The notes beneath the pieces are model-generated. The model had not been told where the DNA came from. It did no database searches and saw only the letters and a list, made by a program, of their open reading frames with translations. From the IMG/VR virus record IMGVR_UViG_3300045988_132337, positions 1-45,095 of that record: a stretch of DNA of 45,095 nucleotides. The stretch is one strand, 5' to 3'. Below, in pieces: positions 1 to 45,095 of the stretch. Made by a program: the position numbers and the translations under genes. The stretch is from a virus. Position 1 is the stretch's first letter. Each line of letters begins with the position of its first letter.

Positions 1-55
1 CCCCCCCGCCATACTTAATACAGCGTAGTTTTCCTGATAGAACGATAAATAATCA
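1..55. repeat. Terminal overlap, identical to 45041..45095 (circularisation or assembly k-mer overlap)
   Basis: Direct comparison shows that cccccccgccatacttaatacagcgtagttttcctgatagaacgataaataatca occurs at both ends. Confidence 0.95.
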
Positions 56-711
56 AACGCTCCCTCAGCTAAAACGAGTACCGATTTATCACGGTTTAGT
101 GTATCTAATCCAAAAATGTCATTTTCATTGAATCCGTCTAAATACGGTTTTTTATACTTGGGATTGGTTTTTGTTACCTCACCCATCGTTCTACCGCAGT
201 AATAACATATATATCCGTTCTTCCACATAGGAATTATTAATCGATTTTCATCGAAATTAAACCCGATTTTTAATTTATTTATGGTTTCATCGTTGATTTT
301 GCGATTATGTAAATATTTACGGTGTTCATCGGTTAAATTTTTATGCCATGCTTCGACTTTATTACATAGATTTTGTGTGTAATCTTTCCATTTTTCGGAA
401 TACTCGCTATTAGGTAATGGTATGCCGGTATATTCACTAAGAAATTTTATCGCCTGACCTCTATCAGCATCATATGTGTGCAGCGCCAACAGATCAATGA
501 CATCACCGCCCTGAGCATCTGAAAATGAATACCAGTAATCATTGTTGATGACGACTGAATTAGGGTTCGACCCGCTGTGTAAGAAACTAGGACACCTATC
601 CCCCGAATTTTTAATAGGAAGTCCACAAACAGAAGAAGCTATCGCAACGCATGACGTAGCGTTTTTGATAGCCTCAAGGGTCACTTTAAATTCATTGTTA
701 TCGTTTGGCAT
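1..711 (-). CDS. DNA primase/helicase, N-terminal 233 codons; continues in frame into 43328..45040 across the circular junction
   Basis: Manual translation from ATG 711..709 gives MPNDNNEFKV...CPSFLHSGSNPNSVVINNDYWYSFSDAQGGDVIDLL (degenerate DnaG-type CHC2 zinc-finger region) and ...VLVLAEGAFDYLSF (Toprim Glu). It is in frame with the MAGG start of the 43328..45052 ORF (711-12=699 nt). It is missing from the ORF track because it runs off the window edge. Confidence 0.85.
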   Translation of the reverse strand, partial: MPNDNNEFKVTLEAIKNATSCVAIASSVCGLPIKNSGDRCPSFLHSGSNPNSVVINNDYWYSFSDAQGGDVIDLLALHTYDADRGQAIKFLSEYTGIPLPNSEYSEKWKDYTQNLCNKVEAWHKNLTDEHRKYLHNRKINDETINKLKIGFNFDENRLIIPMWKNGYICYYCGRTMGEVTKTNPKYKKPYLDGFNENDIFGLDTLNRDKSVLVLAEGAFDYLSFYQENYAVLSMAGG

Positions 712-838
712 TACGTACAAAAGCCTCTATCTGCTCAGGGGATAAATTTTTATACATTCTGTAAATATAAATTTTTTCAACTGTCTCACAAATGATTATC
801 GTTAAAAGAATTATTGTTAGTAAAACAAATACATGCAT
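698..838 (-). CDS. Small membrane protein, 46 aa
   Basis: ATG 838..836 is preceded by GGAGGA. Translation is MHVFVLLTIILLTIIICETVEKIYIYRMYKNLSPEQIEAFVRNAKR, with one N-terminal TM segment. It overlaps the primase start. It is below the size cut-off of the ORF track. Confidence 0.4.
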   Translation of the reverse strand: MHVFVLLTIILLTIIICETVEKIYIYRMYKNLSPEQIEAFVRNAKR

Positions 839-839
839 T

Positions 840-1322
840 CTAATATCCTCCATTTTGTCTTTCATGATTTATTTTATTTTTCTTTAAATACATTTCGTAA
901 ATCTCATCCCATGTGAAACCGAAACGATGTCCTAAAGCAAACAATTTTTTAATCGAATGATCAAACCCCGACATTGATGCAATCGTTATTAACTCTGTGA
1001 ATATATTGTCACGACTGTATGGATTACTATCAGGAAAACAATCATTATACGTGAAATTAATATCAATTTCGTTATAATTAAGTAAACTTACTGCAAAGTG
1101 CAGACAGTCAACATATTCCTCTAAAGCCTTTTCTTTATTGTCTACAGCCGATTTCTTCCAGTGTTTAAAGTATGTTGGAAGTTCATTCATCAGCTCGCCT
1201 AGCTCAACGAATAGAGCTATACTCATTTTATTTTCAGGATATTCATTACCATTTAAAATACGTGTATCTAAAATAGTTTGTTGTTTTCTTATATACTCAA
1301 ATTGTTCTTTAAATTTATTCAT
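840..1322 (-). CDS. All-alpha NTP pyrophosphohydrolase, dimeric dUTPase/MazG-like
   Basis: The motif region LFVELGELMNELPTYFKHWKK...ALEEYVDCLHFAVSLL resembles the dUTPase_2/MazG fold. The likely start is MNKF at 1322, behind AGGAGG, with a TAATG overlap to the upstream gene. The track start at 1349 is less likely. Confidence 0.55.
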   Translation of the reverse strand: MNKFKEQFEYIRKQQTILDTRILNGNEYPENKMSIALFVELGELMNELPTYFKHWKKSAVDNKEKALEEYVDCLHFAVSLLNYNEIDINFTYNDCFPDSNPYSRDNIFTELITIASMSGFDHSIKKLFALGHRFGFTWDEIYEMYLKKNKINHERQNGGY

Positions 1323-1711
1323 TATATTCCTCCTAAATAATTTGCACATTGTACTGGAAAGAAGCGATTTTCTTCAAATTCTCTGGCAATACATTCCATA
1401 TTATCAAAAAATATTTTCTTATCTTTATCATGATAAAGATATTCGCAATCTGATTCTGACAAAATTTTTATTATCTTGATAAACGTATATTCTTCAATTT
1501 TTGGTTTTCTATCTAAAATCAACATACCAACTTTAAAATCTTCGAATTTGTATGGTTTAGGATTAAAAATATAATTAAGCATTTTTTCATAGCCTATAAT
1601 ACCTGAATTTATAGCACCTTTAGCATCAATAATATCTAGACCTCTTCCGAGTCTATCATAAGCAACTTCTAGTTCAAATTTATATTTTAACAATTCTTCT
1701 TTACTCAACAT
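1322..1711 (-). CDS. Hypothetical early protein, 129 aa
   Basis: ORF co-oriented and tightly packed with its neighbours. No motif recognised. Confidence 0.6.
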   Translation of the reverse strand: MLSKEELLKYKFELEVAYDRLGRGLDIIDAKGAINSGIIGYEKMLNYIFNPKPYKFEDFKVGMLILDRKPKIEEYTFIKIIKILSESDCEYLYHDKDKKIFFDNMECIAREFEENRFFPVQCANYLGGI

Positions 1712-1717
1712 TTTATA

Positions 1718-1918
1718 CTATTCTCCATGTAGTTGATTTTCTACCCCTAAAAGCTCAGCAATTTCATATAATGTATTGCTCTCACCACAACTATAACCAT
1801 CCCAAAATACATCATCATAATTCCCATATGATCTTTCAGAAGTATAATCACAAGCATCATGATTGTAATTTTTTTTAATATATGCAATTAATTTTTCATA
1901 TGTTTCTTTACTCAACAT
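1718..1918 (-). CDS. Hypothetical early protein, 66 aa
   Basis: Co-oriented, packed ORF. Confidence 0.5.
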   Translation of the reverse strand: MLSKETYEKLIAYIKKNYNHDACDYTSERSYGNYDDVFWDGYSCGESNTLYEIAELLGVENQLHGE

Positions 1919-2189
1919 TTTCTTTCACCTCTTCATTAATAAGTGAGTAGTCAATATCATGTGTTTCTTCAAATTCAAATGTTTTGTTATCATCAACAAA
2001 TAATACTTTAAAACCTTCATCAGATAATTCTTCAATCAATGTTTGGTAATCATTATATGAATTTTCATATTTATCTAAAATACAATCAAATTCATATAAT
2101 CTGCCTTCTGGAACAACTACATTTATAAATACATTTCTTCTATATTTTTCTGTAATTTGCAGTCTTAATTTATTTTCCATCAAATCCAC
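1908..2189 (-). CDS. Hypothetical early protein, 93 aa
   Basis: Co-oriented ORF that overlaps its neighbours by a few nt. Confidence 0.55.
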   Translation of the reverse strand: MDLMENKLRLQITEKYRRNVFINVVVPEGRLYEFDCILDKYENSYNDYQTLIEELSDEGFKVLFVDDNKTFEFEETHDIDYSLINEEVKENVE

Positions 2190-2392
2190 TCCAGTTCTTT
2201 CATTTGTGCTGTTATTGCATTATGTATTTCTAAATTAATGTAACAATATCCAAAGACACCGTATTCTTTATCGTGTTCATAAAACGAAATCTTGCAATCA
2301 ATATCTCTGTTCGTCCATATTATTATTTCACCATCGTTGTATATTGTTGTATAAAACCCTAATTCCTCAAACATTTCTTTAGCGGTCATCAT
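2180..2392 (-). CDS. Hypothetical early protein, 70 aa
   Basis: Co-oriented ORF with overlapping start and stop. Confidence 0.5.
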   Translation of the reverse strand: MMTAKEMFEELGFYTTIYNDGEIIIWTNRDIDCKISFYEHDKEYGVFGYCYINLEIHNAITAQMKELEWI

Positions 2393-2718
2393 CTTTCACT
2401 CCCTAAATACGGTTTTGGTAAAGGCATCCAAGCGTCAACCATGTTATATGACCACCACCAATTTCCTCTTGTTTCAAACCAATGTTTTGTATCTGCATGA
2501 TATTCAAGAATACTTATATGCTTATTTTTAATAGTTAAAACAACTTGTCTATCATCAGGCAATCCTTTTTTAACTGGTACCCATGTTGTTTTATCAACCA
2601 ATTCTTGTAATAAAATACGATCCATTACAATTAGTTCACAGTTACAATTACCTTTTTCATCGAAATAATTATTTTCACAAAGTCTATCTAACGCTTCTTG
2701 ATATTTTGAATCACTCAT
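2389..2718 (-). CDS. DUF551-like phage protein, 109 aa
   Basis: The C-terminal ...VDAWMPLPKPY motif is typical of DUF551 phage proteins. Confidence 0.55.
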   Translation of the reverse strand: MSDSKYQEALDRLCENNYFDEKGNCNCELIVMDRILLQELVDKTTWVPVKKGLPDDRQVVLTIKNKHISILEYHADTKHWFETRGNWWWSYNMVDAWMPLPKPYLGSER

Positions 2719-2730
2719 ACTTCCACCTCA

Positions 2731-3018
2731 TTATTTTATATTTCCAACTCTTAACGGGTTATAAAATTGGTTTGCAATTTCCTTTTTAACATCTTCAAGA
2801 TCAATAGTTACTTTTACATTTTCACTAATATAAATATCTCTTAAATCTCTTTTTCTAATCATTGGTGCAACACAATCAGCTTTCATATCCATAGCATAAT
2901 CCGCATGATGTTGTAGTGGTAATTCAGCTAATGCACAAGCTACCATTCTTTTATAATTACAAATGCTTCGTTTTTTACACACTTTACATTTTGTTGCTAA
3001 CATTGTTAAAAATCTCAT
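2731..3018 (-). CDS. Cys-rich hypothetical protein, 95 aa
   Basis: Contains CKVCKKRSICNY...C. Co-oriented ORF. Confidence 0.5.
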   Translation of the reverse strand: MRFLTMLATKCKVCKKRSICNYKRMVACALAELPLQHHADYAMDMKADCVAPMIRKRDLRDIYISENVKVTIDLEDVKKEIANQFYNPLRVGNIK

Positions 3019-3021
3019 TAT

Positions 3022-3294
3022 TTAAACCTCATCATCATCAATTACTATAATATCTCGTGGCATTTGAAATACATTATTGCTATGTGTTTCGATATGTTTT
3101 TGTATCATATCCAATACTAAAACCGCTTTTTCTACCGACGAATAATTACCCATTGGGGAGTAATGTTCTTCATTATTTCTTAATTCATAATTAACTAAAA
3201 TATTATAATTATTGTTATCGCAACCCACATCAAAGGATTTGCACAACAACAATGATTTTTTATCTTGACTTCTAATCCAAATTTCCATCTTCAA
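3022..3294 (-). CDS. Hypothetical protein, 90 aa
   Basis: Co-oriented packed ORF. Confidence 0.5.
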   Translation of the reverse strand: MKMEIWIRSQDKKSLLLCKSFDVGCDNNNYNILVNYELRNNEEHYSPMGNYSSVEKAVLVLDMIQKHIETHSNNVFQMPRDIIVIDDDEV

Positions 3295-3541
3295 TTACCT
3301 CCTCATAGGTTGCTAAGAAAATATCGGGCTTGCATGGATAAAGTTCACCTTGCACGCCTTTTATTATGTAATCACCAACGCTTGCAGTCATACGCCCCTC
3401 TAATGTTATAATTTCGACATACCCCTCAATATGAGCAATAATCTCATGTTCGAGAACCTTTTTATAAAACCAACTTGGATATTCTTCACAACCAAGCTTG
3501 AACGCTTCCACAACTACAGGTTTCTTTCTATATTTAGGCAT
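3272..3541 (-). CDS. Conserved small phage protein, 89 aa
   Basis: The N-terminal KKPVVVEAF and C-terminal GDYIIKG..GELYPCKPDIF..TYEEV motifs recur in small phage beta-barrel proteins. Function unknown. Confidence 0.5.
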   Translation of the reverse strand: MPKYRKKPVVVEAFKLGCEEYPSWFYKKVLEHEIIAHIEGYVEIITLEGRMTASVGDYIIKGVQGELYPCKPDIFLATYEEVIEDGNLD

Positions 3542-3992
3542 CTTCTAATAACTCCTTGTTTTCGTATATATTTCCAATTATTTCAATATCATCACTATAA
3601 TATTGCTTGTTTTCTCTCTTTGTTAAATAGCTAATAAACAATCTAACGTAGTCACTTTTGTTTACTTTATTTAAGATCCATCCACCTAAATGCCAAGAAA
3701 TAATACATTTTTCATCATTTGCGCAAACAATATCTCCCTCATATACTTCTTTATTATTTTTGTCTTTTAAACCCGTATATTGTAATAATTTAATATTGCA
3801 ATAATCGCTAAAAATGGTGTGAATTTCTAAGGGAGAATTCTTTATGCGGATATGCGATATTTCACCGTTACACCAATAAATTTCATTGACATCAGATATC
3901 TTTTTATCAATTAATTTAACTTTGTCACCATCATAAAAATTTTGTTTTTCTTTTACTTCTATATATGCTTTAAATTTTATTTCTCTATTCAT
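3534..3992 (-). CDS. YopX-family protein
   Basis: Contains MNREIKFKAY..., LLQYTGLKDKNNKEVYEGDIV and IIGNIYENKELLE, which are characteristic YopX motifs. Confidence 0.7.
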   Translation of the reverse strand: MNREIKFKAYIEVKEKQNFYDGDKVKLIDKKISDVNEIYWCNGEISHIRIKNSPLEIHTIFSDYCNIKLLQYTGLKDKNNKEVYEGDIVCANDEKCIISWHLGGWILNKVNKSDYVRLFISYLTKRENKQYYSDDIEIIGNIYENKELLEDA

Positions 3993-4437
3993 CTTCCACT
4001 ACCTCACAATTACTTAATATTTTATCGATGTTATAAGGTTCTTCATCTTCCCGTTTAACAAATTTAAACAATTCATCAAACACAATCATAAATTCGCCAT
4101 TGTAACCCCAAGAAATTGTTCCTTTCAATGTTGGTATATTTGTATACAGATACACACAGCCGTCATTGTCCCTTGCAATAAAGTTATATTCATTTTCCTT
4201 AGCAAACTTTAAATATTCATATTCAAATTTTGATAATTTAACAGGTTTTTTATATTCTTCTAATAAGTCCAGCAACGACCGTCTTAAACATTCTGAACAT
4301 ACTAATCCACTGCAATTGTGTTTGTTAACACTGGAATTTGTCGTAATTCGATGTAACCAGCAAGAGAGAATCTCATCAGCATTAACATCTGTATCAAAAT
4401 TTTTAATCTTTTCTTTAATCTTTTCTATCCTTAACAT
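3985..4437 (-). CDS. Hypothetical protein, 150 aa
   Basis: Co-oriented ORF containing a CSGLVCSEC segment. Confidence 0.55.
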   Translation of the reverse strand: MLRIEKIKEKIKNFDTDVNADEILSCWLHRITTNSSVNKHNCSGLVCSECLRRSLLDLLEEYKKPVKLSKFEYEYLKFAKENEYNFIARDNDGCVYLYTNIPTLKGTISWGYNGEFMIVFDELFKFVKREDEEPYNIDKILSNCEVVEDE

Positions 4438-4624
4438 TATTTTTGTTCTCCTTAAATTTATTGTTCCAATACCTTTTATTATTAAGATAGTTAGACATAC
4501 AGCTGTAGCTACAGAATGTATAATTGCCCCTTCTATAAGCCCATTCTTTCATGTAGATGCTTACGTATGTCTTACCACATATAGGACATTTTCTTTCTTC
4601 AATACGATTAATTTTTCCCGACAT
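4415..4624 (-). CDS. Small zinc-finger protein, 69 aa
   Basis: Cysteine pattern CPICG...CSYSC. Confidence 0.5.
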   Translation of the reverse strand: MSGKINRIEERKCPICGKTYVSIYMKEWAYRRGNYTFCSYSCMSNYLNNKRYWNNKFKENKNNVKDRKD

Positions 4625-4931
4625 ATGTATTATAAATTTGTACAGCTTGCTCGACTGATCTAACTACAAACACAAGATGTCCTAACTTGCGTAACTCCTC
4701 GTGGAATTTGTCTTGAGCATTTCGAGTTTTACCAGTCTTAGTTTTAATTTCATACCATAATGTCATCCCATTGGGGCATATAATCATTAAATCAGGAGTT
4801 CCTACTATGCCTATTTTTATAGGTGTCATATTGTTTGTGTAAAAATTTCCTACTTGCATTCTGTAAGGAATAGCACCTAATTGAGACATAGAAACTTCAA
4901 TCTTATTTTGTATAACTGTTTCAGGATTCAT
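4608..4931 (-). CDS. VRR-NUC domain nuclease
   Basis: GTPDLMII...LWYEIKTKTGK...Q matches the PD-(D/E)xK VRR-NUC signature. It sits in the early module. Confidence 0.7.
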   Translation of the reverse strand: MNPETVIQNKIEVSMSQLGAIPYRMQVGNFYTNNMTPIKIGIVGTPDLMIICPNGMTLWYEIKTKTGKTRNAQDKFHEELRKLGHLVFVVRSVEQAVQIYNTYVGKN

Positions 4932-5033
4932 CGGTTACCTCTTTTTTTACTTTTTATTCTTCTGCTTCTAGGTGTAATATAGAATGCACTTTGCTTATAA
5001 AATTTATTAAATTTATAATTATTCATAGCTTTC

Positions 5034-5222
5034 TTAACACTCACTCTTCCTAACATTTACATCACCTTTTTCAAAATCAACACGTACCGTTTTAGCGTAT
5101 CTAATTTTCTCGATGGCACTAGAATGGCAATGTTCACATATCCAGTAGTTATCTTTATTACCCTTGAAATTAAAATCTATATCGTCTAAACGCATTTCTT
5201 CTCCACAGTATTTACATTTCAT
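5034..5222 (-). CDS. Zinc-ribbon protein, 62 aa
   Basis: Cysteine pairs CKYCG...CEHC. Confidence 0.5.
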   Translation of the reverse strand: MKCKYCGEEMRLDDIDFNFKGNKDNYWICEHCHSSAIEKIRYAKTVRVDFEKGDVNVRKSEC

Positions 5223-5223
5223 T

Positions 5224-5502
5224 CTATAGCTCCTCTAATTTAGTTATTTCTTCATCTAGCCATTGTTCAATAGTATCTGTTATCCTATCGTGCAAGTCTT
5301 TTGGCAAAATTATACTCGTACTCTCTATACAACCTCTCGTTTCCCTACCTATTCCAATCATACGTTTAGTTTTAAAAATCCTAATGGAATACCTACCGAG
5401 ATATGGACCGTGATATTTTTTTCCGCACCACTTCATTAAATCTTTAATAGGTTTTATCTTGTCTAACCGTTCTTTGTATTCTTCATATTGTTTTTCTGTC
5501 AT
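5224..5502 (-). CDS. Hypothetical protein, 92 aa
   Basis: Co-oriented packed ORF. Confidence 0.5.
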   Translation of the reverse strand: MTEKQYEEYKERLDKIKPIKDLMKWCGKKYHGPYLGRYSIRIFKTKRMIGIGRETRGCIESTSIILPKDLHDRITDTIEQWLDEEITKLEEL

Positions 5503-5729
5503 TTTCTAACCACCTCATATTCATTGCCATTCAATTCTTCTTTAAGCAATAGTGGGAATCCCAGAATTCTGGGAACATAGTTATTTGCTATCATTTTGTA
5601 AGATTGAATCATTTTAATATATGAATACATAGCACGTGAAACATAGATAATATATTCACCCTCCTTACCAAGTAATGAATCATAAATTTCATCAACCATA
5701 TTTTCATAAATACGTCTATTGATTTTCAT
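5499..5729 (-). CDS. Hypothetical protein, 76 aa
   Basis: Co-oriented ORF with an ATGA-type overlap. Confidence 0.5.
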   Translation of the reverse strand: MKINRRIYENMVDEIYDSLLGKEGEYIIYVSRAMYSYIKMIQSYKMIANNYVPRILGFPLLLKEELNGNEYEVVRK

Positions 5730-6015
5730 GCTTTCTTACCTCTGATAGAATTTCATCCTTTATAGCGGATATATGGCTAATTATTTCATTAACACACTCT
5801 AAATCGTGCGTTCTTATTTCTCGGTTTATAAGTCCTAGGGTTAAATCATCAAGTGATTTATAAAAACTAATTGGTTGTAAATATTCTTCGTTTGTTTTTT
5901 TATTAAATAATATTTTATTTAATATATAGCAGTGTGTGTCTGAAGTGATTATGTAATTATCATTTATTTTTAATTTCATAATTTTAACTCCTTGTTTCGT
6001 ACCGAATAACAGCAT
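5716..6015 (-). CDS. Hypothetical protein, up to 99 aa; start uncertain
   Basis: Co-oriented ORF. An internal MKLKIND start is possible. Confidence 0.45.
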   Translation of the reverse strand: MLLFGTKQGVKIMKLKINDNYIITSDTHCYILNKILFNKKTNEEYLQPISFYKSLDDLTLGLINREIRTHDLECVNEIISHISAIKDEILSEVRKHENQ

Positions 6016-6308
6016 TTTAGCCGTAACCCGTGATTGACTGCTTTTAACACAGTCGTATAATATACGCCGTACTTTTCCGCAATATCTCTAGTTGTTCCTT
6101 CATAAACAATATTATTTCTATCGTCTAACACTTGTAGTGTCTTTGTTCTTGTTGGAGCATCATAACCATAGTAGTCCAAAAAATTACGATAGCTTTTGAA
6201 CTTTTTTTCAACAGTTTTTATATCTCCGCCCAACAGAATAAACTCTTTCTTTGTAGGCGAACGGTAATAACTGTTTAAAAACTCGTCAACAATATTAATA
6301 TCTTTCAT
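5976..6308 (-). CDS. Putative DNA-binding protein with a C-terminal HTH
   Basis: The likely start is MKDINIV at 6308, behind GAGGTG. The C-terminal TTRDIAEKYGVYYTTVLKAVNHG looks like a NUMOD1/sigma-like HTH. Confidence 0.45.
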   Translation of the reverse strand: MKDINIVDEFLNSYYRSPTKKEFILLGGDIKTVEKKFKSYRNFLDYYGYDAPTRTKTLQVLDDRNNIVYEGTTRDIAEKYGVYYTTVLKAVNHGLRLKCCYSVRNKELKL

Positions 6309-6468
6309 TGTATGGATCACCTCTATTTCCAATTGCATCAAATAAACTTTCTTGCTCATATCTCTTACTAAATTTATTGCAGTGCTTTTTAGTAGGTTGA
6401 ATTTCCAACCTACTAATCGTACACTTATTTTTTATATTGTGTTTACAGCACTTGCATATGTTATTCAT
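6295..6468 (-). CDS. Cys-rich small protein, 57 aa
   Basis: The likely start is MNNICKCCKHNIKNKC at 6468, behind GGAG. The track start at 6534 lies inside the upstream gene. Confidence 0.4.
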   Translation of the reverse strand: MNNICKCCKHNIKNKCTISRLEIQPTKKHCNKFSKRYEQESLFDAIGNRGDPYNERY

Positions 6469-7006
6469 CAGGACTCCACTCCAATCCCAGAACAATATAA
6501 GTCGTAGTTTTAAGAAATGGATACTGCTGTTCATAATAGTTTTTAATCAAAAAGTTATTACCATCATCACTTAGTTTAAGTATAGAGTTATCAAATAGAG
6601 TTATTAAATCTAAATCGTCATCAGTAACTAAAGCTGAATTCATAATCTCATGGATCATGTAACTGTCTTTTTTATTTATGTAACATAATTCTTTCGCGTT
6701 TACTGCCTTGCTTAAAATTCGACTGTTTAAATTACCGATGCAATCATTCTCTTTCGTAAGCAGATATCCAGTTTTAATGCCCTTGTAAATCTTGTATTCA
6801 CCATCTTCACAATCAATAACGGTACTGTCTAAAATATCGTTTTCAGCTTCATACAAGATACCTACATCAAAGTTATAAAAAAACAATGTATTGTTTTTCT
6901 TATATAATCGATAATAGTCCCCGTTTTGTTTTGCTAATTTGCTCATTAATTCCACTACTTCATATAAACGACCATCCGTTTTTAAAATATTTAATTTCTC
7001 TTTCAT
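6461..7006 (-). CDS. Hypothetical protein, 181 aa
   Basis: Co-oriented ORF with an ATGA overlap to the methyltransferase stop. Confidence 0.6.
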   Translation of the reverse strand: MKEKLNILKTDGRLYEVVELMSKLAKQNGDYYRLYKKNNTLFFYNFDVGILYEAENDILDSTVIDCEDGEYKIYKGIKTGYLLTKENDCIGNLNSRILSKAVNAKELCYINKKDSYMIHEIMNSALVTDDDLDLITLFDNSILKLSDDGNNFLIKNYYEQQYPFLKTTTYIVLGLEWSPDE

Positions 7007-7719
7007 AATTTTATTTTCTCTAGCCTTTCTTTTGATATGTTGAAATATTTTTCTTCAAGTTCAATGCCAATGAATTTTCTATTTGTTAGTAAACAAGCTT
7101 CTCCAGTAGAACCACTACCCATAAATGGATCTAAAACAGAATCATTTTCATTGGTACTATTAACAATAAAATTTTTTAAAATATCCACAGGTTTACAAGT
7201 TGGATGCCTATATAATTTTTTATCCTTTTGATTCAACGGTGTTTCATAGTGCGTTTTTTTTGTGTCAAAAGAGCCATAAATTTTTACACCTTTTTCTCTA
7301 AAAAACAAAATATATTCAGTATCCGTTAGATATTTATTTCCACACGCTGGAACAGGATTTGTTTTATGCCAAGTTAATAAATTCCAATTTATTTGTCTTT
7401 TGTATAGAATGTGATCTATATTGTTTTTATTCTTTAAAAAATAATCTAATAATTTATGTATTTGCTTTTGACTGCAAAAAATATATATATTTACTTTTTT
7501 TAAAATTCGAATCATTTCATCTAAAATTTCTTCATTATATCCATTTTTAATAAAATTCAGCTCTTTAACATACTGCTTATCTTTATGTGTATACAGTCCT
7601 CCCCCACTTGTTACAATTTCATAGGGTGGATCTGTAACTATCAAATCAATTGATTTATCGGGAATTTTTTTCATTAATTCCATACAATCACCTTGTCTTA
7701 TTAAATAATTATCTTTCAT
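7003..7719 (-). CDS. DNA methyltransferase (N6-A/N4-C, beta class); no cognate nuclease recognised
   Basis: Motif IV DLIVTDPPY is N-terminal and motif I DPFMGSGSTGEA is C-terminal. No cognate restriction endonuclease was recognised among the adjacent ORFs. Confidence 0.85.
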   Translation of the reverse strand: MKDNYLIRQGDCMELMKKIPDKSIDLIVTDPPYEIVTSGGGLYTHKDKQYVKELNFIKNGYNEEILDEMIRILKKVNIYIFCSQKQIHKLLDYFLKNKNNIDHILYKRQINWNLLTWHKTNPVPACGNKYLTDTEYILFFREKGVKIYGSFDTKKTHYETPLNQKDKKLYRHPTCKPVDILKNFIVNSTNENDSVLDPFMGSGSTGEACLLTNRKFIGIELEEKYFNISKERLEKIKL

Positions 7720-7771
7720 TTATAATATGGAGTAACTCGAGTTTTATGTGCGCACAACTCTTACTCCTTTT

Positions 7772-9112
7772 CTATAATTTTATTCCTTTTCTTTTAGCAG
7801 TAACGAATATCCATCCGGGCTTATACCCTCGTTCTCTTGCTATTTTTATTAAATCTTCTTTTGTTTTAGCCATTCCGACTTCCATTCTTTGTTTTCTCTT
7901 ATGTTCAGCTATAGCTATTTTTTCTTGTTCGCTAATTTTTCGTAAACGAACTTCTTCCATACACTGCAATTCACGACCCTTAACCTCAAACTCGTGTCCA
8001 CAGTAAGGACATTTATTTGCAGTTTTAAAAATCCTGAAACAGTTAGGACAGTTTCTGATTGTAAAACTACCATCATCATTATTTGTTTTATGTTTACGTT
8101 TAACACCCTCCAAAGTCCATTCTCTATTCTCATCGGGAAGACCATGTCTTTGATAATTACCAACACAGTCAATAATAACTGCTTTTTTTCCATTACCATC
8201 AGGGGTTAAAACTCTCATACTCTGCTGAATATATAATGCTAAACTCTGTGTAGGTCTTAGCAGCAGTCCTATAGATGCATTAGGCAGTGTAATACCCTCA
8301 CTTATAATATTTGCATTACATAGAACTGTATAATAACCTGAACGATATAAATCCATTATTTTTTTACGTTCAGTTTTATTCATCGAACCATCAATATGTA
8401 CAGCTTTTATACCAGCTGAGTTAAACTCTTCACATACTTTTTTAGAATGATTAACACCAGCACAGTAAGCAATCGCTTGTCTGCCATCGCCTAATTTTTT
8501 ATAACTGTCTATCACATCACCATAAATTGCACTGTTAAACATAAGATCATTAAGTTGCTTACCGTTATAGTCACCACCTAATGTATCGATATCAGTTAAA
8601 TCCAATGCTATGTCAGGAGCGTAATACTCAAAATCTGCTATAGCACCTTGTTTTATTAAATATTTAACTGATACACCATTAATCAATGTATCGTACAATG
8701 TCAATTTATCTCCATTTAATCTAGTAGGTGTTGCGCTAAAGCCAATTATTATACAACCATAAAACTCGGCTATTTTTTTATAACTGCTTGCTTCACTCAA
8801 GTGACATTCGTCTATCAAAATAACCGTAGGTTTTTCATGTTCCCCTAGGTGGTTTACTTCTGTAAATACACTTGCTAATCTACATTTATTTAACAACCCT
8901 AGACTATCAATCAGTTCTTTGTGCTGACTAAGGAGCTCATTTCTATGCGCTAGGATTAAACTATTGCCTTTGCAAGTTTCAACGAACTTAGCCATTACAT
9001 AACTTTTACCACTACGGCAAGGTAACTGTATCAGGATACCTTTAGAACCTTTATTTATGGCTTTTATAGTATCCTGATAAACAGTTTCTTGATAATCTCT
9101 AAGCTGAATCAT
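7772..9112 (-). CDS. SF2 DEAD/DEAH-box helicase with a C-terminal zinc ribbon
   Basis: Walker A LPCRSGKS, motif II LIDECH, and CPNC...CPYCG near the C-terminus. Confidence 0.85.
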   Translation of the reverse strand: MIQLRDYQETVYQDTIKAINKGSKGILIQLPCRSGKSYVMAKFVETCKGNSLILAHRNELLSQHKELIDSLGLLNKCRLASVFTEVNHLGEHEKPTVILIDECHLSEASSYKKIAEFYGCIIIGFSATPTRLNGDKLTLYDTLINGVSVKYLIKQGAIADFEYYAPDIALDLTDIDTLGGDYNGKQLNDLMFNSAIYGDVIDSYKKLGDGRQAIAYCAGVNHSKKVCEEFNSAGIKAVHIDGSMNKTERKKIMDLYRSGYYTVLCNANIISEGITLPNASIGLLLRPTQSLALYIQQSMRVLTPDGNGKKAVIIDCVGNYQRHGLPDENREWTLEGVKRKHKTNNDDGSFTIRNCPNCFRIFKTANKCPYCGHEFEVKGRELQCMEEVRLRKISEQEKIAIAEHKRKQRMEVGMAKTKEDLIKIARERGYKPGWIFVTAKRKGIKL

Positions 9113-9114
9113 TG

Positions 9115-9657
9115 TTAAAATTGAATATCGTCTAATTTCAAATCTGGTGTAGCTGTACTGTTAAAAGGGTTGTTAGTGTTAGTTTCTAATAATTTCTTTT
9201 CCTTAATTTTAAAATCACCTTTTCGGATTTTATCTGCACTTCTTACTTCATCAACAATTAATCTTGTCTTAACCTTTCCAGCATTAGGACCTTGTTGTGG
9301 GATATATTCTTCTTCACGAAGTACAACACCGATGCGCTGCCCCTTTAACTTTTGTTCATTCCAGTCCCATTTAAATGTTGGATTTGATTCTTCAACCGCA
9401 GTAATAAATCCTTTAAAAAATGACTGTGCCTTTTCTTTGTACGATCTATAGAAAGAACCACCCCAGAAATTCATTGTTTTATACAGTTCAAGGTAATAAT
9501 CCTTGAACTCCCCCTCAGCAATATCAAAACTAATTTTTAAACATTCTTTGACCGCATCATCCTCTACATTTTTGATTACAGCTACATATCCATTGGCTGG
9601 CAAACTTTCAAATTCTCCCGCTTCTTTAATTTCATTCCAGTTATTGATTTGTTTCAT
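9115..9657 (-). CDS. DUF669-like protein, putative ssDNA-binding replication accessory protein
   Basis: The N-terminal ...FESLPANGYVAVI... pattern and the position between Gp157-like and helicase genes are as in Sfi21-type replication modules. Confidence 0.55.
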   Translation of the reverse strand: MKQINNWNEIKEAGEFESLPANGYVAVIKNVEDDAVKECLKISFDIAEGEFKDYYLELYKTMNFWGGSFYRSYKEKAQSFFKGFITAVEESNPTFKWDWNEQKLKGQRIGVVLREEEYIPQQGPNAGKVKTRLIVDEVRSADKIRKGDFKIKEKKLLETNTNNPFNSTATPDLKLDDIQF

Positions 9658-9671
9658 ATTTATTTATCTCC

Positions 9672-10157
9672 TTACTTGATTTGTAAATTTTGTTTTTTTT
9701 CAACATGGGCATATAATGTCATATTGTTTTTTAAAAAATTCTTAGTTGCTTTTTTGTCAATTTTAAATTTAATTTCTTCTTTGACTAAATCAGTATCTTT
9801 GTACTTATTGACAAACTCAATTTCATCATCAATGACAACTGATGATGATTTAGTAAACCGCAATACACATTTAGGTGTTTCGATTTTCTTAATACCGTGT
9901 TCAAGCATATATTTTGCTAAGAACGCTTTTGTATTTTCATTTCTATTTTCAATCGCTTTAGCTCTATCCAATAGAACCTTAGCTTCTTCTTTTAATGCAT
10001 TAACATCAACGTCATTGTTTTTTAACACTACCGCAATAGCTTCTAACTTATCATTTTCAGCTAACTGCAACTCTTGAAATCTTGCAATATCGGTAATCTC
10101 GCCAGTTTCTTCGTCTACAAGTGAATTAATCTCTTGATTAATTTCGTATAGTTTCAT
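9672..10157 (-). CDS. Siphovirus Gp157-like protein
   Basis: MKLYEINQEINSLVDEETGEI... is a coiled-coil acidic N-terminus. It occupies the canonical position upstream of the AAA_24/DUF669 genes. Confidence 0.55.
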   Translation of the reverse strand: MKLYEINQEINSLVDEETGEITDIARFQELQLAENDKLEAIAVVLKNNDVDVNALKEEAKVLLDRAKAIENRNENTKAFLAKYMLEHGIKKIETPKCVLRFTKSSSVVIDDEIEFVNKYKDTDLVKEEIKFKIDKKATKNFLKNNMTLYAHVEKKQNLQIK

Positions 10158-10798
10158 TAGCTCATAGCCTCCATTTCATAGTATTCTCTGATTGTTTTAT
10201 CAACAATTTTTAAATCGTTTTCGATCTCGTCGCTGTCAAACATCTCCATTGGTGTCTTGACTGGATTCAAACCATCACTCCGAGTTAAAAATTTATAAAC
10301 CCCATCGTCATTTTTAGCCATTATTACGATAGTGAATAAACCTTCCATTGTTAATTGACTATCAATCATTTTTCCTGATGTCTTAGCTTTTATATGCCCG
10401 TCTTCAGTTCTTTCAGTATGGTGTAATAAATATACAGTCACATCATCATTTAAACCTGATATAAAATCCAAAAGATTTTTAAATTCGACTGCAATATCTG
10501 TAAACTTTCCATAGCCCACTTCTTTAGCCTTATCAAACATTTGAAATGACATCAAATATTGGCTATCATCAATAACAAATGTTTTGCATTGATTTTGAAA
10601 TTTGGACATTACTTGTTTTATTGCATCATACCTTTCACTACCATGATGTTTTCTTAAATCCAAACTGTTCAGTTTCTTTCTAAATGGCAATGCTTTTCCA
10701 GCAACATTCAATACCATTACCTCTGATTTCTCAAAGTTTCTTAGGGAAGTTGATTTTCCACTTCCTGAACTTCCTAACACAAGTACCGCTAATCCCAC
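10157..10798 (-). CDS. AAA_24/Sak4-like P-loop ATPase
   Basis: GTG start behind AAGGAGG. Walker A is VLGSSGSGKST and Walker B-like is TFVIDD. It lies in the replication/recombination module. Confidence 0.75.
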   Translation of the reverse strand: MGLAVLVLGSSGSGKSTSLRNFEKSEVMVLNVAGKALPFRKKLNSLDLRKHHGSERYDAIKQVMSKFQNQCKTFVIDDSQYLMSFQMFDKAKEVGYGKFTDIAVEFKNLLDFISGLNDDVTVYLLHHTERTEDGHIKAKTSGKMIDSQLTMEGLFTIVIMAKNDDGVYKFLTRSDGLNPVKTPMEMFDSDEIENDLKIVDKTIREYYEMEAMS

Positions 10799-10941
10799 TG
10801 TTTCATTTCCTCCTTAACATTTTTTATTTCTTCTCTTAACTCTCTTGATAAATCAAAATCCGCATTGTCCCAATGATCTTTCATTTCTAACTCAAAAAGC
10901 TGACGTTCAAGATTGAACAACTTTTCCTTTGATTCAGTCAT
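10789..10941 (-). CDS. Small acidic coiled-coil protein, 50 aa
   Basis: Manual ORF: MTESKEKLFNLERQLFELEMKDHWDNADFDLSRELREEIKNVKEEMKQWD. It fills the gap and overlaps the ATPase start. It is below the track cut-off. Confidence 0.45.
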   Translation of the reverse strand: MTESKEKLFNLERQLFELEMKDHWDNADFDLSRELREEIKNVKEEMKQWD

Positions 10942-10942
10942 A

Positions 10943-11425
10943 TTAATCCTCCACAAGTTCGATGAACCTACAAGAAGTGGTATTATGAAGATGTTCTAAA
11001 TTTTTAATTCCCATTCTCCATAAATCACCTTCATCATCGTAAATTTTCCCGTTTTTTGACTTATAGATTTTTCCTTTCGTCATATAAACTGATGATGAAC
11101 TTTCTACACAAACAAGTTTCCCATTGTAATATTCAAGACCGCGTTCCCAGTCCCAAACAAAAGGATAAGCAGAACGATTTTTAATCATTCCTAACGCTCT
11201 AAACGCATCGCCTGAATACTCAAAATGTTTAACTTTCATAATATCCCAACTCGAATTATGACCGTGTGTTAAATCATCTCGATAATAGTCAAAATTTAAA
11301 TAGCAACCCGTTTCAGTATTCATAAGTACTGTTTTATTTATATCAAAATCACCTTTAATCAAAATGTATCTACTTCCATCTCCAAGTTCAACCACATCAC
11401 ATAGTTTTAAATCTTCTTTTTTCAT
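10943..11425 (-). CDS. Hypothetical protein, 160 aa
   Basis: Co-oriented ORF. Its RBS GGAGGG lies inside the end of the upstream gene. Confidence 0.6.
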   Translation of the reverse strand: MKKEDLKLCDVVELGDGSRYILIKGDFDINKTVLMNTETGCYLNFDYYRDDLTHGHNSSWDIMKVKHFEYSGDAFRALGMIKNRSAYPFVWDWERGLEYYNGKLVCVESSSSVYMTKGKIYKSKNGKIYDDEGDLWRMGIKNLEHLHNTTSCRFIELVED

Positions 11426-11428
11426 TTT

Positions 11429-11887
11429 TTATCCCTCCAGTATATAAACTTCTTTGTATTTCCTATCAAATTTGCTATGGTCGCTTACATATACATCAAT
11501 TACCTTTCCTCTAAACGAACCGGTATCTTCAGCAGTGTAAATGTGACCGTCAATCATTATCTTTGAACCTAGGGGAATATAATTTGTATCTACCCCTACC
11601 GTTCTACCCTCTACATAATTTGTACCTGAACGGGTTAAATATCCCGTCCACTGTCCGTTACATTCATAACAGCTACAGTAGTTAGTAATTTTGTAAATAC
11701 CTAGTGATCTTCAAGCGGGTATCTCTTGCAATCCATAAGCAGAAGCTTCTTGTACTTCAGTGGGATATACTTCTTTGAATTCAGCATCTACTCGTGTACA
11801 TACATTTCCAATAACGCTAACTACTAGACTTGCTATAATAAGAACCACTGCAAGTACTGTTAATATTCCACGACTTCTAAATCTCAT
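11429..11887 (-). pseudogene. Membrane-anchored 3D-domain (MltA/RlpA-like) cell-wall protein interrupted by an in-frame TGA at 11713..11711
   Basis: ATG 11887 behind GGAG gives MRFRSRGILTVLAVVLIIASLVVSVIG...QEIPA (58 aa, TM anchor), then TGA. The same frame continues as RSLGIYKITNYCSCYECNGQWTGYLTRSGTNYVEGRTVGVDTNYIPLGSKIMIDGHIYTAEDTGSFRGKVIDVYVSDH..., which is a 3D-domain signature. There is no start codon after the TGA. Confidence 0.7.
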
Positions 11888-11917
11888 TGTATTTTCTCCA
11901 TTTTTGCGCTATAATTT

Positions 11918-12130
11918 TTATGTGTGTTGTGTGTCACCGATTGCAGTCGGTGACACTATTTTTATTATCGTATCTATTTCGATATTGAATTCTTTAGATA
12001 CAATGTCAGCTGATATTACGCTCTGAGTATAATTGCAGTTATATTTTTCCTTTAACTTTCTAATAAGTTTGTATATGTAATCCTTAGAACGATTAGGAAA
12101 AAGCATTTTTAATTCGTTATAACCAAGCAT
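11918..12130 (-). CDS. Small putative DNA-binding protein, paralog of 12134..12424
   Basis: MLGYNELKMLFPNRSKDYIYKLIRKLKEKYNCNY... aligns with MLDIEQLKLIFIGRKETYIYTRIREIKHKYNLNY... in the neighbouring gene. Confidence 0.55.
   Translation of the reverse strand: MLGYNELKMLFPNRSKDYIYKLIRKLKEKYNCNYTQSVISADIVSKEFNIEIDTIIKIVSPTAIGDTQHT
11931..11956. other. Perfect 10-bp stem / 6-nt loop hairpin (GTGTCACCGA ttgcag TCGGTGACAC)
   Basis: Read directly from the sequence. It lies inside the 3' end of the 11918..12130 ORF. On the plus strand it is followed by TATTTTTATTAT. Confidence 0.8.
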
Positions 12131-12133
12131 TGC

Positions 12134-12424
12134 CTATTCCTCTTTGGAAATTACAATTTGTTGCCAGCATTCCAAAATCTTTTCTTGATATTTACAAATA
12201 TCTTGCAATAACTCAACTATCGAATTGTTATGATATGTTTTTATTCCTAGTAAATCATAAATAGTTTGACGACTTAATCCCAATTCTTTCATGACTACAT
12301 CAATAGGTAGCTCTGCTCCGTCATAATTCAAGTTATATTTGTGCTTAATTTCTCTTATCCGTGTATAAATGTATGTTTCTTTTCGACCGATAAATATTAA
12401 TTTAAGTTGTTCTATGTCTAACAT
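12134..12424 (-). CDS. Small putative DNA-binding protein (HTH), paralog of 11918..12130
   Basis: The likely start is MLDIEQ at 12424, just after the upstream stop. It contains LGLSRQTIYDLLG, an HTH-like segment. Confidence 0.55.
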   Translation of the reverse strand: MLDIEQLKLIFIGRKETYIYTRIREIKHKYNLNYDGAELPIDVVMKELGLSRQTIYDLLGIKTYHNNSIVELLQDICKYQEKILECWQQIVISKEE

Positions 12425-12428
12425 TTTT

Positions 12429-12632
12429 TTATCCCTTTCTTGCAGTACATTCTTCACAAATGACATTCGTACTAGCAAATCCACCATTATTAATGATGTC
12501 AATTAAGCTTTCTTCGCACAATTGAATTTCTTTACCACATTCAGGACAAATACAATAAAATTCATCGTCATATACTTCAATTTTAATTTCAATATCACTG
12601 TTGATTTTCTTTTTTAAATAAATCATAACCAT
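12429..12632 (-). CDS. Zinc-ribbon protein, 67 aa
   Basis: Cysteine pairs CICPECG ... CEEC. Confidence 0.5.
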   Translation of the reverse strand: MVMIYLKKKINSDIEIKIEVYDDEFYCICPECGKEIQLCEESLIDIINNGGFASTNVICEECTARKG

Positions 12633-12641
12633 TCCTCCATC

Positions 12642-13373
12642 TTAAATATCTAAAGATAACTGATTAATAAATTGAATGTCACTCCAATTTGGCTCCCATT
12701 TTTTTATATAAGCTAATGCTTTATCATAATCTTTTACTTTAATTTGACTTCTATACTGTGATTGAGTAACCATTATTAAATCTCTATCTAATGCTTTAAA
12801 TAAATGTGTGTGCTGTGTGTCGTTCAAATCAACCTTCTTTGCAATTTCAATTTCCCTAATTCTTTCTCCAACTACTCGATTTAAATAATTGTACTGGACT
12901 GATGAAATGCACTGATTGTCTTTGAGTTCTTTGACTTGTTCTTCTAGATCATCAACTCGCTGTGCTGTATTTTCATTTACCTTAATTACAAGTTGTAAGA
13001 TTTCCCTATCACTTGTAGGAATACTAACCTGATTAGTTTTCACTTTAAAATACGTTTCCTCTAATACATCAAACTGTTGCCATGCTTTGTCAGTATCCAA
13101 AATTTTACTGTGGCGGTTTGCTCCACGTTCGGTCCACAGATAAAGTACTGATGCATACTTAATTGAAGGGTCGTGACTATTAGTCACTAGGCTTTTAAAG
13201 CCTTTCAAATCATCACCTTTTAATAAATAGTAATCTCTTCCTTCTACAAACCTCTCTTTGTTTCTTTTAAAATTTTGATTAATGTTATTAGCATCTGTTT
13301 CATAAACTTCTGCCAATTGTTGAGTTGTTAAAACTCTGATTCCTTCATGTTCAATAATTTTTAAACCATTCAT
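12642..13373 (-). CDS. Antirepressor-type protein (ORF6N N-terminal domain, ORF6C C-terminal domain)
   Basis: IRVLTTQQLAEVYETDANNINQNFKRNKERFVEGRDYYLL is ORF6N-like. The C-terminal ...VTQSQYRSQIKVKDYDKALAYIKKWEP resembles the C-terminus of 37905..38657. The start is ATG 13373 behind AAGGGGTG. Confidence 0.7.
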   Translation of the reverse strand: MNGLKIIEHEGIRVLTTQQLAEVYETDANNINQNFKRNKERFVEGRDYYLLKGDDLKGFKSLVTNSHDPSIKYASVLYLWTERGANRHSKILDTDKAWQQFDVLEETYFKVKTNQVSIPTSDREILQLVIKVNENTAQRVDDLEEQVKELKDNQCISSVQYNYLNRVVGERIREIEIAKKVDLNDTQHTHLFKALDRDLIMVTQSQYRSQIKVKDYDKALAYIKKWEPNWSDIQFINQLSLDI

Positions 13374-13396
13374 ATAGTTCACCCCTTTTTTTCACT

Positions 13397-13412
13397 TGTC
13401 GGATATATGACA
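13397..13412. promoter_or_regulatory. Operator-like palindrome TGTC-N8-GACA between cro and the antirepressor gene
   Basis: Sequence tgtcggatatatgaca. The 13-mer TGTCGGATATATG recurs inverted at 13738..13750. Confidence 0.5.
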
Positions 13413-13432
13413 CTCAAATTCCAAAAAAATAT

Positions 13433-13642
13433 TTAAACAATTAATTTTTCTGGTGTAATACCAGTTTTTAGTAACAATCTAGCGTATTCATCAGCATAAA
13501 TTTTTGTCCTACCTTTTAATTTATCGCGACAAGAAGTTTCTGACATACCCCAATAATCAGCAAATTCAACTATTGTCATATCTAACAATTTCCGTAATTC
13601 GTTAATTGTTAGAGGTTCATCAATTGTTATTTTTTCTAACAT
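13433..13642 (-). CDS. Cro-like HTH regulator, 69 aa
   Basis: Divergent from the CI-like gene. The start MLEKI lies behind AAGGGAGG. HTH segment is TIVEFADYWGMSETSCRDKLKG. Confidence 0.6.
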   Translation of the reverse strand: MLEKITIDEPLTINELRKLLDMTIVEFADYWGMSETSCRDKLKGRTKIYADEYARLLLKTGITPEKLIV

Positions 13643-13686
13643 AAAATTCCTCCCTTTCATAATGTTGTTTTTATAGCTTTACTATC

Positions 13687-13704
13687 GTGTCATATTAGCG
13701 ACAC
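13687..13704. promoter_or_regulatory. Operator-like palindrome GTGTC-N8-GACAC overlapping the predicted start site of the early promoter
   Basis: Sequence gtgtcatattagcgacac. It lies immediately downstream of the -10 element at 13709..13714. Confidence 0.5.
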
Positions 13705-13708
13705 TTTA

Positions 13709-13737
13709 ATAATATATTTAAAAAAATATTTTGTCAA
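13709..13737 (-). promoter_or_regulatory. Early (PR-like) promoter: TTGACA-17 nt-TATTAT
   Basis: On the minus strand, TTGACA is at 13737..13732 and TATTAT at 13714..13709, with a 17-nt spacer. It is about 60 nt upstream of cro. Confidence 0.6.
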
Positions 13738-13815
13738 CATATATCCGACACATTTTTTATAAATTTGTTTTAAATGTGTCACTTTTGTGTTAATATATAC
13801 TTAGGAGGTGAGAAT

Positions 13816-14214
13816 ATGGATAATTTTTTCGGTAACGAAAAATTGGATAAGTTACTCAATGTATGCATAGGTAAAACAATTAGAGAAATGCGTACAGATA
13901 GAAACATGTCATTAGAAACATTAGGTAATAAGATTGGAAAATCTAAAAAGACAGTTCAAAGATATGAAACAGCCGAAAGTCGTATTTCAATGGACGTATT
14001 GGATGATATTGCAAAAGCATTAAATGTTATTCCCGATGCATTAATTCTTTGTGCTACTGGAAAGTTTAATGACTACATGGAAAGAAATGTAAAACCAATA
14101 CAAAACACAGCGCAATTTATGAGCCTTATCGATAAATTAGTACTGTTATCGGAATCGGAATTAAAGATAGTTGAAGCAACTGTTGACGGAATAATAAACA
14201 ATAGAAAACAGTAG
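13816..14214 (+). CDS. CI-like XRE-family repressor, 132 aa, with no S24 autocleavage domain
   Basis: The start is ATG 13816 behind AGGAGGTG. HTH segment is MSLETLGNKIGKSKKTVQRYETAESRISMDVLDDIAKAL. The short alpha-helical C-terminus has no Ser/Lys peptidase domain. Confidence 0.75.
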   Translation: MDNFFGNEKLDKLLNVCIGKTIREMRTDRNMSLETLGNKIGKSKKTVQRYETAESRISMDVLDDIAKALNVIPDALILCATGKFNDYMERNVKPIQNTAQFMSLIDKLVLLSESELKIVEATVDGIINNRKQ

Positions 14215-14303
14215 TTATCAAAAAAAATAATATTTAATATTTGATTAGCATTAATTACTTTTATTAAGGTATTCAGTACACGTGAATAGAAGAGGTGATA
14301 AAT

Positions 14304-14768
14304 ATGAATAAACCTAAAATTTCTACAATAGTGAAACTATTTATTTCTTTATTGATTGTATGGAGTGGCTATGATGATGAGATTGGCATTCCAGTTTCTA
14401 TACTTTTATTTATAATTGTTTATTGCGTATTAAGTTTCTTACAATTGATTGGTAATAATACAACTACTACATACGAGGAGAGTAATAATTATAATCACTC
14501 AAGCAGTGAAACTTCACAAACAACATCAAATATTTCTAAAGAAAAACCATTATCAAAAAAGCAACGTATTAAACAAAACAAAAAAAATGCTATTGTTTGT
14601 TGTCCGAAATGTGGAAGTACCTCGATAACAACCACAAATAAGAAATTAAGTGTTAAGCGTGGTCTAGTCGGGTTAGCTATAAATCCGCTCGCTGGAGCTG
14701 TTGGTGCAGTCACAAGTAAAAAAATATACAACGTCTGTATGAATTGCGGACATAGATGGAAACCATAA
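14304..14768 (+). CDS. Membrane protein with a split C-terminal zinc ribbon; lysogeny-module accessory gene
   Basis: ATG 14304 behind GAGGTG. It has two predicted TM segments (IVKLFISLLIVWSG, VSILLFIIVYCVLSFLQLIG), an S/T/N-rich linker, and CCPKCGS...GLVGLAINPLAGAVGAV...CMNCGHRW. Confidence 0.65.
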   Translation: MNKPKISTIVKLFISLLIVWSGYDDEIGIPVSILLFIIVYCVLSFLQLIGNNTTTTYEESNNYNHSSSETSQTTSNISKEKPLSKKQRIKQNKKNAIVCCPKCGSTSITTTNKKLSVKRGLVGLAINPLAGAVGAVTSKKIYNVCMNCGHRWKP

Positions 14769-14828
14769 CCATCATAAAAAAACCACCCCACTGCAATGGG
14801 ATGGTTCACGAGGTACTGCAATACCTCT

Positions 14829-14873
14829 GAGCATAATAAAAGCTATCAACCGAAAGATATTTTTATTATGCTC
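14829..14873. repeat. 13-bp perfect inverted repeat (GAGCATAATAAAA N19 TTTTATTATGCTC) upstream of int
   Basis: Read directly. It ends 30 nt before the int start codon. Confidence 0.8.
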
Positions 14874-14903
14874 CTATTATAACAAATAAAGGAGTAAAAT
14901 GAA

Positions 14904-16091
14904 ATGGTAAGATTAAAACGTAGACCAAATGGCTACGGTACTGTCAAAACCTTATCAGGCAGACGTAGCTGTCCTTATCTTCCTTGTGTGTCTTTTAACG
15001 GTGAGCAAAAACCACTAAATGCTTTTAGTGATCCTGATGATGCTTTTACAGCTCTTGAGATAGCTAAACTCAGGTATGATGATAAACTAAGCGCAAAAGA
15101 AGCAGAAAGACGTTACGGGGATATTTATAAACAGATATCAAATAAATTAGAATTATATATTTTCCAAAGCAATCCCATAAATACTGTCAAACCAAAAACT
15201 ACAATATCTATTTCTAAATCAATTCCAACATTCAAGGAAATCTATGATATTTTAGACGAAGAAGAATTTTCTAAACTGAAATCTAGAGGTCAAAAGCGTA
15301 GCTGGTTTAATAACTTTGATTCTATTCATGAACTACCTATATGTGATATAGAATTTGATGATATGCAATTCGTTCTTGATGAATTAAAAGAACGAGGAAG
15401 AAAAAGCGGTACCTTAGCTCATATGAAAGTAATATGCAAACAGATTTTTGAATATGCAGTAATACGTAAATACGTTAAACCTAATGAAGATTTTTCAAGC
15501 TATCTTAAAATCAAAACAGATAACGAAACGGATAGTAAACACCATCCATTTACTATTGAAGAAATAAGAAAACTATTCAAACACAATACTAGAGAATCTA
15601 AAATTGTATTAATCTACATTTTCACCGGAACACGTCCTATCGAATTATTTAAATTAACAAGGGAAAATATTTATATAGATGTAAAATGTAATGATGACGG
15701 AAATGAAAAGATAATTTCATACATAAATACTGGTAGTAAAACTGAAGCTGGAAGAAATAGGAACATTCCTATTCATGATTTGATAAAACCCTTCATATTG
15801 GAATTAATTAATGAAAACAATATGTATCTGTTTATGAATGACAGTAACAATCAGTATATTGAATTCAGAAAAAATATTTTTAATAACTTAATGGAACAAT
15901 TAAACTTCACACATACTCCATACGATACTCGTCATACATTTAATACTCTTGCTAAATTATATAATATGGATGATTTTTCTCGAAAAAGAATCGTAGGTCA
16001 TAAATCCAAAGATATTACTGATGATGTATATACCCACACAATTTTAAATAAATTATTTGACGAAATGAAAAAAATTAACATTGAAAAATAA
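14904..16091 (+). CDS. int: Tyrosine integrase
   Basis: The C-terminal catalytic region contains TGTRPIELFKL (Arg), PYDTRHTFNT (His-x-x-Arg), VGHKS and DDVYTHT (Tyr). It is adjacent to the attP-like repeats. Confidence 0.9.
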   Translation: MVRLKRRPNGYGTVKTLSGRRSCPYLPCVSFNGEQKPLNAFSDPDDAFTALEIAKLRYDDKLSAKEAERRYGDIYKQISNKLELYIFQSNPINTVKPKTTISISKSIPTFKEIYDILDEEEFSKLKSRGQKRSWFNNFDSIHELPICDIEFDDMQFVLDELKERGRKSGTLAHMKVICKQIFEYAVIRKYVKPNEDFSSYLKIKTDNETDSKHHPFTIEEIRKLFKHNTRESKIVLIYIFTGTRPIELFKLTRENIYIDVKCNDDGNEKIISYINTGSKTEAGRNRNIPIHDLIKPFILELINENNMYLFMNDSNNQYIEFRKNIFNNLMEQLNFTHTPYDTRHTFNTLAKLYNMDDFSRKRIVGHKSKDITDDVYTHTILNKLFDEMKKINIEK

Positions 16092-16382
16092 TTAGTAACA
16101 AATATGAAAAAATCATTTTTTTTACTGTTACTAGTTTGTTACTAATATATATTATTTATAGTATAAATACGTACGAAATTTGGTGTTTTTCGTACGTATT
16201 TTATATTTTTTCTTTCAACTCTTGAAAAAAATATCACGCTATAATAAGGGTTTCAAGCTGTTTGTTACTAATTTGTTACTAATTTAGTATATTTTATATT
16301 GTTTCTTAAGGCTAAAAATTATCCTCCAAATACCTCTCTATCATATAATAAAAATGTCTGGAGTTTAGAGAGTTCCAGACAT
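16091..16382. other. Putative attP region with arm-type repeats and hairpins
   Basis: TTTGTTACTAAT occurs at 16135..16146, 16261..16272 and 16272..16283. It is inverted at 16091..16102. A degenerate TGTTACTA is at 16126..16133. A 9-bp-arm palindrome ATGTCTGGA-N11-TCCAGACAT is at 16354..16382. Confidence 0.5.
16166..16211 (+). terminator. Intrinsic terminator after int
   Basis: Perfect 13-bp stem AATACGTACGAAA / TTTCGTACGTATT with a 9-nt loop, followed by TTATATTTTTT. Confidence 0.6.
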
Positions 16383-16573
16383 GAGGGAGGATTAAAAAAA
16401 GTTTAGTATTAACGGTTTGTGTTTATGTATATTTTTATAATAAATCCATCCCCTAATATCGATAATAGCACAAAAAAATAAAAATTAAACATTTAATCAA
16501 TAATTAGGTTTTGGATTACATCATAAGTGACTTTAATACACAAAATATTTATAATAAGAATGAGGTGTAATTT

Positions 16574-16747
16574 ATGAACTTAAAAGATAAGAAAATGCAA
16601 GAAGCAAAACGCAGACTTTCTGTACTTGAGGAAAAATTAAATTTTTTAGAATTTTCAAACAACCCTGATAAAGAACAACAGATTATAGACTGCAAACACG
16701 ATATAGAAAAACAAAAGCGTATAATTAAGCACACATCAAGCTACTAA
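16574..16747 (+). CDS. Small coiled-coil protein, 57 aa; moron-like gene next to attP
   Basis: Manual ORF behind GAGGTG: MNLKDKKMQEAKRRLSVLEEKLNFLEFSNNPDKEQQIIDCKHDIEKQKRIIKHTSSY. A TATAAT lies 17 nt after GTGACT upstream, and a terminator follows directly. It replaces the antisense track ORF 16549..16734. Confidence 0.5.
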   Translation: MNLKDKKMQEAKRRLSVLEEKLNFLEFSNNPDKEQQIIDCKHDIEKQKRIIKHTSSY

Positions 16748-16779
16748 AAAAAATCTAGATCTAATGCTCTAGATTTTTT
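16746..16779. terminator. Bidirectional intrinsic terminator between converging genes
   Basis: AAAAAAAA TCTAGA tctaatgc TCTAGA TTTTTT. The flanking A and T runs extend the stem. Confidence 0.6.
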
Positions 16780-16954
16780 CAATAAATTCATTCATTACAT
16801 ATGCCTTTTTATCTTTGTATTTTATCTCTGTCCACTTCGGTCCTTGTTTAATTACTTCTAATTCATCACCTTTATAGACAATACCAATTACATTTCTTTC
16901 ATTAACTCGATTTTCACTTCTAACATTTAATGCATCCGCTATTACTTTTACCAT
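16769..16954 (-). CDS. Standalone SH3b (SH3_3) domain protein, 61 aa
   Basis: ALNVRSENRVNERNVIGIVYKGDELEVIKQGPKWTEIKYKDKKAYVMNEFI is a typical bacterial SH3 pattern. Confidence 0.6.
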   Translation of the reverse strand: MVKVIADALNVRSENRVNERNVIGIVYKGDELEVIKQGPKWTEIKYKDKKAYVMNEFIEKI

Positions 16955-16955
16955 G

Positions 16956-17132
16956 CTATTTACCTTCCTTTATAATAAATTCATTTTTAAATTTAAATGT
17001 TCTATTACCAGTCATTATGATGCTATATGTTGGCATTTCTTCAATTACAGTAAAATATTCACCCCATAGATAGAACGGGAGTTTATCCCCGTCTATATCT
17101 ACAGCTCCTCTAACTACTTTAACCTTAGCCAT
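16956..17132 (-). CDS. Small protein, 58 aa, possibly a second SH3-like module
   Basis: Manual ORF: MAKVKVVRGAVDIDGDKLPFYLWGEYFTVIEEMPTYSIIMTGNRTFKFKNEFIIKEGK. It exactly fills the gap between the endolysin and the SH3 ORF. It is below the track cut-off. Confidence 0.4.
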   Translation of the reverse strand: MAKVKVVRGAVDIDGDKLPFYLWGEYFTVIEEMPTYSIIMTGNRTFKFKNEFIIKEGK

Positions 17133-17139
17133 TACTACT

Positions 17140-18033
17140 TTACACCTTTCTTAAGTATTTTCCAGACACCCAACCACTAGGAATTCTAGCCCATCCGTTC
17201 GACCATTCTTTAACAGTTACTCTTGTACCTTCGTTGATGCATCCGTCTTTATCATAATCATGTTTTTTTGCATCTTCAGTTAATTCATTATATGTTTTTC
17301 TTCTAAAGTTTTCTCCCGGACCAGTACGAACACTTAAATCACTGGCAGTTACTTCATAAGTCCCTAAATTTTGTGCTACACTATCTTGAACTTTGCAATA
17401 TTGTAGAGATACCCAGCCTTCGCCAGTAAATCCCCAACCATTTGATTCTTGTGTAATAGTCAATTCCGTACCGTTGGCATAAGCCTTAACCTTTGCACCG
17501 TTTGGAGCATTACGACAGTTTACACCGCTTGGCGTATCGACTTTAACTTTATAACTAACCCCACTAGGCTCTTGTGGAACCTGAACAGAATTATCATAAT
17601 CAATATCACATAACCATAATATATGTGTGAATTTTCTGTTTGCTACTTTTGTTTTAACTGTACCATATGCACTTCCACGAGCTTCGATACATTCTCCATT
17701 TCCGATATAAATACCAATATGTCCTTGCTGCCATAAAGCACAACCAGCTACTGCACCGCTTATATTGCTTATAGGTTCAATGCGTGTAGCAGTTTCTTTA
17801 TATTGACTAGATCCTCTTACTTTACCAGTGCACCAGCTAATAAGTCCGCTACAGTCAGTACACACTGTTCCGATTTTTCCTTTTTCCTTATTATATGTAA
17901 GATATTTTGGATAGCTGTTAGCTAACGATCTTAATTTAGAATCTGTTAATACAGCTCCTTTCATCCCGTATACATAGTTAGTACCTAATTTAGATTTTGC
18001 GAAATTTACTAATTCATTTGCTGTTTTTGACAT
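17140..18033 (-). CDS. Endolysin: NlpC/P60 endopeptidase plus two SH3b cell-wall-binding domains
   Basis: Catalytic Cys in CTDCSGLISWC and His in GHIGIYIGNG. Two C-terminal SH3-like repeats (...NGWGFTGEGWVSLQY... and ...NGWARIPSGWVSGKY...). It follows the holin genes. Confidence 0.85.
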   Translation of the reverse strand: MSKTANELVNFAKSKLGTNYVYGMKGAVLTDSKLRSLANSYPKYLTYNKEKGKIGTVCTDCSGLISWCTGKVRGSSQYKETATRIEPISNISGAVAGCALWQQGHIGIYIGNGECIEARGSAYGTVKTKVANRKFTHILWLCDIDYDNSVQVPQEPSGVSYKVKVDTPSGVNCRNAPNGAKVKAYANGTELTITQESNGWGFTGEGWVSLQYCKVQDSVAQNLGTYEVTASDLSVRTGPGENFRRKTYNELTEDAKKHDYDKDGCINEGTRVTVKEWSNGWARIPSGWVSGKYLRKV

Positions 18034-18073
18034 AAATAAAAACCTCCTTATTTAAAAGTAGGCTCAAGGCTCA

Positions 18074-18298
18074 TTACTTTTTTAATTCATCAATACGATG
18101 ATGTGCTGATTTTAGGCTGTTTTCTACAACAGCCATACGTTCGACTACAGAATTATGTTTTTCGACCTCCTTAGTCAATTCATCAATTCTATAATTCATC
18201 AACGCATTTGATTTGTTATTACTGCTCATCGTTGCTATTACTGATGGGATAGCAACGCACAAACCACTTATAATAGCGGTAACTACTACATCGCTCAT
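18074..18298 (-). CDS. Lysis-associated membrane protein (holin-like), 74 aa
   Basis: N-terminal TM segment VVVTAIISGLCVAIPSVIATM followed by a coiled coil. It lies between the holin and the endolysin. Confidence 0.5.
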   Translation of the reverse strand: MSDVVVTAIISGLCVAIPSVIATMSSNNKSNALMNYRIDELTKEVEKHNSVVERMAVVENSLKSAHHRIDELKK

Positions 18299-18306
18299 AC
18301 AATCAC

Positions 18307-18564
18307 CTACTTAACTGGTTTGTCATATTGTTGAGCACGTTCGGAATCACTAACCCCTTGAGTTGTAGGATCAACAACAACTCCCAAAATAACAAGTAAT
18401 GCAAATACGGCATTTACTACAGCTAATAACTTATTACCTAAATCGCCAAAATCTAGTGTATAGCCAAACACCGCCCCCACTACCTGAATAACTAACAATA
18501 CCGCTGGAATAACACTCAGCCAAAATTGTTTGTTAGCAATTCTTACTTTCCAATTAATCTTCAT
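18307..18564 (-). CDS. Holin, phi LC3-like family
   Basis: MKINWKVRIANKQFWLSVIPAVLLVIQVVGAVFG...LLAVVNAVFALLVILGVVVDPTTQG has two TM segments and a family-typical N-terminus. Confidence 0.75.
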   Translation of the reverse strand: MKINWKVRIANKQFWLSVIPAVLLVIQVVGAVFGYTLDFGDLGNKLLAVVNAVFALLVILGVVVDPTTQGVSDSERAQQYDKPVK

Positions 18565-18577
18565 AACAGTTTCCTCC

Positions 18578-18862
18578 TTAAATTTTATTAAGTACAGCTA
18601 ATACATAGCCTTCCTTGATACCTTCATCTATAATTAATGATTTAATCTGTGTTAACTGTGATTTCGAAGTATAATTGACTTCTTCTTCGACAGTTTCGAT
18701 TTCTCTAAATAAAATATAATCGTTCTGCTCATAATCATTTTGTTTTATAATTTTGTAATTTGATTCCAAAAGTTCACTAAATTTACTTGCCGTAACGTCT
18801 AATTCATGTGTTTTAATCATAATTTCATGCCGTCCTTTCATCTTTAATTTTTTGTGTACCAC
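18578..18862 (-). CDS. Hypothetical protein, 94 aa or shorter; start uncertain
   Basis: Co-oriented ORF between the tail fibre and the holin. Internal Met codons at 18841 or 18820 are alternative starts. Confidence 0.5.
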   Translation of the reverse strand: MVHKKLKMKGRHEIMIKTHELDVTASKFSELLESNYKIIKQNDYEQNDYILFREIETVEEEVNYTSKSQLTQIKSLIIDEGIKEGYVLAVLNKI

Positions 18863-20580
18863 AATGTTAATACTACATCGTATCTAGTATTTCCATTGGT
18901 ATTTATGTAAACGTCCCCACCCGTAGTGACAAATAAATCAGTACTTGAATTTCCATTCATACCACTTATTTTATCGTTAGCTCTCATTGAAAATTCATAC
19001 CTGATATTTCTATCAAAGTTAGCAATATTTTCTATTTTTTTAAAAGCATTAATAGTGCCCAAATTGTAAGATTTTACATATATCTTTTTGCCATCTATCC
19101 AGTATTCGCCCGTAAACTGTTCTTCTGTACTATATTTAAAATAAATGTCCTTTTTCTCAATAGGGGCTGGAGGGACTGAATAATTTCCATTTTTCGTAAA
19201 TACTGGTAATTCTTCACCATTTTTTAATATTTTTCCAAATATGTTCAAGTCATACTCAATTTGAAATTCTCCTTCTTTATTGCAATAACGTCCCCAGCCG
19301 ACACCGTTTTTGTGAGGGGGAATATTAAGTATAACTTTACCAATATCTATATCATGAATTACAGTTACTGTATTTCCAACATTATCAGTAATGGAAACTT
19401 CTACTTCATGGGTAGTATTTAACGCATAACCACTAAATACATATCCTTGTCCACTGTTAAACGCAGTTGATTTACTTGTATTGTTGATTTTTATACTTTT
19501 AGTTTTTATTGCATTCCCAGTTATAACACAATAAGTAAATGTAGGCTTAACATAAATATAAGTACCCTTGATTATATCTTTAGTTCCCGAACTGTCGCAT
19601 CTGTATGTTTCAAAAGTTAATGTCGGCAGTGTATACGCAGTAACCGTGACTTTAACCGTTTTACTTGCTGTTCTTCCTCGACTGTCAGTAATCGTTGCAG
19701 TGAATGTTATATCACCGCTTTTATCAACCACACCAGTGGTATATGTATTTTTATCACCACTATAACTGTAATCTCCACCACTAATACTGTAAGTTTTAAT
19801 AGTACTTCCATATACTCCTGATGCCCCATTAATTGTTAATTTAATGCTGGATTTTCCTTGCAGATAGAGTGAACCAAATGGATTTACCGGTGTTGCAGTA
19901 ATACTTGTAAAAGTCGGAACAATATTCGTCGGTATTTTAACAGTACAAGTACAAGTACTGCTTCCTATGTTCGTTCCACCATTAAAGGTATATGCTCGAA
20001 ACATTATTGTTGTACTGTCCGCACCTGTTACACTATTTAACAAACTTAGTGGTGGTGTCCACGTAGCTGATGTGCTGTAGTCAGCACCTATACCAGTTTC
20101 AGGACCACCATTTAGACTATAATAAAGATGGTGAGTAAAATTATCTGATTTTCTATCAAAATAAATAGTTAACGCACTCCCAAAAGTTCCACCATCACAT
20201 CGTACTCCTGACACTCTTGGAATTGTAGTTAATGTATGTGTATAACCCTGCTCACTTGAACTGAACTGACTATGACTTATCCACCCAGTAACGCTTATAG
20301 CTTTTGAACCGTCAGCATCATGACTAATAGTAACATCCCATGTACCCAAACGAATCGGTGTTGATGTAATCTTTTGAGAGCTAGTGATACCAGCACTATA
20401 CACAACACCATTTATACGGGCATACACCGTCCCAGATCCACTTGTTGTATACCCTGTATTAGTCCTCCATCCATCAACCCAGACTCTAAGAATTGAACTA
20501 TTTGAATTTATGTCATAGCTTAATTCCTGACTGTTGACACTGTAATTTATATATTTGTTACTTGTTCCATACGTTGCCAT
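18844..20580 (-). CDS. Tail fibre / receptor-binding minor structural protein, 578 aa
   Basis: Last large structural ORF before the lysis cassette. S/T/G-rich, beta-rich sequence. The N-terminus ...ILRVWVDGWRTNTGYTTSGSGTVYARINGV... resembles DUF859-type siphovirus structural proteins. Confidence 0.6.
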   Translation of the reverse strand: MATYGTSNKYINYSVNSQELSYDINSNSSILRVWVDGWRTNTGYTTSGSGTVYARINGVVYSAGITSSQKITSTPIRLGTWDVTISHDADGSKAISVTGWISHSQFSSSEQGYTHTLTTIPRVSGVRCDGGTFGSALTIYFDRKSDNFTHHLYYSLNGGPETGIGADYSTSATWTPPLSLLNSVTGADSTTIMFRAYTFNGGTNIGSSTCTCTVKIPTNIVPTFTSITATPVNPFGSLYLQGKSSIKLTINGASGVYGSTIKTYSISGGDYSYSGDKNTYTTGVVDKSGDITFTATITDSRGRTASKTVKVTVTAYTLPTLTFETYRCDSSGTKDIIKGTYIYVKPTFTYCVITGNAIKTKSIKINNTSKSTAFNSGQGYVFSGYALNTTHEVEVSITDNVGNTVTVIHDIDIGKVILNIPPHKNGVGWGRYCNKEGEFQIEYDLNIFGKILKNGEELPVFTKNGNYSVPPAPIEKKDIYFKYSTEEQFTGEYWIDGKKIYVKSYNLGTINAFKKIENIANFDRNIRYEFSMRANDKISGMNGNSSTDLFVTTGGDVYINTNGNTRYDVVLTLWYTKN

Positions 20581-20591
20581 TCAATCACCTC

Positions 20592-21233
20592 CTAAGTCAA
20601 TGTTAACCCGTCCGTGGCATCATATGACCAGCTGAATGTACCAATATTTAATTTAGTCATTACAATAGCATATTCAATGTTAAGCTGTTGATTTGACAGA
20701 TATGCAATCCTGCTTCCATTTTGATAGAATCCTAATTCCGTATTAGATAATTTGACAGCAAAGGGACTATTGCTTGCACCTAGTTCTAATACACCATCCT
20801 GAAATCTAGCCCACTGTGATATTTCTTCTTTCGTAGCCAGACCACTTATATTGTCGGTAATACTTTTAATACTGTTTGTAACCAGTGATATAGAACTAGA
20901 ATTTTGAACAATCTGTGATGATAACTGCTCTATCAAAGTTGAATTGTCAGTAGTGGTAGTCTGTAGTTTTTCAACCAGTGTAGTCAGCGATTCTTTAAGC
21001 TGGTTGATCGCAGAAGTATATTCAGTGGTAATATTCTGCTTCATATCATTGATATTACCAGCAAAATCATTAGTCACTTCCCATGTAGTACCGTTCCAGT
21101 ATTTTAGAAGATTATCAGTTGTATCAAACCATAACTTAGTTTTATCACTAGGTGCAGTAGCACTACGAACCGTACCATCTGTACCGTCATAACAGTCTGT
21201 TAATGTTATAAGCGCATATGCTTTAACAGCCAT
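20592..21233 (-). CDS. Tail fibre-associated protein with a coiled-coil stalk, 213 aa
   Basis: The N-terminal LWFDTTDNLLKYWNGTTWE motif is common in Firmicute phage fibre/baseplate proteins. The centre has coiled-coil heptads. Confidence 0.55.
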   Translation of the reverse strand: MAVKAYALITLTDCYDGTDGTVRSATAPSDKTKLWFDTTDNLLKYWNGTTWEVTNDFAGNINDMKQNITTEYTSAINQLKESLTTLVEKLQTTTTDNSTLIEQLSSQIVQNSSSISLVTNSIKSITDNISGLATKEEISQWARFQDGVLELGASNSPFAVKLSNTELGFYQNGSRIAYLSNQQLNIEYAIVMTKLNIGTFSWSYDATDGLTLT

Positions 21234-21236
21234 AAA

Positions 21237-22250
21237 CTATCCCTCTAACTGTGCTGTATAAGTCGCTTTATTATCAACATCACCAGCGTTAATCGTTAAA
21301 CTAGAACCAGTTGCTACAGCTGTTGAACCACCATCTTTGTACCACTTAATCGTTCCTAATGCAGTTAATGCACTGCCAGTAACTTCTACCCCACCCTTAA
21401 ATACGCGAGCTGTTAAAGTTGTTGCGATAGCAGTATTCTTAAAGATGACTCCATTTGAAGATTTGATTGCCATAGTGATCGAATCTGCACCATTAGCGCC
21501 ATTTCTTGAGATAGAATACGATACTGCTGTTTTATTGTCTGAATAGGTTACGGTTGTTCTAGTCCATACGTATTGACCGGGATTCCCAGCAACTGGTGTA
21601 CTAGACCATGAACCAGTTGGTACAGTAGTTCCGGAATTACTTGCCTGATATTCTGTAACCGTTGATTTAACTGTAACACTCGTACCATTTGTACCGTTTG
21701 TAGGATTTCTTGACACACTGTATGCTGTAGTAGATTTACCATCACTATAGGTTACTACTGTTTTTGTCCATAAATACTGTCCTGAAGGAACAGAAGGAAT
21801 TGCGGTTGTCCATGAACCAGTTGGCGCAGTCGTTCCCGAAGTACCAACTTGATATGTTATGCTTGTATTCGATACTGTAACACTTGTACCATTATTTCCT
21901 TTAAATGCTATCGACCAGCTGAATACTTTTTCAATTGTAACATCTTCTGTTTTTACCGGAATAATAACACTTCCGCTCTTATTTAATGCGCTTGTTGCAG
22001 TTATCGTTAATGTTGGTTCTGGTGTTTTCCCATCTGAAACTATACTTAATCCCGTTGGAGCTGTAATATCCCCAACTGAACACACCATTTTATTTGAACC
22101 TCTTATAGCGGTTATTTTGCAAGTTAATGACTGAGTTCCTTCTACTGATGTTGTAGTTCCCTGAAACGTATAATTATCATTACTTAAATGTATTGAATAG
22201 CCGTCTGTTATATCGACTACATCTTGCTCTACTGTTGCTTTTATTGCCAT
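21237..22250 (-). CDS. Tail fibre / host-specificity protein with internal tandem repeats, 337 aa
   Basis: It has two repeats of about 66 aa (aa 121-188 and 189-254) and a C-terminal Ig-like domain shared with the 798-aa protein. Confidence 0.6.
   Translation of the reverse strand: MAIKATVEQDVVDITDGYSIHLSNDNYTFQGTTTSVEGTQSLTCKITAIRGSNKMVCSVGDITAPTGLSIVSDGKTPEPTLTITATSALNKSGSVIIPVKTEDVTIEKVFSWSIAFKGNNGTSVTVSNTSITYQVGTSGTTAPTGSWTTAIPSVPSGQYLWTKTVVTYSDGKSTTAYSVSRNPTNGTNGTSVTVKSTVTEYQASNSGTTVPTGSWSSTPVAGNPGQYVWTRTTVTYSDNKTAVSYSISRNGANGADSITMAIKSSNGVIFKNTAIATTLTARVFKGGVEVTGSALTALGTIKWYKDGGSTAVATGSSLTINAGDVDNKATYTAQLEG
21489..21890 (-). repeat. Tandem duplication, 2 x ~66 codons, inside the tail fibre gene
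   Basis: GTSVTVSNTSITYQVGTSGTTAPTGSWTT...GQYLWTKTVVTYSDGKSTTAYSVSRN aligns with GTSVTVKSTVTEYQASNSGTTVPTGSWSS...GQYVWTRTTVTYSDNKTAVSYSISRN. Confidence 0.8.
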
Positions 22251-22264
22251 TTACTTATTTCCTC

Positions 22265-24661
22265 CTAAAAATCTAAAAAGCATCTAAATGTTGCCTTTTC
22301 ATTTATATCATTTGATGTTAGCGTTAATATAAATCCATTGTCCGTTAATCTAGAATCAGCTGGATCTAACGCTGTAAAGTCTGTTTCCTTAATATGTTTT
22401 ACTTCCCAAAGTATCTTCGCTTTATCGCCAAAATAATTATACATTTTTTGAGACGTATCTATTATTTCACCAGCCACAAATATTTGAACTGTCATCGTAG
22501 TAGACACACCAGTATTTTTAAATATATAGCCATTTGAACTGTCTATTTTAAGAACTAATGCATCCTTGCCATCGATATTAAGCATAAACGTTACACTAAG
22601 TTTTTTTGTTGCATTTTTATAAGTTACATAGCAAATATATGTTATATATGGATGTCCTTTAGACATAACATTTTTATTTACTGTTAGGATACCGTTTAAG
22701 ACACTCTCACCCTCTATTAAATCTGTCTCCGTTCCATTATTATTACGTTTCCAAACCAGTGTACAGTTATTTAGATCTACATTTAATAATCCATCTAAAA
22801 CCGCTGGGGTAATAACTGCTGGGGTTTCTTCCCAGTTTGGTACATAACCTTCATCATATGATTGAACTGTATTGACACCAGTGACATCCAAGAAACAGCC
22901 TTCTAAATTAGCAATGTCATTATTATCAGTTATGCTTATAGACAGTGTTTTTCTAGTACCAATCGGTAATGTTATTTCACAATAGAAACTGCCGTTAACA
23001 TTTACATCATCAGGTGTTAATATTATCGAACGTTTCCCTTTGTGACTGTTATTCCAAGTTTTATCGCTTTCGCTATCACTCGATACTCTGTACCAGTTAA
23101 AACTAATACTGCTTATGTTGTTTGTTTCATCATTATTGCCATCATATACTTTTGCACTTAATGTAATTGTATCTGTTGGCTTGTTTAGGACAGTTCCACT
23201 ATTATCTAAGGATACTAGGTATTTTTTAGCTTGTAGCTCCTCTTTTATTTCTTCAAAGGCTTTTATTGTTAACTCGCCTTTTTCGTTTAGATAAAAGCTA
23301 GGATTGCTTATTTCACCCTCTGAATCACGTTTCCCAATCTTAATAACACCCGTCTGTAAATCAAGTTCAAACATTTCACCTTGCAATATACCAGTTGTAA
23401 TAACATTTGCATTGAAATTACCATCAAGGTCAAAGGCTAAATTTTTAAATGTCTTTCCACCATCTTCAGAATAGCCTAGACCACCGGCTGTAAATCTCCA
23501 CAAATGTGTATCATCCCTTAATTCAGGAGTATTCATGATAGTCCATCCTGAAGGAAAACCTTCGTCGTTCATATCAATTCTGTAATAACCGCCCTGATTG
23601 CCTAAAATTTTATCAGTAGTATTTTTAAAAGCATTTGTTAATGTGACATACAGCTTATTTAGTTTAATGTCTGTAGGTGACTGATTCATAACTGTATCTA
23701 TTTCAGTTTCACCTTTACAAGTTATGTTCGATTTCATGCCCGTAAGCACTATTGTATGTTCACTTAGCAGTACATTATGTAAAACACCATTTTTATCTTC
23801 AACTTTAACAATATCAGTTATTTCTAAAGCTGGGTTACCTCGCCACTCTACAGTACATGGTGTGTATGTAAAACCTTTAATCCGCTCAAATATACTGTCT
23901 AATATTTCTTGTTTCATATACGGATTTTCGAAAGTTATACCGAATCCATTTCCAGCTACCAGTACATTTTCACTATCACCGCTTGTTAACGAGTTGATTA
24001 CTATGTCCTCGTCAGTAGTTCTGTTGAAACCGTTCATAAACTGCAAATCATAAGTTATCTCAATACCACAATCCTTGTACCAGTATGCGATTAATTTATC
24101 GTCTGGATTTATTGTTCCATTACACCCCATTAAGCCCATCATATAGCCTAGGAATTGTTTACACGTCATATTATCAATATATCCATCAATTATAATGTCC
24201 GGTATATTTTTTATATCGTGCAAGATATTACATTGGCTACAAATATCATTTATTACATTCGATAAACTATTAGGGTATTCAATATCAGGTATATATGTTT
24301 TATTTAAACGATATGTGCTGTCATAAGCTACAACTGTTATAAAGTCGCTGTTGTCTGATTTATCAATCTCAGCTGTGTAATATGTACCCTTACATACATA
24401 AACACCATTTACACCACTATAAATTTTTACTGTACTATTTTTTAACGGGATCTTGTTATCAGGCATTTTGAATTTGACAGTTGCTTTATTAGTATTTATT
24501 TCACCAATTTTTAAAGTTGATTCGCTACAAGAAATTTCGTCTAAAACAACAGATATGACTTCATTGATTAATTCTGTTGTGCCATTAAAAATAACTTTGG
24601 CATTGATAACACGGTCTTGTGCTATGACCGATGAATTAAATTCTTCGTTTGTATTAATCAT
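22265..24661 (-). CDS. Tail tip / baseplate (Tal-like) minor structural protein, 798 aa
   Basis: Large ORF two genes downstream of the tape measure. The N-terminus resembles prophage tail proteins. It has a C-terminal Ig-like domain (LKIDSSNGYIFKNTGVSTTMTVQIF...). Confidence 0.65.
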   Translation of the reverse strand: MINTNEEFNSSVIAQDRVINAKVIFNGTTELINEVISVVLDEISCSESTLKIGEINTNKATVKFKMPDNKIPLKNSTVKIYSGVNGVYVCKGTYYTAEIDKSDNSDFITVVAYDSTYRLNKTYIPDIEYPNSLSNVINDICSQCNILHDIKNIPDIIIDGYIDNMTCKQFLGYMMGLMGCNGTINPDDKLIAYWYKDCGIEITYDLQFMNGFNRTTDEDIVINSLTSGDSENVLVAGNGFGITFENPYMKQEILDSIFERIKGFTYTPCTVEWRGNPALEITDIVKVEDKNGVLHNVLLSEHTIVLTGMKSNITCKGETEIDTVMNQSPTDIKLNKLYVTLTNAFKNTTDKILGNQGGYYRIDMNDEGFPSGWTIMNTPELRDDTHLWRFTAGGLGYSEDGGKTFKNLAFDLDGNFNANVITTGILQGEMFELDLQTGVIKIGKRDSEGEISNPSFYLNEKGELTIKAFEEIKEELQAKKYLVSLDNSGTVLNKPTDTITLSAKVYDGNNDETNNISSISFNWYRVSSDSESDKTWNNSHKGKRSIILTPDDVNVNGSFYCEITLPIGTRKTLSISITDNNDIANLEGCFLDVTGVNTVQSYDEGYVPNWEETPAVITPAVLDGLLNVDLNNCTLVWKRNNNGTETDLIEGESVLNGILTVNKNVMSKGHPYITYICYVTYKNATKKLSVTFMLNIDGKDALVLKIDSSNGYIFKNTGVSTTMTVQIFVAGEIIDTSQKMYNYFGDKAKILWEVKHIKETDFTALDPADSRLTDNGFILTLTSNDINEKATFRCFLDF

Positions 24662-24672
24662 GCTATTGCCTC

Positions 24673-24891
24673 TTAAACTCGATATTTTTTCATTTTATCC
24701 GTTAAACAAGTAATGTCGAGTTGTTTAACTGGAAATGTCATTGTCATTCTTAAAACATCATCAACTGAATGTACTATAGAATACTTATTAATCTTTCCAG
24801 CAAACTCTTCGCCATCAATTTTTACAGATACTTCCCCATGTCCTTTATCAACTATTTCTACTTTATTAATCATGCTATCTCTACCTTTCAA
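24673..24891 (-). CDS. Hypothetical tail-module protein, up to 72 aa
   Basis: Co-oriented ORF. MINKVEIV at 24873 is an alternative start. Confidence 0.45.
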   Translation of the reverse strand: MKGRDSMINKVEIVDKGHGEVSVKIDGEEFAGKINKYSIVHSVDDVLRMTMTFPVKQLDITCLTDKMKKYRV

Positions 24892-25246
24892 TAAAATTTA
24901 AATTAATCGTTTCCCATATCCAGCATTTTTTAACCGCATCATATTTAAATATCGGCATAGTTCTGTCACCAACATAAGCCGTTATTGTTTTACGCTTGTT
25001 TTCAACTGGATCAGGATATTCTAAAGAAAAGAATACTGGTTCAACTGCTTTAAGTAATTTGCTAGCCATAGCATCTGTAAGACCGTTAAATGTACAAACA
25101 ACCTTTCGCTTAACTGCTTTTCTATCTCTAAACATTTCTCCGTTTTGATTACGTCCTGAGCCTTCTTCACCGTCTAAATCATAAACTTGAAATTCTAATG
25201 AAGAAGGGTTGAAACCTACTCCATTAATTTTAATAACATCGTCCAT
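24881..25246 (-). CDS. Small distal-tail-position protein, 121 aa
   Basis: It lies immediately after the tape measure, where Dit normally sits, but is unusually short. Confidence 0.5.
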   Translation of the reverse strand: MDDVIKINGVGFNPSSLEFQVYDLDGEEGSGRNQNGEMFRDRKAVKRKVVCTFNGLTDAMASKLLKAVEPVFFSLEYPDPVENKRKTITAYVGDRTMPIFKYDAVKKCWIWETINLNFIER

Positions 25247-25259
25247 TTCAACCCCTCCT

Positions 25260-28200
25260 TTAAATTAGCAACGGACTTTTACCCGTTTGTTTAACTATTC
25301 CATTGTTATAGTCCACTACTGATTTTCCTACTGCTTTTTTATCTATTTCAACAGTTGTATGAATCTCAAATTTACCGCCACCACTCATACCAGCCATAGC
25401 ACTACGCATAGCGTTGTAAACACCACCACTTACTGCACTTACAATTTGATCGTTATTAGCAACTGCTGTTTTCTTACCAATGCGTCCTACTAACTCTGGA
25501 CCAGCTTCCCTAGCGACGAACATTTGCCCCATATCAGGGAAACCACCGTTGGCGTAAGTTGCGAACTTAACTTCATTTGCGCTGGTATTTAATTTTATAC
25601 CTCTTTTTGCTAGTGAAAAATCAATAGTAACCTTAGGTTTAACACCAGAAACCTTATCAGATATTTTTTGCAACTCTGTATCACTTGGTGATTTGAGTTT
25701 TACGTTTACTTCTGGATTAGCTTCATCTGCCTGTTTTTCGATGTTCTCCATTATCTTTTTGGATTCATCAGTTACTTTACCATTATCCTTTTTAATTTGA
25801 TCGGCTAGATTTTTAATTAGTCCTAGACCTTGTTCATTTCCTGATTTTTTCCACTGCTCTGTGATCTTGTCTAAAGCCTCTTTATCTGCCTTAGTTAACT
25901 TACTGTTAGCTATAGTTTTCTGGGAAGCTGTAAGATTATAAGTTTTCTCAAGTTCAGTTAACTTATCTGCATTTGCTTTGGTTAAATTGGCATACTGCTG
26001 TCTTAAATATTCCTTATCCGTTCCGGTTAATTTAGCACCTTTTTCTTTCGCGACTACTAACATATCCTCATAGGTTTTGCCACTAGCATACGCTTTTTCA
26101 GCTAAATCATTAAGCAGTTGAACTCTAGCTTCTTTACTCGCTTGTTGCTCAGTAGCACTTAACATTTTCCAACGCTCACCATTTTCATCACAAACCAAAC
26201 TTAAATCATTTAAACCACTAGCCAATGAACTATAAGTATAATGTCCATCAGTTGTCATTTTTCCATACTGTTCACAAATACTTGCTGTTACACCTTCTAT
26301 AGTTCCACTCGTTCCTAATGCAACTGCGGAATAATTATTTAAAGCCTCCGTATTGTTCGCAACACGTTGTTCTGCTTCACTCAATGTATTATTAGATTCA
26401 TCTAAAGCCTTTTTAGCCTCTTCTACACTTACACTAAGACCAGGATATTGCAACATGAGTTTTGACAAAGCGTCTCCATAAGCAGTGTTTTTAGCATTTA
26501 TATCATCCATTGTTATACCATACCCTAACAATTTATCGATATACTCATTATAAACCACATTATAATCCCTCTGTTTTTGCAATGCTGTTTCTTGTGCTTG
26601 TGCTAATGCTAAATTAGCATCTGCTTCGTCTTTTTTTGCCTTTACATATTCACCTTCATAAGAAGCTAGTAATGCTCTTTGTTTCATCAACTCGACTGTT
26701 TTTATTATTTGATTTTGTTCTTCTTTCCAGTTGTCAATAACACCACCAGTAATTGATATATTAGTACCTAATGCTTCATTTATTTTATCTACATAATACT
26801 TAGCCAATTCCATACTTCCGTTTACACGACCATTTTCATCAACTAATTTAGATAATTCGTTTTTATATACCATTACAGTTTCGTATTGAGTGTTTACTGC
26901 CTTTGCATTTTTATCGGCTTCTTCATTAGCTTCTTTTTGGGCATCAGCTATTTTTTTATATTCTTCTGCAAGTTTCCTACTTTCTTCAGCTGATTTTCGG
27001 AATTTTTCAATCTGTTTCTCTTGTTCACGTGTCAAATTATTACTATCACCAATCAAAGCAACACACGCAATTGATATTGCGGTTAAACCACCAACTACCG
27101 CAACTAATGGGTTGCTAGCTAAAAACGTTAGTCCAGTGCTCAATAAATTTGATGCTCCAAACGCACTTTCTGCTTTTGTTGCTAAAGAACCAAAACCTAA
27201 AGATACCGCTTTAAGAGGACCATCTATTGAATTTAACTTACTTCCAAAACTAATTAATGATGATATAGCATTACTCGCCCCAAAACTTGCACTAGCCCAG
27301 TCGCTCATTGCTTGAGTAAATCCAACCGATTTAACAGAAGTTACAGCGCTAGGAATTAGTTTTAATGATGCGATTATTGTATTTATTTTTGTATTTGTGC
27401 TAATTAACTGGTCTACCTTCCACGCTGTTATAAATGCGCCTACAGCAGTAGTTACACCAGTCATCAATCCCGGAAATTTCTTAAACATACTACCTATTCC
27501 GTCTACTGCGCTCGCCAATAAATCAATAGCTTTCAATACAGTGTTTCCAGCCATTTTTAATAAGGCTGTAGCTACTTTTTCGATTATGTTTATTGTAGGT
27601 CTTAATGCATCTAATACCTTGCTCAGCCCTTTAACAGCCTTAGAAAGACTATCGACCAAACTTGGCACTGCTTTTTCAATACTCCATTTAGCTAATGGCT
27701 CTAATACATTTTTATATCCGCCATATAGCAGTTTACTAATAGTGGTGCTCAAATCTTTAAACGCATCTGTGAAGTTTACCACACTTTTTACCGCTGGTTT
27801 AAAATCCAAAGTATCAGATAGTTTAACAAGATCTCTTGATATATCGTCAATCAATCCCAAGAAAACATTAAATGAATCCCATAGGTTTTGAACTATTTGT
27901 GTACCGTTTCCAGCTTCATCCCATGCTGTTCTGAACTGTTTGGCCAAATTACCGACTGTAATATTAATGTTGGTTATGATGCTGAAAATATGATCCATAG
28001 TTTCCTCACCAGTTCCATTTTGCCAAACAGTGCCGAAACTTACACCAATACTATCTACCAGTTTTCCGATTTCGGTCCATTGATACTCGATTGAATCAAG
28101 TACACCCTTACCGTATTTGTTCCAGCTGTTAGTAACTGGTTTGAACATTTCAGCCATTTTTTTAGCCAAACGTTCCATCATTTCATTTGTTTGATTTTCC

Positions 28201-29861
28201 AGTCCTTTTAGAAAATCATACTGTGGCAGTTCTATATCACCTATTGAACCTCCGCCACCAGCTCCTCCTGAACCTCCGCTTCCCGAATCACTGCTGTCAT
28301 CAGGTTTGTTTATAATGTTAAGTTCATCAAAACCCATTAACTGTTTCTTTAATTCTTTTACTTTATCGGCTGTTCCACCTACTGCATCGCTTGCACCGTT
28401 AGCGCTATCTTCTACATCGTCTAAAGCCCCTCCACCGCCAGCAATACCGCTGTAATCGATTTTAGGCAATTCGAACCCAAAGAAATTAGCTATCGTATTC
28501 GCTAGAGCAGTAAGCCACTGTACTGCTATCTGTACATATGGAATAAGTTTGCTTATGAACACACTAGCAATATTCCCCACTGCACGTTTTAGCATTGTAA
28601 ACTGTTGTGTTAAGATACGAACTGCATTTGCTGGTGTTGCGATTGTACGAGCCATATCATTGAATACATCAACTTTGCTCGCGTTATTCATTATGGTTAT
28701 GTAACGCATGATTGCTTGAGTGTTTTGATCCCATTCAGATACTGCGCCTTCAAGTCCATACTTCAAACCAGTCTGTTTAACCATTGCAACACTTACGTTG
28801 TTACCATAATCCTTAAGACCTTTGATTTGTCCACTCATCGCCGAATTAATCTTATCGAACGATTCACTAGGATCAACATTCATTAACGATGAATAATCGT
28901 ATGCTAACTGTGTTAGGTTTTGCGACATGATCTGTGCCTTGTCACTGGCTACATCAAAACCAGTAATAAGGTTATTTAACCTACCTTGAAAACTCATCCA
29001 TTCACTGGTATCAATCCCCATAGCTCCTTGAACCTTGTTTGCAAAGTCTAAAGCGCTTTGAGTTGTTTCGCCCATTGCAACATTGAATAGGTTTAAGTTT
29101 TCTACATATTGTGATGATTCTTCAAAAACACTCGTTAAGGCACCAACGACACCTTGGATTACGAATGTCATAGTTCTAAAACTGGCTACTGATTTACCTA
29201 ATCGGCTCATTAAGCTACCGCTTGTTTTGCTTGCTTTAGATGCACTTCTTGAATAGCTTTCCATTTGTGTGGTTGCTTTTTTTATGTGCCATGGTAAATT
29301 ACTAAATGCTCTTCCCAGTTTAATAGAAACACCGTTAAGCGGTTTGATTGCATTTGCAAGCTGTTTCATTTGTGAAGAGAATTTGTTAAAGTCAACTGTA
29401 TCCAGCTGTTTTGAAATTTCAGGCAGTTTTTTTAACTGATTAAAGAAACTTCCTAAATTCGTCTTACCTAAGTCCTGTAACGGCTGTATTGCGGTTTTGA
29501 GTTTGTTAATATCTTCTGTAAACTTATCAAACTTAGTATCCCCTAAATCTGAAGCAATGACTTTTATATCAGCAATCTGTTTCAATAAGCCAGTTGCACC
29601 AGTTTTAAATCCATTTAAGCCCGTAAAACTGCTAGCTAACCTATCCATACCGTTAGCCAGCTGTACAAACTGTGCTGTATTTATACCCTTTGCTACAGTA
29701 CTAAGATTTTTTAATGTGGTAGACAGACTTTTTAGACTGCTTATACCATTAAGATTATTTTTTAATTTTCCTAATGAACCAGCTAATTTGTCTATTTCTC
29801 CACTAGCATTACTGGCATTACTCTCTATTTCAATGCTCAGTTTGTCTATTTCCATTGACAT
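25260..29861 (-). CDS. Tape measure protein, 1533 aa
   Basis: Longest ORF. It follows the G/GT chaperone genes. It is alpha-helical and coiled-coil rich, with internal hydrophobic segments and a Gly-rich stretch (SDSGSGGSGGAGGGGS). Confidence 0.9.
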   Translation of the reverse strand: MSMEIDKLSIEIESNASNASGEIDKLAGSLGKLKNNLNGISSLKSLSTTLKNLSTVAKGINTAQFVQLANGMDRLASSFTGLNGFKTGATGLLKQIADIKVIASDLGDTKFDKFTEDINKLKTAIQPLQDLGKTNLGSFFNQLKKLPEISKQLDTVDFNKFSSQMKQLANAIKPLNGVSIKLGRAFSNLPWHIKKATTQMESYSRSASKASKTSGSLMSRLGKSVASFRTMTFVIQGVVGALTSVFEESSQYVENLNLFNVAMGETTQSALDFANKVQGAMGIDTSEWMSFQGRLNNLITGFDVASDKAQIMSQNLTQLAYDYSSLMNVDPSESFDKINSAMSGQIKGLKDYGNNVSVAMVKQTGLKYGLEGAVSEWDQNTQAIMRYITIMNNASKVDVFNDMARTIATPANAVRILTQQFTMLKRAVGNIASVFISKLIPYVQIAVQWLTALANTIANFFGFELPKIDYSGIAGGGGALDDVEDSANGASDAVGGTADKVKELKKQLMGFDELNIINKPDDSSDSGSGGSGGAGGGGSIGDIELPQYDFLKGLENQTNEMMERLAKKMAEMFKPVTNSWNKYGKGVLDSIEYQWTEIGKLVDSIGVSFGTVWQNGTGEETMDHIFSIITNINITVGNLAKQFRTAWDEAGNGTQIVQNLWDSFNVFLGLIDDISRDLVKLSDTLDFKPAVKSVVNFTDAFKDLSTTISKLLYGGYKNVLEPLAKWSIEKAVPSLVDSLSKAVKGLSKVLDALRPTINIIEKVATALLKMAGNTVLKAIDLLASAVDGIGSMFKKFPGLMTGVTTAVGAFITAWKVDQLISTNTKINTIIASLKLIPSAVTSVKSVGFTQAMSDWASASFGASNAISSLISFGSKLNSIDGPLKAVSLGFGSLATKAESAFGASNLLSTGLTFLASNPLVAVVGGLTAISIACVALIGDSNNLTREQEKQIEKFRKSAEESRKLAEEYKKIADAQKEANEEADKNAKAVNTQYETVMVYKNELSKLVDENGRVNGSMELAKYYVDKINEALGTNISITGGVIDNWKEEQNQIIKTVELMKQRALLASYEGEYVKAKKDEADANLALAQAQETALQKQRDYNVVYNEYIDKLLGYGITMDDINAKNTAYGDALSKLMLQYPGLSVSVEEAKKALDESNNTLSEAEQRVANNTEALNNYSAVALGTSGTIEGVTASICEQYGKMTTDGHYTYSSLASGLNDLSLVCDENGERWKMLSATEQQASKEARVQLLNDLAEKAYASGKTYEDMLVVAKEKGAKLTGTDKEYLRQQYANLTKANADKLTELEKTYNLTASQKTIANSKLTKADKEALDKITEQWKKSGNEQGLGLIKNLADQIKKDNGKVTDESKKIMENIEKQADEANPEVNVKLKSPSDTELQKISDKVSGVKPKVTIDFSLAKRGIKLNTSANEVKFATYANGGFPDMGQMFVAREAGPELVGRIGKKTAVANNDQIVSAVSGGVYNAMRSAMAGMSGGGKFEIHTTVEIDKKAVGKSVVDYNNGIVKQTGKSPLLI

Positions 29862-29910
29862 TTTAGATAACCTCCTTCCTTAAAAAAATTTAAGGCTCTC
29901 GGTCGGCTCA

Positions 29911-30617
29911 TTATTTAAATTGATTTACAAAATTTTTCATCCATACTTCAGCTCTCGCCGATTCTTCTTCTACTAAATCTTCTTTAGCTTTTACTGCATT
30001 GAACTGATACGGTTTCTCTGTATATTTTGCTGGTGATTTTCCTTTATCTCTGCACCACACATTATATACAACTGTACTTACAGCGTCGTATATGTACATT
30101 CCTTGAATCCATGCATCTGTGTTCTTTCTCTCATTGCGCAGTTTGTCAGCTTCTCGATAGTATTTAGCAAGTGAAGGATCGTTTTCCCAAAACTGCTCAT
30201 ATGTCATTCCAATACTTAAATAGAATGGAAAAACTTCGTAAAACGTTTCTGTAAATGTTTTTGAGGACGGTTCTTCTAAAATGTCGCCGTCCACTTGATT
30301 GCGTTTTTTTCTGTACTGTCCTCAAATAAAGTATTTAATGTTTCCATTGCCATTTCACTTAATTTGTTGTACATTTCGTTTTTATCAGTAAGCAATCCAA
30401 ATATTTCTTCAATTAATTCCTTTGACATACGTTTATGATTTGCAAAGAAAGCATATTCAAATAATTTAGGTAAGATTGTAACTGGTTTTTTATCTAATTC
30501 AGTTAAATTAATTCCATCTGCTTCCATTTTTTCTAATGTTTTTCTTGTGTACTCCAATGTGTAATCCTTATCTTTATAAGTAAAATTAATAACTTTTGCC
30601 ATATTATTTTCCTCCAT
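29911..30617 (-). CDS. Tail assembly chaperone GT fusion, produced by a -1 frameshift at 30309..30303
   Basis: The 30276..30617 ORF carries A AAA AAC ten codons before its stop. The -1 frame continues as KKRNQVDGDILEEPSSKTF..., which is the track ORF 29911..30294. Confidence 0.75.
30276..30617 (-). CDS. Tail assembly chaperone (gpG-like), 113 aa
   Basis: It lies between the tail tube and tape measure genes and carries the slippery site. Confidence 0.75.
   Translation of the reverse strand: MEENNMAKVINFTYKDKDYTLEYTRKTLEKMEADGINLTELDKKPVTILPKLFEYAFFANHKRMSKELIEEIFGLLTDKNEMYNKLSEMAMETLNTLFEDSTEKNAIKWTATF
30303..30309 (-). promoter_or_regulatory. Programmed -1 ribosomal frameshift heptamer A AAA AAC
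   Basis: Zero-frame codons are GAA AAA AAC, which fits the X XXY YYZ pattern. It is in the conserved position for siphovirus G/GT. Confidence 0.75.
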
Positions 30618-30635
30618 ATTTAAACTACGAAAGGA

Positions 30636-31112
30636 TTAACCTTCCGCAGTTGTTGATTTTGTTTCCCATGCTGGCGCATTTGTTGGTGTAATATATAAAT
30701 TTGTTTCCAATACACTGTTAACTGCCATTGCTGGTAACCCCATAGCACTTGGTTGTCCAGTGAAGTAAACAGATTTTTCAAGTCTTGGATGTTTGATTTC
30801 AAACCATACTGCTTTGTTTGATTCACTGGCTGTTTTATATGCTTTTACCAGTGTATCCCATGCAGTACTTAATTCTTCGGTATAGTTAGCCAAAAATGAT
30901 AATGCACCACCTAAATCCTTTAAGCCTTCGATATAAGTTTTGTACTCTGTTTCCTTTAAAACTGTAGTTTCCAATGTTTCAGGTTCAGGATTCATTTCAG
31001 GTACTTCCTTAATATCAGGAATTTCAATGTAATTTGTTGTTGGTCTATTTCCAGCGCTAGCTTCTACAGCATATCCAACTGTTACACCAGCAGTATTTAA
31101 CGCAACTCCCAT
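30636..31112 (-). CDS. Major tail (tube) protein, 158 aa
   Basis: It lies directly upstream of the chaperone pair and has a typical size. Confidence 0.7.
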   Translation of the reverse strand: MGVALNTAGVTVGYAVEASAGNRPTTNYIEIPDIKEVPEMNPEPETLETTVLKETEYKTYIEGLKDLGGALSFLANYTEELSTAWDTLVKAYKTASESNKAVWFEIKHPRLEKSVYFTGQPSAMGLPAMAVNSVLETNLYITPTNAPAWETKSTTAEG

Positions 31113-31114
31113 AT

Positions 31115-31504
31115 TTAATTTCCTCCTATTGAATTTACTTTTTTAAATCTTGCAATTCTTCTGTATATATCACTATCTGCACTTTTTATCGGCTGATTGA
31201 ATGTTCTTAAATATCCATGCTTTACCAATACATCGTTGATAACAGCCACTATTTTCATGCATTCATCTTTACTATCAATACTTACAACTTCAATTTTGTA
31301 AGTTTCGATTGCGACGTTTTCATTTTCATTAAAAGTTGAATAATCAGTATTAATAATATTGTCGCTCTGCATTATACAGACAGCTGGAAACTTAGGAGGT
31401 GTATTAGATATTTCCTCACCAGTTATGTAAATATTATCAATGCCATATTCTTCACGTAATTTTGAAGCGACTACTTCAAATACATAACTTTCGTGATCTA
31501 TCAT
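31115..31504 (-). CDS. Tail terminator / neck protein, 129 aa
   Basis: Assigned by position between the gp10-like gene and the tail tube gene. Confidence 0.5.
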   Translation of the reverse strand: MIDHESYVFEVVASKLREEYGIDNIYITGEEISNTPPKFPAVCIMQSDNIINTDYSTFNENENVAIETYKIEVVSIDSKDECMKIVAVINDVLVKHGYLRTFNQPIKSADSDIYRRIARFKKVNSIGGN

Positions 31505-32007
31505 TATCTAAACACCTCCCTAATAATCTTTTCCATTTTGTTATAACGGAGTTCCATAGCAGTTTCATACATAAATGGACGTGATGGCATACCGCTTGTA
31601 AAACGATATCCACCGCTTCCATCAGGATAAAACCACCCAGTTACTGTTACCCCATTTATTGCATATTCTTTAATGTTATCTCCAGTGTTATATTTCCACC
31701 CCATGCTATCACCTATGTATGGATTTTCCTCACCTTTTGGACCTGTACCAAATTCTACAAACATAGCACAATCCCCTACAGATAACATCGCATAACAATT
31801 ATTTGATTTTTTTGATACAGAACTTAACATATCGCCAGTTTCTATGGCATCAAATTCGAATATCTTATTAATAATCGTTGTATATCCTTCATCAGCTAAT
31901 CGTTGTACCAACTGGTTAGCTTTTTTATTTAAATCTTGTTTGTACTGCTCCAACTGCTTCAATGCTTTATCAATACCCTTATCACTCAGTTTTACTTTTA
32001 TCTTCAT
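31504..32007 (-). CDS. HK97 gp10-like head-tail joining protein
   Basis: The N-terminus MKIKVKLSDKGIDKALKQLEQY... is typical of the gp10 family. It is in the neck module. Confidence 0.6.
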   Translation of the reverse strand: MKIKVKLSDKGIDKALKQLEQYKQDLNKKANQLVQRLADEGYTTIINKIFEFDAIETGDMLSSVSKKSNNCYAMLSVGDCAMFVEFGTGPKGEENPYIGDSMGWKYNTGDNIKEYAINGVTVTGWFYPDGSGGYRFTSGMPSRPFMYETAMELRYNKMEKIIREVFR

Positions 32008-32344
32008 TTTTGTTGACTTTTTCGATAGCGTATTTTATACAACTGTAGCTTGGAGCAACTGCTTTAACTTTGTAATTGTATGGTTGGGTTTTGGGAATTC
32101 CAATCCATAACCGTGTAAATTCATCTATAGTACATGACAAATTGTGGGTAGACATTGTCTTGTCGTACTTTAGATCGTTACCAAAGATATCCTCGTTAGG
32201 TTCTCCTTTGTTGGAACTTACACACAAACGCATTGATTCAATATCTCCATATCCTTTAACCGGATTACCGTATTTATCAACCGTTTCACCCACACCGTAG
32301 TTTTGGTAGAAAATAATCTGTTGATTGATTGCTAAATCTCTCAT
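31982..32344 (-). CDS. Head closure / head-tail adaptor protein, 120 aa
   Basis: Assigned by position in the neck module. Confidence 0.5.
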   Translation of the reverse strand: MRDLAINQQIIFYQNYGVGETVDKYGNPVKGYGDIESMRLCVSSNKGEPNEDIFGNDLKYDKTMSTHNLSCTIDEFTRLWIGIPKTQPYNYKVKAVAPSYSCIKYAIEKVNKNEDKSKTE

Positions 32345-32661
32345 AATATTTCACACTTAGGAAGTATCTTCCCAACTAAAGATTTCGAAATATCAGCAGT
32401 ATCATATGTACGTGAAATTCCATTTTCAGTACGCTGTGTCTCACCCTCACTGCCCCTACGGTTGAACATTTCAATACACATTTGTACTTGTAAATGCAAG
32501 TATCTATTTTCTACATATGTCTCTCCTAACTTGTTTAATGGAATCTCACCATTAGGGAAACGTGCATTAAGAATAACACCCTTGCTTAGTTCCAAAAGCA
32601 CTTCGATATCATCATCAGTAATCTCAGGCACCAGCTTCTTAAGCATTTCTTTTTGTGTCAT
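32341..32661 (-). CDS. Head-tail connector (gp6-like), 106 aa
   Basis: It is the first gene after the capsid gene, with typical size and helical N-terminus. Confidence 0.55.
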   Translation of the reverse strand: MTQKEMLKKLVPEITDDDIEVLLELSKGVILNARFPNGEIPLNKLGETYVENRYLHLQVQMCIEMFNRRGSEGETQRTENGISRTYDTADISKSLVGKILPKCEIL

Positions 32662-32674
32662 TCTTAATCACCTC

Positions 32675-33487
32675 TTATCCTGATATTGATGTAGATTTTT
32701 TCTCTAATTTAACTGCTTTAGTATCGTCTACGAATGCAAAGATACCGTACTTTCTACTGTAGATAGTATTTAACCGAACATTTGCATCACGTTCTTGTTC
32801 TACTTCAGTTCCTTTTTTAACAAAGAATTTAACTGCTTCTTTTGTTGCTAAAATAACTGTACCTTGTTTCGCATGATTAGAGTTATATAAAGGAACTCCA
32901 GCAGCATGTCCAATATATCCAGCACGTGCATAATCTTCGACGTATTTTAAATCGTCTTTAAGATTTTTTCTGATTTCTGCTTTATCTTTTGGATGTACTA
33001 ATCCAAAAATCGCCATATCTTCTTGTTCGTTTTCAGGGAACAATGCGGAACCGTCAACAAATGCATCAAAATCAAATTTTTCAACTTCAACCTTTGCTGT
33101 TGCTTTTTGGAATTCTGCCATAGCTTTTGTATTAGATGTGTTATACATATCTACAGCCATATGATTGACTCCGGTAGTTACTACATTTGGATCAATCATT
33201 TCTTCCTCATCATAGTAAGGGAAACGATTTTGTAACATTTCAATTTCATATTCTTCTTGTGTTAATTTAACTTCAATGTTCTTAGTGTTTCCATTACCCA
33301 TTGTCAATACTTCTGTACCATTAGTAGCACTGTAACGATTAATTTTCTTTTTAGTTCCCGGTGTACCTACTAACGAATCATCGACAGTACAAAATCTCAT
33401 TAAATCTAATTTCGATTGATACTGATTTTCAAATTCGGTTGCTAATACGAAATTATCGTACTTTTGGTGTGTATGGTTTAATGCCAT
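32675..33487 (-). CDS. Major capsid protein, 270 aa
   Basis: It follows the scaffold gene directly. The size and sequence style match small HK97-fold capsid proteins of Firmicute phages. Confidence 0.75.
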   Translation of the reverse strand: MALNHTHQKYDNFVLATEFENQYQSKLDLMRFCTVDDSLVGTPGTKKKINRYSATNGTEVLTMGNGNTKNIEVKLTQEEYEIEMLQNRFPYYDEEEMIDPNVVTTGVNHMAVDMYNTSNTKAMAEFQKATAKVEVEKFDFDAFVDGSALFPENEQEDMAIFGLVHPKDKAEIRKNLKDDLKYVEDYARAGYIGHAAGVPLYNSNHAKQGTVILATKEAVKFFVKKGTEVEQERDANVRLNTIYSRKYGIFAFVDDTKAVKLEKKSTSISG

Positions 33488-33489
33488 AT

Positions 33490-34071
33490 TTAATTTCCTC
33501 CTTCGGCTAATTGTTTGAAGGTGTCGGGATCGGTATCGAATAATTTTTGCTTATCTTGAATAGATAATTTATTAAATTTTTCTTTTGTCATACCTTCCTC
33601 ACTACCTCCACCTTCAGGTGTTTTTGTGTTCTTTAATAATTCATCAGTTGTGTTCTTTTTAACTGATTCGGCAAATTTACTTTGATTAGCAATAACTTTT
33701 GTGAAATCTCCATCAACCATTGCTTCGGCTGTTTCCTGAGCCAGCTTAGTATCGTAACCTAATTCAACTAATTCAGTTTTCCTTTCGGCAATAGTTGTTT
33801 TTCTTAGCAATGCATCATAGTTATTCTGTAATTCTTCATTCGCCTCATTTTGAGCAATCTCTAACTGCTCTTTTTCACTTAGCGTAGAATTATATTTCTT
33901 CTTCCAAGAACTTGCTTCTTTGCTTGCTTCATCTTTTAATTTTTTCATTTTGTCGTATTCTTCTTTATCGACAACTGAATCAGGTTCAGGTAAATCCGCT
34001 AATGCTTCCTGAATTTCTTCAAAAGTCATGTTATCTTTGTACTTTTTGCCTAAATGCTTTTTTAAATCCAT
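33490..34071 (-). CDS. Scaffolding protein
   Basis: Acidic, helical, 193 aa. It lies between the portal and capsid genes. Confidence 0.7.
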   Translation of the reverse strand: MDLKKHLGKKYKDNMTFEEIQEALADLPEPDSVVDKEEYDKMKKLKDEASKEASSWKKKYNSTLSEKEQLEIAQNEANEELQNNYDALLRKTTIAERKTELVELGYDTKLAQETAEAMVDGDFTKVIANQSKFAESVKKNTTDELLKNTKTPEGGGSEEGMTKEKFNKLSIQDKQKLFDTDPDTFKQLAEGGN

Positions 34072-34074
34072 AAT

Positions 34075-35550
34075 TTATTCTCCTTGCTCTTTAACGTTTT
34101 TCTCTAACCTTTGCTCGTTTCCGACCTTCTCCGTCGTTTGCTCCTTAACGTTCTTCTCCAACTGTTTTTCACTGTCTTTGTATACCTGCTGCGGATCAGG
34201 AAATAAATCAACAGTTTTAATTGCGTGGCGCATATTTATTCCAGCAGTCTGTAAATTCATAAGTGCTTGCGTCTTGTTTAATAAATTACTAATCTTATTC
34301 CGATTAAACTTAATATCTATATCAGCGATACATAACTCGCTGATATCATTATCTTTAGAGCGTTCAATAATATTTTTGATTACAAGCATCATTTGACGTT
34401 CACTGTTGCCAAATAACGTTTCTGCACTTTGCGCATTTTCTTCAGCTAACTGCCACCCTGATTCGCCTAACATTAAAGCAACACCAGTGTTACCGCCACT
34501 TGACTGCCCTCTAGCCGGTGTACCGGTAATCTGTAACACCTGCATATATAAATAGTCAGCTAGTGTCTGGACCTCTGTTTGATTCAGCTCTGTTTTTATA
34601 TACTGCAATATTGGTGTTTTTCCATCGCTTAGTGATTTCGTAGAAATACCACCTTCTTCTCTAAGTAACTTAAACTGTTCATTATCAATACCGATATCGT
34701 TAAACCATAGCAATGACTGTACAAACTGTGCTAATCCGTTAAGACGATCAGAAGTACATAAGTTTATTGCTTCAAGCAGTCCAAGAACTCTTTCAAAACA
34801 TCCCATCCTTGAATCATCGTTTTTGTATTCGATAATTGGAATTGCTCCTATTCCATTTATCGATTCTTCAAGTTTTCCATCAGGGGTGAACACATTTCCA
34901 TATCTCCCCGTTGTTTTATAAACAAAATTTTCAGTGTAAATTGTGCAGTGAATCATATTATCTTCATCAATCCAGTATGTAACACCCATCATTGGTTCAT
35001 GAAAAACATCAGCACTATAAACAACGAATGTAAAACGCGGATCCAGATTAGTAATCCGAAAATCACTAACTCCTTTTTTTACTTTGTATGGTGTAACCAT
35101 TCGATAACCAACACCGCAAATTGAAAACGTTCTTGCCAGCTCCTGATCTTTGTAATATTTGCCTTCCTCGAACATCATTTCATTTAATGCATCTACTACG
35201 TTGTCTCCACTTGATTCGGTATTAGATAAATCTTTATTAGCACGCTGAACATAGCTTATCGGTTGTCCGAAAACATATCCGACTTTAAAGTTGACGATCT
35301 CGTGTGCGTGATTTTCAACAATTTTATTATTTATTTCAGGTCTTACATCCTTTTGACGATAAAGAATATTTTGATTTCCCTTTTCATACTCAAACAGCCG
35401 TCTTATTTGACTACGGTTTCTTATATGAATAGACATTGCCTTACCCAACACATCATGTATATTGTCTTTGGTGATTTCCACAACATCCGTAGTAATCATT
35501 TTTCTGCCTTTAAACTGTTCTATTGCTAATTCACCTGTCGTACTACTCAT
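34075..35550 (-). CDS. Portal protein (SPP1 gp6-like), 491 aa
   Basis: Size and position downstream of terL. Conserved core style, for example ...YLYMQVLQITGTP.... Confidence 0.85.
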   Translation of the reverse strand: MSSTTGELAIEQFKGRKMITTDVVEITKDNIHDVLGKAMSIHIRNRSQIRRLFEYEKGNQNILYRQKDVRPEINNKIVENHAHEIVNFKVGYVFGQPISYVQRANKDLSNTESSGDNVVDALNEMMFEEGKYYKDQELARTFSICGVGYRMVTPYKVKKGVSDFRITNLDPRFTFVVYSADVFHEPMMGVTYWIDEDNMIHCTIYTENFVYKTTGRYGNVFTPDGKLEESINGIGAIPIIEYKNDDSRMGCFERVLGLLEAINLCTSDRLNGLAQFVQSLLWFNDIGIDNEQFKLLREEGGISTKSLSDGKTPILQYIKTELNQTEVQTLADYLYMQVLQITGTPARGQSSGGNTGVALMLGESGWQLAEENAQSAETLFGNSERQMMLVIKNIIERSKDNDISELCIADIDIKFNRNKISNLLNKTQALMNLQTAGINMRHAIKTVDLFPDPQQVYKDSEKQLEKNVKEQTTEKVGNEQRLEKNVKEQGE

Positions 35551-35570
35551 AACACACCCCCTAACTGTAA

Positions 35571-35615
35571 ATAAAAAGAGCCGACTATTACGTTTTTTAC
35601 GTAATACATCGGCTC
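35571..35615 (-). terminator. Intrinsic terminator between the terL unit and the portal gene
   Basis: Long imperfect hairpin (GAGCCGA..TATTACGT aaaaa ACGTAATA..TCGGCTC), followed on the minus strand by TTTTTATTT. Confidence 0.55.
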
Positions 35616-35627
35616 ATGGCTCTGTTT

Positions 35628-35777
35628 TTATTTAATTTTACTTAATTCAATCTTTATTGGTTTTTTATCTTCCTTACACCATAGATACACTGTTCCTTTT
35701 GAACCTTCTTCTACAGCTCCTAGAAGTTTCTTTTTACCCCTTTTTGCACAAACGGGGCAATATATTTCTTTTTTCAA
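35628..35777 (-). CDS. Small zinc-ribbon-like protein, 49 aa, TTG start
   Basis: Manual ORF: (M)KKEIYCPVCAKRGKKKLLGAVEEGSKGTVYLWCKEDKKPIKIELSKIK. It is co-oriented, lies between terL and the terminator, and has GGGG upstream. The antisense track ORF 35657..35995 is rejected. Confidence 0.4.
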   Translation of the reverse strand: MKKEIYCPVCAKRGKKKLLGAVEEGSKGTVYLWCKEDKKPIKIELSKIK

Positions 35778-35841
35778 TTTTAATTACCCCACTTCCTACT
35801 TTAAGGCTACGTACAGATTTTAACCTTGTCAAGAAAAAAAA

Positions 35842-37482
35842 TTATATTCCTAAATCTTTTCTACTGAAAGTTGTTACAGAAGTGTATTTTCCTCTTCCTC
35901 TTACTTCTGAAAGCATCGCCATGCTGTCTGGTGCATCATCATTTTTATTTTTTCCTACAATTTTAAAAGCATATAGATTATTCATAAACAATTGATATTC
36001 TTTATGTCTGCGCCCGTTATCTAAATAGTAAAACTCTCTAATTTCAGGTGCACGTTCAAATATACGCGCTTCTTTTCGCTTATTAGTTGGTGCTGATTTA
36101 CTTGTTATCGTACATTTATAGTCTCTCTGTTTTAATTCTCTTTCTATCCATTCAGCATATTCGCTTCCGCCATTATTAGCTTCAAACTGAACATACTTAA
36201 CATTATTTTTGATAATACAGTCTACAATTAATGGCCTTGTTATAGTTTTATCACCATTATTAAATACTACATCAGGTATGAAATCTCCGTTTTCAGTTTC
36301 TACGCATACTGGTGCTGAAACATAATCACCACCACCCCACGCAACATCGACCGTCATATAATTTCTTACTGGTTCATCAGCTATTACCCCGTTATAGAAA
36401 TTCATTGTATCAGGTGTAAATAGTGCTCCATCACGCTCAATAGGCTCTCCCATGTATTGAGCTTGCCATGATGCCATATCATTATTTCTTTCAAACTGTG
36501 CTCTTAACTGTTTGTAGTAGTCTGTATTAAATCCAACATTATAATCATAATCAAAATTAGATTCGTCGTTTTCATTAAGCGCTGGTAGATTAATTATTTT
36601 AAACCTTACCTTTTTACCTTCTTCATTATTCTGCAAGAAGTCCATCCTTAAACCAGCCGGATCAATTAAACTCCAGCGTGTACCAATCCATATTTTCTTT
36701 GCAGACTGTTTTGTACGAGGTATTAAATTGTTCGTTACCTTTGACCATGCATTCATTAAACGGTCTTTGTTTAACGCTTCTTCAATACCACCGATTAAGT
36801 CATCACTAATTAAATACCCAGAACAGTCACACGCTCCGTTCAATGTTCCATACAACGAACGACACGTTAATGTTGGATAACGTTTCTTTCTATCAATATC
36901 TATGGTTTCCTTTTTAGCATCAGTATTAGCAATACCTGAATTATTAAATACTTTTTTCCAGTTATATGTATAGCTGTCTGTCACTACCTCCAACACACCA
37001 GTATACATAGCACTTGTAATTATAGCTGAGAACGCACTATATAAATTGCTTGCCTCACCATCTCGCCCCATGATCCACGTAATAAACAACATTAATATAG
37101 TTGTTTTCCCAACACGTGGTGGCATACTTACAAATAATTCATCCAGCTCATCATCAGCTAACGCCTGAAGTTCTTCAACTACAACTTTTAATACTTTCCT
37201 CCGCGGTTGATAGAATCGTTCCTCTGGTGGTCTATCAATTTCTAGATAAATTAAATAATCTTCAAAACAGTAAGGTGCACGAAACAATAAAACTTTACGA
37301 TACAGATCATACCATTCTTCACCTTGTTTAACATTTTTAATTACTGCTCTCTTAACCAGTTCACTGCCTTTTCTTATGCTTAGTTCACTTGTCTCTAATC
37401 TGCATAACTCGAAACAGCTGTTTACTATTTCAAAAGAACTTCCTTTTTTCTTTAATGCATTTGATATTTTATCTACATACAA
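35842..37482 (-). CDS. terL: Terminase large subunit
   Basis: Walker A VSMPPRVGKTT, then Walker B/nuclease regions. 546 aa, upstream of the portal gene. Confidence 0.9.
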   Translation of the reverse strand: MYVDKISNALKKKGSSFEIVNSCFELCRLETSELSIRKGSELVKRAVIKNVKQGEEWYDLYRKVLLFRAPYCFEDYLIYLEIDRPPEERFYQPRRKVLKVVVEELQALADDELDELFVSMPPRVGKTTILMLFITWIMGRDGEASNLYSAFSAIITSAMYTGVLEVVTDSYTYNWKKVFNNSGIANTDAKKETIDIDRKKRYPTLTCRSLYGTLNGACDCSGYLISDDLIGGIEEALNKDRLMNAWSKVTNNLIPRTKQSAKKIWIGTRWSLIDPAGLRMDFLQNNEEGKKVRFKIINLPALNENDESNFDYDYNVGFNTDYYKQLRAQFERNNDMASWQAQYMGEPIERDGALFTPDTMNFYNGVIADEPVRNYMTVDVAWGGGDYVSAPVCVETENGDFIPDVVFNNGDKTITRPLIVDCIIKNNVKYVQFEANNGGSEYAEWIERELKQRDYKCTITSKSAPTNKRKEARIFERAPEIREFYYLDNGRRHKEYQLFMNNLYAFKIVGKNKNDDAPDSMAMLSEVRGRGKYTSVTTFSRKDLGI

Positions 37483-37621
37483 TATAAAAACCCCTTTCCA
37501 TTACGGCTCAGGGGCTCTAATGTGTGACTGCGTTAATTTGCTACGCAAACCAAACCACTCTCCCTTGCAGTCTGTTTTTTTTGTTTGGGAGTTTTTTCGA
37601 TATCTTTAGGATACTTTAATT

Positions 37622-37805
37622 TTATACCTTTTTTTTATTACTTTCAACACCTCGTATGTATCCTAGTGCATAAGCACTAGACACCAACTCTGTATTACTT
37701 TTCGATTTCCTATTTAAAATTAGTATTTCATCCACCATAAGACTACTATCTGTTTTAAATACTTTCTTAGCTTTTTTTAATAATATCAATTAATTTTGAT
37801 TCCAT
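37622..37805 (-). pseudogene. Small gene of about 60 codons, interrupted by a 1-nt frame change in an A7 tract (37772..37778)
   Basis: GGAGGAA-N7-ATG gives MESKLIDIIKK, then the A7 run and a stop two codons later. The +1 frame continues as AKKVFKTDSSLMVDEILILNRKSKSNTELVSSAYALGYIRGVESNKKKV and ends at TAA 37624..37622. Confidence 0.4.
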
Positions 37806-37904
37806 TTTCTTGTTCCTCCATTTAATCTTAGAGGCACTTGTTAAAAGGTAGACAATTTACCTTTTATGTATTATAATACAAGTGCCTGATGGTGACATTC
37901 GTCT

Positions 37905-38657
37905 CTAATCTTGTCGGATTAACGAATGTCTTTTTTTATATTCATTTTTAAATAATGATTGTTGCTCATATCCCATGATGCCAGCTAAAGTAGCTCCACT
38001 AGGATACCAGTTATTAATATAAGCTATAACCTTCTCAAGGTCTTTCTTTAAAATATAATTATATTGTGTTACCCCAGCAATAATGGTTGCATCATGTTTG
38101 ATTTCATTAAATAATTTTCTTCTTTGCTTATTGTTTACAATTAAATTGTTTTCGCTAATAACTTTCTTAATTCTCGACTTCACTTCTCTGCTAATTAAAT
38201 TGCACTCAGATGGTGTTATTGGTAAATCACCTTCAAGCAGATCTAATCTTCTGTCGTGCTCTTTCAATTTGATTTCAGACTGAATCATGAATTGAAGCTC
38301 AGGTGAAAGATTGTGTAGTTGTAATTGGGTATCACGAGCAGTGTTTTCCACAGTTACATAGTAATCTCTCGCCTCTTTCCCCCTAGCTGAATGAGATTCC
38401 ATAGACAAATGTTTAGCAAAGTCAGTTGTCAGCTTATAATCTTTGCATTTATTACCGTTCACCATGATGGTGAACCCCCACCAATCCTTGTTTTCTTCAT
38501 AAAATACATTGTTCTCAATATTCTTTTTAGCCCATCTTTGAAAATGTGCTTTATTCATTTCTAAAAACTCATACAACTTCCTGGCAGTTGTCATACCTTG
38601 TTCATCAATACCTAAAGCAATTTCGATAGGTGTTTGATTCGTTACTACTAATTCCAT
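37905..38657 (-). CDS. Antirepressor (AntA/AntB N-terminal domain, ORF6C-like C-terminal domain)
   Basis: ARKLYEFLEMNKAHFQRWAKKNI...DYKLTTDFAKHLSMESHSARGKEARDYYVTVE matches the AntA signature. The C-terminus ...VTQYNYILKKDLEKVIAYINNWYP parallels that of 12642..13373. Confidence 0.75.
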   Translation of the reverse strand: MELVVTNQTPIEIALGIDEQGMTTARKLYEFLEMNKAHFQRWAKKNIENNVFYEENKDWWGFTIMVNGNKCKDYKLTTDFAKHLSMESHSARGKEARDYYVTVENTARDTQLQLHNLSPELQFMIQSEIKLKEHDRRLDLLEGDLPITPSECNLISREVKSRIKKVISENNLIVNNKQRRKLFNEIKHDATIIAGVTQYNYILKKDLEKVIAYINNWYPSGATLAGIMGYEQQSLFKNEYKKRHSLIRQD

Positions 38658-38659
38658 CT

Positions 38660-38800
38660 CTATTCCCCTTTCTTTGCTAAGTCTTTTTTAATTAAAGTTG
38701 TAATGCAACCTTTGATAGTTTGACCATTTTCAGCACTTCTTATTTTAATTTGCTTATGTAGTCCGCTATCAATTTTAAAGATTAAATTCTTTTCTGCCAT
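38660..38800 (-). CDS. Ribbon-helix-helix (Arc/CopG-like) protein, 46 aa
   Basis: Manual ORF behind GGAGGTG: MAEKNLIFKIDSGLHKQIKIRSAENGQTIKGCITTLIKKDLAKKGE, a beta-strand plus two helices. It is translationally coupled to the antirepressor gene. Confidence 0.55.
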   Translation of the reverse strand: MAEKNLIFKIDSGLHKQIKIRSAENGQTIKGCITTLIKKDLAKKGE

Positions 38801-38827
38801 ATTCATCACCTCCAAATTACATTTATA

Positions 38828-38857
38828 ACTATATCATGATTATATATTGCTTGTAAA
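38828..38857 (-). promoter_or_regulatory. Candidate promoter of the RHH-antirepressor operon: TTTACA-18 nt-TATAGT
   Basis: Read on the minus strand. The 8-bp palindrome ATCATGAT lies in the spacer. Confidence 0.4.
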
Positions 38858-38934
38858 TAATATTTAACTATTTTGTTGTTTTGTGTATTAAAAATTATAT
38901 TTTTATTATATAATATTACTGAGGAGGAATTATA

Positions 38935-39474
38935 ATGGATAGTAAAATTATTTCGTTAAAAATAAAAGAAATAAGAAATATTTTAAACTTAACTCAAAAA
39001 GATTTTGGTAAACTGATAAATGTAGCACAAACTACACTTTCCTCATACGAAAATAATTCGCAAACACCTAATATAGAAACGTTATACAATATTGCAGAAA
39101 AGTGTAATGTATCCATAGATTGGTTATGTGGAAGAGAAGATTTAATGAATGTTAGACTTAATACATATGCTGATATTTTTAAAGTTTTAAGTGATGTTAT
39201 ATTAACGAATGAAGGATTTACCTCAATTATAAATCTAAAAGGACTTGATGCGGGACTTTTAGCCTTTAATGATATAAAAATAAATAAATTCTTAATTGAC
39301 TATTCTAAAATGTACAAATTATTAAATGAAAATGTTATTGAAAAAGATATGTTTGATACCTGGTTAAATGGAAAAATAGATAATGAAAAAAATAATATTA
39401 TAAACTACAATAATATTGATCCTATCTTTGCCTATAGTCTTTTTGAATATGAACATGATTTTAACGGTGAATAA
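38935..39474 (+). CDS. XRE-family HTH regulator with a C-terminal domain of about 110 aa (second repressor)
   Basis: LNLTQKDFGKLINVAQTTLSSYENNSQTPNIETLYNIAEKCNVSIDWL is a classic HTH_3. It is divergent from the RHH-antirepressor operon. Confidence 0.75.
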   Translation: MDSKIISLKIKEIRNILNLTQKDFGKLINVAQTTLSSYENNSQTPNIETLYNIAEKCNVSIDWLCGREDLMNVRLNTYADIFKVLSDVILTNEGFTSIINLKGLDAGLLAFNDIKINKFLIDYSKMYKLLNENVIEKDMFDTWLNGKIDNEKNNIINYNNIDPIFAYSLFEYEHDFNGE

Positions 39475-39510
39475 AAAGCCCCTTACTCATTAGAGTTGGG
39501 GGTTTTTATT
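39473..39510. terminator. Bidirectional terminator between the XRE gene and the lipoprotein gene
   Basis: AAAAAG CCCC tt ACTC atta GAGT t GGGG GTTTTTATTT. Confidence 0.5.
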
Positions 39511-39698
39511 TACCATTCGTTAATTTCATTGATTTTCTTTTGTGCTTCTTCATTTAATTTTCTCTGTTCATCAGCGTATTTTTTACTTTCTTCCGATATT
39601 TTTTCTGATCTTTCTATTTGTTCCTTGTATTCATTATTAGATTCTTTACATCCTACAAAAACAAAGCACAACAGCAATACCAATATTATTTTTTTCAT
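39510..39698 (-). CDS. Small secreted lipoprotein, 62 aa
   Basis: The signal peptide MKKIILVLLLCFVFVGC carries a lipobox. The mature part is charged and coiled-coil. It has its own consensus promoter and the RBS GGGGAGGG. Confidence 0.7.
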   Translation of the reverse strand: MKKIILVLLLCFVFVGCKESNNEYKEQIERSEKISEESKKYADEQRKLNEEAQKKINEINEW

Positions 39699-39727
39699 TT
39701 TATCCCTCCCCTAATTATTCTTCTCTA

Positions 39728-39756
39728 ATTATAAAATATTGATTGGTGTTTTTCAA
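39728..39756 (-). promoter_or_regulatory. Near-consensus sigma-A promoter TTGAAA-17 nt-TATAAT for the lipoprotein gene
   Basis: The minus strand reads TTGAAAaacaccaatcaatatttTATAAT, about 30 nt upstream of the ATG. Confidence 0.65.
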
Positions 39757-39787
39757 TTTATAATATGAGATTAATTTCTTAATATTT

Positions 39788-40357
39788 TCAACCCCTGACA
39801 TAATTATAATACGTACGCTTACCAATACCGACTTCTCTACATGCTTCGGTTACCTTACTACCATTATTAACCATTTTAATTACTTCGTCGACTTTCATCT
39901 TTACATCAGGTCTACCAAACTTAACACCACGCTTTTTAGCCGATTCAATCCCCTCTCTTTGTCTCTCTAATGTTGTGATTCTTTCTTGTTCAGCTACAGA
40001 ACTCAAAACCTCCAGTATTATATTATTAATCATTTCAATAACCCATTGTTGCCCGTCTAGTTCAATTAGTGTCGTAGGCATATTTAAAATTCTTAAAATG
40101 ACACCTTTTTCTTTGAAATAATTAAATTCTCTTATTGTATCTCTCTTATTCCTAGAAAGTCTATCCAGTGCATGAATATAGATTACATCACCAGCTGCTA
40201 CTACTTCTTTTAGTTTTTGATAATTTTCTCTATTGGTATTTTTTCCGCTTAGTTTATCACTATAGATATTTTTAACATCAACATACTTGGTTAGACTATC
40301 AATTTGTCTATCCAATTTTTGCTCTTTAGTTGATACACGAGCATAACCGTAAATCAT
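39788..40357 (-). CDS. Small serine recombinase (resolvase/invertase family), 189 aa
   Basis: The N-terminal MIYGYARVSTKEQ contains the catalytic Ser. It also has DRLSRN and a C-terminal HTH (KVTEACREVGIGKRTYYNY). Confidence 0.9.
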   Translation of the reverse strand: MIYGYARVSTKEQKLDRQIDSLTKYVDVKNIYSDKLSGKNTNRENYQKLKEVVAAGDVIYIHALDRLSRNKRDTIREFNYFKEKGVILRILNMPTTLIELDGQQWVIEMINNIILEVLSSVAEQERITTLERQREGIESAKKRGVKFGRPDVKMKVDEVIKMVNNGSKVTEACREVGIGKRTYYNYVRG

Positions 40358-40359
40358 AT

Positions 40360-40602
40360 CTATTCCTCCTCATTGTTTAATATTACTGATCTTGATACTT
40401 TATCACTTCCGTTTTTAGGTCTTAAAACAACTTCATATCCCAATGCATCCATAATATTTACTAATGTTTCTATTTTTGGATTATTTGCTCTCAACACCGT
40501 GTTAAGACTACTTGGTCTGGCATAACCCATTTTTTCACTCAATACTTTTTGTGTCATGTGTTCTTGTTTAAGAATCTTTTTTATTGCTTGTTTTGTTTTC
40601 AT
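40360..40602 (-). CDS. XRE-like HTH protein, 80 aa, co-transcribed with the recombinase
   Basis: MTQKVLSEKMGYARPSSLNTVLRANNPKIETLVNIMDALGYEV. Its stop is 2 nt from the recombinase start. Confidence 0.7.
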   Translation of the reverse strand: MKTKQAIKKILKQEHMTQKVLSEKMGYARPSSLNTVLRANNPKIETLVNIMDALGYEVVLRPKNGSDKVSRSVILNNEEE

Positions 40603-40619
40603 TTTATCACCTCAAATAT

Positions 40620-40648
40620 ATTATACTTATTTATGCGTTTATTTTCAA
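40620..40648 (-). promoter_or_regulatory. Near-consensus promoter TTGAAA-17 nt-TATAAT for the HTH-recombinase operon, with ATAAATAAGTAT repeats
   Basis: The minus strand reads cttATAAATAAGTATTGAAAataaacgcATAAATAAGTATAAT. The 12-mer occurs twice, overlapping the -35 and -10 elements. Confidence 0.65.
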
Positions 40649-40714
40649 TACTTATTTATAAGTCTTTTTTATTTTTCGGGTGGAGAAGGACATCAGATAT
40701 ACTATATATACACT

Positions 40715-40734
40715 AAAAAACACCCCTAGGGGTG
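40715..40734 (-). terminator. Palindrome CACCCCTAGGGGTG followed by a T6 run on the minus strand
   Basis: The plus strand reads AAAAAACACCCCTAGGGGTG. It would stop minus-strand read-through before the recombinase promoter. Confidence 0.45.
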
Positions 40735-40790
40735 CATAAAAGTGGTTTTTATTGCACATTTTAATTATACTTATATATACGTTTTAATCG

Positions 40791-40819
40791 TTGATAAAAT
40801 ACTCGTTTGTACGTATAAT
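40791..40819 (+). promoter_or_regulatory. Near-consensus promoter TTGATA-17 nt-TATAAT for the plus-strand island operon
   Basis: TTGATAaaatactcgtttgtacgTATAAT. The leader contains the hairpin GGTAAGT taatt ACTTACC. Confidence 0.6.
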
Positions 40820-40882
40820 AATAGTGTGGTAAGTTAATTACTTACCCGTAAGTATTTTAAAAAGTAAAGGAGGTGATCAACG

Positions 40883-40990
40883 ATGGCAATAAAAAAAGAA
40901 GTAGAGCTATATAAAGAATGGTGCAACACTCTAGGGCTTAAACCTTACGAAGGTAGAAACCTGATAGCTTACTTCAACGCTAATATGTAG
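40883..40990 (+). CDS. Small ORF, 35 aa
   Basis: AAAGGAGGTG-N7-ATG gives MAIKKEVELYKEWCNTLGLKPYEGRNLIAYFNANM. It is followed by the hairpin GTAGGGGCT tatat AGCCCTTAC. Confidence 0.45.
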   Translation: MAIKKEVELYKEWCNTLGLKPYEGRNLIAYFNANM

Positions 40991-41065
40991 GGGCTTATAT
41001 AGCCCTTACATACATAGTATACCATAAACAATTAAATATATAAAGAATATCAGGAGGATAGAAAC

Positions 41066-41764
41066 ATGGAAAACTTAACTATTGAAGAAATTGAAGCATT
41101 ATCTATTGATGAAGTAAAAACTATTACTTTAGAAAAACTATACGTAAAAGGATTTGATATTTATTTAGTTGATCTGGGTGAGTATTTTGGTTACTCTGCA
41201 TTAGTTTTTAAAGATAATCACCACGTTTATTTTGCAAATTTATATGAACTGCACTATAGATACAATAGTCCAACTCATGAACAGTTAAAGAAAAAATATA
41301 TTAGTTTACTAAATAATAAATTGTTTACAGATGAAGAACTAACAACGGTAAAAGATCACGAAGACTATGAGAAGAAAACCTATTTTATTAGAAATTATAT
41401 GTCACAAGAGTATGATTGTTTAACAGCTTTCTGTATTAACGGAATATATAAAGGTAAAGACAAGGAAAAATACGAAAGCGGCGAATATACTGCTTATAGC
41501 AATATTGCTTTCGCTTATTTTAAGGATAACAGTTATCAGAATAGGGCGAAACCATTAATTAGTAAATTAGAAAGATCATACAAAGAAGCCATGGAAAATA
41601 TTGATAATTTTAAAGAAGCGGTAAAACAGGCTTTATATAATTATGAGGCATGTATTACTTGCGAATATGAAACGGCTTTAGAATCCTTGGGGTTGGTTTT
41701 TGAAAATCTACCAAAAAATAAACAAATGGTAGTTATAGAAACATTTAAAGAAGTTACAGCATAA
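41066..41764 (+). CDS. Hypothetical protein, 232 aa; no recognisable motif
   Basis: ORF behind the RBS AGGAGGA. It is the main product of the plus-strand island operon. Confidence 0.7.
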   Translation: MENLTIEEIEALSIDEVKTITLEKLYVKGFDIYLVDLGEYFGYSALVFKDNHHVYFANLYELHYRYNSPTHEQLKKKYISLLNNKLFTDEELTTVKDHEDYEKKTYFIRNYMSQEYDCLTAFCINGIYKGKDKEKYESGEYTAYSNIAFAYFKDNSYQNRAKPLISKLERSYKEAMENIDNFKEAVKQALYNYEACITCEYETALESLGLVFENLPKNKQMVVIETFKEVTA

Positions 41765-41869
41765 AAGCGATAACAAAACAATGGAACTATACATAATTAG
41801 AACGTTTTACCGTTTGCACCTGATAGATCTAAAAACCGCTTTAACCCTAAGCAAGGGGGTGAAATATTA

Positions 41870-41971
41870 ATGCTTTGGTTAATTAAAGTAATGTTCAACA
41901 TAGCATTTAATATAATATTAGCGCCTATAACATTTATAAAAGTATTTGCATTATGTGCTAAAAGAAGATAG
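41870..41971 (+). CDS. 33-aa hydrophobic peptide with a basic C-terminus; type I toxin-like or small membrane peptide
   Basis: AAGGGGGTG-N8-ATG gives MLWLIKVMFNIAFNIILAPITFIKVFALCAKRR. The stop is embedded in an intrinsic terminator. Confidence 0.5.
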   Translation: MLWLIKVMFNIAFNIILAPITFIKVFALCAKRR

Positions 41972-41990
41972 CTATTAAGCTATCTTTTTT
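41965..41990 (+). terminator. Intrinsic terminator AAGATAGC tattaa GCTATCTT TTTT
   Basis: Perfect 8-bp stem followed by a T run. Confidence 0.65.
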
Positions 41991-42010
41991 ATTAGCTAAA
42001 TAAAATAACT

Positions 42011-42040
42011 AAAAAATACGTCGTATAAGCGGCGTTTTTT
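42011..42040. terminator. Second, bidirectional terminator AAAAAAT ACGTCG tataag CGGCGT TTTTT
   Basis: 6-bp stem with one G-U pair, flanked by A6 and T6 runs. Its loop and 3' arm (CGTATAAGCG, 42022..42031) are complementary to 42077..42086. Confidence 0.55.
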
Positions 42041-42323
42041 ATTTACCCTACAAATATAACCATTTATCACAAACAACGCTTATACGCTAAATTATAGTTA
42101 TTCAGCCAAATACACACTTCTTTATATACTTATATAAATCATTCCTAGCCACTATATGAGTTGTTTAACATTCTTACTATATTTTATGCCTTTGTACATA
42201 AAACAGCCCCTACAGTAACAAAAAAATAATAAAAACGCGAATTTAACAACCATTTTAGTCACACACTAAATAAATACTAAGCTGAAATCCCCTATTAATG
42301 CGTTTCTGTCAAATTTTGGGTAC

Positions 42324-42347
42324 AAAAAAACGGAAATTAATCCGTTT
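42324..42347 (-). terminator. Intrinsic terminator overlapping the terS stop codon
   Basis: The minus strand reads AAACGGA ttaatt TCCGTTT TTTTGTA. The stop TAA at 42339..42337 lies in the loop. Confidence 0.6.
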
Positions 42348-42990
42348 CTATTACATCAGCTTCAATTATTTCTAAAAGTTCATCGGCTGTTTTAGTTTCA
42401 CCTAGGTTATTTTCATGTTTAACGATACTTTCGGTCTGATCTTTCATGCCGTAGTAGTTTTTTGCTCTGAAAATATACGCCACTGGGTTCATCTTACCGT
42501 TTATTAATAAATTGGCATCAAAATCAGACAATAATTGACGAATTCTTTTTGCTAAGTCAAACCTATCAAACTCCGATTTACTATCTTTTTCACTCCAATT
42601 ATACAATGTTTGAGTAGTTGTACCGATTGCAAGTGCACACCCTTCCAGAGTTGGTTTTAATTGATTTTTGTAGCAGTCGTTAAAATAAAATTCAATACGT
42701 TGTGCTATTTCTTCGTCATTCTTAGCCATTGGTACATTCCAGTATTTGAATGCGTGTTCTAAAAGTTTAGCATTTATCGGATCACTGATACTAGAAAGTG
42801 ATGGCGTATTAGAACGTTCGCCGCCACGGGTTTCGTTTTGATTAATCGGTGACGTAGTACCGTTTATTTTTGCCTTAGTTCTAGCAATATCATTTAGTGT
42901 ATAGAGTTTATCAGGGTCTACATCGATATTTAAAGATTCAGCTTTATTTAAAAGTGCTTCTTTAGTTCTTGGTTTATGTTTTCTAGTCAT
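42337..42990 (-). CDS. terS: Terminase small subunit
   Basis: ...YFNDCYKNQLKPTLEGCALAIGTTTQTLYNWSE...NPVAYIFRAKNYYGMKDQTE matches the typical Firmicute phage TerS pattern (PT..GLA..LG...TL..W ... NP.GAIF.LKN.FGW.D). The likely start is MTRKHK at 42990. Confidence 0.75.
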   Translation of the reverse strand: MTRKHKPRTKEALLNKAESLNIDVDPDKLYTLNDIARTKAKINGTTSPINQNETRGGERSNTPSLSSISDPINAKLLEHAFKYWNVPMAKNDEEIAQRIEFYFNDCYKNQLKPTLEGCALAIGTTTQTLYNWSEKDSKSEFDRFDLAKRIRQLLSDFDANLLINGKMNPVAYIFRAKNYYGMKDQTESIVKHENNLGETKTADELLEIIEADVIETD

Positions 42991-43051
42991 TATTATCACA
43001 TCCTAATAAATTTAATAGTTTAGCATTATTTTCATCGATTCTTATAAACAT
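42983..43051 (-). CDS. Possible 22-codon leader ORF overlapping the terS start
   Basis: AAGGAGGAAAAT-ATG gives MFIRIDENNAKLLNLLGCDNND. It has a strong RBS but is very short. Confidence 0.25.
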   Translation of the reverse strand: MFIRIDENNAKLLNLLGCDNND

Positions 43052-43071
43052 ATTTTCCTCCTTAAAATTAG

Positions 43072-43330
43072 TAAATGACATTATGACGTTGACATATAGG
43101 GTCATTATTATATATATGTAATTATATATATTTTTAGTGTTTTTTATTTATTTCTTAATAATATATATATTGAACGTCATAAATGTCATAATATATAAAA
43201 AACCTTACAATACCAACGGTTTTAGGGCATGACGATTATATTTTTATTATTGTCATTTTATTGTCATAATTTTAATATGAATGTCATAATTTCGAACCGC
43301 TGGTAAATGTCGTGACAATAAATGTCGTTA
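43072..43330. repeat. Iteron cluster (TGTCATAAT-like, about 10 copies) flanking an AT-only stretch; putative replication origin, alternatively pac/TerS sites
   Basis: aTGTCATAAT at 43183..43192 and 43281..43290; tTGTCATAAT at 43261..43270. Variants: cGTCATAAa 43176, tGTCATttt 43252, gGTCATtat 43101, TGTCGT 43308 and 43323. Two copies are inverted at 43072..43090. The stretch 43106..43170 has only 3 G/C bases. Confidence 0.55.
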
Positions 43331-45095
43331 ACTATGACGCTTGATGCCTCTGTATGACGATTTTCTATACTCCTCTATGTCATTCCTATATTCTTTAGCA
43401 CACTTTAAAAATTCTTTCTTAAATGCTCTCATGTTACTTTTGTATGTATAGCCGTTACGCGCCGACCATGAAGAATATAATGAATATAATTCCTGATTAG
43501 TGAGTTCGCTTACTTCGCGATAAACAGTATTGCAGTCGCTGTCTAATTCTTCAATAGTCCAGTTGAACTCCTTAGTAAAAAGCACGATAGGATTTGCTGT
43601 CTCCTTGTATTCTTCCATCTGTTCCTTCTGATCATCGGGAATCGTAAACTTACCATTATGTTTTAGTTTTTTATATCCCTCATATACCCAGTTGAATATA
43701 CCTGACAGATTTTCAGGTGTTTGTAATTTAGCTTCGATGTTTCTATCTGCGCTACGTTCATTTTCATTTACCGGGTTGTCTGTAAATTTAAATGGAAACT
43801 TTAAAATAAGCATTCTTCGCGTAAATCCATCAGTTAGATCGCGGGATTTTGGCAGTTCGTTACATCCAAAGAATAATTTGCACCGAGGCTTGAACTGGAT
43901 AAAGTCCTTGCCTTTGTAGCAAGCCTGAATCGGATCTCCGGCAACAACCGATTTGAAATTGGTTTCCGCCCCCTTGGAATCTGTCTTAGTTTCGTTAGAA
44001 ACATTTATCAGTTTACCCATCAGGTAGATGAGCTGAAATTTATCATTGAACGCTGTAAGCTCTACATTAGATACATTCGAAGCACCGCCAAAAACACGCT
44101 GTATTGTGTTTAGATATACTGATTTACCATTAGCCCCATTTCCTACTAAGTAAAGTGCTGACTGTAATATGTTTGTTGAATATAAAGCGTACCCCGAATA
44201 TTCCTGAAGCAGTTGGATTTTCTTGGGATCATCGAAAATTGAATTGATGAATTTATCCCAGTCACTTGAATGAGCATTTGGATTGTACGGATAAGGCAGT
44301 TCATATGATAAAAAATCATTTTCGTTATGCTCACGTAAATTTCCAGTTTCGATTTCAAATGTACCGTTAACGAAATTTATAAGCGGTTTCTCGTTAGGAA
44401 TTTTATCCGTAACTGTATCTGCCTTGATTAACCCTAAAACTGAATTTAATTTAGATAATGTACGTACTGAACTGTATTCCTGACCGATATATTTACGACA
44501 CTGTTCATCAGTTATTGACTGCCAGTATCGCCCGTTGTATTCCATTATCCCCAATGATGGATTATGTATAAATTTATGTTTTTTCATGACGACCTTTGCT
44601 ATTTCATCGTCTGTTGATGGTTTTAATGACATAGATTTTACCTCCTTGATCCACTCTTTTGACGCATCAGGGAAAATTTGATCCCTGATTATAACATCAA
44701 AAATATCAATGATATCTGTACGTTTTATATAACGCCGATTATTAATTATAAAGTTTTCAAAATCTTCCTTATTTTTAAACATTTTAGCTAATGATTTAAT
44801 ACCTTGCTCTGCATCGTTGATTAAAGCAGCTAAATTCCCACCATCCTGATAGTAGTCTGAAATATCCTTATATTTAGATGGGGGTGTTGATACAATGAAC
44901 GGTATGTGATAGCTGAATAATTTTTTGGCCATTGAAACTGTAAACTGTCCGCCTGATTTATCGTTGTCGAACGTCAATAGGACCTTGTCAAAATTTTTAG
45001 CTATCTGTAATATATGTTTTGTTTGTTTTTTTGAAAAAGCCCCCCCCGCCATACTTAATACAGCGTAGTTTTCCTGATAGAACGATAAATAATCA
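43328..45095 (-). CDS. DNA primase/helicase, C-terminal part (Toprim DxD, D5/P4-type SF3 helicase); the N-terminus is at 1..711
   Basis: LLTFDNDKSGG is the Toprim motif. LVGNGANGKSVYLN is a D5/P4 family Walker A. The combined protein is 807 aa. Confidence 0.85.
   Translation of the reverse strand, partial: DYLSFYQENYAVLSMAGGAFSKKQTKHILQIAKNFDKVLLTFDNDKSGGQFTVSMAKKLFSYHIPFIVSTPPSKYKDISDYYQDGGNLAALINDAEQGIKSLAKMFKNKEDFENFIINNRRYIKRTDIIDIFDVIIRDQIFPDASKEWIKEVKSMSLKPSTDDEIAKVVMKKHKFIHNPSLGIMEYNGRYWQSITDEQCRKYIGQEYSSVRTLSKLNSVLGLIKADTVTDKIPNEKPLINFVNGTFEIETGNLREHNENDFLSYELPYPYNPNAHSSDWDKFINSIFDDPKKIQLLQEYSGYALYSTNILQSALYLVGNGANGKSVYLNTIQRVFGGASNVSNVELTAFNDKFQLIYLMGKLINVSNETKTDSKGAETNFKSVVAGDPIQACYKGKDFIQFKPRCKLFFGCNELPKSRDLTDGFTRRMLILKFPFKFTDNPVNENERSADRNIEAKLQTPENLSGIFNWVYEGYKKLKHNGKFTIPDDQKEQMEEYKETANPIVLFTKEFNWTIEELDSDCNTVYREVSELTNQELYSLYSSWSARNGYTYKSNMRAFKKEFLKCAKEYRNDIEEYRKSSYRGIKRHS
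45041..45095. repeat. Terminal overlap, identical to 1..55
   Basis: Exact 55-bp match to the start of the window. Confidence 0.95.

What the first reader, a model, noticed from the sequence alone, without database searches (positions are those of the whole stretch)
37483..42336. A 4.85-kb autonomously regulated accessory island splits terS from terL
terS (42337..42990) ends inside its own intrinsic terminator, and terL does not start until 37482. In phages with this TerS/TerL type the two genes are normally adjacent or overlapping. The gap holds about 11 ORFs on both strands. It also holds three near-consensus sigma-A promoters: TTGAAA-17-TATAAT at 39728..39756 and at 40620..40648, and TTGATA-17-TATAAT at 40791..40819. 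At least five terminator-like hairpins are present. This is the signature of genes expressed independently of the late operon, for example from the prophage. The content is two regulators, an RHH-antirepressor pair, a lipoprotein, a serine recombinase, an unknown 232-aa protein and a toxin-like peptide. That mix looks like a composite immunity, exclusion or mobile cassette rather than packaging genes. I could not match it to any described system.
Basis: partly seen in the sequence, partly recalled or inferred. Interest (0 to 1): 0.8.

Follow-up and report, generated by a model that had tools for sequence, protein, structure and literature searches.

The report
Standing accessory-gene locus between terminase genes
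The 4.85 kb between this gut phage's two DNA-packaging genes is not a recent insertion but a permanent accessory-gene locus shared by its whole lineage, built around a conserved plasmid-type resolvase whose role is unknown and flanked by slots where immunity-type genes are swapped in and out.

Summary
terS (42337..42990) and terL (35842..37482) are 4.85 kb apart. The gap holds about 10 ORFs on both strands, the three named promoters, at least six hairpins, and the stated gene content.

In all 27 relatives that carry both genes (TerL 52-100% identical), terS and terL are 2.6-8.1 kb apart, as they are in the cultured Clostridium phage Maintenon. The split is therefore ancestral.

Close relatives share a backbone:
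- a non-coding block after terS
- two small ORFs
- a divergent promoter region with one 26-bp palindrome
- an HTH gene coupled to a Sin/Tn3-like serine resolvase (dN/dS 0.04-0.07, catalytic residues intact)

Two slots beside this core vary between genomes. In this phage, slot A holds a 232-aa protein with no fold match in PDB. Slot B holds a small lipoprotein and a P22 immI-like unit (XRE regulator facing an RHH-antirepressor pair). Relatives carry toxin-antitoxin or dCTP-deaminase-like genes there, or nothing.

A serine recombinase sits in the gap in 26 of 27 relatives, sometimes of a different subfamily. I found no evidence for inversion, att-like repeats or an assembly artefact. The resolvase's role is inferred, not shown. 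My best guess is resolution or cyclisation of repeated genome copies.

The parts
42337..42999 (-). terS, small terminase of the P22 gp3 type. The likely ATG start is at 42990.
   Evidence: PF16677 3.3e-11 and PHROG 606. 81-99% identical in close relatives.
42326..42349 (-). Intrinsic-terminator-like hairpin with the terS stop codon in its loop, followed by a U7 run.
   Evidence: Fold energy -9.8 kcal/mol, z-score -2.6. L001/L010 carry changes on both sides of the loop that add one G-C pair to the stem.
41972..42325 (.). Conserved non-coding block downstream of terS. Function unknown; it could be a pac site, a binding site or an RNA.
   Evidence: It aligns across all 10 close loci, including the 72%-identical L001/L010. 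An 11-nt indel rules out the 36-aa ORF. No Rfam match.
41870..41971 (+). orf33, a conserved 33-aa hydrophobic peptide. It is the last gene of the antisense operon and is followed by hairpins at 41961..41990 and 42018..42035.
   Evidence: Intact in all close loci at 76-94% aa identity. Hairpins folded.
41046..41846 (+). Variable slot A. Here it holds orf232 (41066..41764), a DUF7659-like protein.
   Evidence: Homology with 8 loci breaks at 41045 and at 41847/41867. Only L013 shares orf232 (92%). AF2 model pLDDT 91 with no PDB fold match. Pfam DUF7659 score is below the curated cut-off.
40883..40990 (+). orf35, a conserved small ORF and the first gene of the antisense operon. A hairpin follows at 40985..41011.
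   Evidence: 88-100% aa identity in close loci. Hairpin -16.9 kcal/mol.
40603..40882 (.). Divergent control region. It contains the + strand promoter at 40791..40819 and the - strand promoter at 40648..40620. A second copy of the -10/spacer lies at 40764..40784. A hairpin plus T-run lies at 40720..40735. The only copy in the genome of a 26-bp palindrome lies at 40732..40757; it is a candidate operator or res crossover site.
   Evidence: The palindrome is present at the same place in all 9 close loci, with its outer GTGCA/TGCAC kept.
40360..40602 (-). HTH80, a small XRE-type regulator. It lies 2 nt upstream of the resolvase start, so the two are probably co-translated.
   Evidence: PF01381 7.7e-6. 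71-90% aa identity in close loci. dN/dS 0.07-0.16. An analogous small HTH precedes the recombinase in clade 2 and in L040/L042.
39788..40357 (-). Small serine recombinase of the resolvase type (Sin/Tn3/gamma-delta-like), 189 aa.
   Evidence: PF00239 1.5e-30. PDB matches: Sin 6e-27, Tn3 6e-26, Gin 3e-13. Catalytic residues conserved. dN/dS 0.04-0.07. 44-47% identical to plasmid recombinases of Firmicutes.
37614..39787 (.). Variable slot B, the cargo of this phage.
   Evidence: Homology with relatives breaks within 3 nt of the resolvase stop codon and resumes at 37613 or 37521. At least 7 different contents occur among 11 close genomes.
39510..39698 (-). lipo62, a 62-aa lipoprotein (lipobox FVGC). 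Its own promoter is at 39756..39728, and it ends at the bidirectional terminator 39474..39507.
   Evidence: A role in superinfection exclusion is inference only.
38935..39474 (+). xre179, an XRE/CI-type regulator transcribed divergently from the RHH-antirepressor pair.
   Evidence: PF01381 2.2e-16 and PHROG 8. Diverged counterparts (32-43%) occupy the same position in L006 and L010, and a different XRE does so in L005.
38660..38815 (-). rhh51, a ribbon-helix-helix protein in the position of P22 Arc.
   Evidence: Omega_Repress 2.7e-5 (below cut-off), PHROG 582 Arc-like 6e-4, PHROG 37719 5.7e-10.
37905..38657 (-). ant250, an antirepressor-type protein (AntA N-terminal domain plus ORF6C).
   Evidence: PF08346 1.1e-13, PF10552 3.1e-13, PHROG 373 5e-38. 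It shares the ORF6C domain with the ORF6N protein of the lysogeny module.
37622..37789 (-). orf55, a small ORF of unknown function.
   Evidence: 83-96% aa identity in L005, L006, L011 and L012. No family match.
37483..37613 (-). Conserved leader of terL. It carries the GAGCC-N-GAGCC motif (37505..37517) and a hairpin (37487..37518) that pairs the motif with the terL ribosome-binding site and ends in U5.
35842..37482 (-). terL, large terminase (TTG start).
   Evidence: PHROG 38 8e-51 and PF22530.

Best explanation
The terS-terL interval is this phage lineage's standing accessory-gene locus. It is not an insertion specific to this genome.

Conserved core:
- a non-coding block after terS
- an antisense operon framed by orf35 and orf33
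- a divergent promoter/operator region with one 26-bp palindrome
- an HTH gene coupled to a plasmid-type (Sin/Tn3-like) serine resolvase

Variable slots. Slot A lies inside the antisense operon. Slot B starts at the resolvase stop codon and ends at the terL leader. Cargo in these slots is exchanged between genomes, most simply by recombination in the conserved flanks.

In this phage the locus forms five small transcription units, each with sigma-A-like promoters and intrinsic terminators. This is the classic moron layout.
- orf35-orf232-orf33: function unknown.
- HTH80-resolvase.
- lipo62: a candidate exclusion lipoprotein.
- xre179 facing rhh51-ant250-orf55: a second immunity unit that follows the logic of P22 immI. 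A maintenance regulator and an Arc-like RHH control an antirepressor.

Shown: the anatomy, its conservation, the variability of the slots, and that the recombinase is intact and under purifying selection.

Inferred:
- These units are expressed from the prophage or immediately after entry.
- The resolvase acts on the palindromic site in its own promoter region to resolve directly repeated genome copies, either dimers or terminally redundant infecting DNA. This would parallel plasmid Sin/res and P1 Cre/lox next to pac. I put about 0.35 on this specific role.

The primary lysogeny module, with a tyrosine integrase, lies elsewhere at 12.6-16.1 kb.
For: Lineage-wide split:
- All 27 relatives with both genes are split by 2633-8116 bp.
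- Phage Maintenon is split by 2.65 kb.

Conserved backbone and sharp, recurrent junctions:
- Junctions fall at 41847/41867, 41045, 39786-39792 and 37504-37521.

Variable cargo among genomes with TerL at least 88% identical:
- Panacea + PemK-like pair
- dCTP-deaminase-like gene + a predicted membrane protein
- other XRE/RHH/antirepressor sets
- empty slots

Recombinase:
- Present in 26 of 27 relatives, with Y6, R8, S10, D67, R68, R71 and R125 kept in all except L002, which has S at the D67 position. In clade 2 two different subfamilies occupy the same place.
- The same layout (terS, antisense cargo, HTH, resolvase, terL, portal) occurs in two further gut-phage lineages that share only 49-58% resolvase identity.
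- It is resolvase-like rather than invertase-like. Its closest annotated relatives are plasmid recombinases of Firmicutes.
- dN/dS 0.04-0.07, the same as terL.

Other support:
- Promoters and hairpins verified.
- The canonical lysogeny module lies elsewhere.
- Independent assemblies confirm the joins.
Against: - There are no expression data, so prophage-state or early expression is inference from promoter and terminator matches. The overall count of promoter-like sites is at chance level.
- No second site or multi-subsite res was demonstrated. The palindrome could simply be the HTH80 operator.
- The phage has its own Sak4-like annealase, Gam-like protein and SSB, so it does not obviously need a site-specific route to circularise.
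- An active resolvase would work against concatemer formation late in infection.
- Maintenon and L032 have the split but no recombinase, so the split does not depend on it.
- Many of the 27 loci are close relatives. They represent about 5-6 independent lineages. L040-L043 were found by searching with the resolvase, so they are a biased sample.
Confidence: 0.8

Rival explanations
1. A composite mobile or immunity island inserted recently between normally adjacent terS and terL genes of this phage.
For: - The island has lower GC than its flanks.
- It has genes on both strands, its own promoters and terminators, and a recombinase gene.
- terS and terL are adjacent in distant phages such as phiCD119 and TVCOM_ph1, where TerL is 25-30% identical.
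Against: - No relative has adjacent terS-terL.
- The recombinase, HTH80, orf33, orf35 and the non-coding blocks are a conserved backbone. Their divergence tracks that of TerL, TerS and the portal.
- There are no terminal repeats or target duplications at 37483 or 42336.
Confidence: 0.05
2. The recombinase is a DNA invertase. It would flip a segment of the island (a promoter, or the xre179 3' end together with the lipo62 gene) to phase-vary cargo expression.
For: - PHROG 125 is labelled DNA invertase.
- A perfect 18-nt inverted repeat (39382-39399 / 39682-39699) lies 89 bp from the recombinase gene. None of 300 simulated sequences reaches that length.
- Inversion there would truncate lipo62 and give xre179 a new tail.
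Against: - The protein is much closer to Sin/Tn3/gamma-delta resolvases than to Gin.
- The repeat is A-rich coding sequence (MKKIIL / NEKNNI). It has no dyad symmetry and is absent from relatives with equivalent genes.
- All 11 close loci are collinear with the window.
- The predicted inverted junction is absent from IMG/VR and from metagenome contigs, while the reference junction occurs 5 times.
Confidence: 0.08
3. The recombinase drives the cargo turnover itself. On this view the locus is an integron-like or res-hunter-like platform, where cassettes are captured site-specifically next to the recombinase gene.
For: - Both variable slots abut the HTH-resolvase module in every lineage.
- Four different downstream sequences start within 3 nt of the resolvase stop codon.
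- In clade 2 the body of the recombinase gene is exchanged while its last ~50 nt are kept. In L002 and L018/L033 foreign genes lie inside its 3' part.
- The HExxH gene in relatives is flanked by a 17-bp direct repeat.
Against: - The junctions share no motif.
- The 17-bp repeat is a copy of a motif that also precedes the portal, tape-measure and lysin genes. It is not specific to cassettes.
- Breakpoints at gene boundaries are what ordinary phage mosaicism plus selection produces.
- L013 shows plain block exchange, with breakpoints at the orf35 start and inside or after terL.
- Small resolvases are not known to capture cassettes.
Confidence: 0.08
4. Assembly artefact. The island would be a chimeric join of unrelated contigs.
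For: None found. The window is a metagenomic-style circular assembly with a 55-bp end overlap.
Against: - Independent assemblies cover 37504..41037 at 94-99% identity.
- Ten loci span terS into the island. Six span the leader into terL. L011 and L012 span rhh-ant-orf55-terL. L013 spans terS through the resolvase.
Confidence: 0.01

Closest known systems
Morons of lambdoid phages (Hendrix/Juhala definition; my own knowledge)
   Same: These are promoter-gene-terminator units that sit between late genes. They are present or absent among relatives, differ in composition from the flanks, and are thought to be expressed from the prophage.
   Different: Here the units cluster at one fixed locus between terS and terL that is kept across a whole lineage. 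They surround a conserved recombinase-regulator core rather than being scattered single insertions.
P22 immI region (mnt | arc-ant), embedded in the late region (my own knowledge)
   Same: An antirepressor gene is preceded by a small RHH gene. A divergently transcribed regulator faces them. The unit lies among late genes, far from the primary repressor.
   Different: The divergent regulator is an XRE-type HTH protein with a ~110-aa C-terminal part, not an RHH like Mnt. The antirepressor belongs to the AntA/ORF6C type. No sar-like RNA was shown. The function is untested.
Plasmid and transposon resolution systems (Sin/res, beta/six of pSM19035, Tn3 and gamma-delta res)
   Same: The protein family is the same. 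The gene sits next to a divergent promoter region that carries palindromic sites, as in Tn3, where res lies between tnpA and tnpR.
   Different: It is encoded in an integrating tailed phage between its terminase genes. It is co-transcribed with a separate HTH protein. No multi-subsite res has been defined.
P1 Cre/lox next to pacAB (my own knowledge)
   Same: A site-specific recombinase and its site lie beside the packaging genes of a headful phage. There it cyclises terminally redundant DNA and resolves dimers.
   Different: Cre is a tyrosine recombinase and P1 is a plasmid prophage. In this phage the pac site, packaging direction and terminal redundancy are all unknown.
Genus-specific auxiliary genes between TerS and TerL in a Ca. 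Heliusvirales subfamily (bioRxiv 10.64898/2026.05.11.724261)
   Same: Variable cargo lies between terS and terL of temperate gut Bacillota phages, and both the insertion site and the content vary.
   Different: It is probably a different lineage. The window shows no DNA polymerase I or head protease, which are Heliusvirales markers according to PMC11283538. That preprint's text does not mention a recombinase.
PeSL regulatory cassettes of T4-type phages (my own knowledge)
   Same: A repeated regulatory motif at gene boundaries coincides with the points where genes are exchanged. Here that motif is GAGCC-N-GAGCC.
   Different: The motif, the phage type and the position all differ. That the motif mediates exchange here is only a possibility.

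Membership tests
Moron / accessory hotspot in a phage late region | Own promoter and own terminator around each unit | tested here: met
   Promoters matching 11 of 12 consensus positions lie directly upstream of lipo62, HTH80 and orf35. Both hexamers of the HTH80 promoter are kept in diverged relatives. Hairpins with U-runs were verified by folding. These are consensus-level matches only, without transcript data.
Moron / accessory hotspot in a phage late region | Presence/absence or replacement among close relatives | tested here: met
   Slot A has at least 4 different contents and slot B at least 7 among 11 genomes with TerL at least 88% identical. Slot B is empty in L008, L014 and L013.
Moron / accessory hotspot in a phage late region | Expression from the prophage, independent of late transcription | not testable with these tools
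   Needs RNA-seq or transcription-start mapping of a lysogen.
P22-type immI (secondary immunity with antirepressor) | Antirepressor protein | tested here: met
   AntA 1.1e-13, ORF6C 3.1e-13, PHROG 373 anti-repressor 5e-38. This is domain-level evidence; activity is untested.
P22-type immI (secondary immunity with antirepressor) | Arc-like RHH gene immediately upstream in the same operon | tested here: inconclusive
   The 51-aa ORF ends 2 nt before the ant250 start. Its RHH matches are below Pfam cut-offs (Omega_Repress 24.8 bits against a cut-off of 33.3; PHROG 582 Arc-like 6e-4).
P22-type immI (secondary immunity with antirepressor) | Mnt-like RHH maintenance repressor transcribed divergently | tested here: not met
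   The divergent gene encodes an XRE HTH_3 protein (2.2e-16), not an RHH. The layout is the same but the family is different.
Small serine recombinase, resolvase subgroup | N-terminal catalytic domain with the Ser nucleophile and the conserved Arg/Asp residues | tested here: met
   PF00239 1.5e-30. Y6, R8, S10, D67, R68, R71 and R125 align with gamma-delta resolvase.
Small serine recombinase, resolvase subgroup | C-terminal HTH DNA-binding domain | tested here: inconclusive
   HTH_7 scores 23.3 bits against a cut-off of 23.8. Alignments to Sin, Tn3 and gamma-delta chains run to residues 184-187 of 189.
Small serine recombinase, resolvase subgroup | Closer to resolvases than to invertases | tested here: met
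   Sin 6e-27, Tn3 6e-26, gamma-delta 4e-23, against Gin 3e-13.
Small serine recombinase, resolvase subgroup | Adjacent res site with crossover and accessory subsites | tested here: inconclusive
   There is one 26-bp palindrome (40732..40757) plus repeated promoter-spacer motifs in the upstream region. L040 has three tandem palindromes in the equivalent region. These cannot be told apart from operators.
Serine DNA invertase system (Hin/Gin/Cin/Pin) | Inverted crossover sites flanking a segment next to the gene, with both orientations present in populations | tested here: not met
   There is only one 18-nt inverted repeat. It lacks dyad symmetry and is not conserved. No assembly shows the inverted junction, against 5 with the reference junction. 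All relatives are collinear.
Integron-like cassette platform | Cassettes bounded by a shared recombination site | tested here: not met
   The junctions share no motif. The only repeat at a cassette edge is the late-gene GAGCC motif.
Cre/lox-type cyclisation module beside pac | Recombination site lies inside the terminal redundancy of packaged DNA | not testable with these tools
   Needs virion DNA reads to locate pac, the packaging direction and the size of the redundancy.
Ca. Heliusvirales | Marker set that includes DNA polymerase I and a head maturation protease (PMC11283538) | tested here: inconclusive
   The early genes I scanned include a D5-type primase, an SNF2 helicase, Sak4, Gam and SSB. 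Scaffold and capsid ORFs follow the portal. I saw no Pol I or protease, but I did not scan every ORF.

The most novel reading that the evidence does not exclude
The HTH-resolvase pair and the palindromic site in its promoter region would be a pac-proximal site-specific resolution or cyclisation device. It would be a serine-recombinase counterpart of P1 Cre/lox, recruited from Firmicute plasmids.

If packaging runs from terS towards terL, as it does in P22 and SPP1, then this DNA lies in the terminal redundancy of first-headful virions and enters the cell first. On that reading the locus has become the lineage's immediate-early platform. Sigma-A-driven anti-immunity and exclusion genes (antirepressors, toxin-antitoxin pairs, nucleotide-depleting enzymes) would accumulate and turn over there. 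This would explain why a catalytically intact serine recombinase is kept, or replaced by another subfamily, at this one position across several gut-phage lineages.
Probability: 0.15. Interest if true: 0.75.

Novelty: new variant of a known kind. Interest (0 to 1): 0.5.

Why it matters
For annotation. In this widespread group of gut Firmicute phages, a terS-terL gap of several kb should be expected. It should not be flagged as an insertion or a misassembly. The locus is also a predictable place to look for prophage-encoded immunity, exclusion and toxin-antitoxin genes.

For biology. A catalytically intact plasmid-type resolvase with a partner HTH is retained between the packaging genes under selection as strong as on terL. 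In one clade it is replaced by another serine recombinase subfamily at the same spot. This points to a function in the phage life cycle that has not been described and can be tested directly with a two-site recombination assay and a deletion mutant.

If that function is genome cyclisation or resolution, it would be a second, independently evolved solution to the problem that P1 solves with Cre/lox.

Tried and rejected
1. att-like direct repeats. The 17-bp repeat ATTAGAGCC(N)TGAGCCG flanks the HExxH gene in relatives and looked like a cassette site. It is a copy of GAGCC-N2-6-GAGCC, which also precedes the portal, tape-measure and lysin genes. Rejected as an island-specific site.
2. Shared motif at the slot junctions. 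None was found.
3. Invertible segment. Only one notable inverted repeat exists. It is not conserved, and no inverted junction occurs in public contigs.
4. Known RNA families. There were no Rfam matches in the window region at E up to 1, nor in six clade-2 loci at gathering threshold.
5. Defence-system models (PADLOC). The window proteins gave only generic HTH matches.
6. orf232 function. The model is confident, but there is no PDB fold match and only one BFVD relative with an uninformative name.
7. My guess that the acidic antisense cargo of clade 2 is ArdA-like anti-restriction. Pfam does not support it.
8. Near-identical DNA in INPHARED. None was found, and no cultured phage has this resolvase above 40% identity.
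9. Membership of Ca. Heliusvirales. Markers were not seen, so it is left open.
10. dN/dS for orf33. Not usable, because a 3-nt indel misaligns the codons.
Other searches found no description of a resolvase between terS and terL.

Full report
WHAT THE WINDOW IS

The window is a complete circular assembly of a temperate siphovirus-like phage of about 45.04 kb. Its two ends overlap by 55 bp, and the primase gene runs across the join.

Most genes lie on the - strand. The order is primase/D5 helicase (43328..45052), terS, the interval in question, terL, a 49-aa ORF, SPP1-type portal, scaffold, capsid, tail genes and lysin.

A canonical lysogeny module lies far away. It comprises a tyrosine integrase (14904..16091), an XRE repressor (13774..14214) and an ORF6N/ORF6C antirepressor-like gene (12642..13382).

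The early region encodes a Sak4-like annealase, a Gam-like protein and an SSB.

The closest cultured phage is Clostridium phage Maintenon of [Clostridium] innocuum, with TerL 42% identical. The closest genome bin is labelled 'uncultured Tenericutes'.

CHECK OF THE OBSERVATION

- terS is a P22 gp3-type small terminase, and terL is a PHROG 38 large terminase.
- The 4,854-bp gap holds ten credible ORFs on both strands. An eleventh (42152..42262) is not conserved as a reading frame.
- The three named promoters each match 11 of 12 consensus positions. Promoter-like sites overall are not enriched (48 found, 52 expected). However, these three are among only four such sites in 9.6 kb, and each lies just upstream of an ORF. 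For the promoter at 40648..40620, both hexamers persist in relatives whose spacers have changed. For the promoter at 40791..40819, only the -10 hexamer persists in L001.
- Seven hairpins fold well. One holds the terS stop codon in its loop. Another is a bidirectional terminator between xre179 and lipo62.
- GC is 0.26-0.30 in the island and 0.33-0.36 beside it.

THE SPLIT IS A TRAIT OF THE LINEAGE

TerL searches of GTDB genomes and IMG/VR returned 38 loci. In all 27 relatives where both terS and terL could be placed, the two genes are 2,633 to 8,116 bp apart. None is contiguous.

Phage Maintenon has a 2.65-kb gap with tRNA genes and unrelated ORFs.

Adjacent terS-terL appears only in much more distant phages, with TerL 25-30% identical.

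BACKBONE AND SLOTS

Nine close relatives that span the interval (TerL 88-99% identical: L001, L005-L010, L013, L014) share a backbone with the window. L011 and L012 cover only its terL-proximal end. The backbone runs as follows:
1. terS with its hairpin.
2. A ~350-bp conserved non-coding block.
3. orf33.
4. Slot A.
5. orf35.
6. A conserved divergent control region.
7. HTH80.
8. The resolvase.
9. Slot B.
10. The terL leader.

Homology breaks at the same points in many loci: 41847/41867, 41045, 39786-39792 and 37504-37521.

Four different downstream sequences begin within 3 nt of the resolvase stop codon.

Slot A holds orf232 only in the window and L013. Elsewhere it holds a 96-aa acidic protein, with or without a 73-aa protein, or other small ORFs.

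Slot B contents differ widely:
- L008, L014 and L013: empty.
- L001 and L010: a Panacea/SocA-like plus PemK/MazF-like pair and a large lipoprotein.
- L007 and L009: a dCTP-deaminase-like gene plus a predicted membrane protein.
- L005, L006 and L010: other XRE / RHH / antirepressor sets.

Independent assemblies reproduce the window's own slot B at 94-99% identity. The arrangement is therefore not a chimera.

CONTENT OF THE WINDOW'S SLOTS

orf232 belongs to a small family related to DUF7659. Its AlphaFold model is confident (pLDDT 91) but matches no solved structure, with a best E-value of 1.7. Its function remains unknown.

lipo62 is a 62-aa lipoprotein with its own promoter and terminator. A role in superinfection exclusion is inference by analogy with prophage lipoproteins such as Ltp (my own knowledge).

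xre179 is transcribed away from rhh51-ant250-orf55. Three features copy the logic of the P22 immI region:
- A small RHH gene abuts an AntA/ORF6C antirepressor gene.
- A regulator faces this pair.
- The unit lies among late genes, far from the primary repressor.

The facing regulator, however, is an XRE protein rather than an RHH like Mnt.

ant250 shares its ORF6C domain with the ORF6N protein of the lysogeny module.

Antirepressor-type genes are the commonest cargo at this locus. In clade 2 a Bro-N protein sits between the HTH gene and the recombinase.

THE CONSERVED RECOMBINASE

A serine recombinase lies in the gap in 26 of 27 relatives.

The window's enzyme matches Sin, Tn3 and gamma-delta resolvases (E 6e-27 to 4e-23) far better than Gin invertase (3e-13). 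It is 44-47% identical to recombinases on plasmids of Clostridium, Bacillus, Priestia and Veillonella. No cultured phage has a relative above 40% identity.

Across the 19 distinct gap recombinases, Y6, R8, S10, R68, R71 and R125 are invariant, and D67 is kept in all but L002, which has S. dN/dS is 0.04-0.07 for the resolvase, 0.07-0.16 for HTH80 and 0.06 for terL.

In clade 2 (TerL about 56% identical), two different subfamilies occupy the same position. One is a 200-aa resolvase. The other is a 251-318-aa Resolvase+Recombinase-domain protein without a zinc ribbon. The body of the gene has been exchanged between a conserved upstream block and the last ~50 nt of the gene.

Resolvase homologues at 49-58% identity lead to two further gut-phage lineages with the same layout: terS, antisense cargo, small HTH, resolvase, terL, SPP1 portal. 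One of them is a ~60-kb phage seen in 155 data blocks. A third homologue sits in an unrelated element.

WHAT THE RECOMBINASE DOES NOT APPEAR TO DO

Inversion:
- All close loci are collinear with the window.
- The only notable inverted repeat is 18 nt at 39382/39682. It is longer than in any of 300 simulations. However, it is A-rich coding sequence, it lacks dyad symmetry, and it is absent from relatives.
- The predicted inverted junction is absent from IMG/VR and from metagenome contigs. The reference junction occurs five times.

Cassette capture:
- The junctions share no motif.
- The 17-bp direct repeat that flanks a 95-aa HExxH gene just upstream of terL in relatives is a copy of GAGCC-N2-6-GAGCC. 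That motif occurs four times in the window, always on the late strand, in front of terL, portal, tape measure and lysin. Shuffles give 0.02 expected. The window lacks the HExxH gene, which fits a deletion between two copies of the motif.

Integration: the phage has a tyrosine integrase elsewhere. In the Lachnospiraceae prophage L003 the locus is internal to the prophage.

MOST LIKELY MECHANISM

Shown: the locus is ancestral, has a conserved core under purifying selection, and has two exchangeable slots built from promoter-gene-terminator units.

Inferred: the units are read by host RNA polymerase in the lysogen or directly after entry, as morons are. Late transcription either reads through the hairpins or restarts near terL. 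The terL leader hairpin pairs the GAGCC motif with the terL ribosome-binding site and ends in a U-run.

For the resolvase I commit, at about 0.35, to the default activity of its family. That is resolution between directly repeated copies of a site in its own divergent promoter region. The only palindrome of its kind in the genome lies there (40732..40757) and is conserved in place in all close relatives. The substrates would be genome dimers, or terminally redundant infecting DNA if the site lies within the redundancy. P1 Cre/lox, next to pacAB, works this way (my own knowledge).

Four points count against this:
- The phage has its own annealase.
- The palindrome may simply be the HTH80 operator.
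- A resolvase active late in infection would undo concatemers.
- The split exists without a recombinase in Maintenon and L032.

COMPARISON WITH WHAT IS KNOWN, AND NOVELTY

Morons, secondary immunity regions and plasmid resolution systems are all known. Variable auxiliary genes between TerS and TerL were noted in passing for a Ca. Heliusvirales subfamily in a 2026 preprint. The window does not show the Heliusvirales markers I could check.

I could not find any description of a conserved HTH-resolvase core between the terminase genes, kept or replaced at the same spot across several gut-phage lineages, with the accessory slots on either side.

I therefore rate the finding as a new variant of a known kind, of moderate interest.

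LIMITS

- No reads, transcripts or experiments were available.
- Many of the 27 loci are close relatives, so they represent perhaps five or six independent lineages.
- L040-L043 were found through the resolvase and are therefore a biased sample.

Noticed in passing
window 18061-18072, 29894-29909, 35611-35622, 37505-37517 (all - strand): The motif GAGCC-N2-6-GAGCC recurs just after a stop codon and 25-60 nt before the starts of the lysin, tape-measure, portal and terL genes. Four copies were found against 0.02 expected. It is conserved at the same places in L001 and L005-L014. In several cases it forms the foot of a hairpin plus U-run, or pairs with the next gene's ribosome-binding site. It may be a regulatory or processing element of the late operon.
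   Followed up: partly
L005-L009, L011, L012, L014 just upstream of terL (e.g. L008 9670-9957); the site where it is missing is window 37504-37521: A 95-140-aa HExxH (weakly SprT-like) gene sits directly upstream of terL in 16 loci of both clades, flanked by two copies of the GAGCC motif. The window, L001, L010 and L013 lack it, which looks like a deletion between the repeats.
   Followed up: partly
window 39382-39399 and 39682-39699: A perfect 18-nt inverted repeat joins the 3' end of xre179 to the start of lipo62, 89 bp from the resolvase gene. It is longer than in any of 300 simulated sequences. It is not conserved in relatives, and no inverted junction occurs in public contigs.
   Followed up: yes
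window 41972-42325: A ~350-bp non-coding block after the terS terminator is conserved even in the 72%-identical L001/L010. It has no strong promoter and no Rfam match. It could be a pac site, a protein-binding region, or an RNA convergent with the hydrophobic orf33 (a type I toxin-antitoxin layout is possible).
   Followed up: partly
window 43074-43290: Seven copies of a motif like (A/T)(A/T)(T/C)GTCATAAT cluster in the 330-bp primase-terS intergenic region, including the only two exact copies in the genome. They may be iterons, TerS-binding repeats or late-promoter repeats.
   Followed up: partly
L021 7886-8180 (also L002, L003, L015-L038): A GC-rich conserved non-coding block lies just upstream of the clade-2 recombinase gene. 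It showed up as spurious 'ORF families' in 13 and 8 loci. It has no Rfam family, and it bounds the segment in which the recombinase body is swapped.
   Followed up: partly
L002 4090-6577; L018/L033 8014-9019: In some clade-2 phages the recombinase catalytic domain is separated from the conserved C-terminal end (MNWVKGVHEPIL...) by foreign ORFs or by a replaced segment. The last ~50 nt of the gene therefore survive as a fixed boundary.
   Followed up: partly
window 41066-41764: orf232 gives a confident AlphaFold model (pLDDT 91, pTM 0.84). It has no similar solved structure and only one predicted viral relative, so it may have a new fold.
   Followed up: yes
window 37849-37898: Two overlapping face-to-face promoter-like sites share one ATTATAAT core between ant250 and orf55. 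The + strand site would make RNA antisense to the 3' end of ant250.
   Followed up: no
window 1-55 and 45041-45095: An exact 55-bp terminal overlap shows that the window is a complete circular assembly. The primase gene spans the join.
   Followed up: yes
L050 337-437 versus window 39757-39788: Another assembly of the same phage type carries about 100 extra bp exactly at the resolvase stop-codon junction. This is one more variant at that breakpoint.
   Followed up: no
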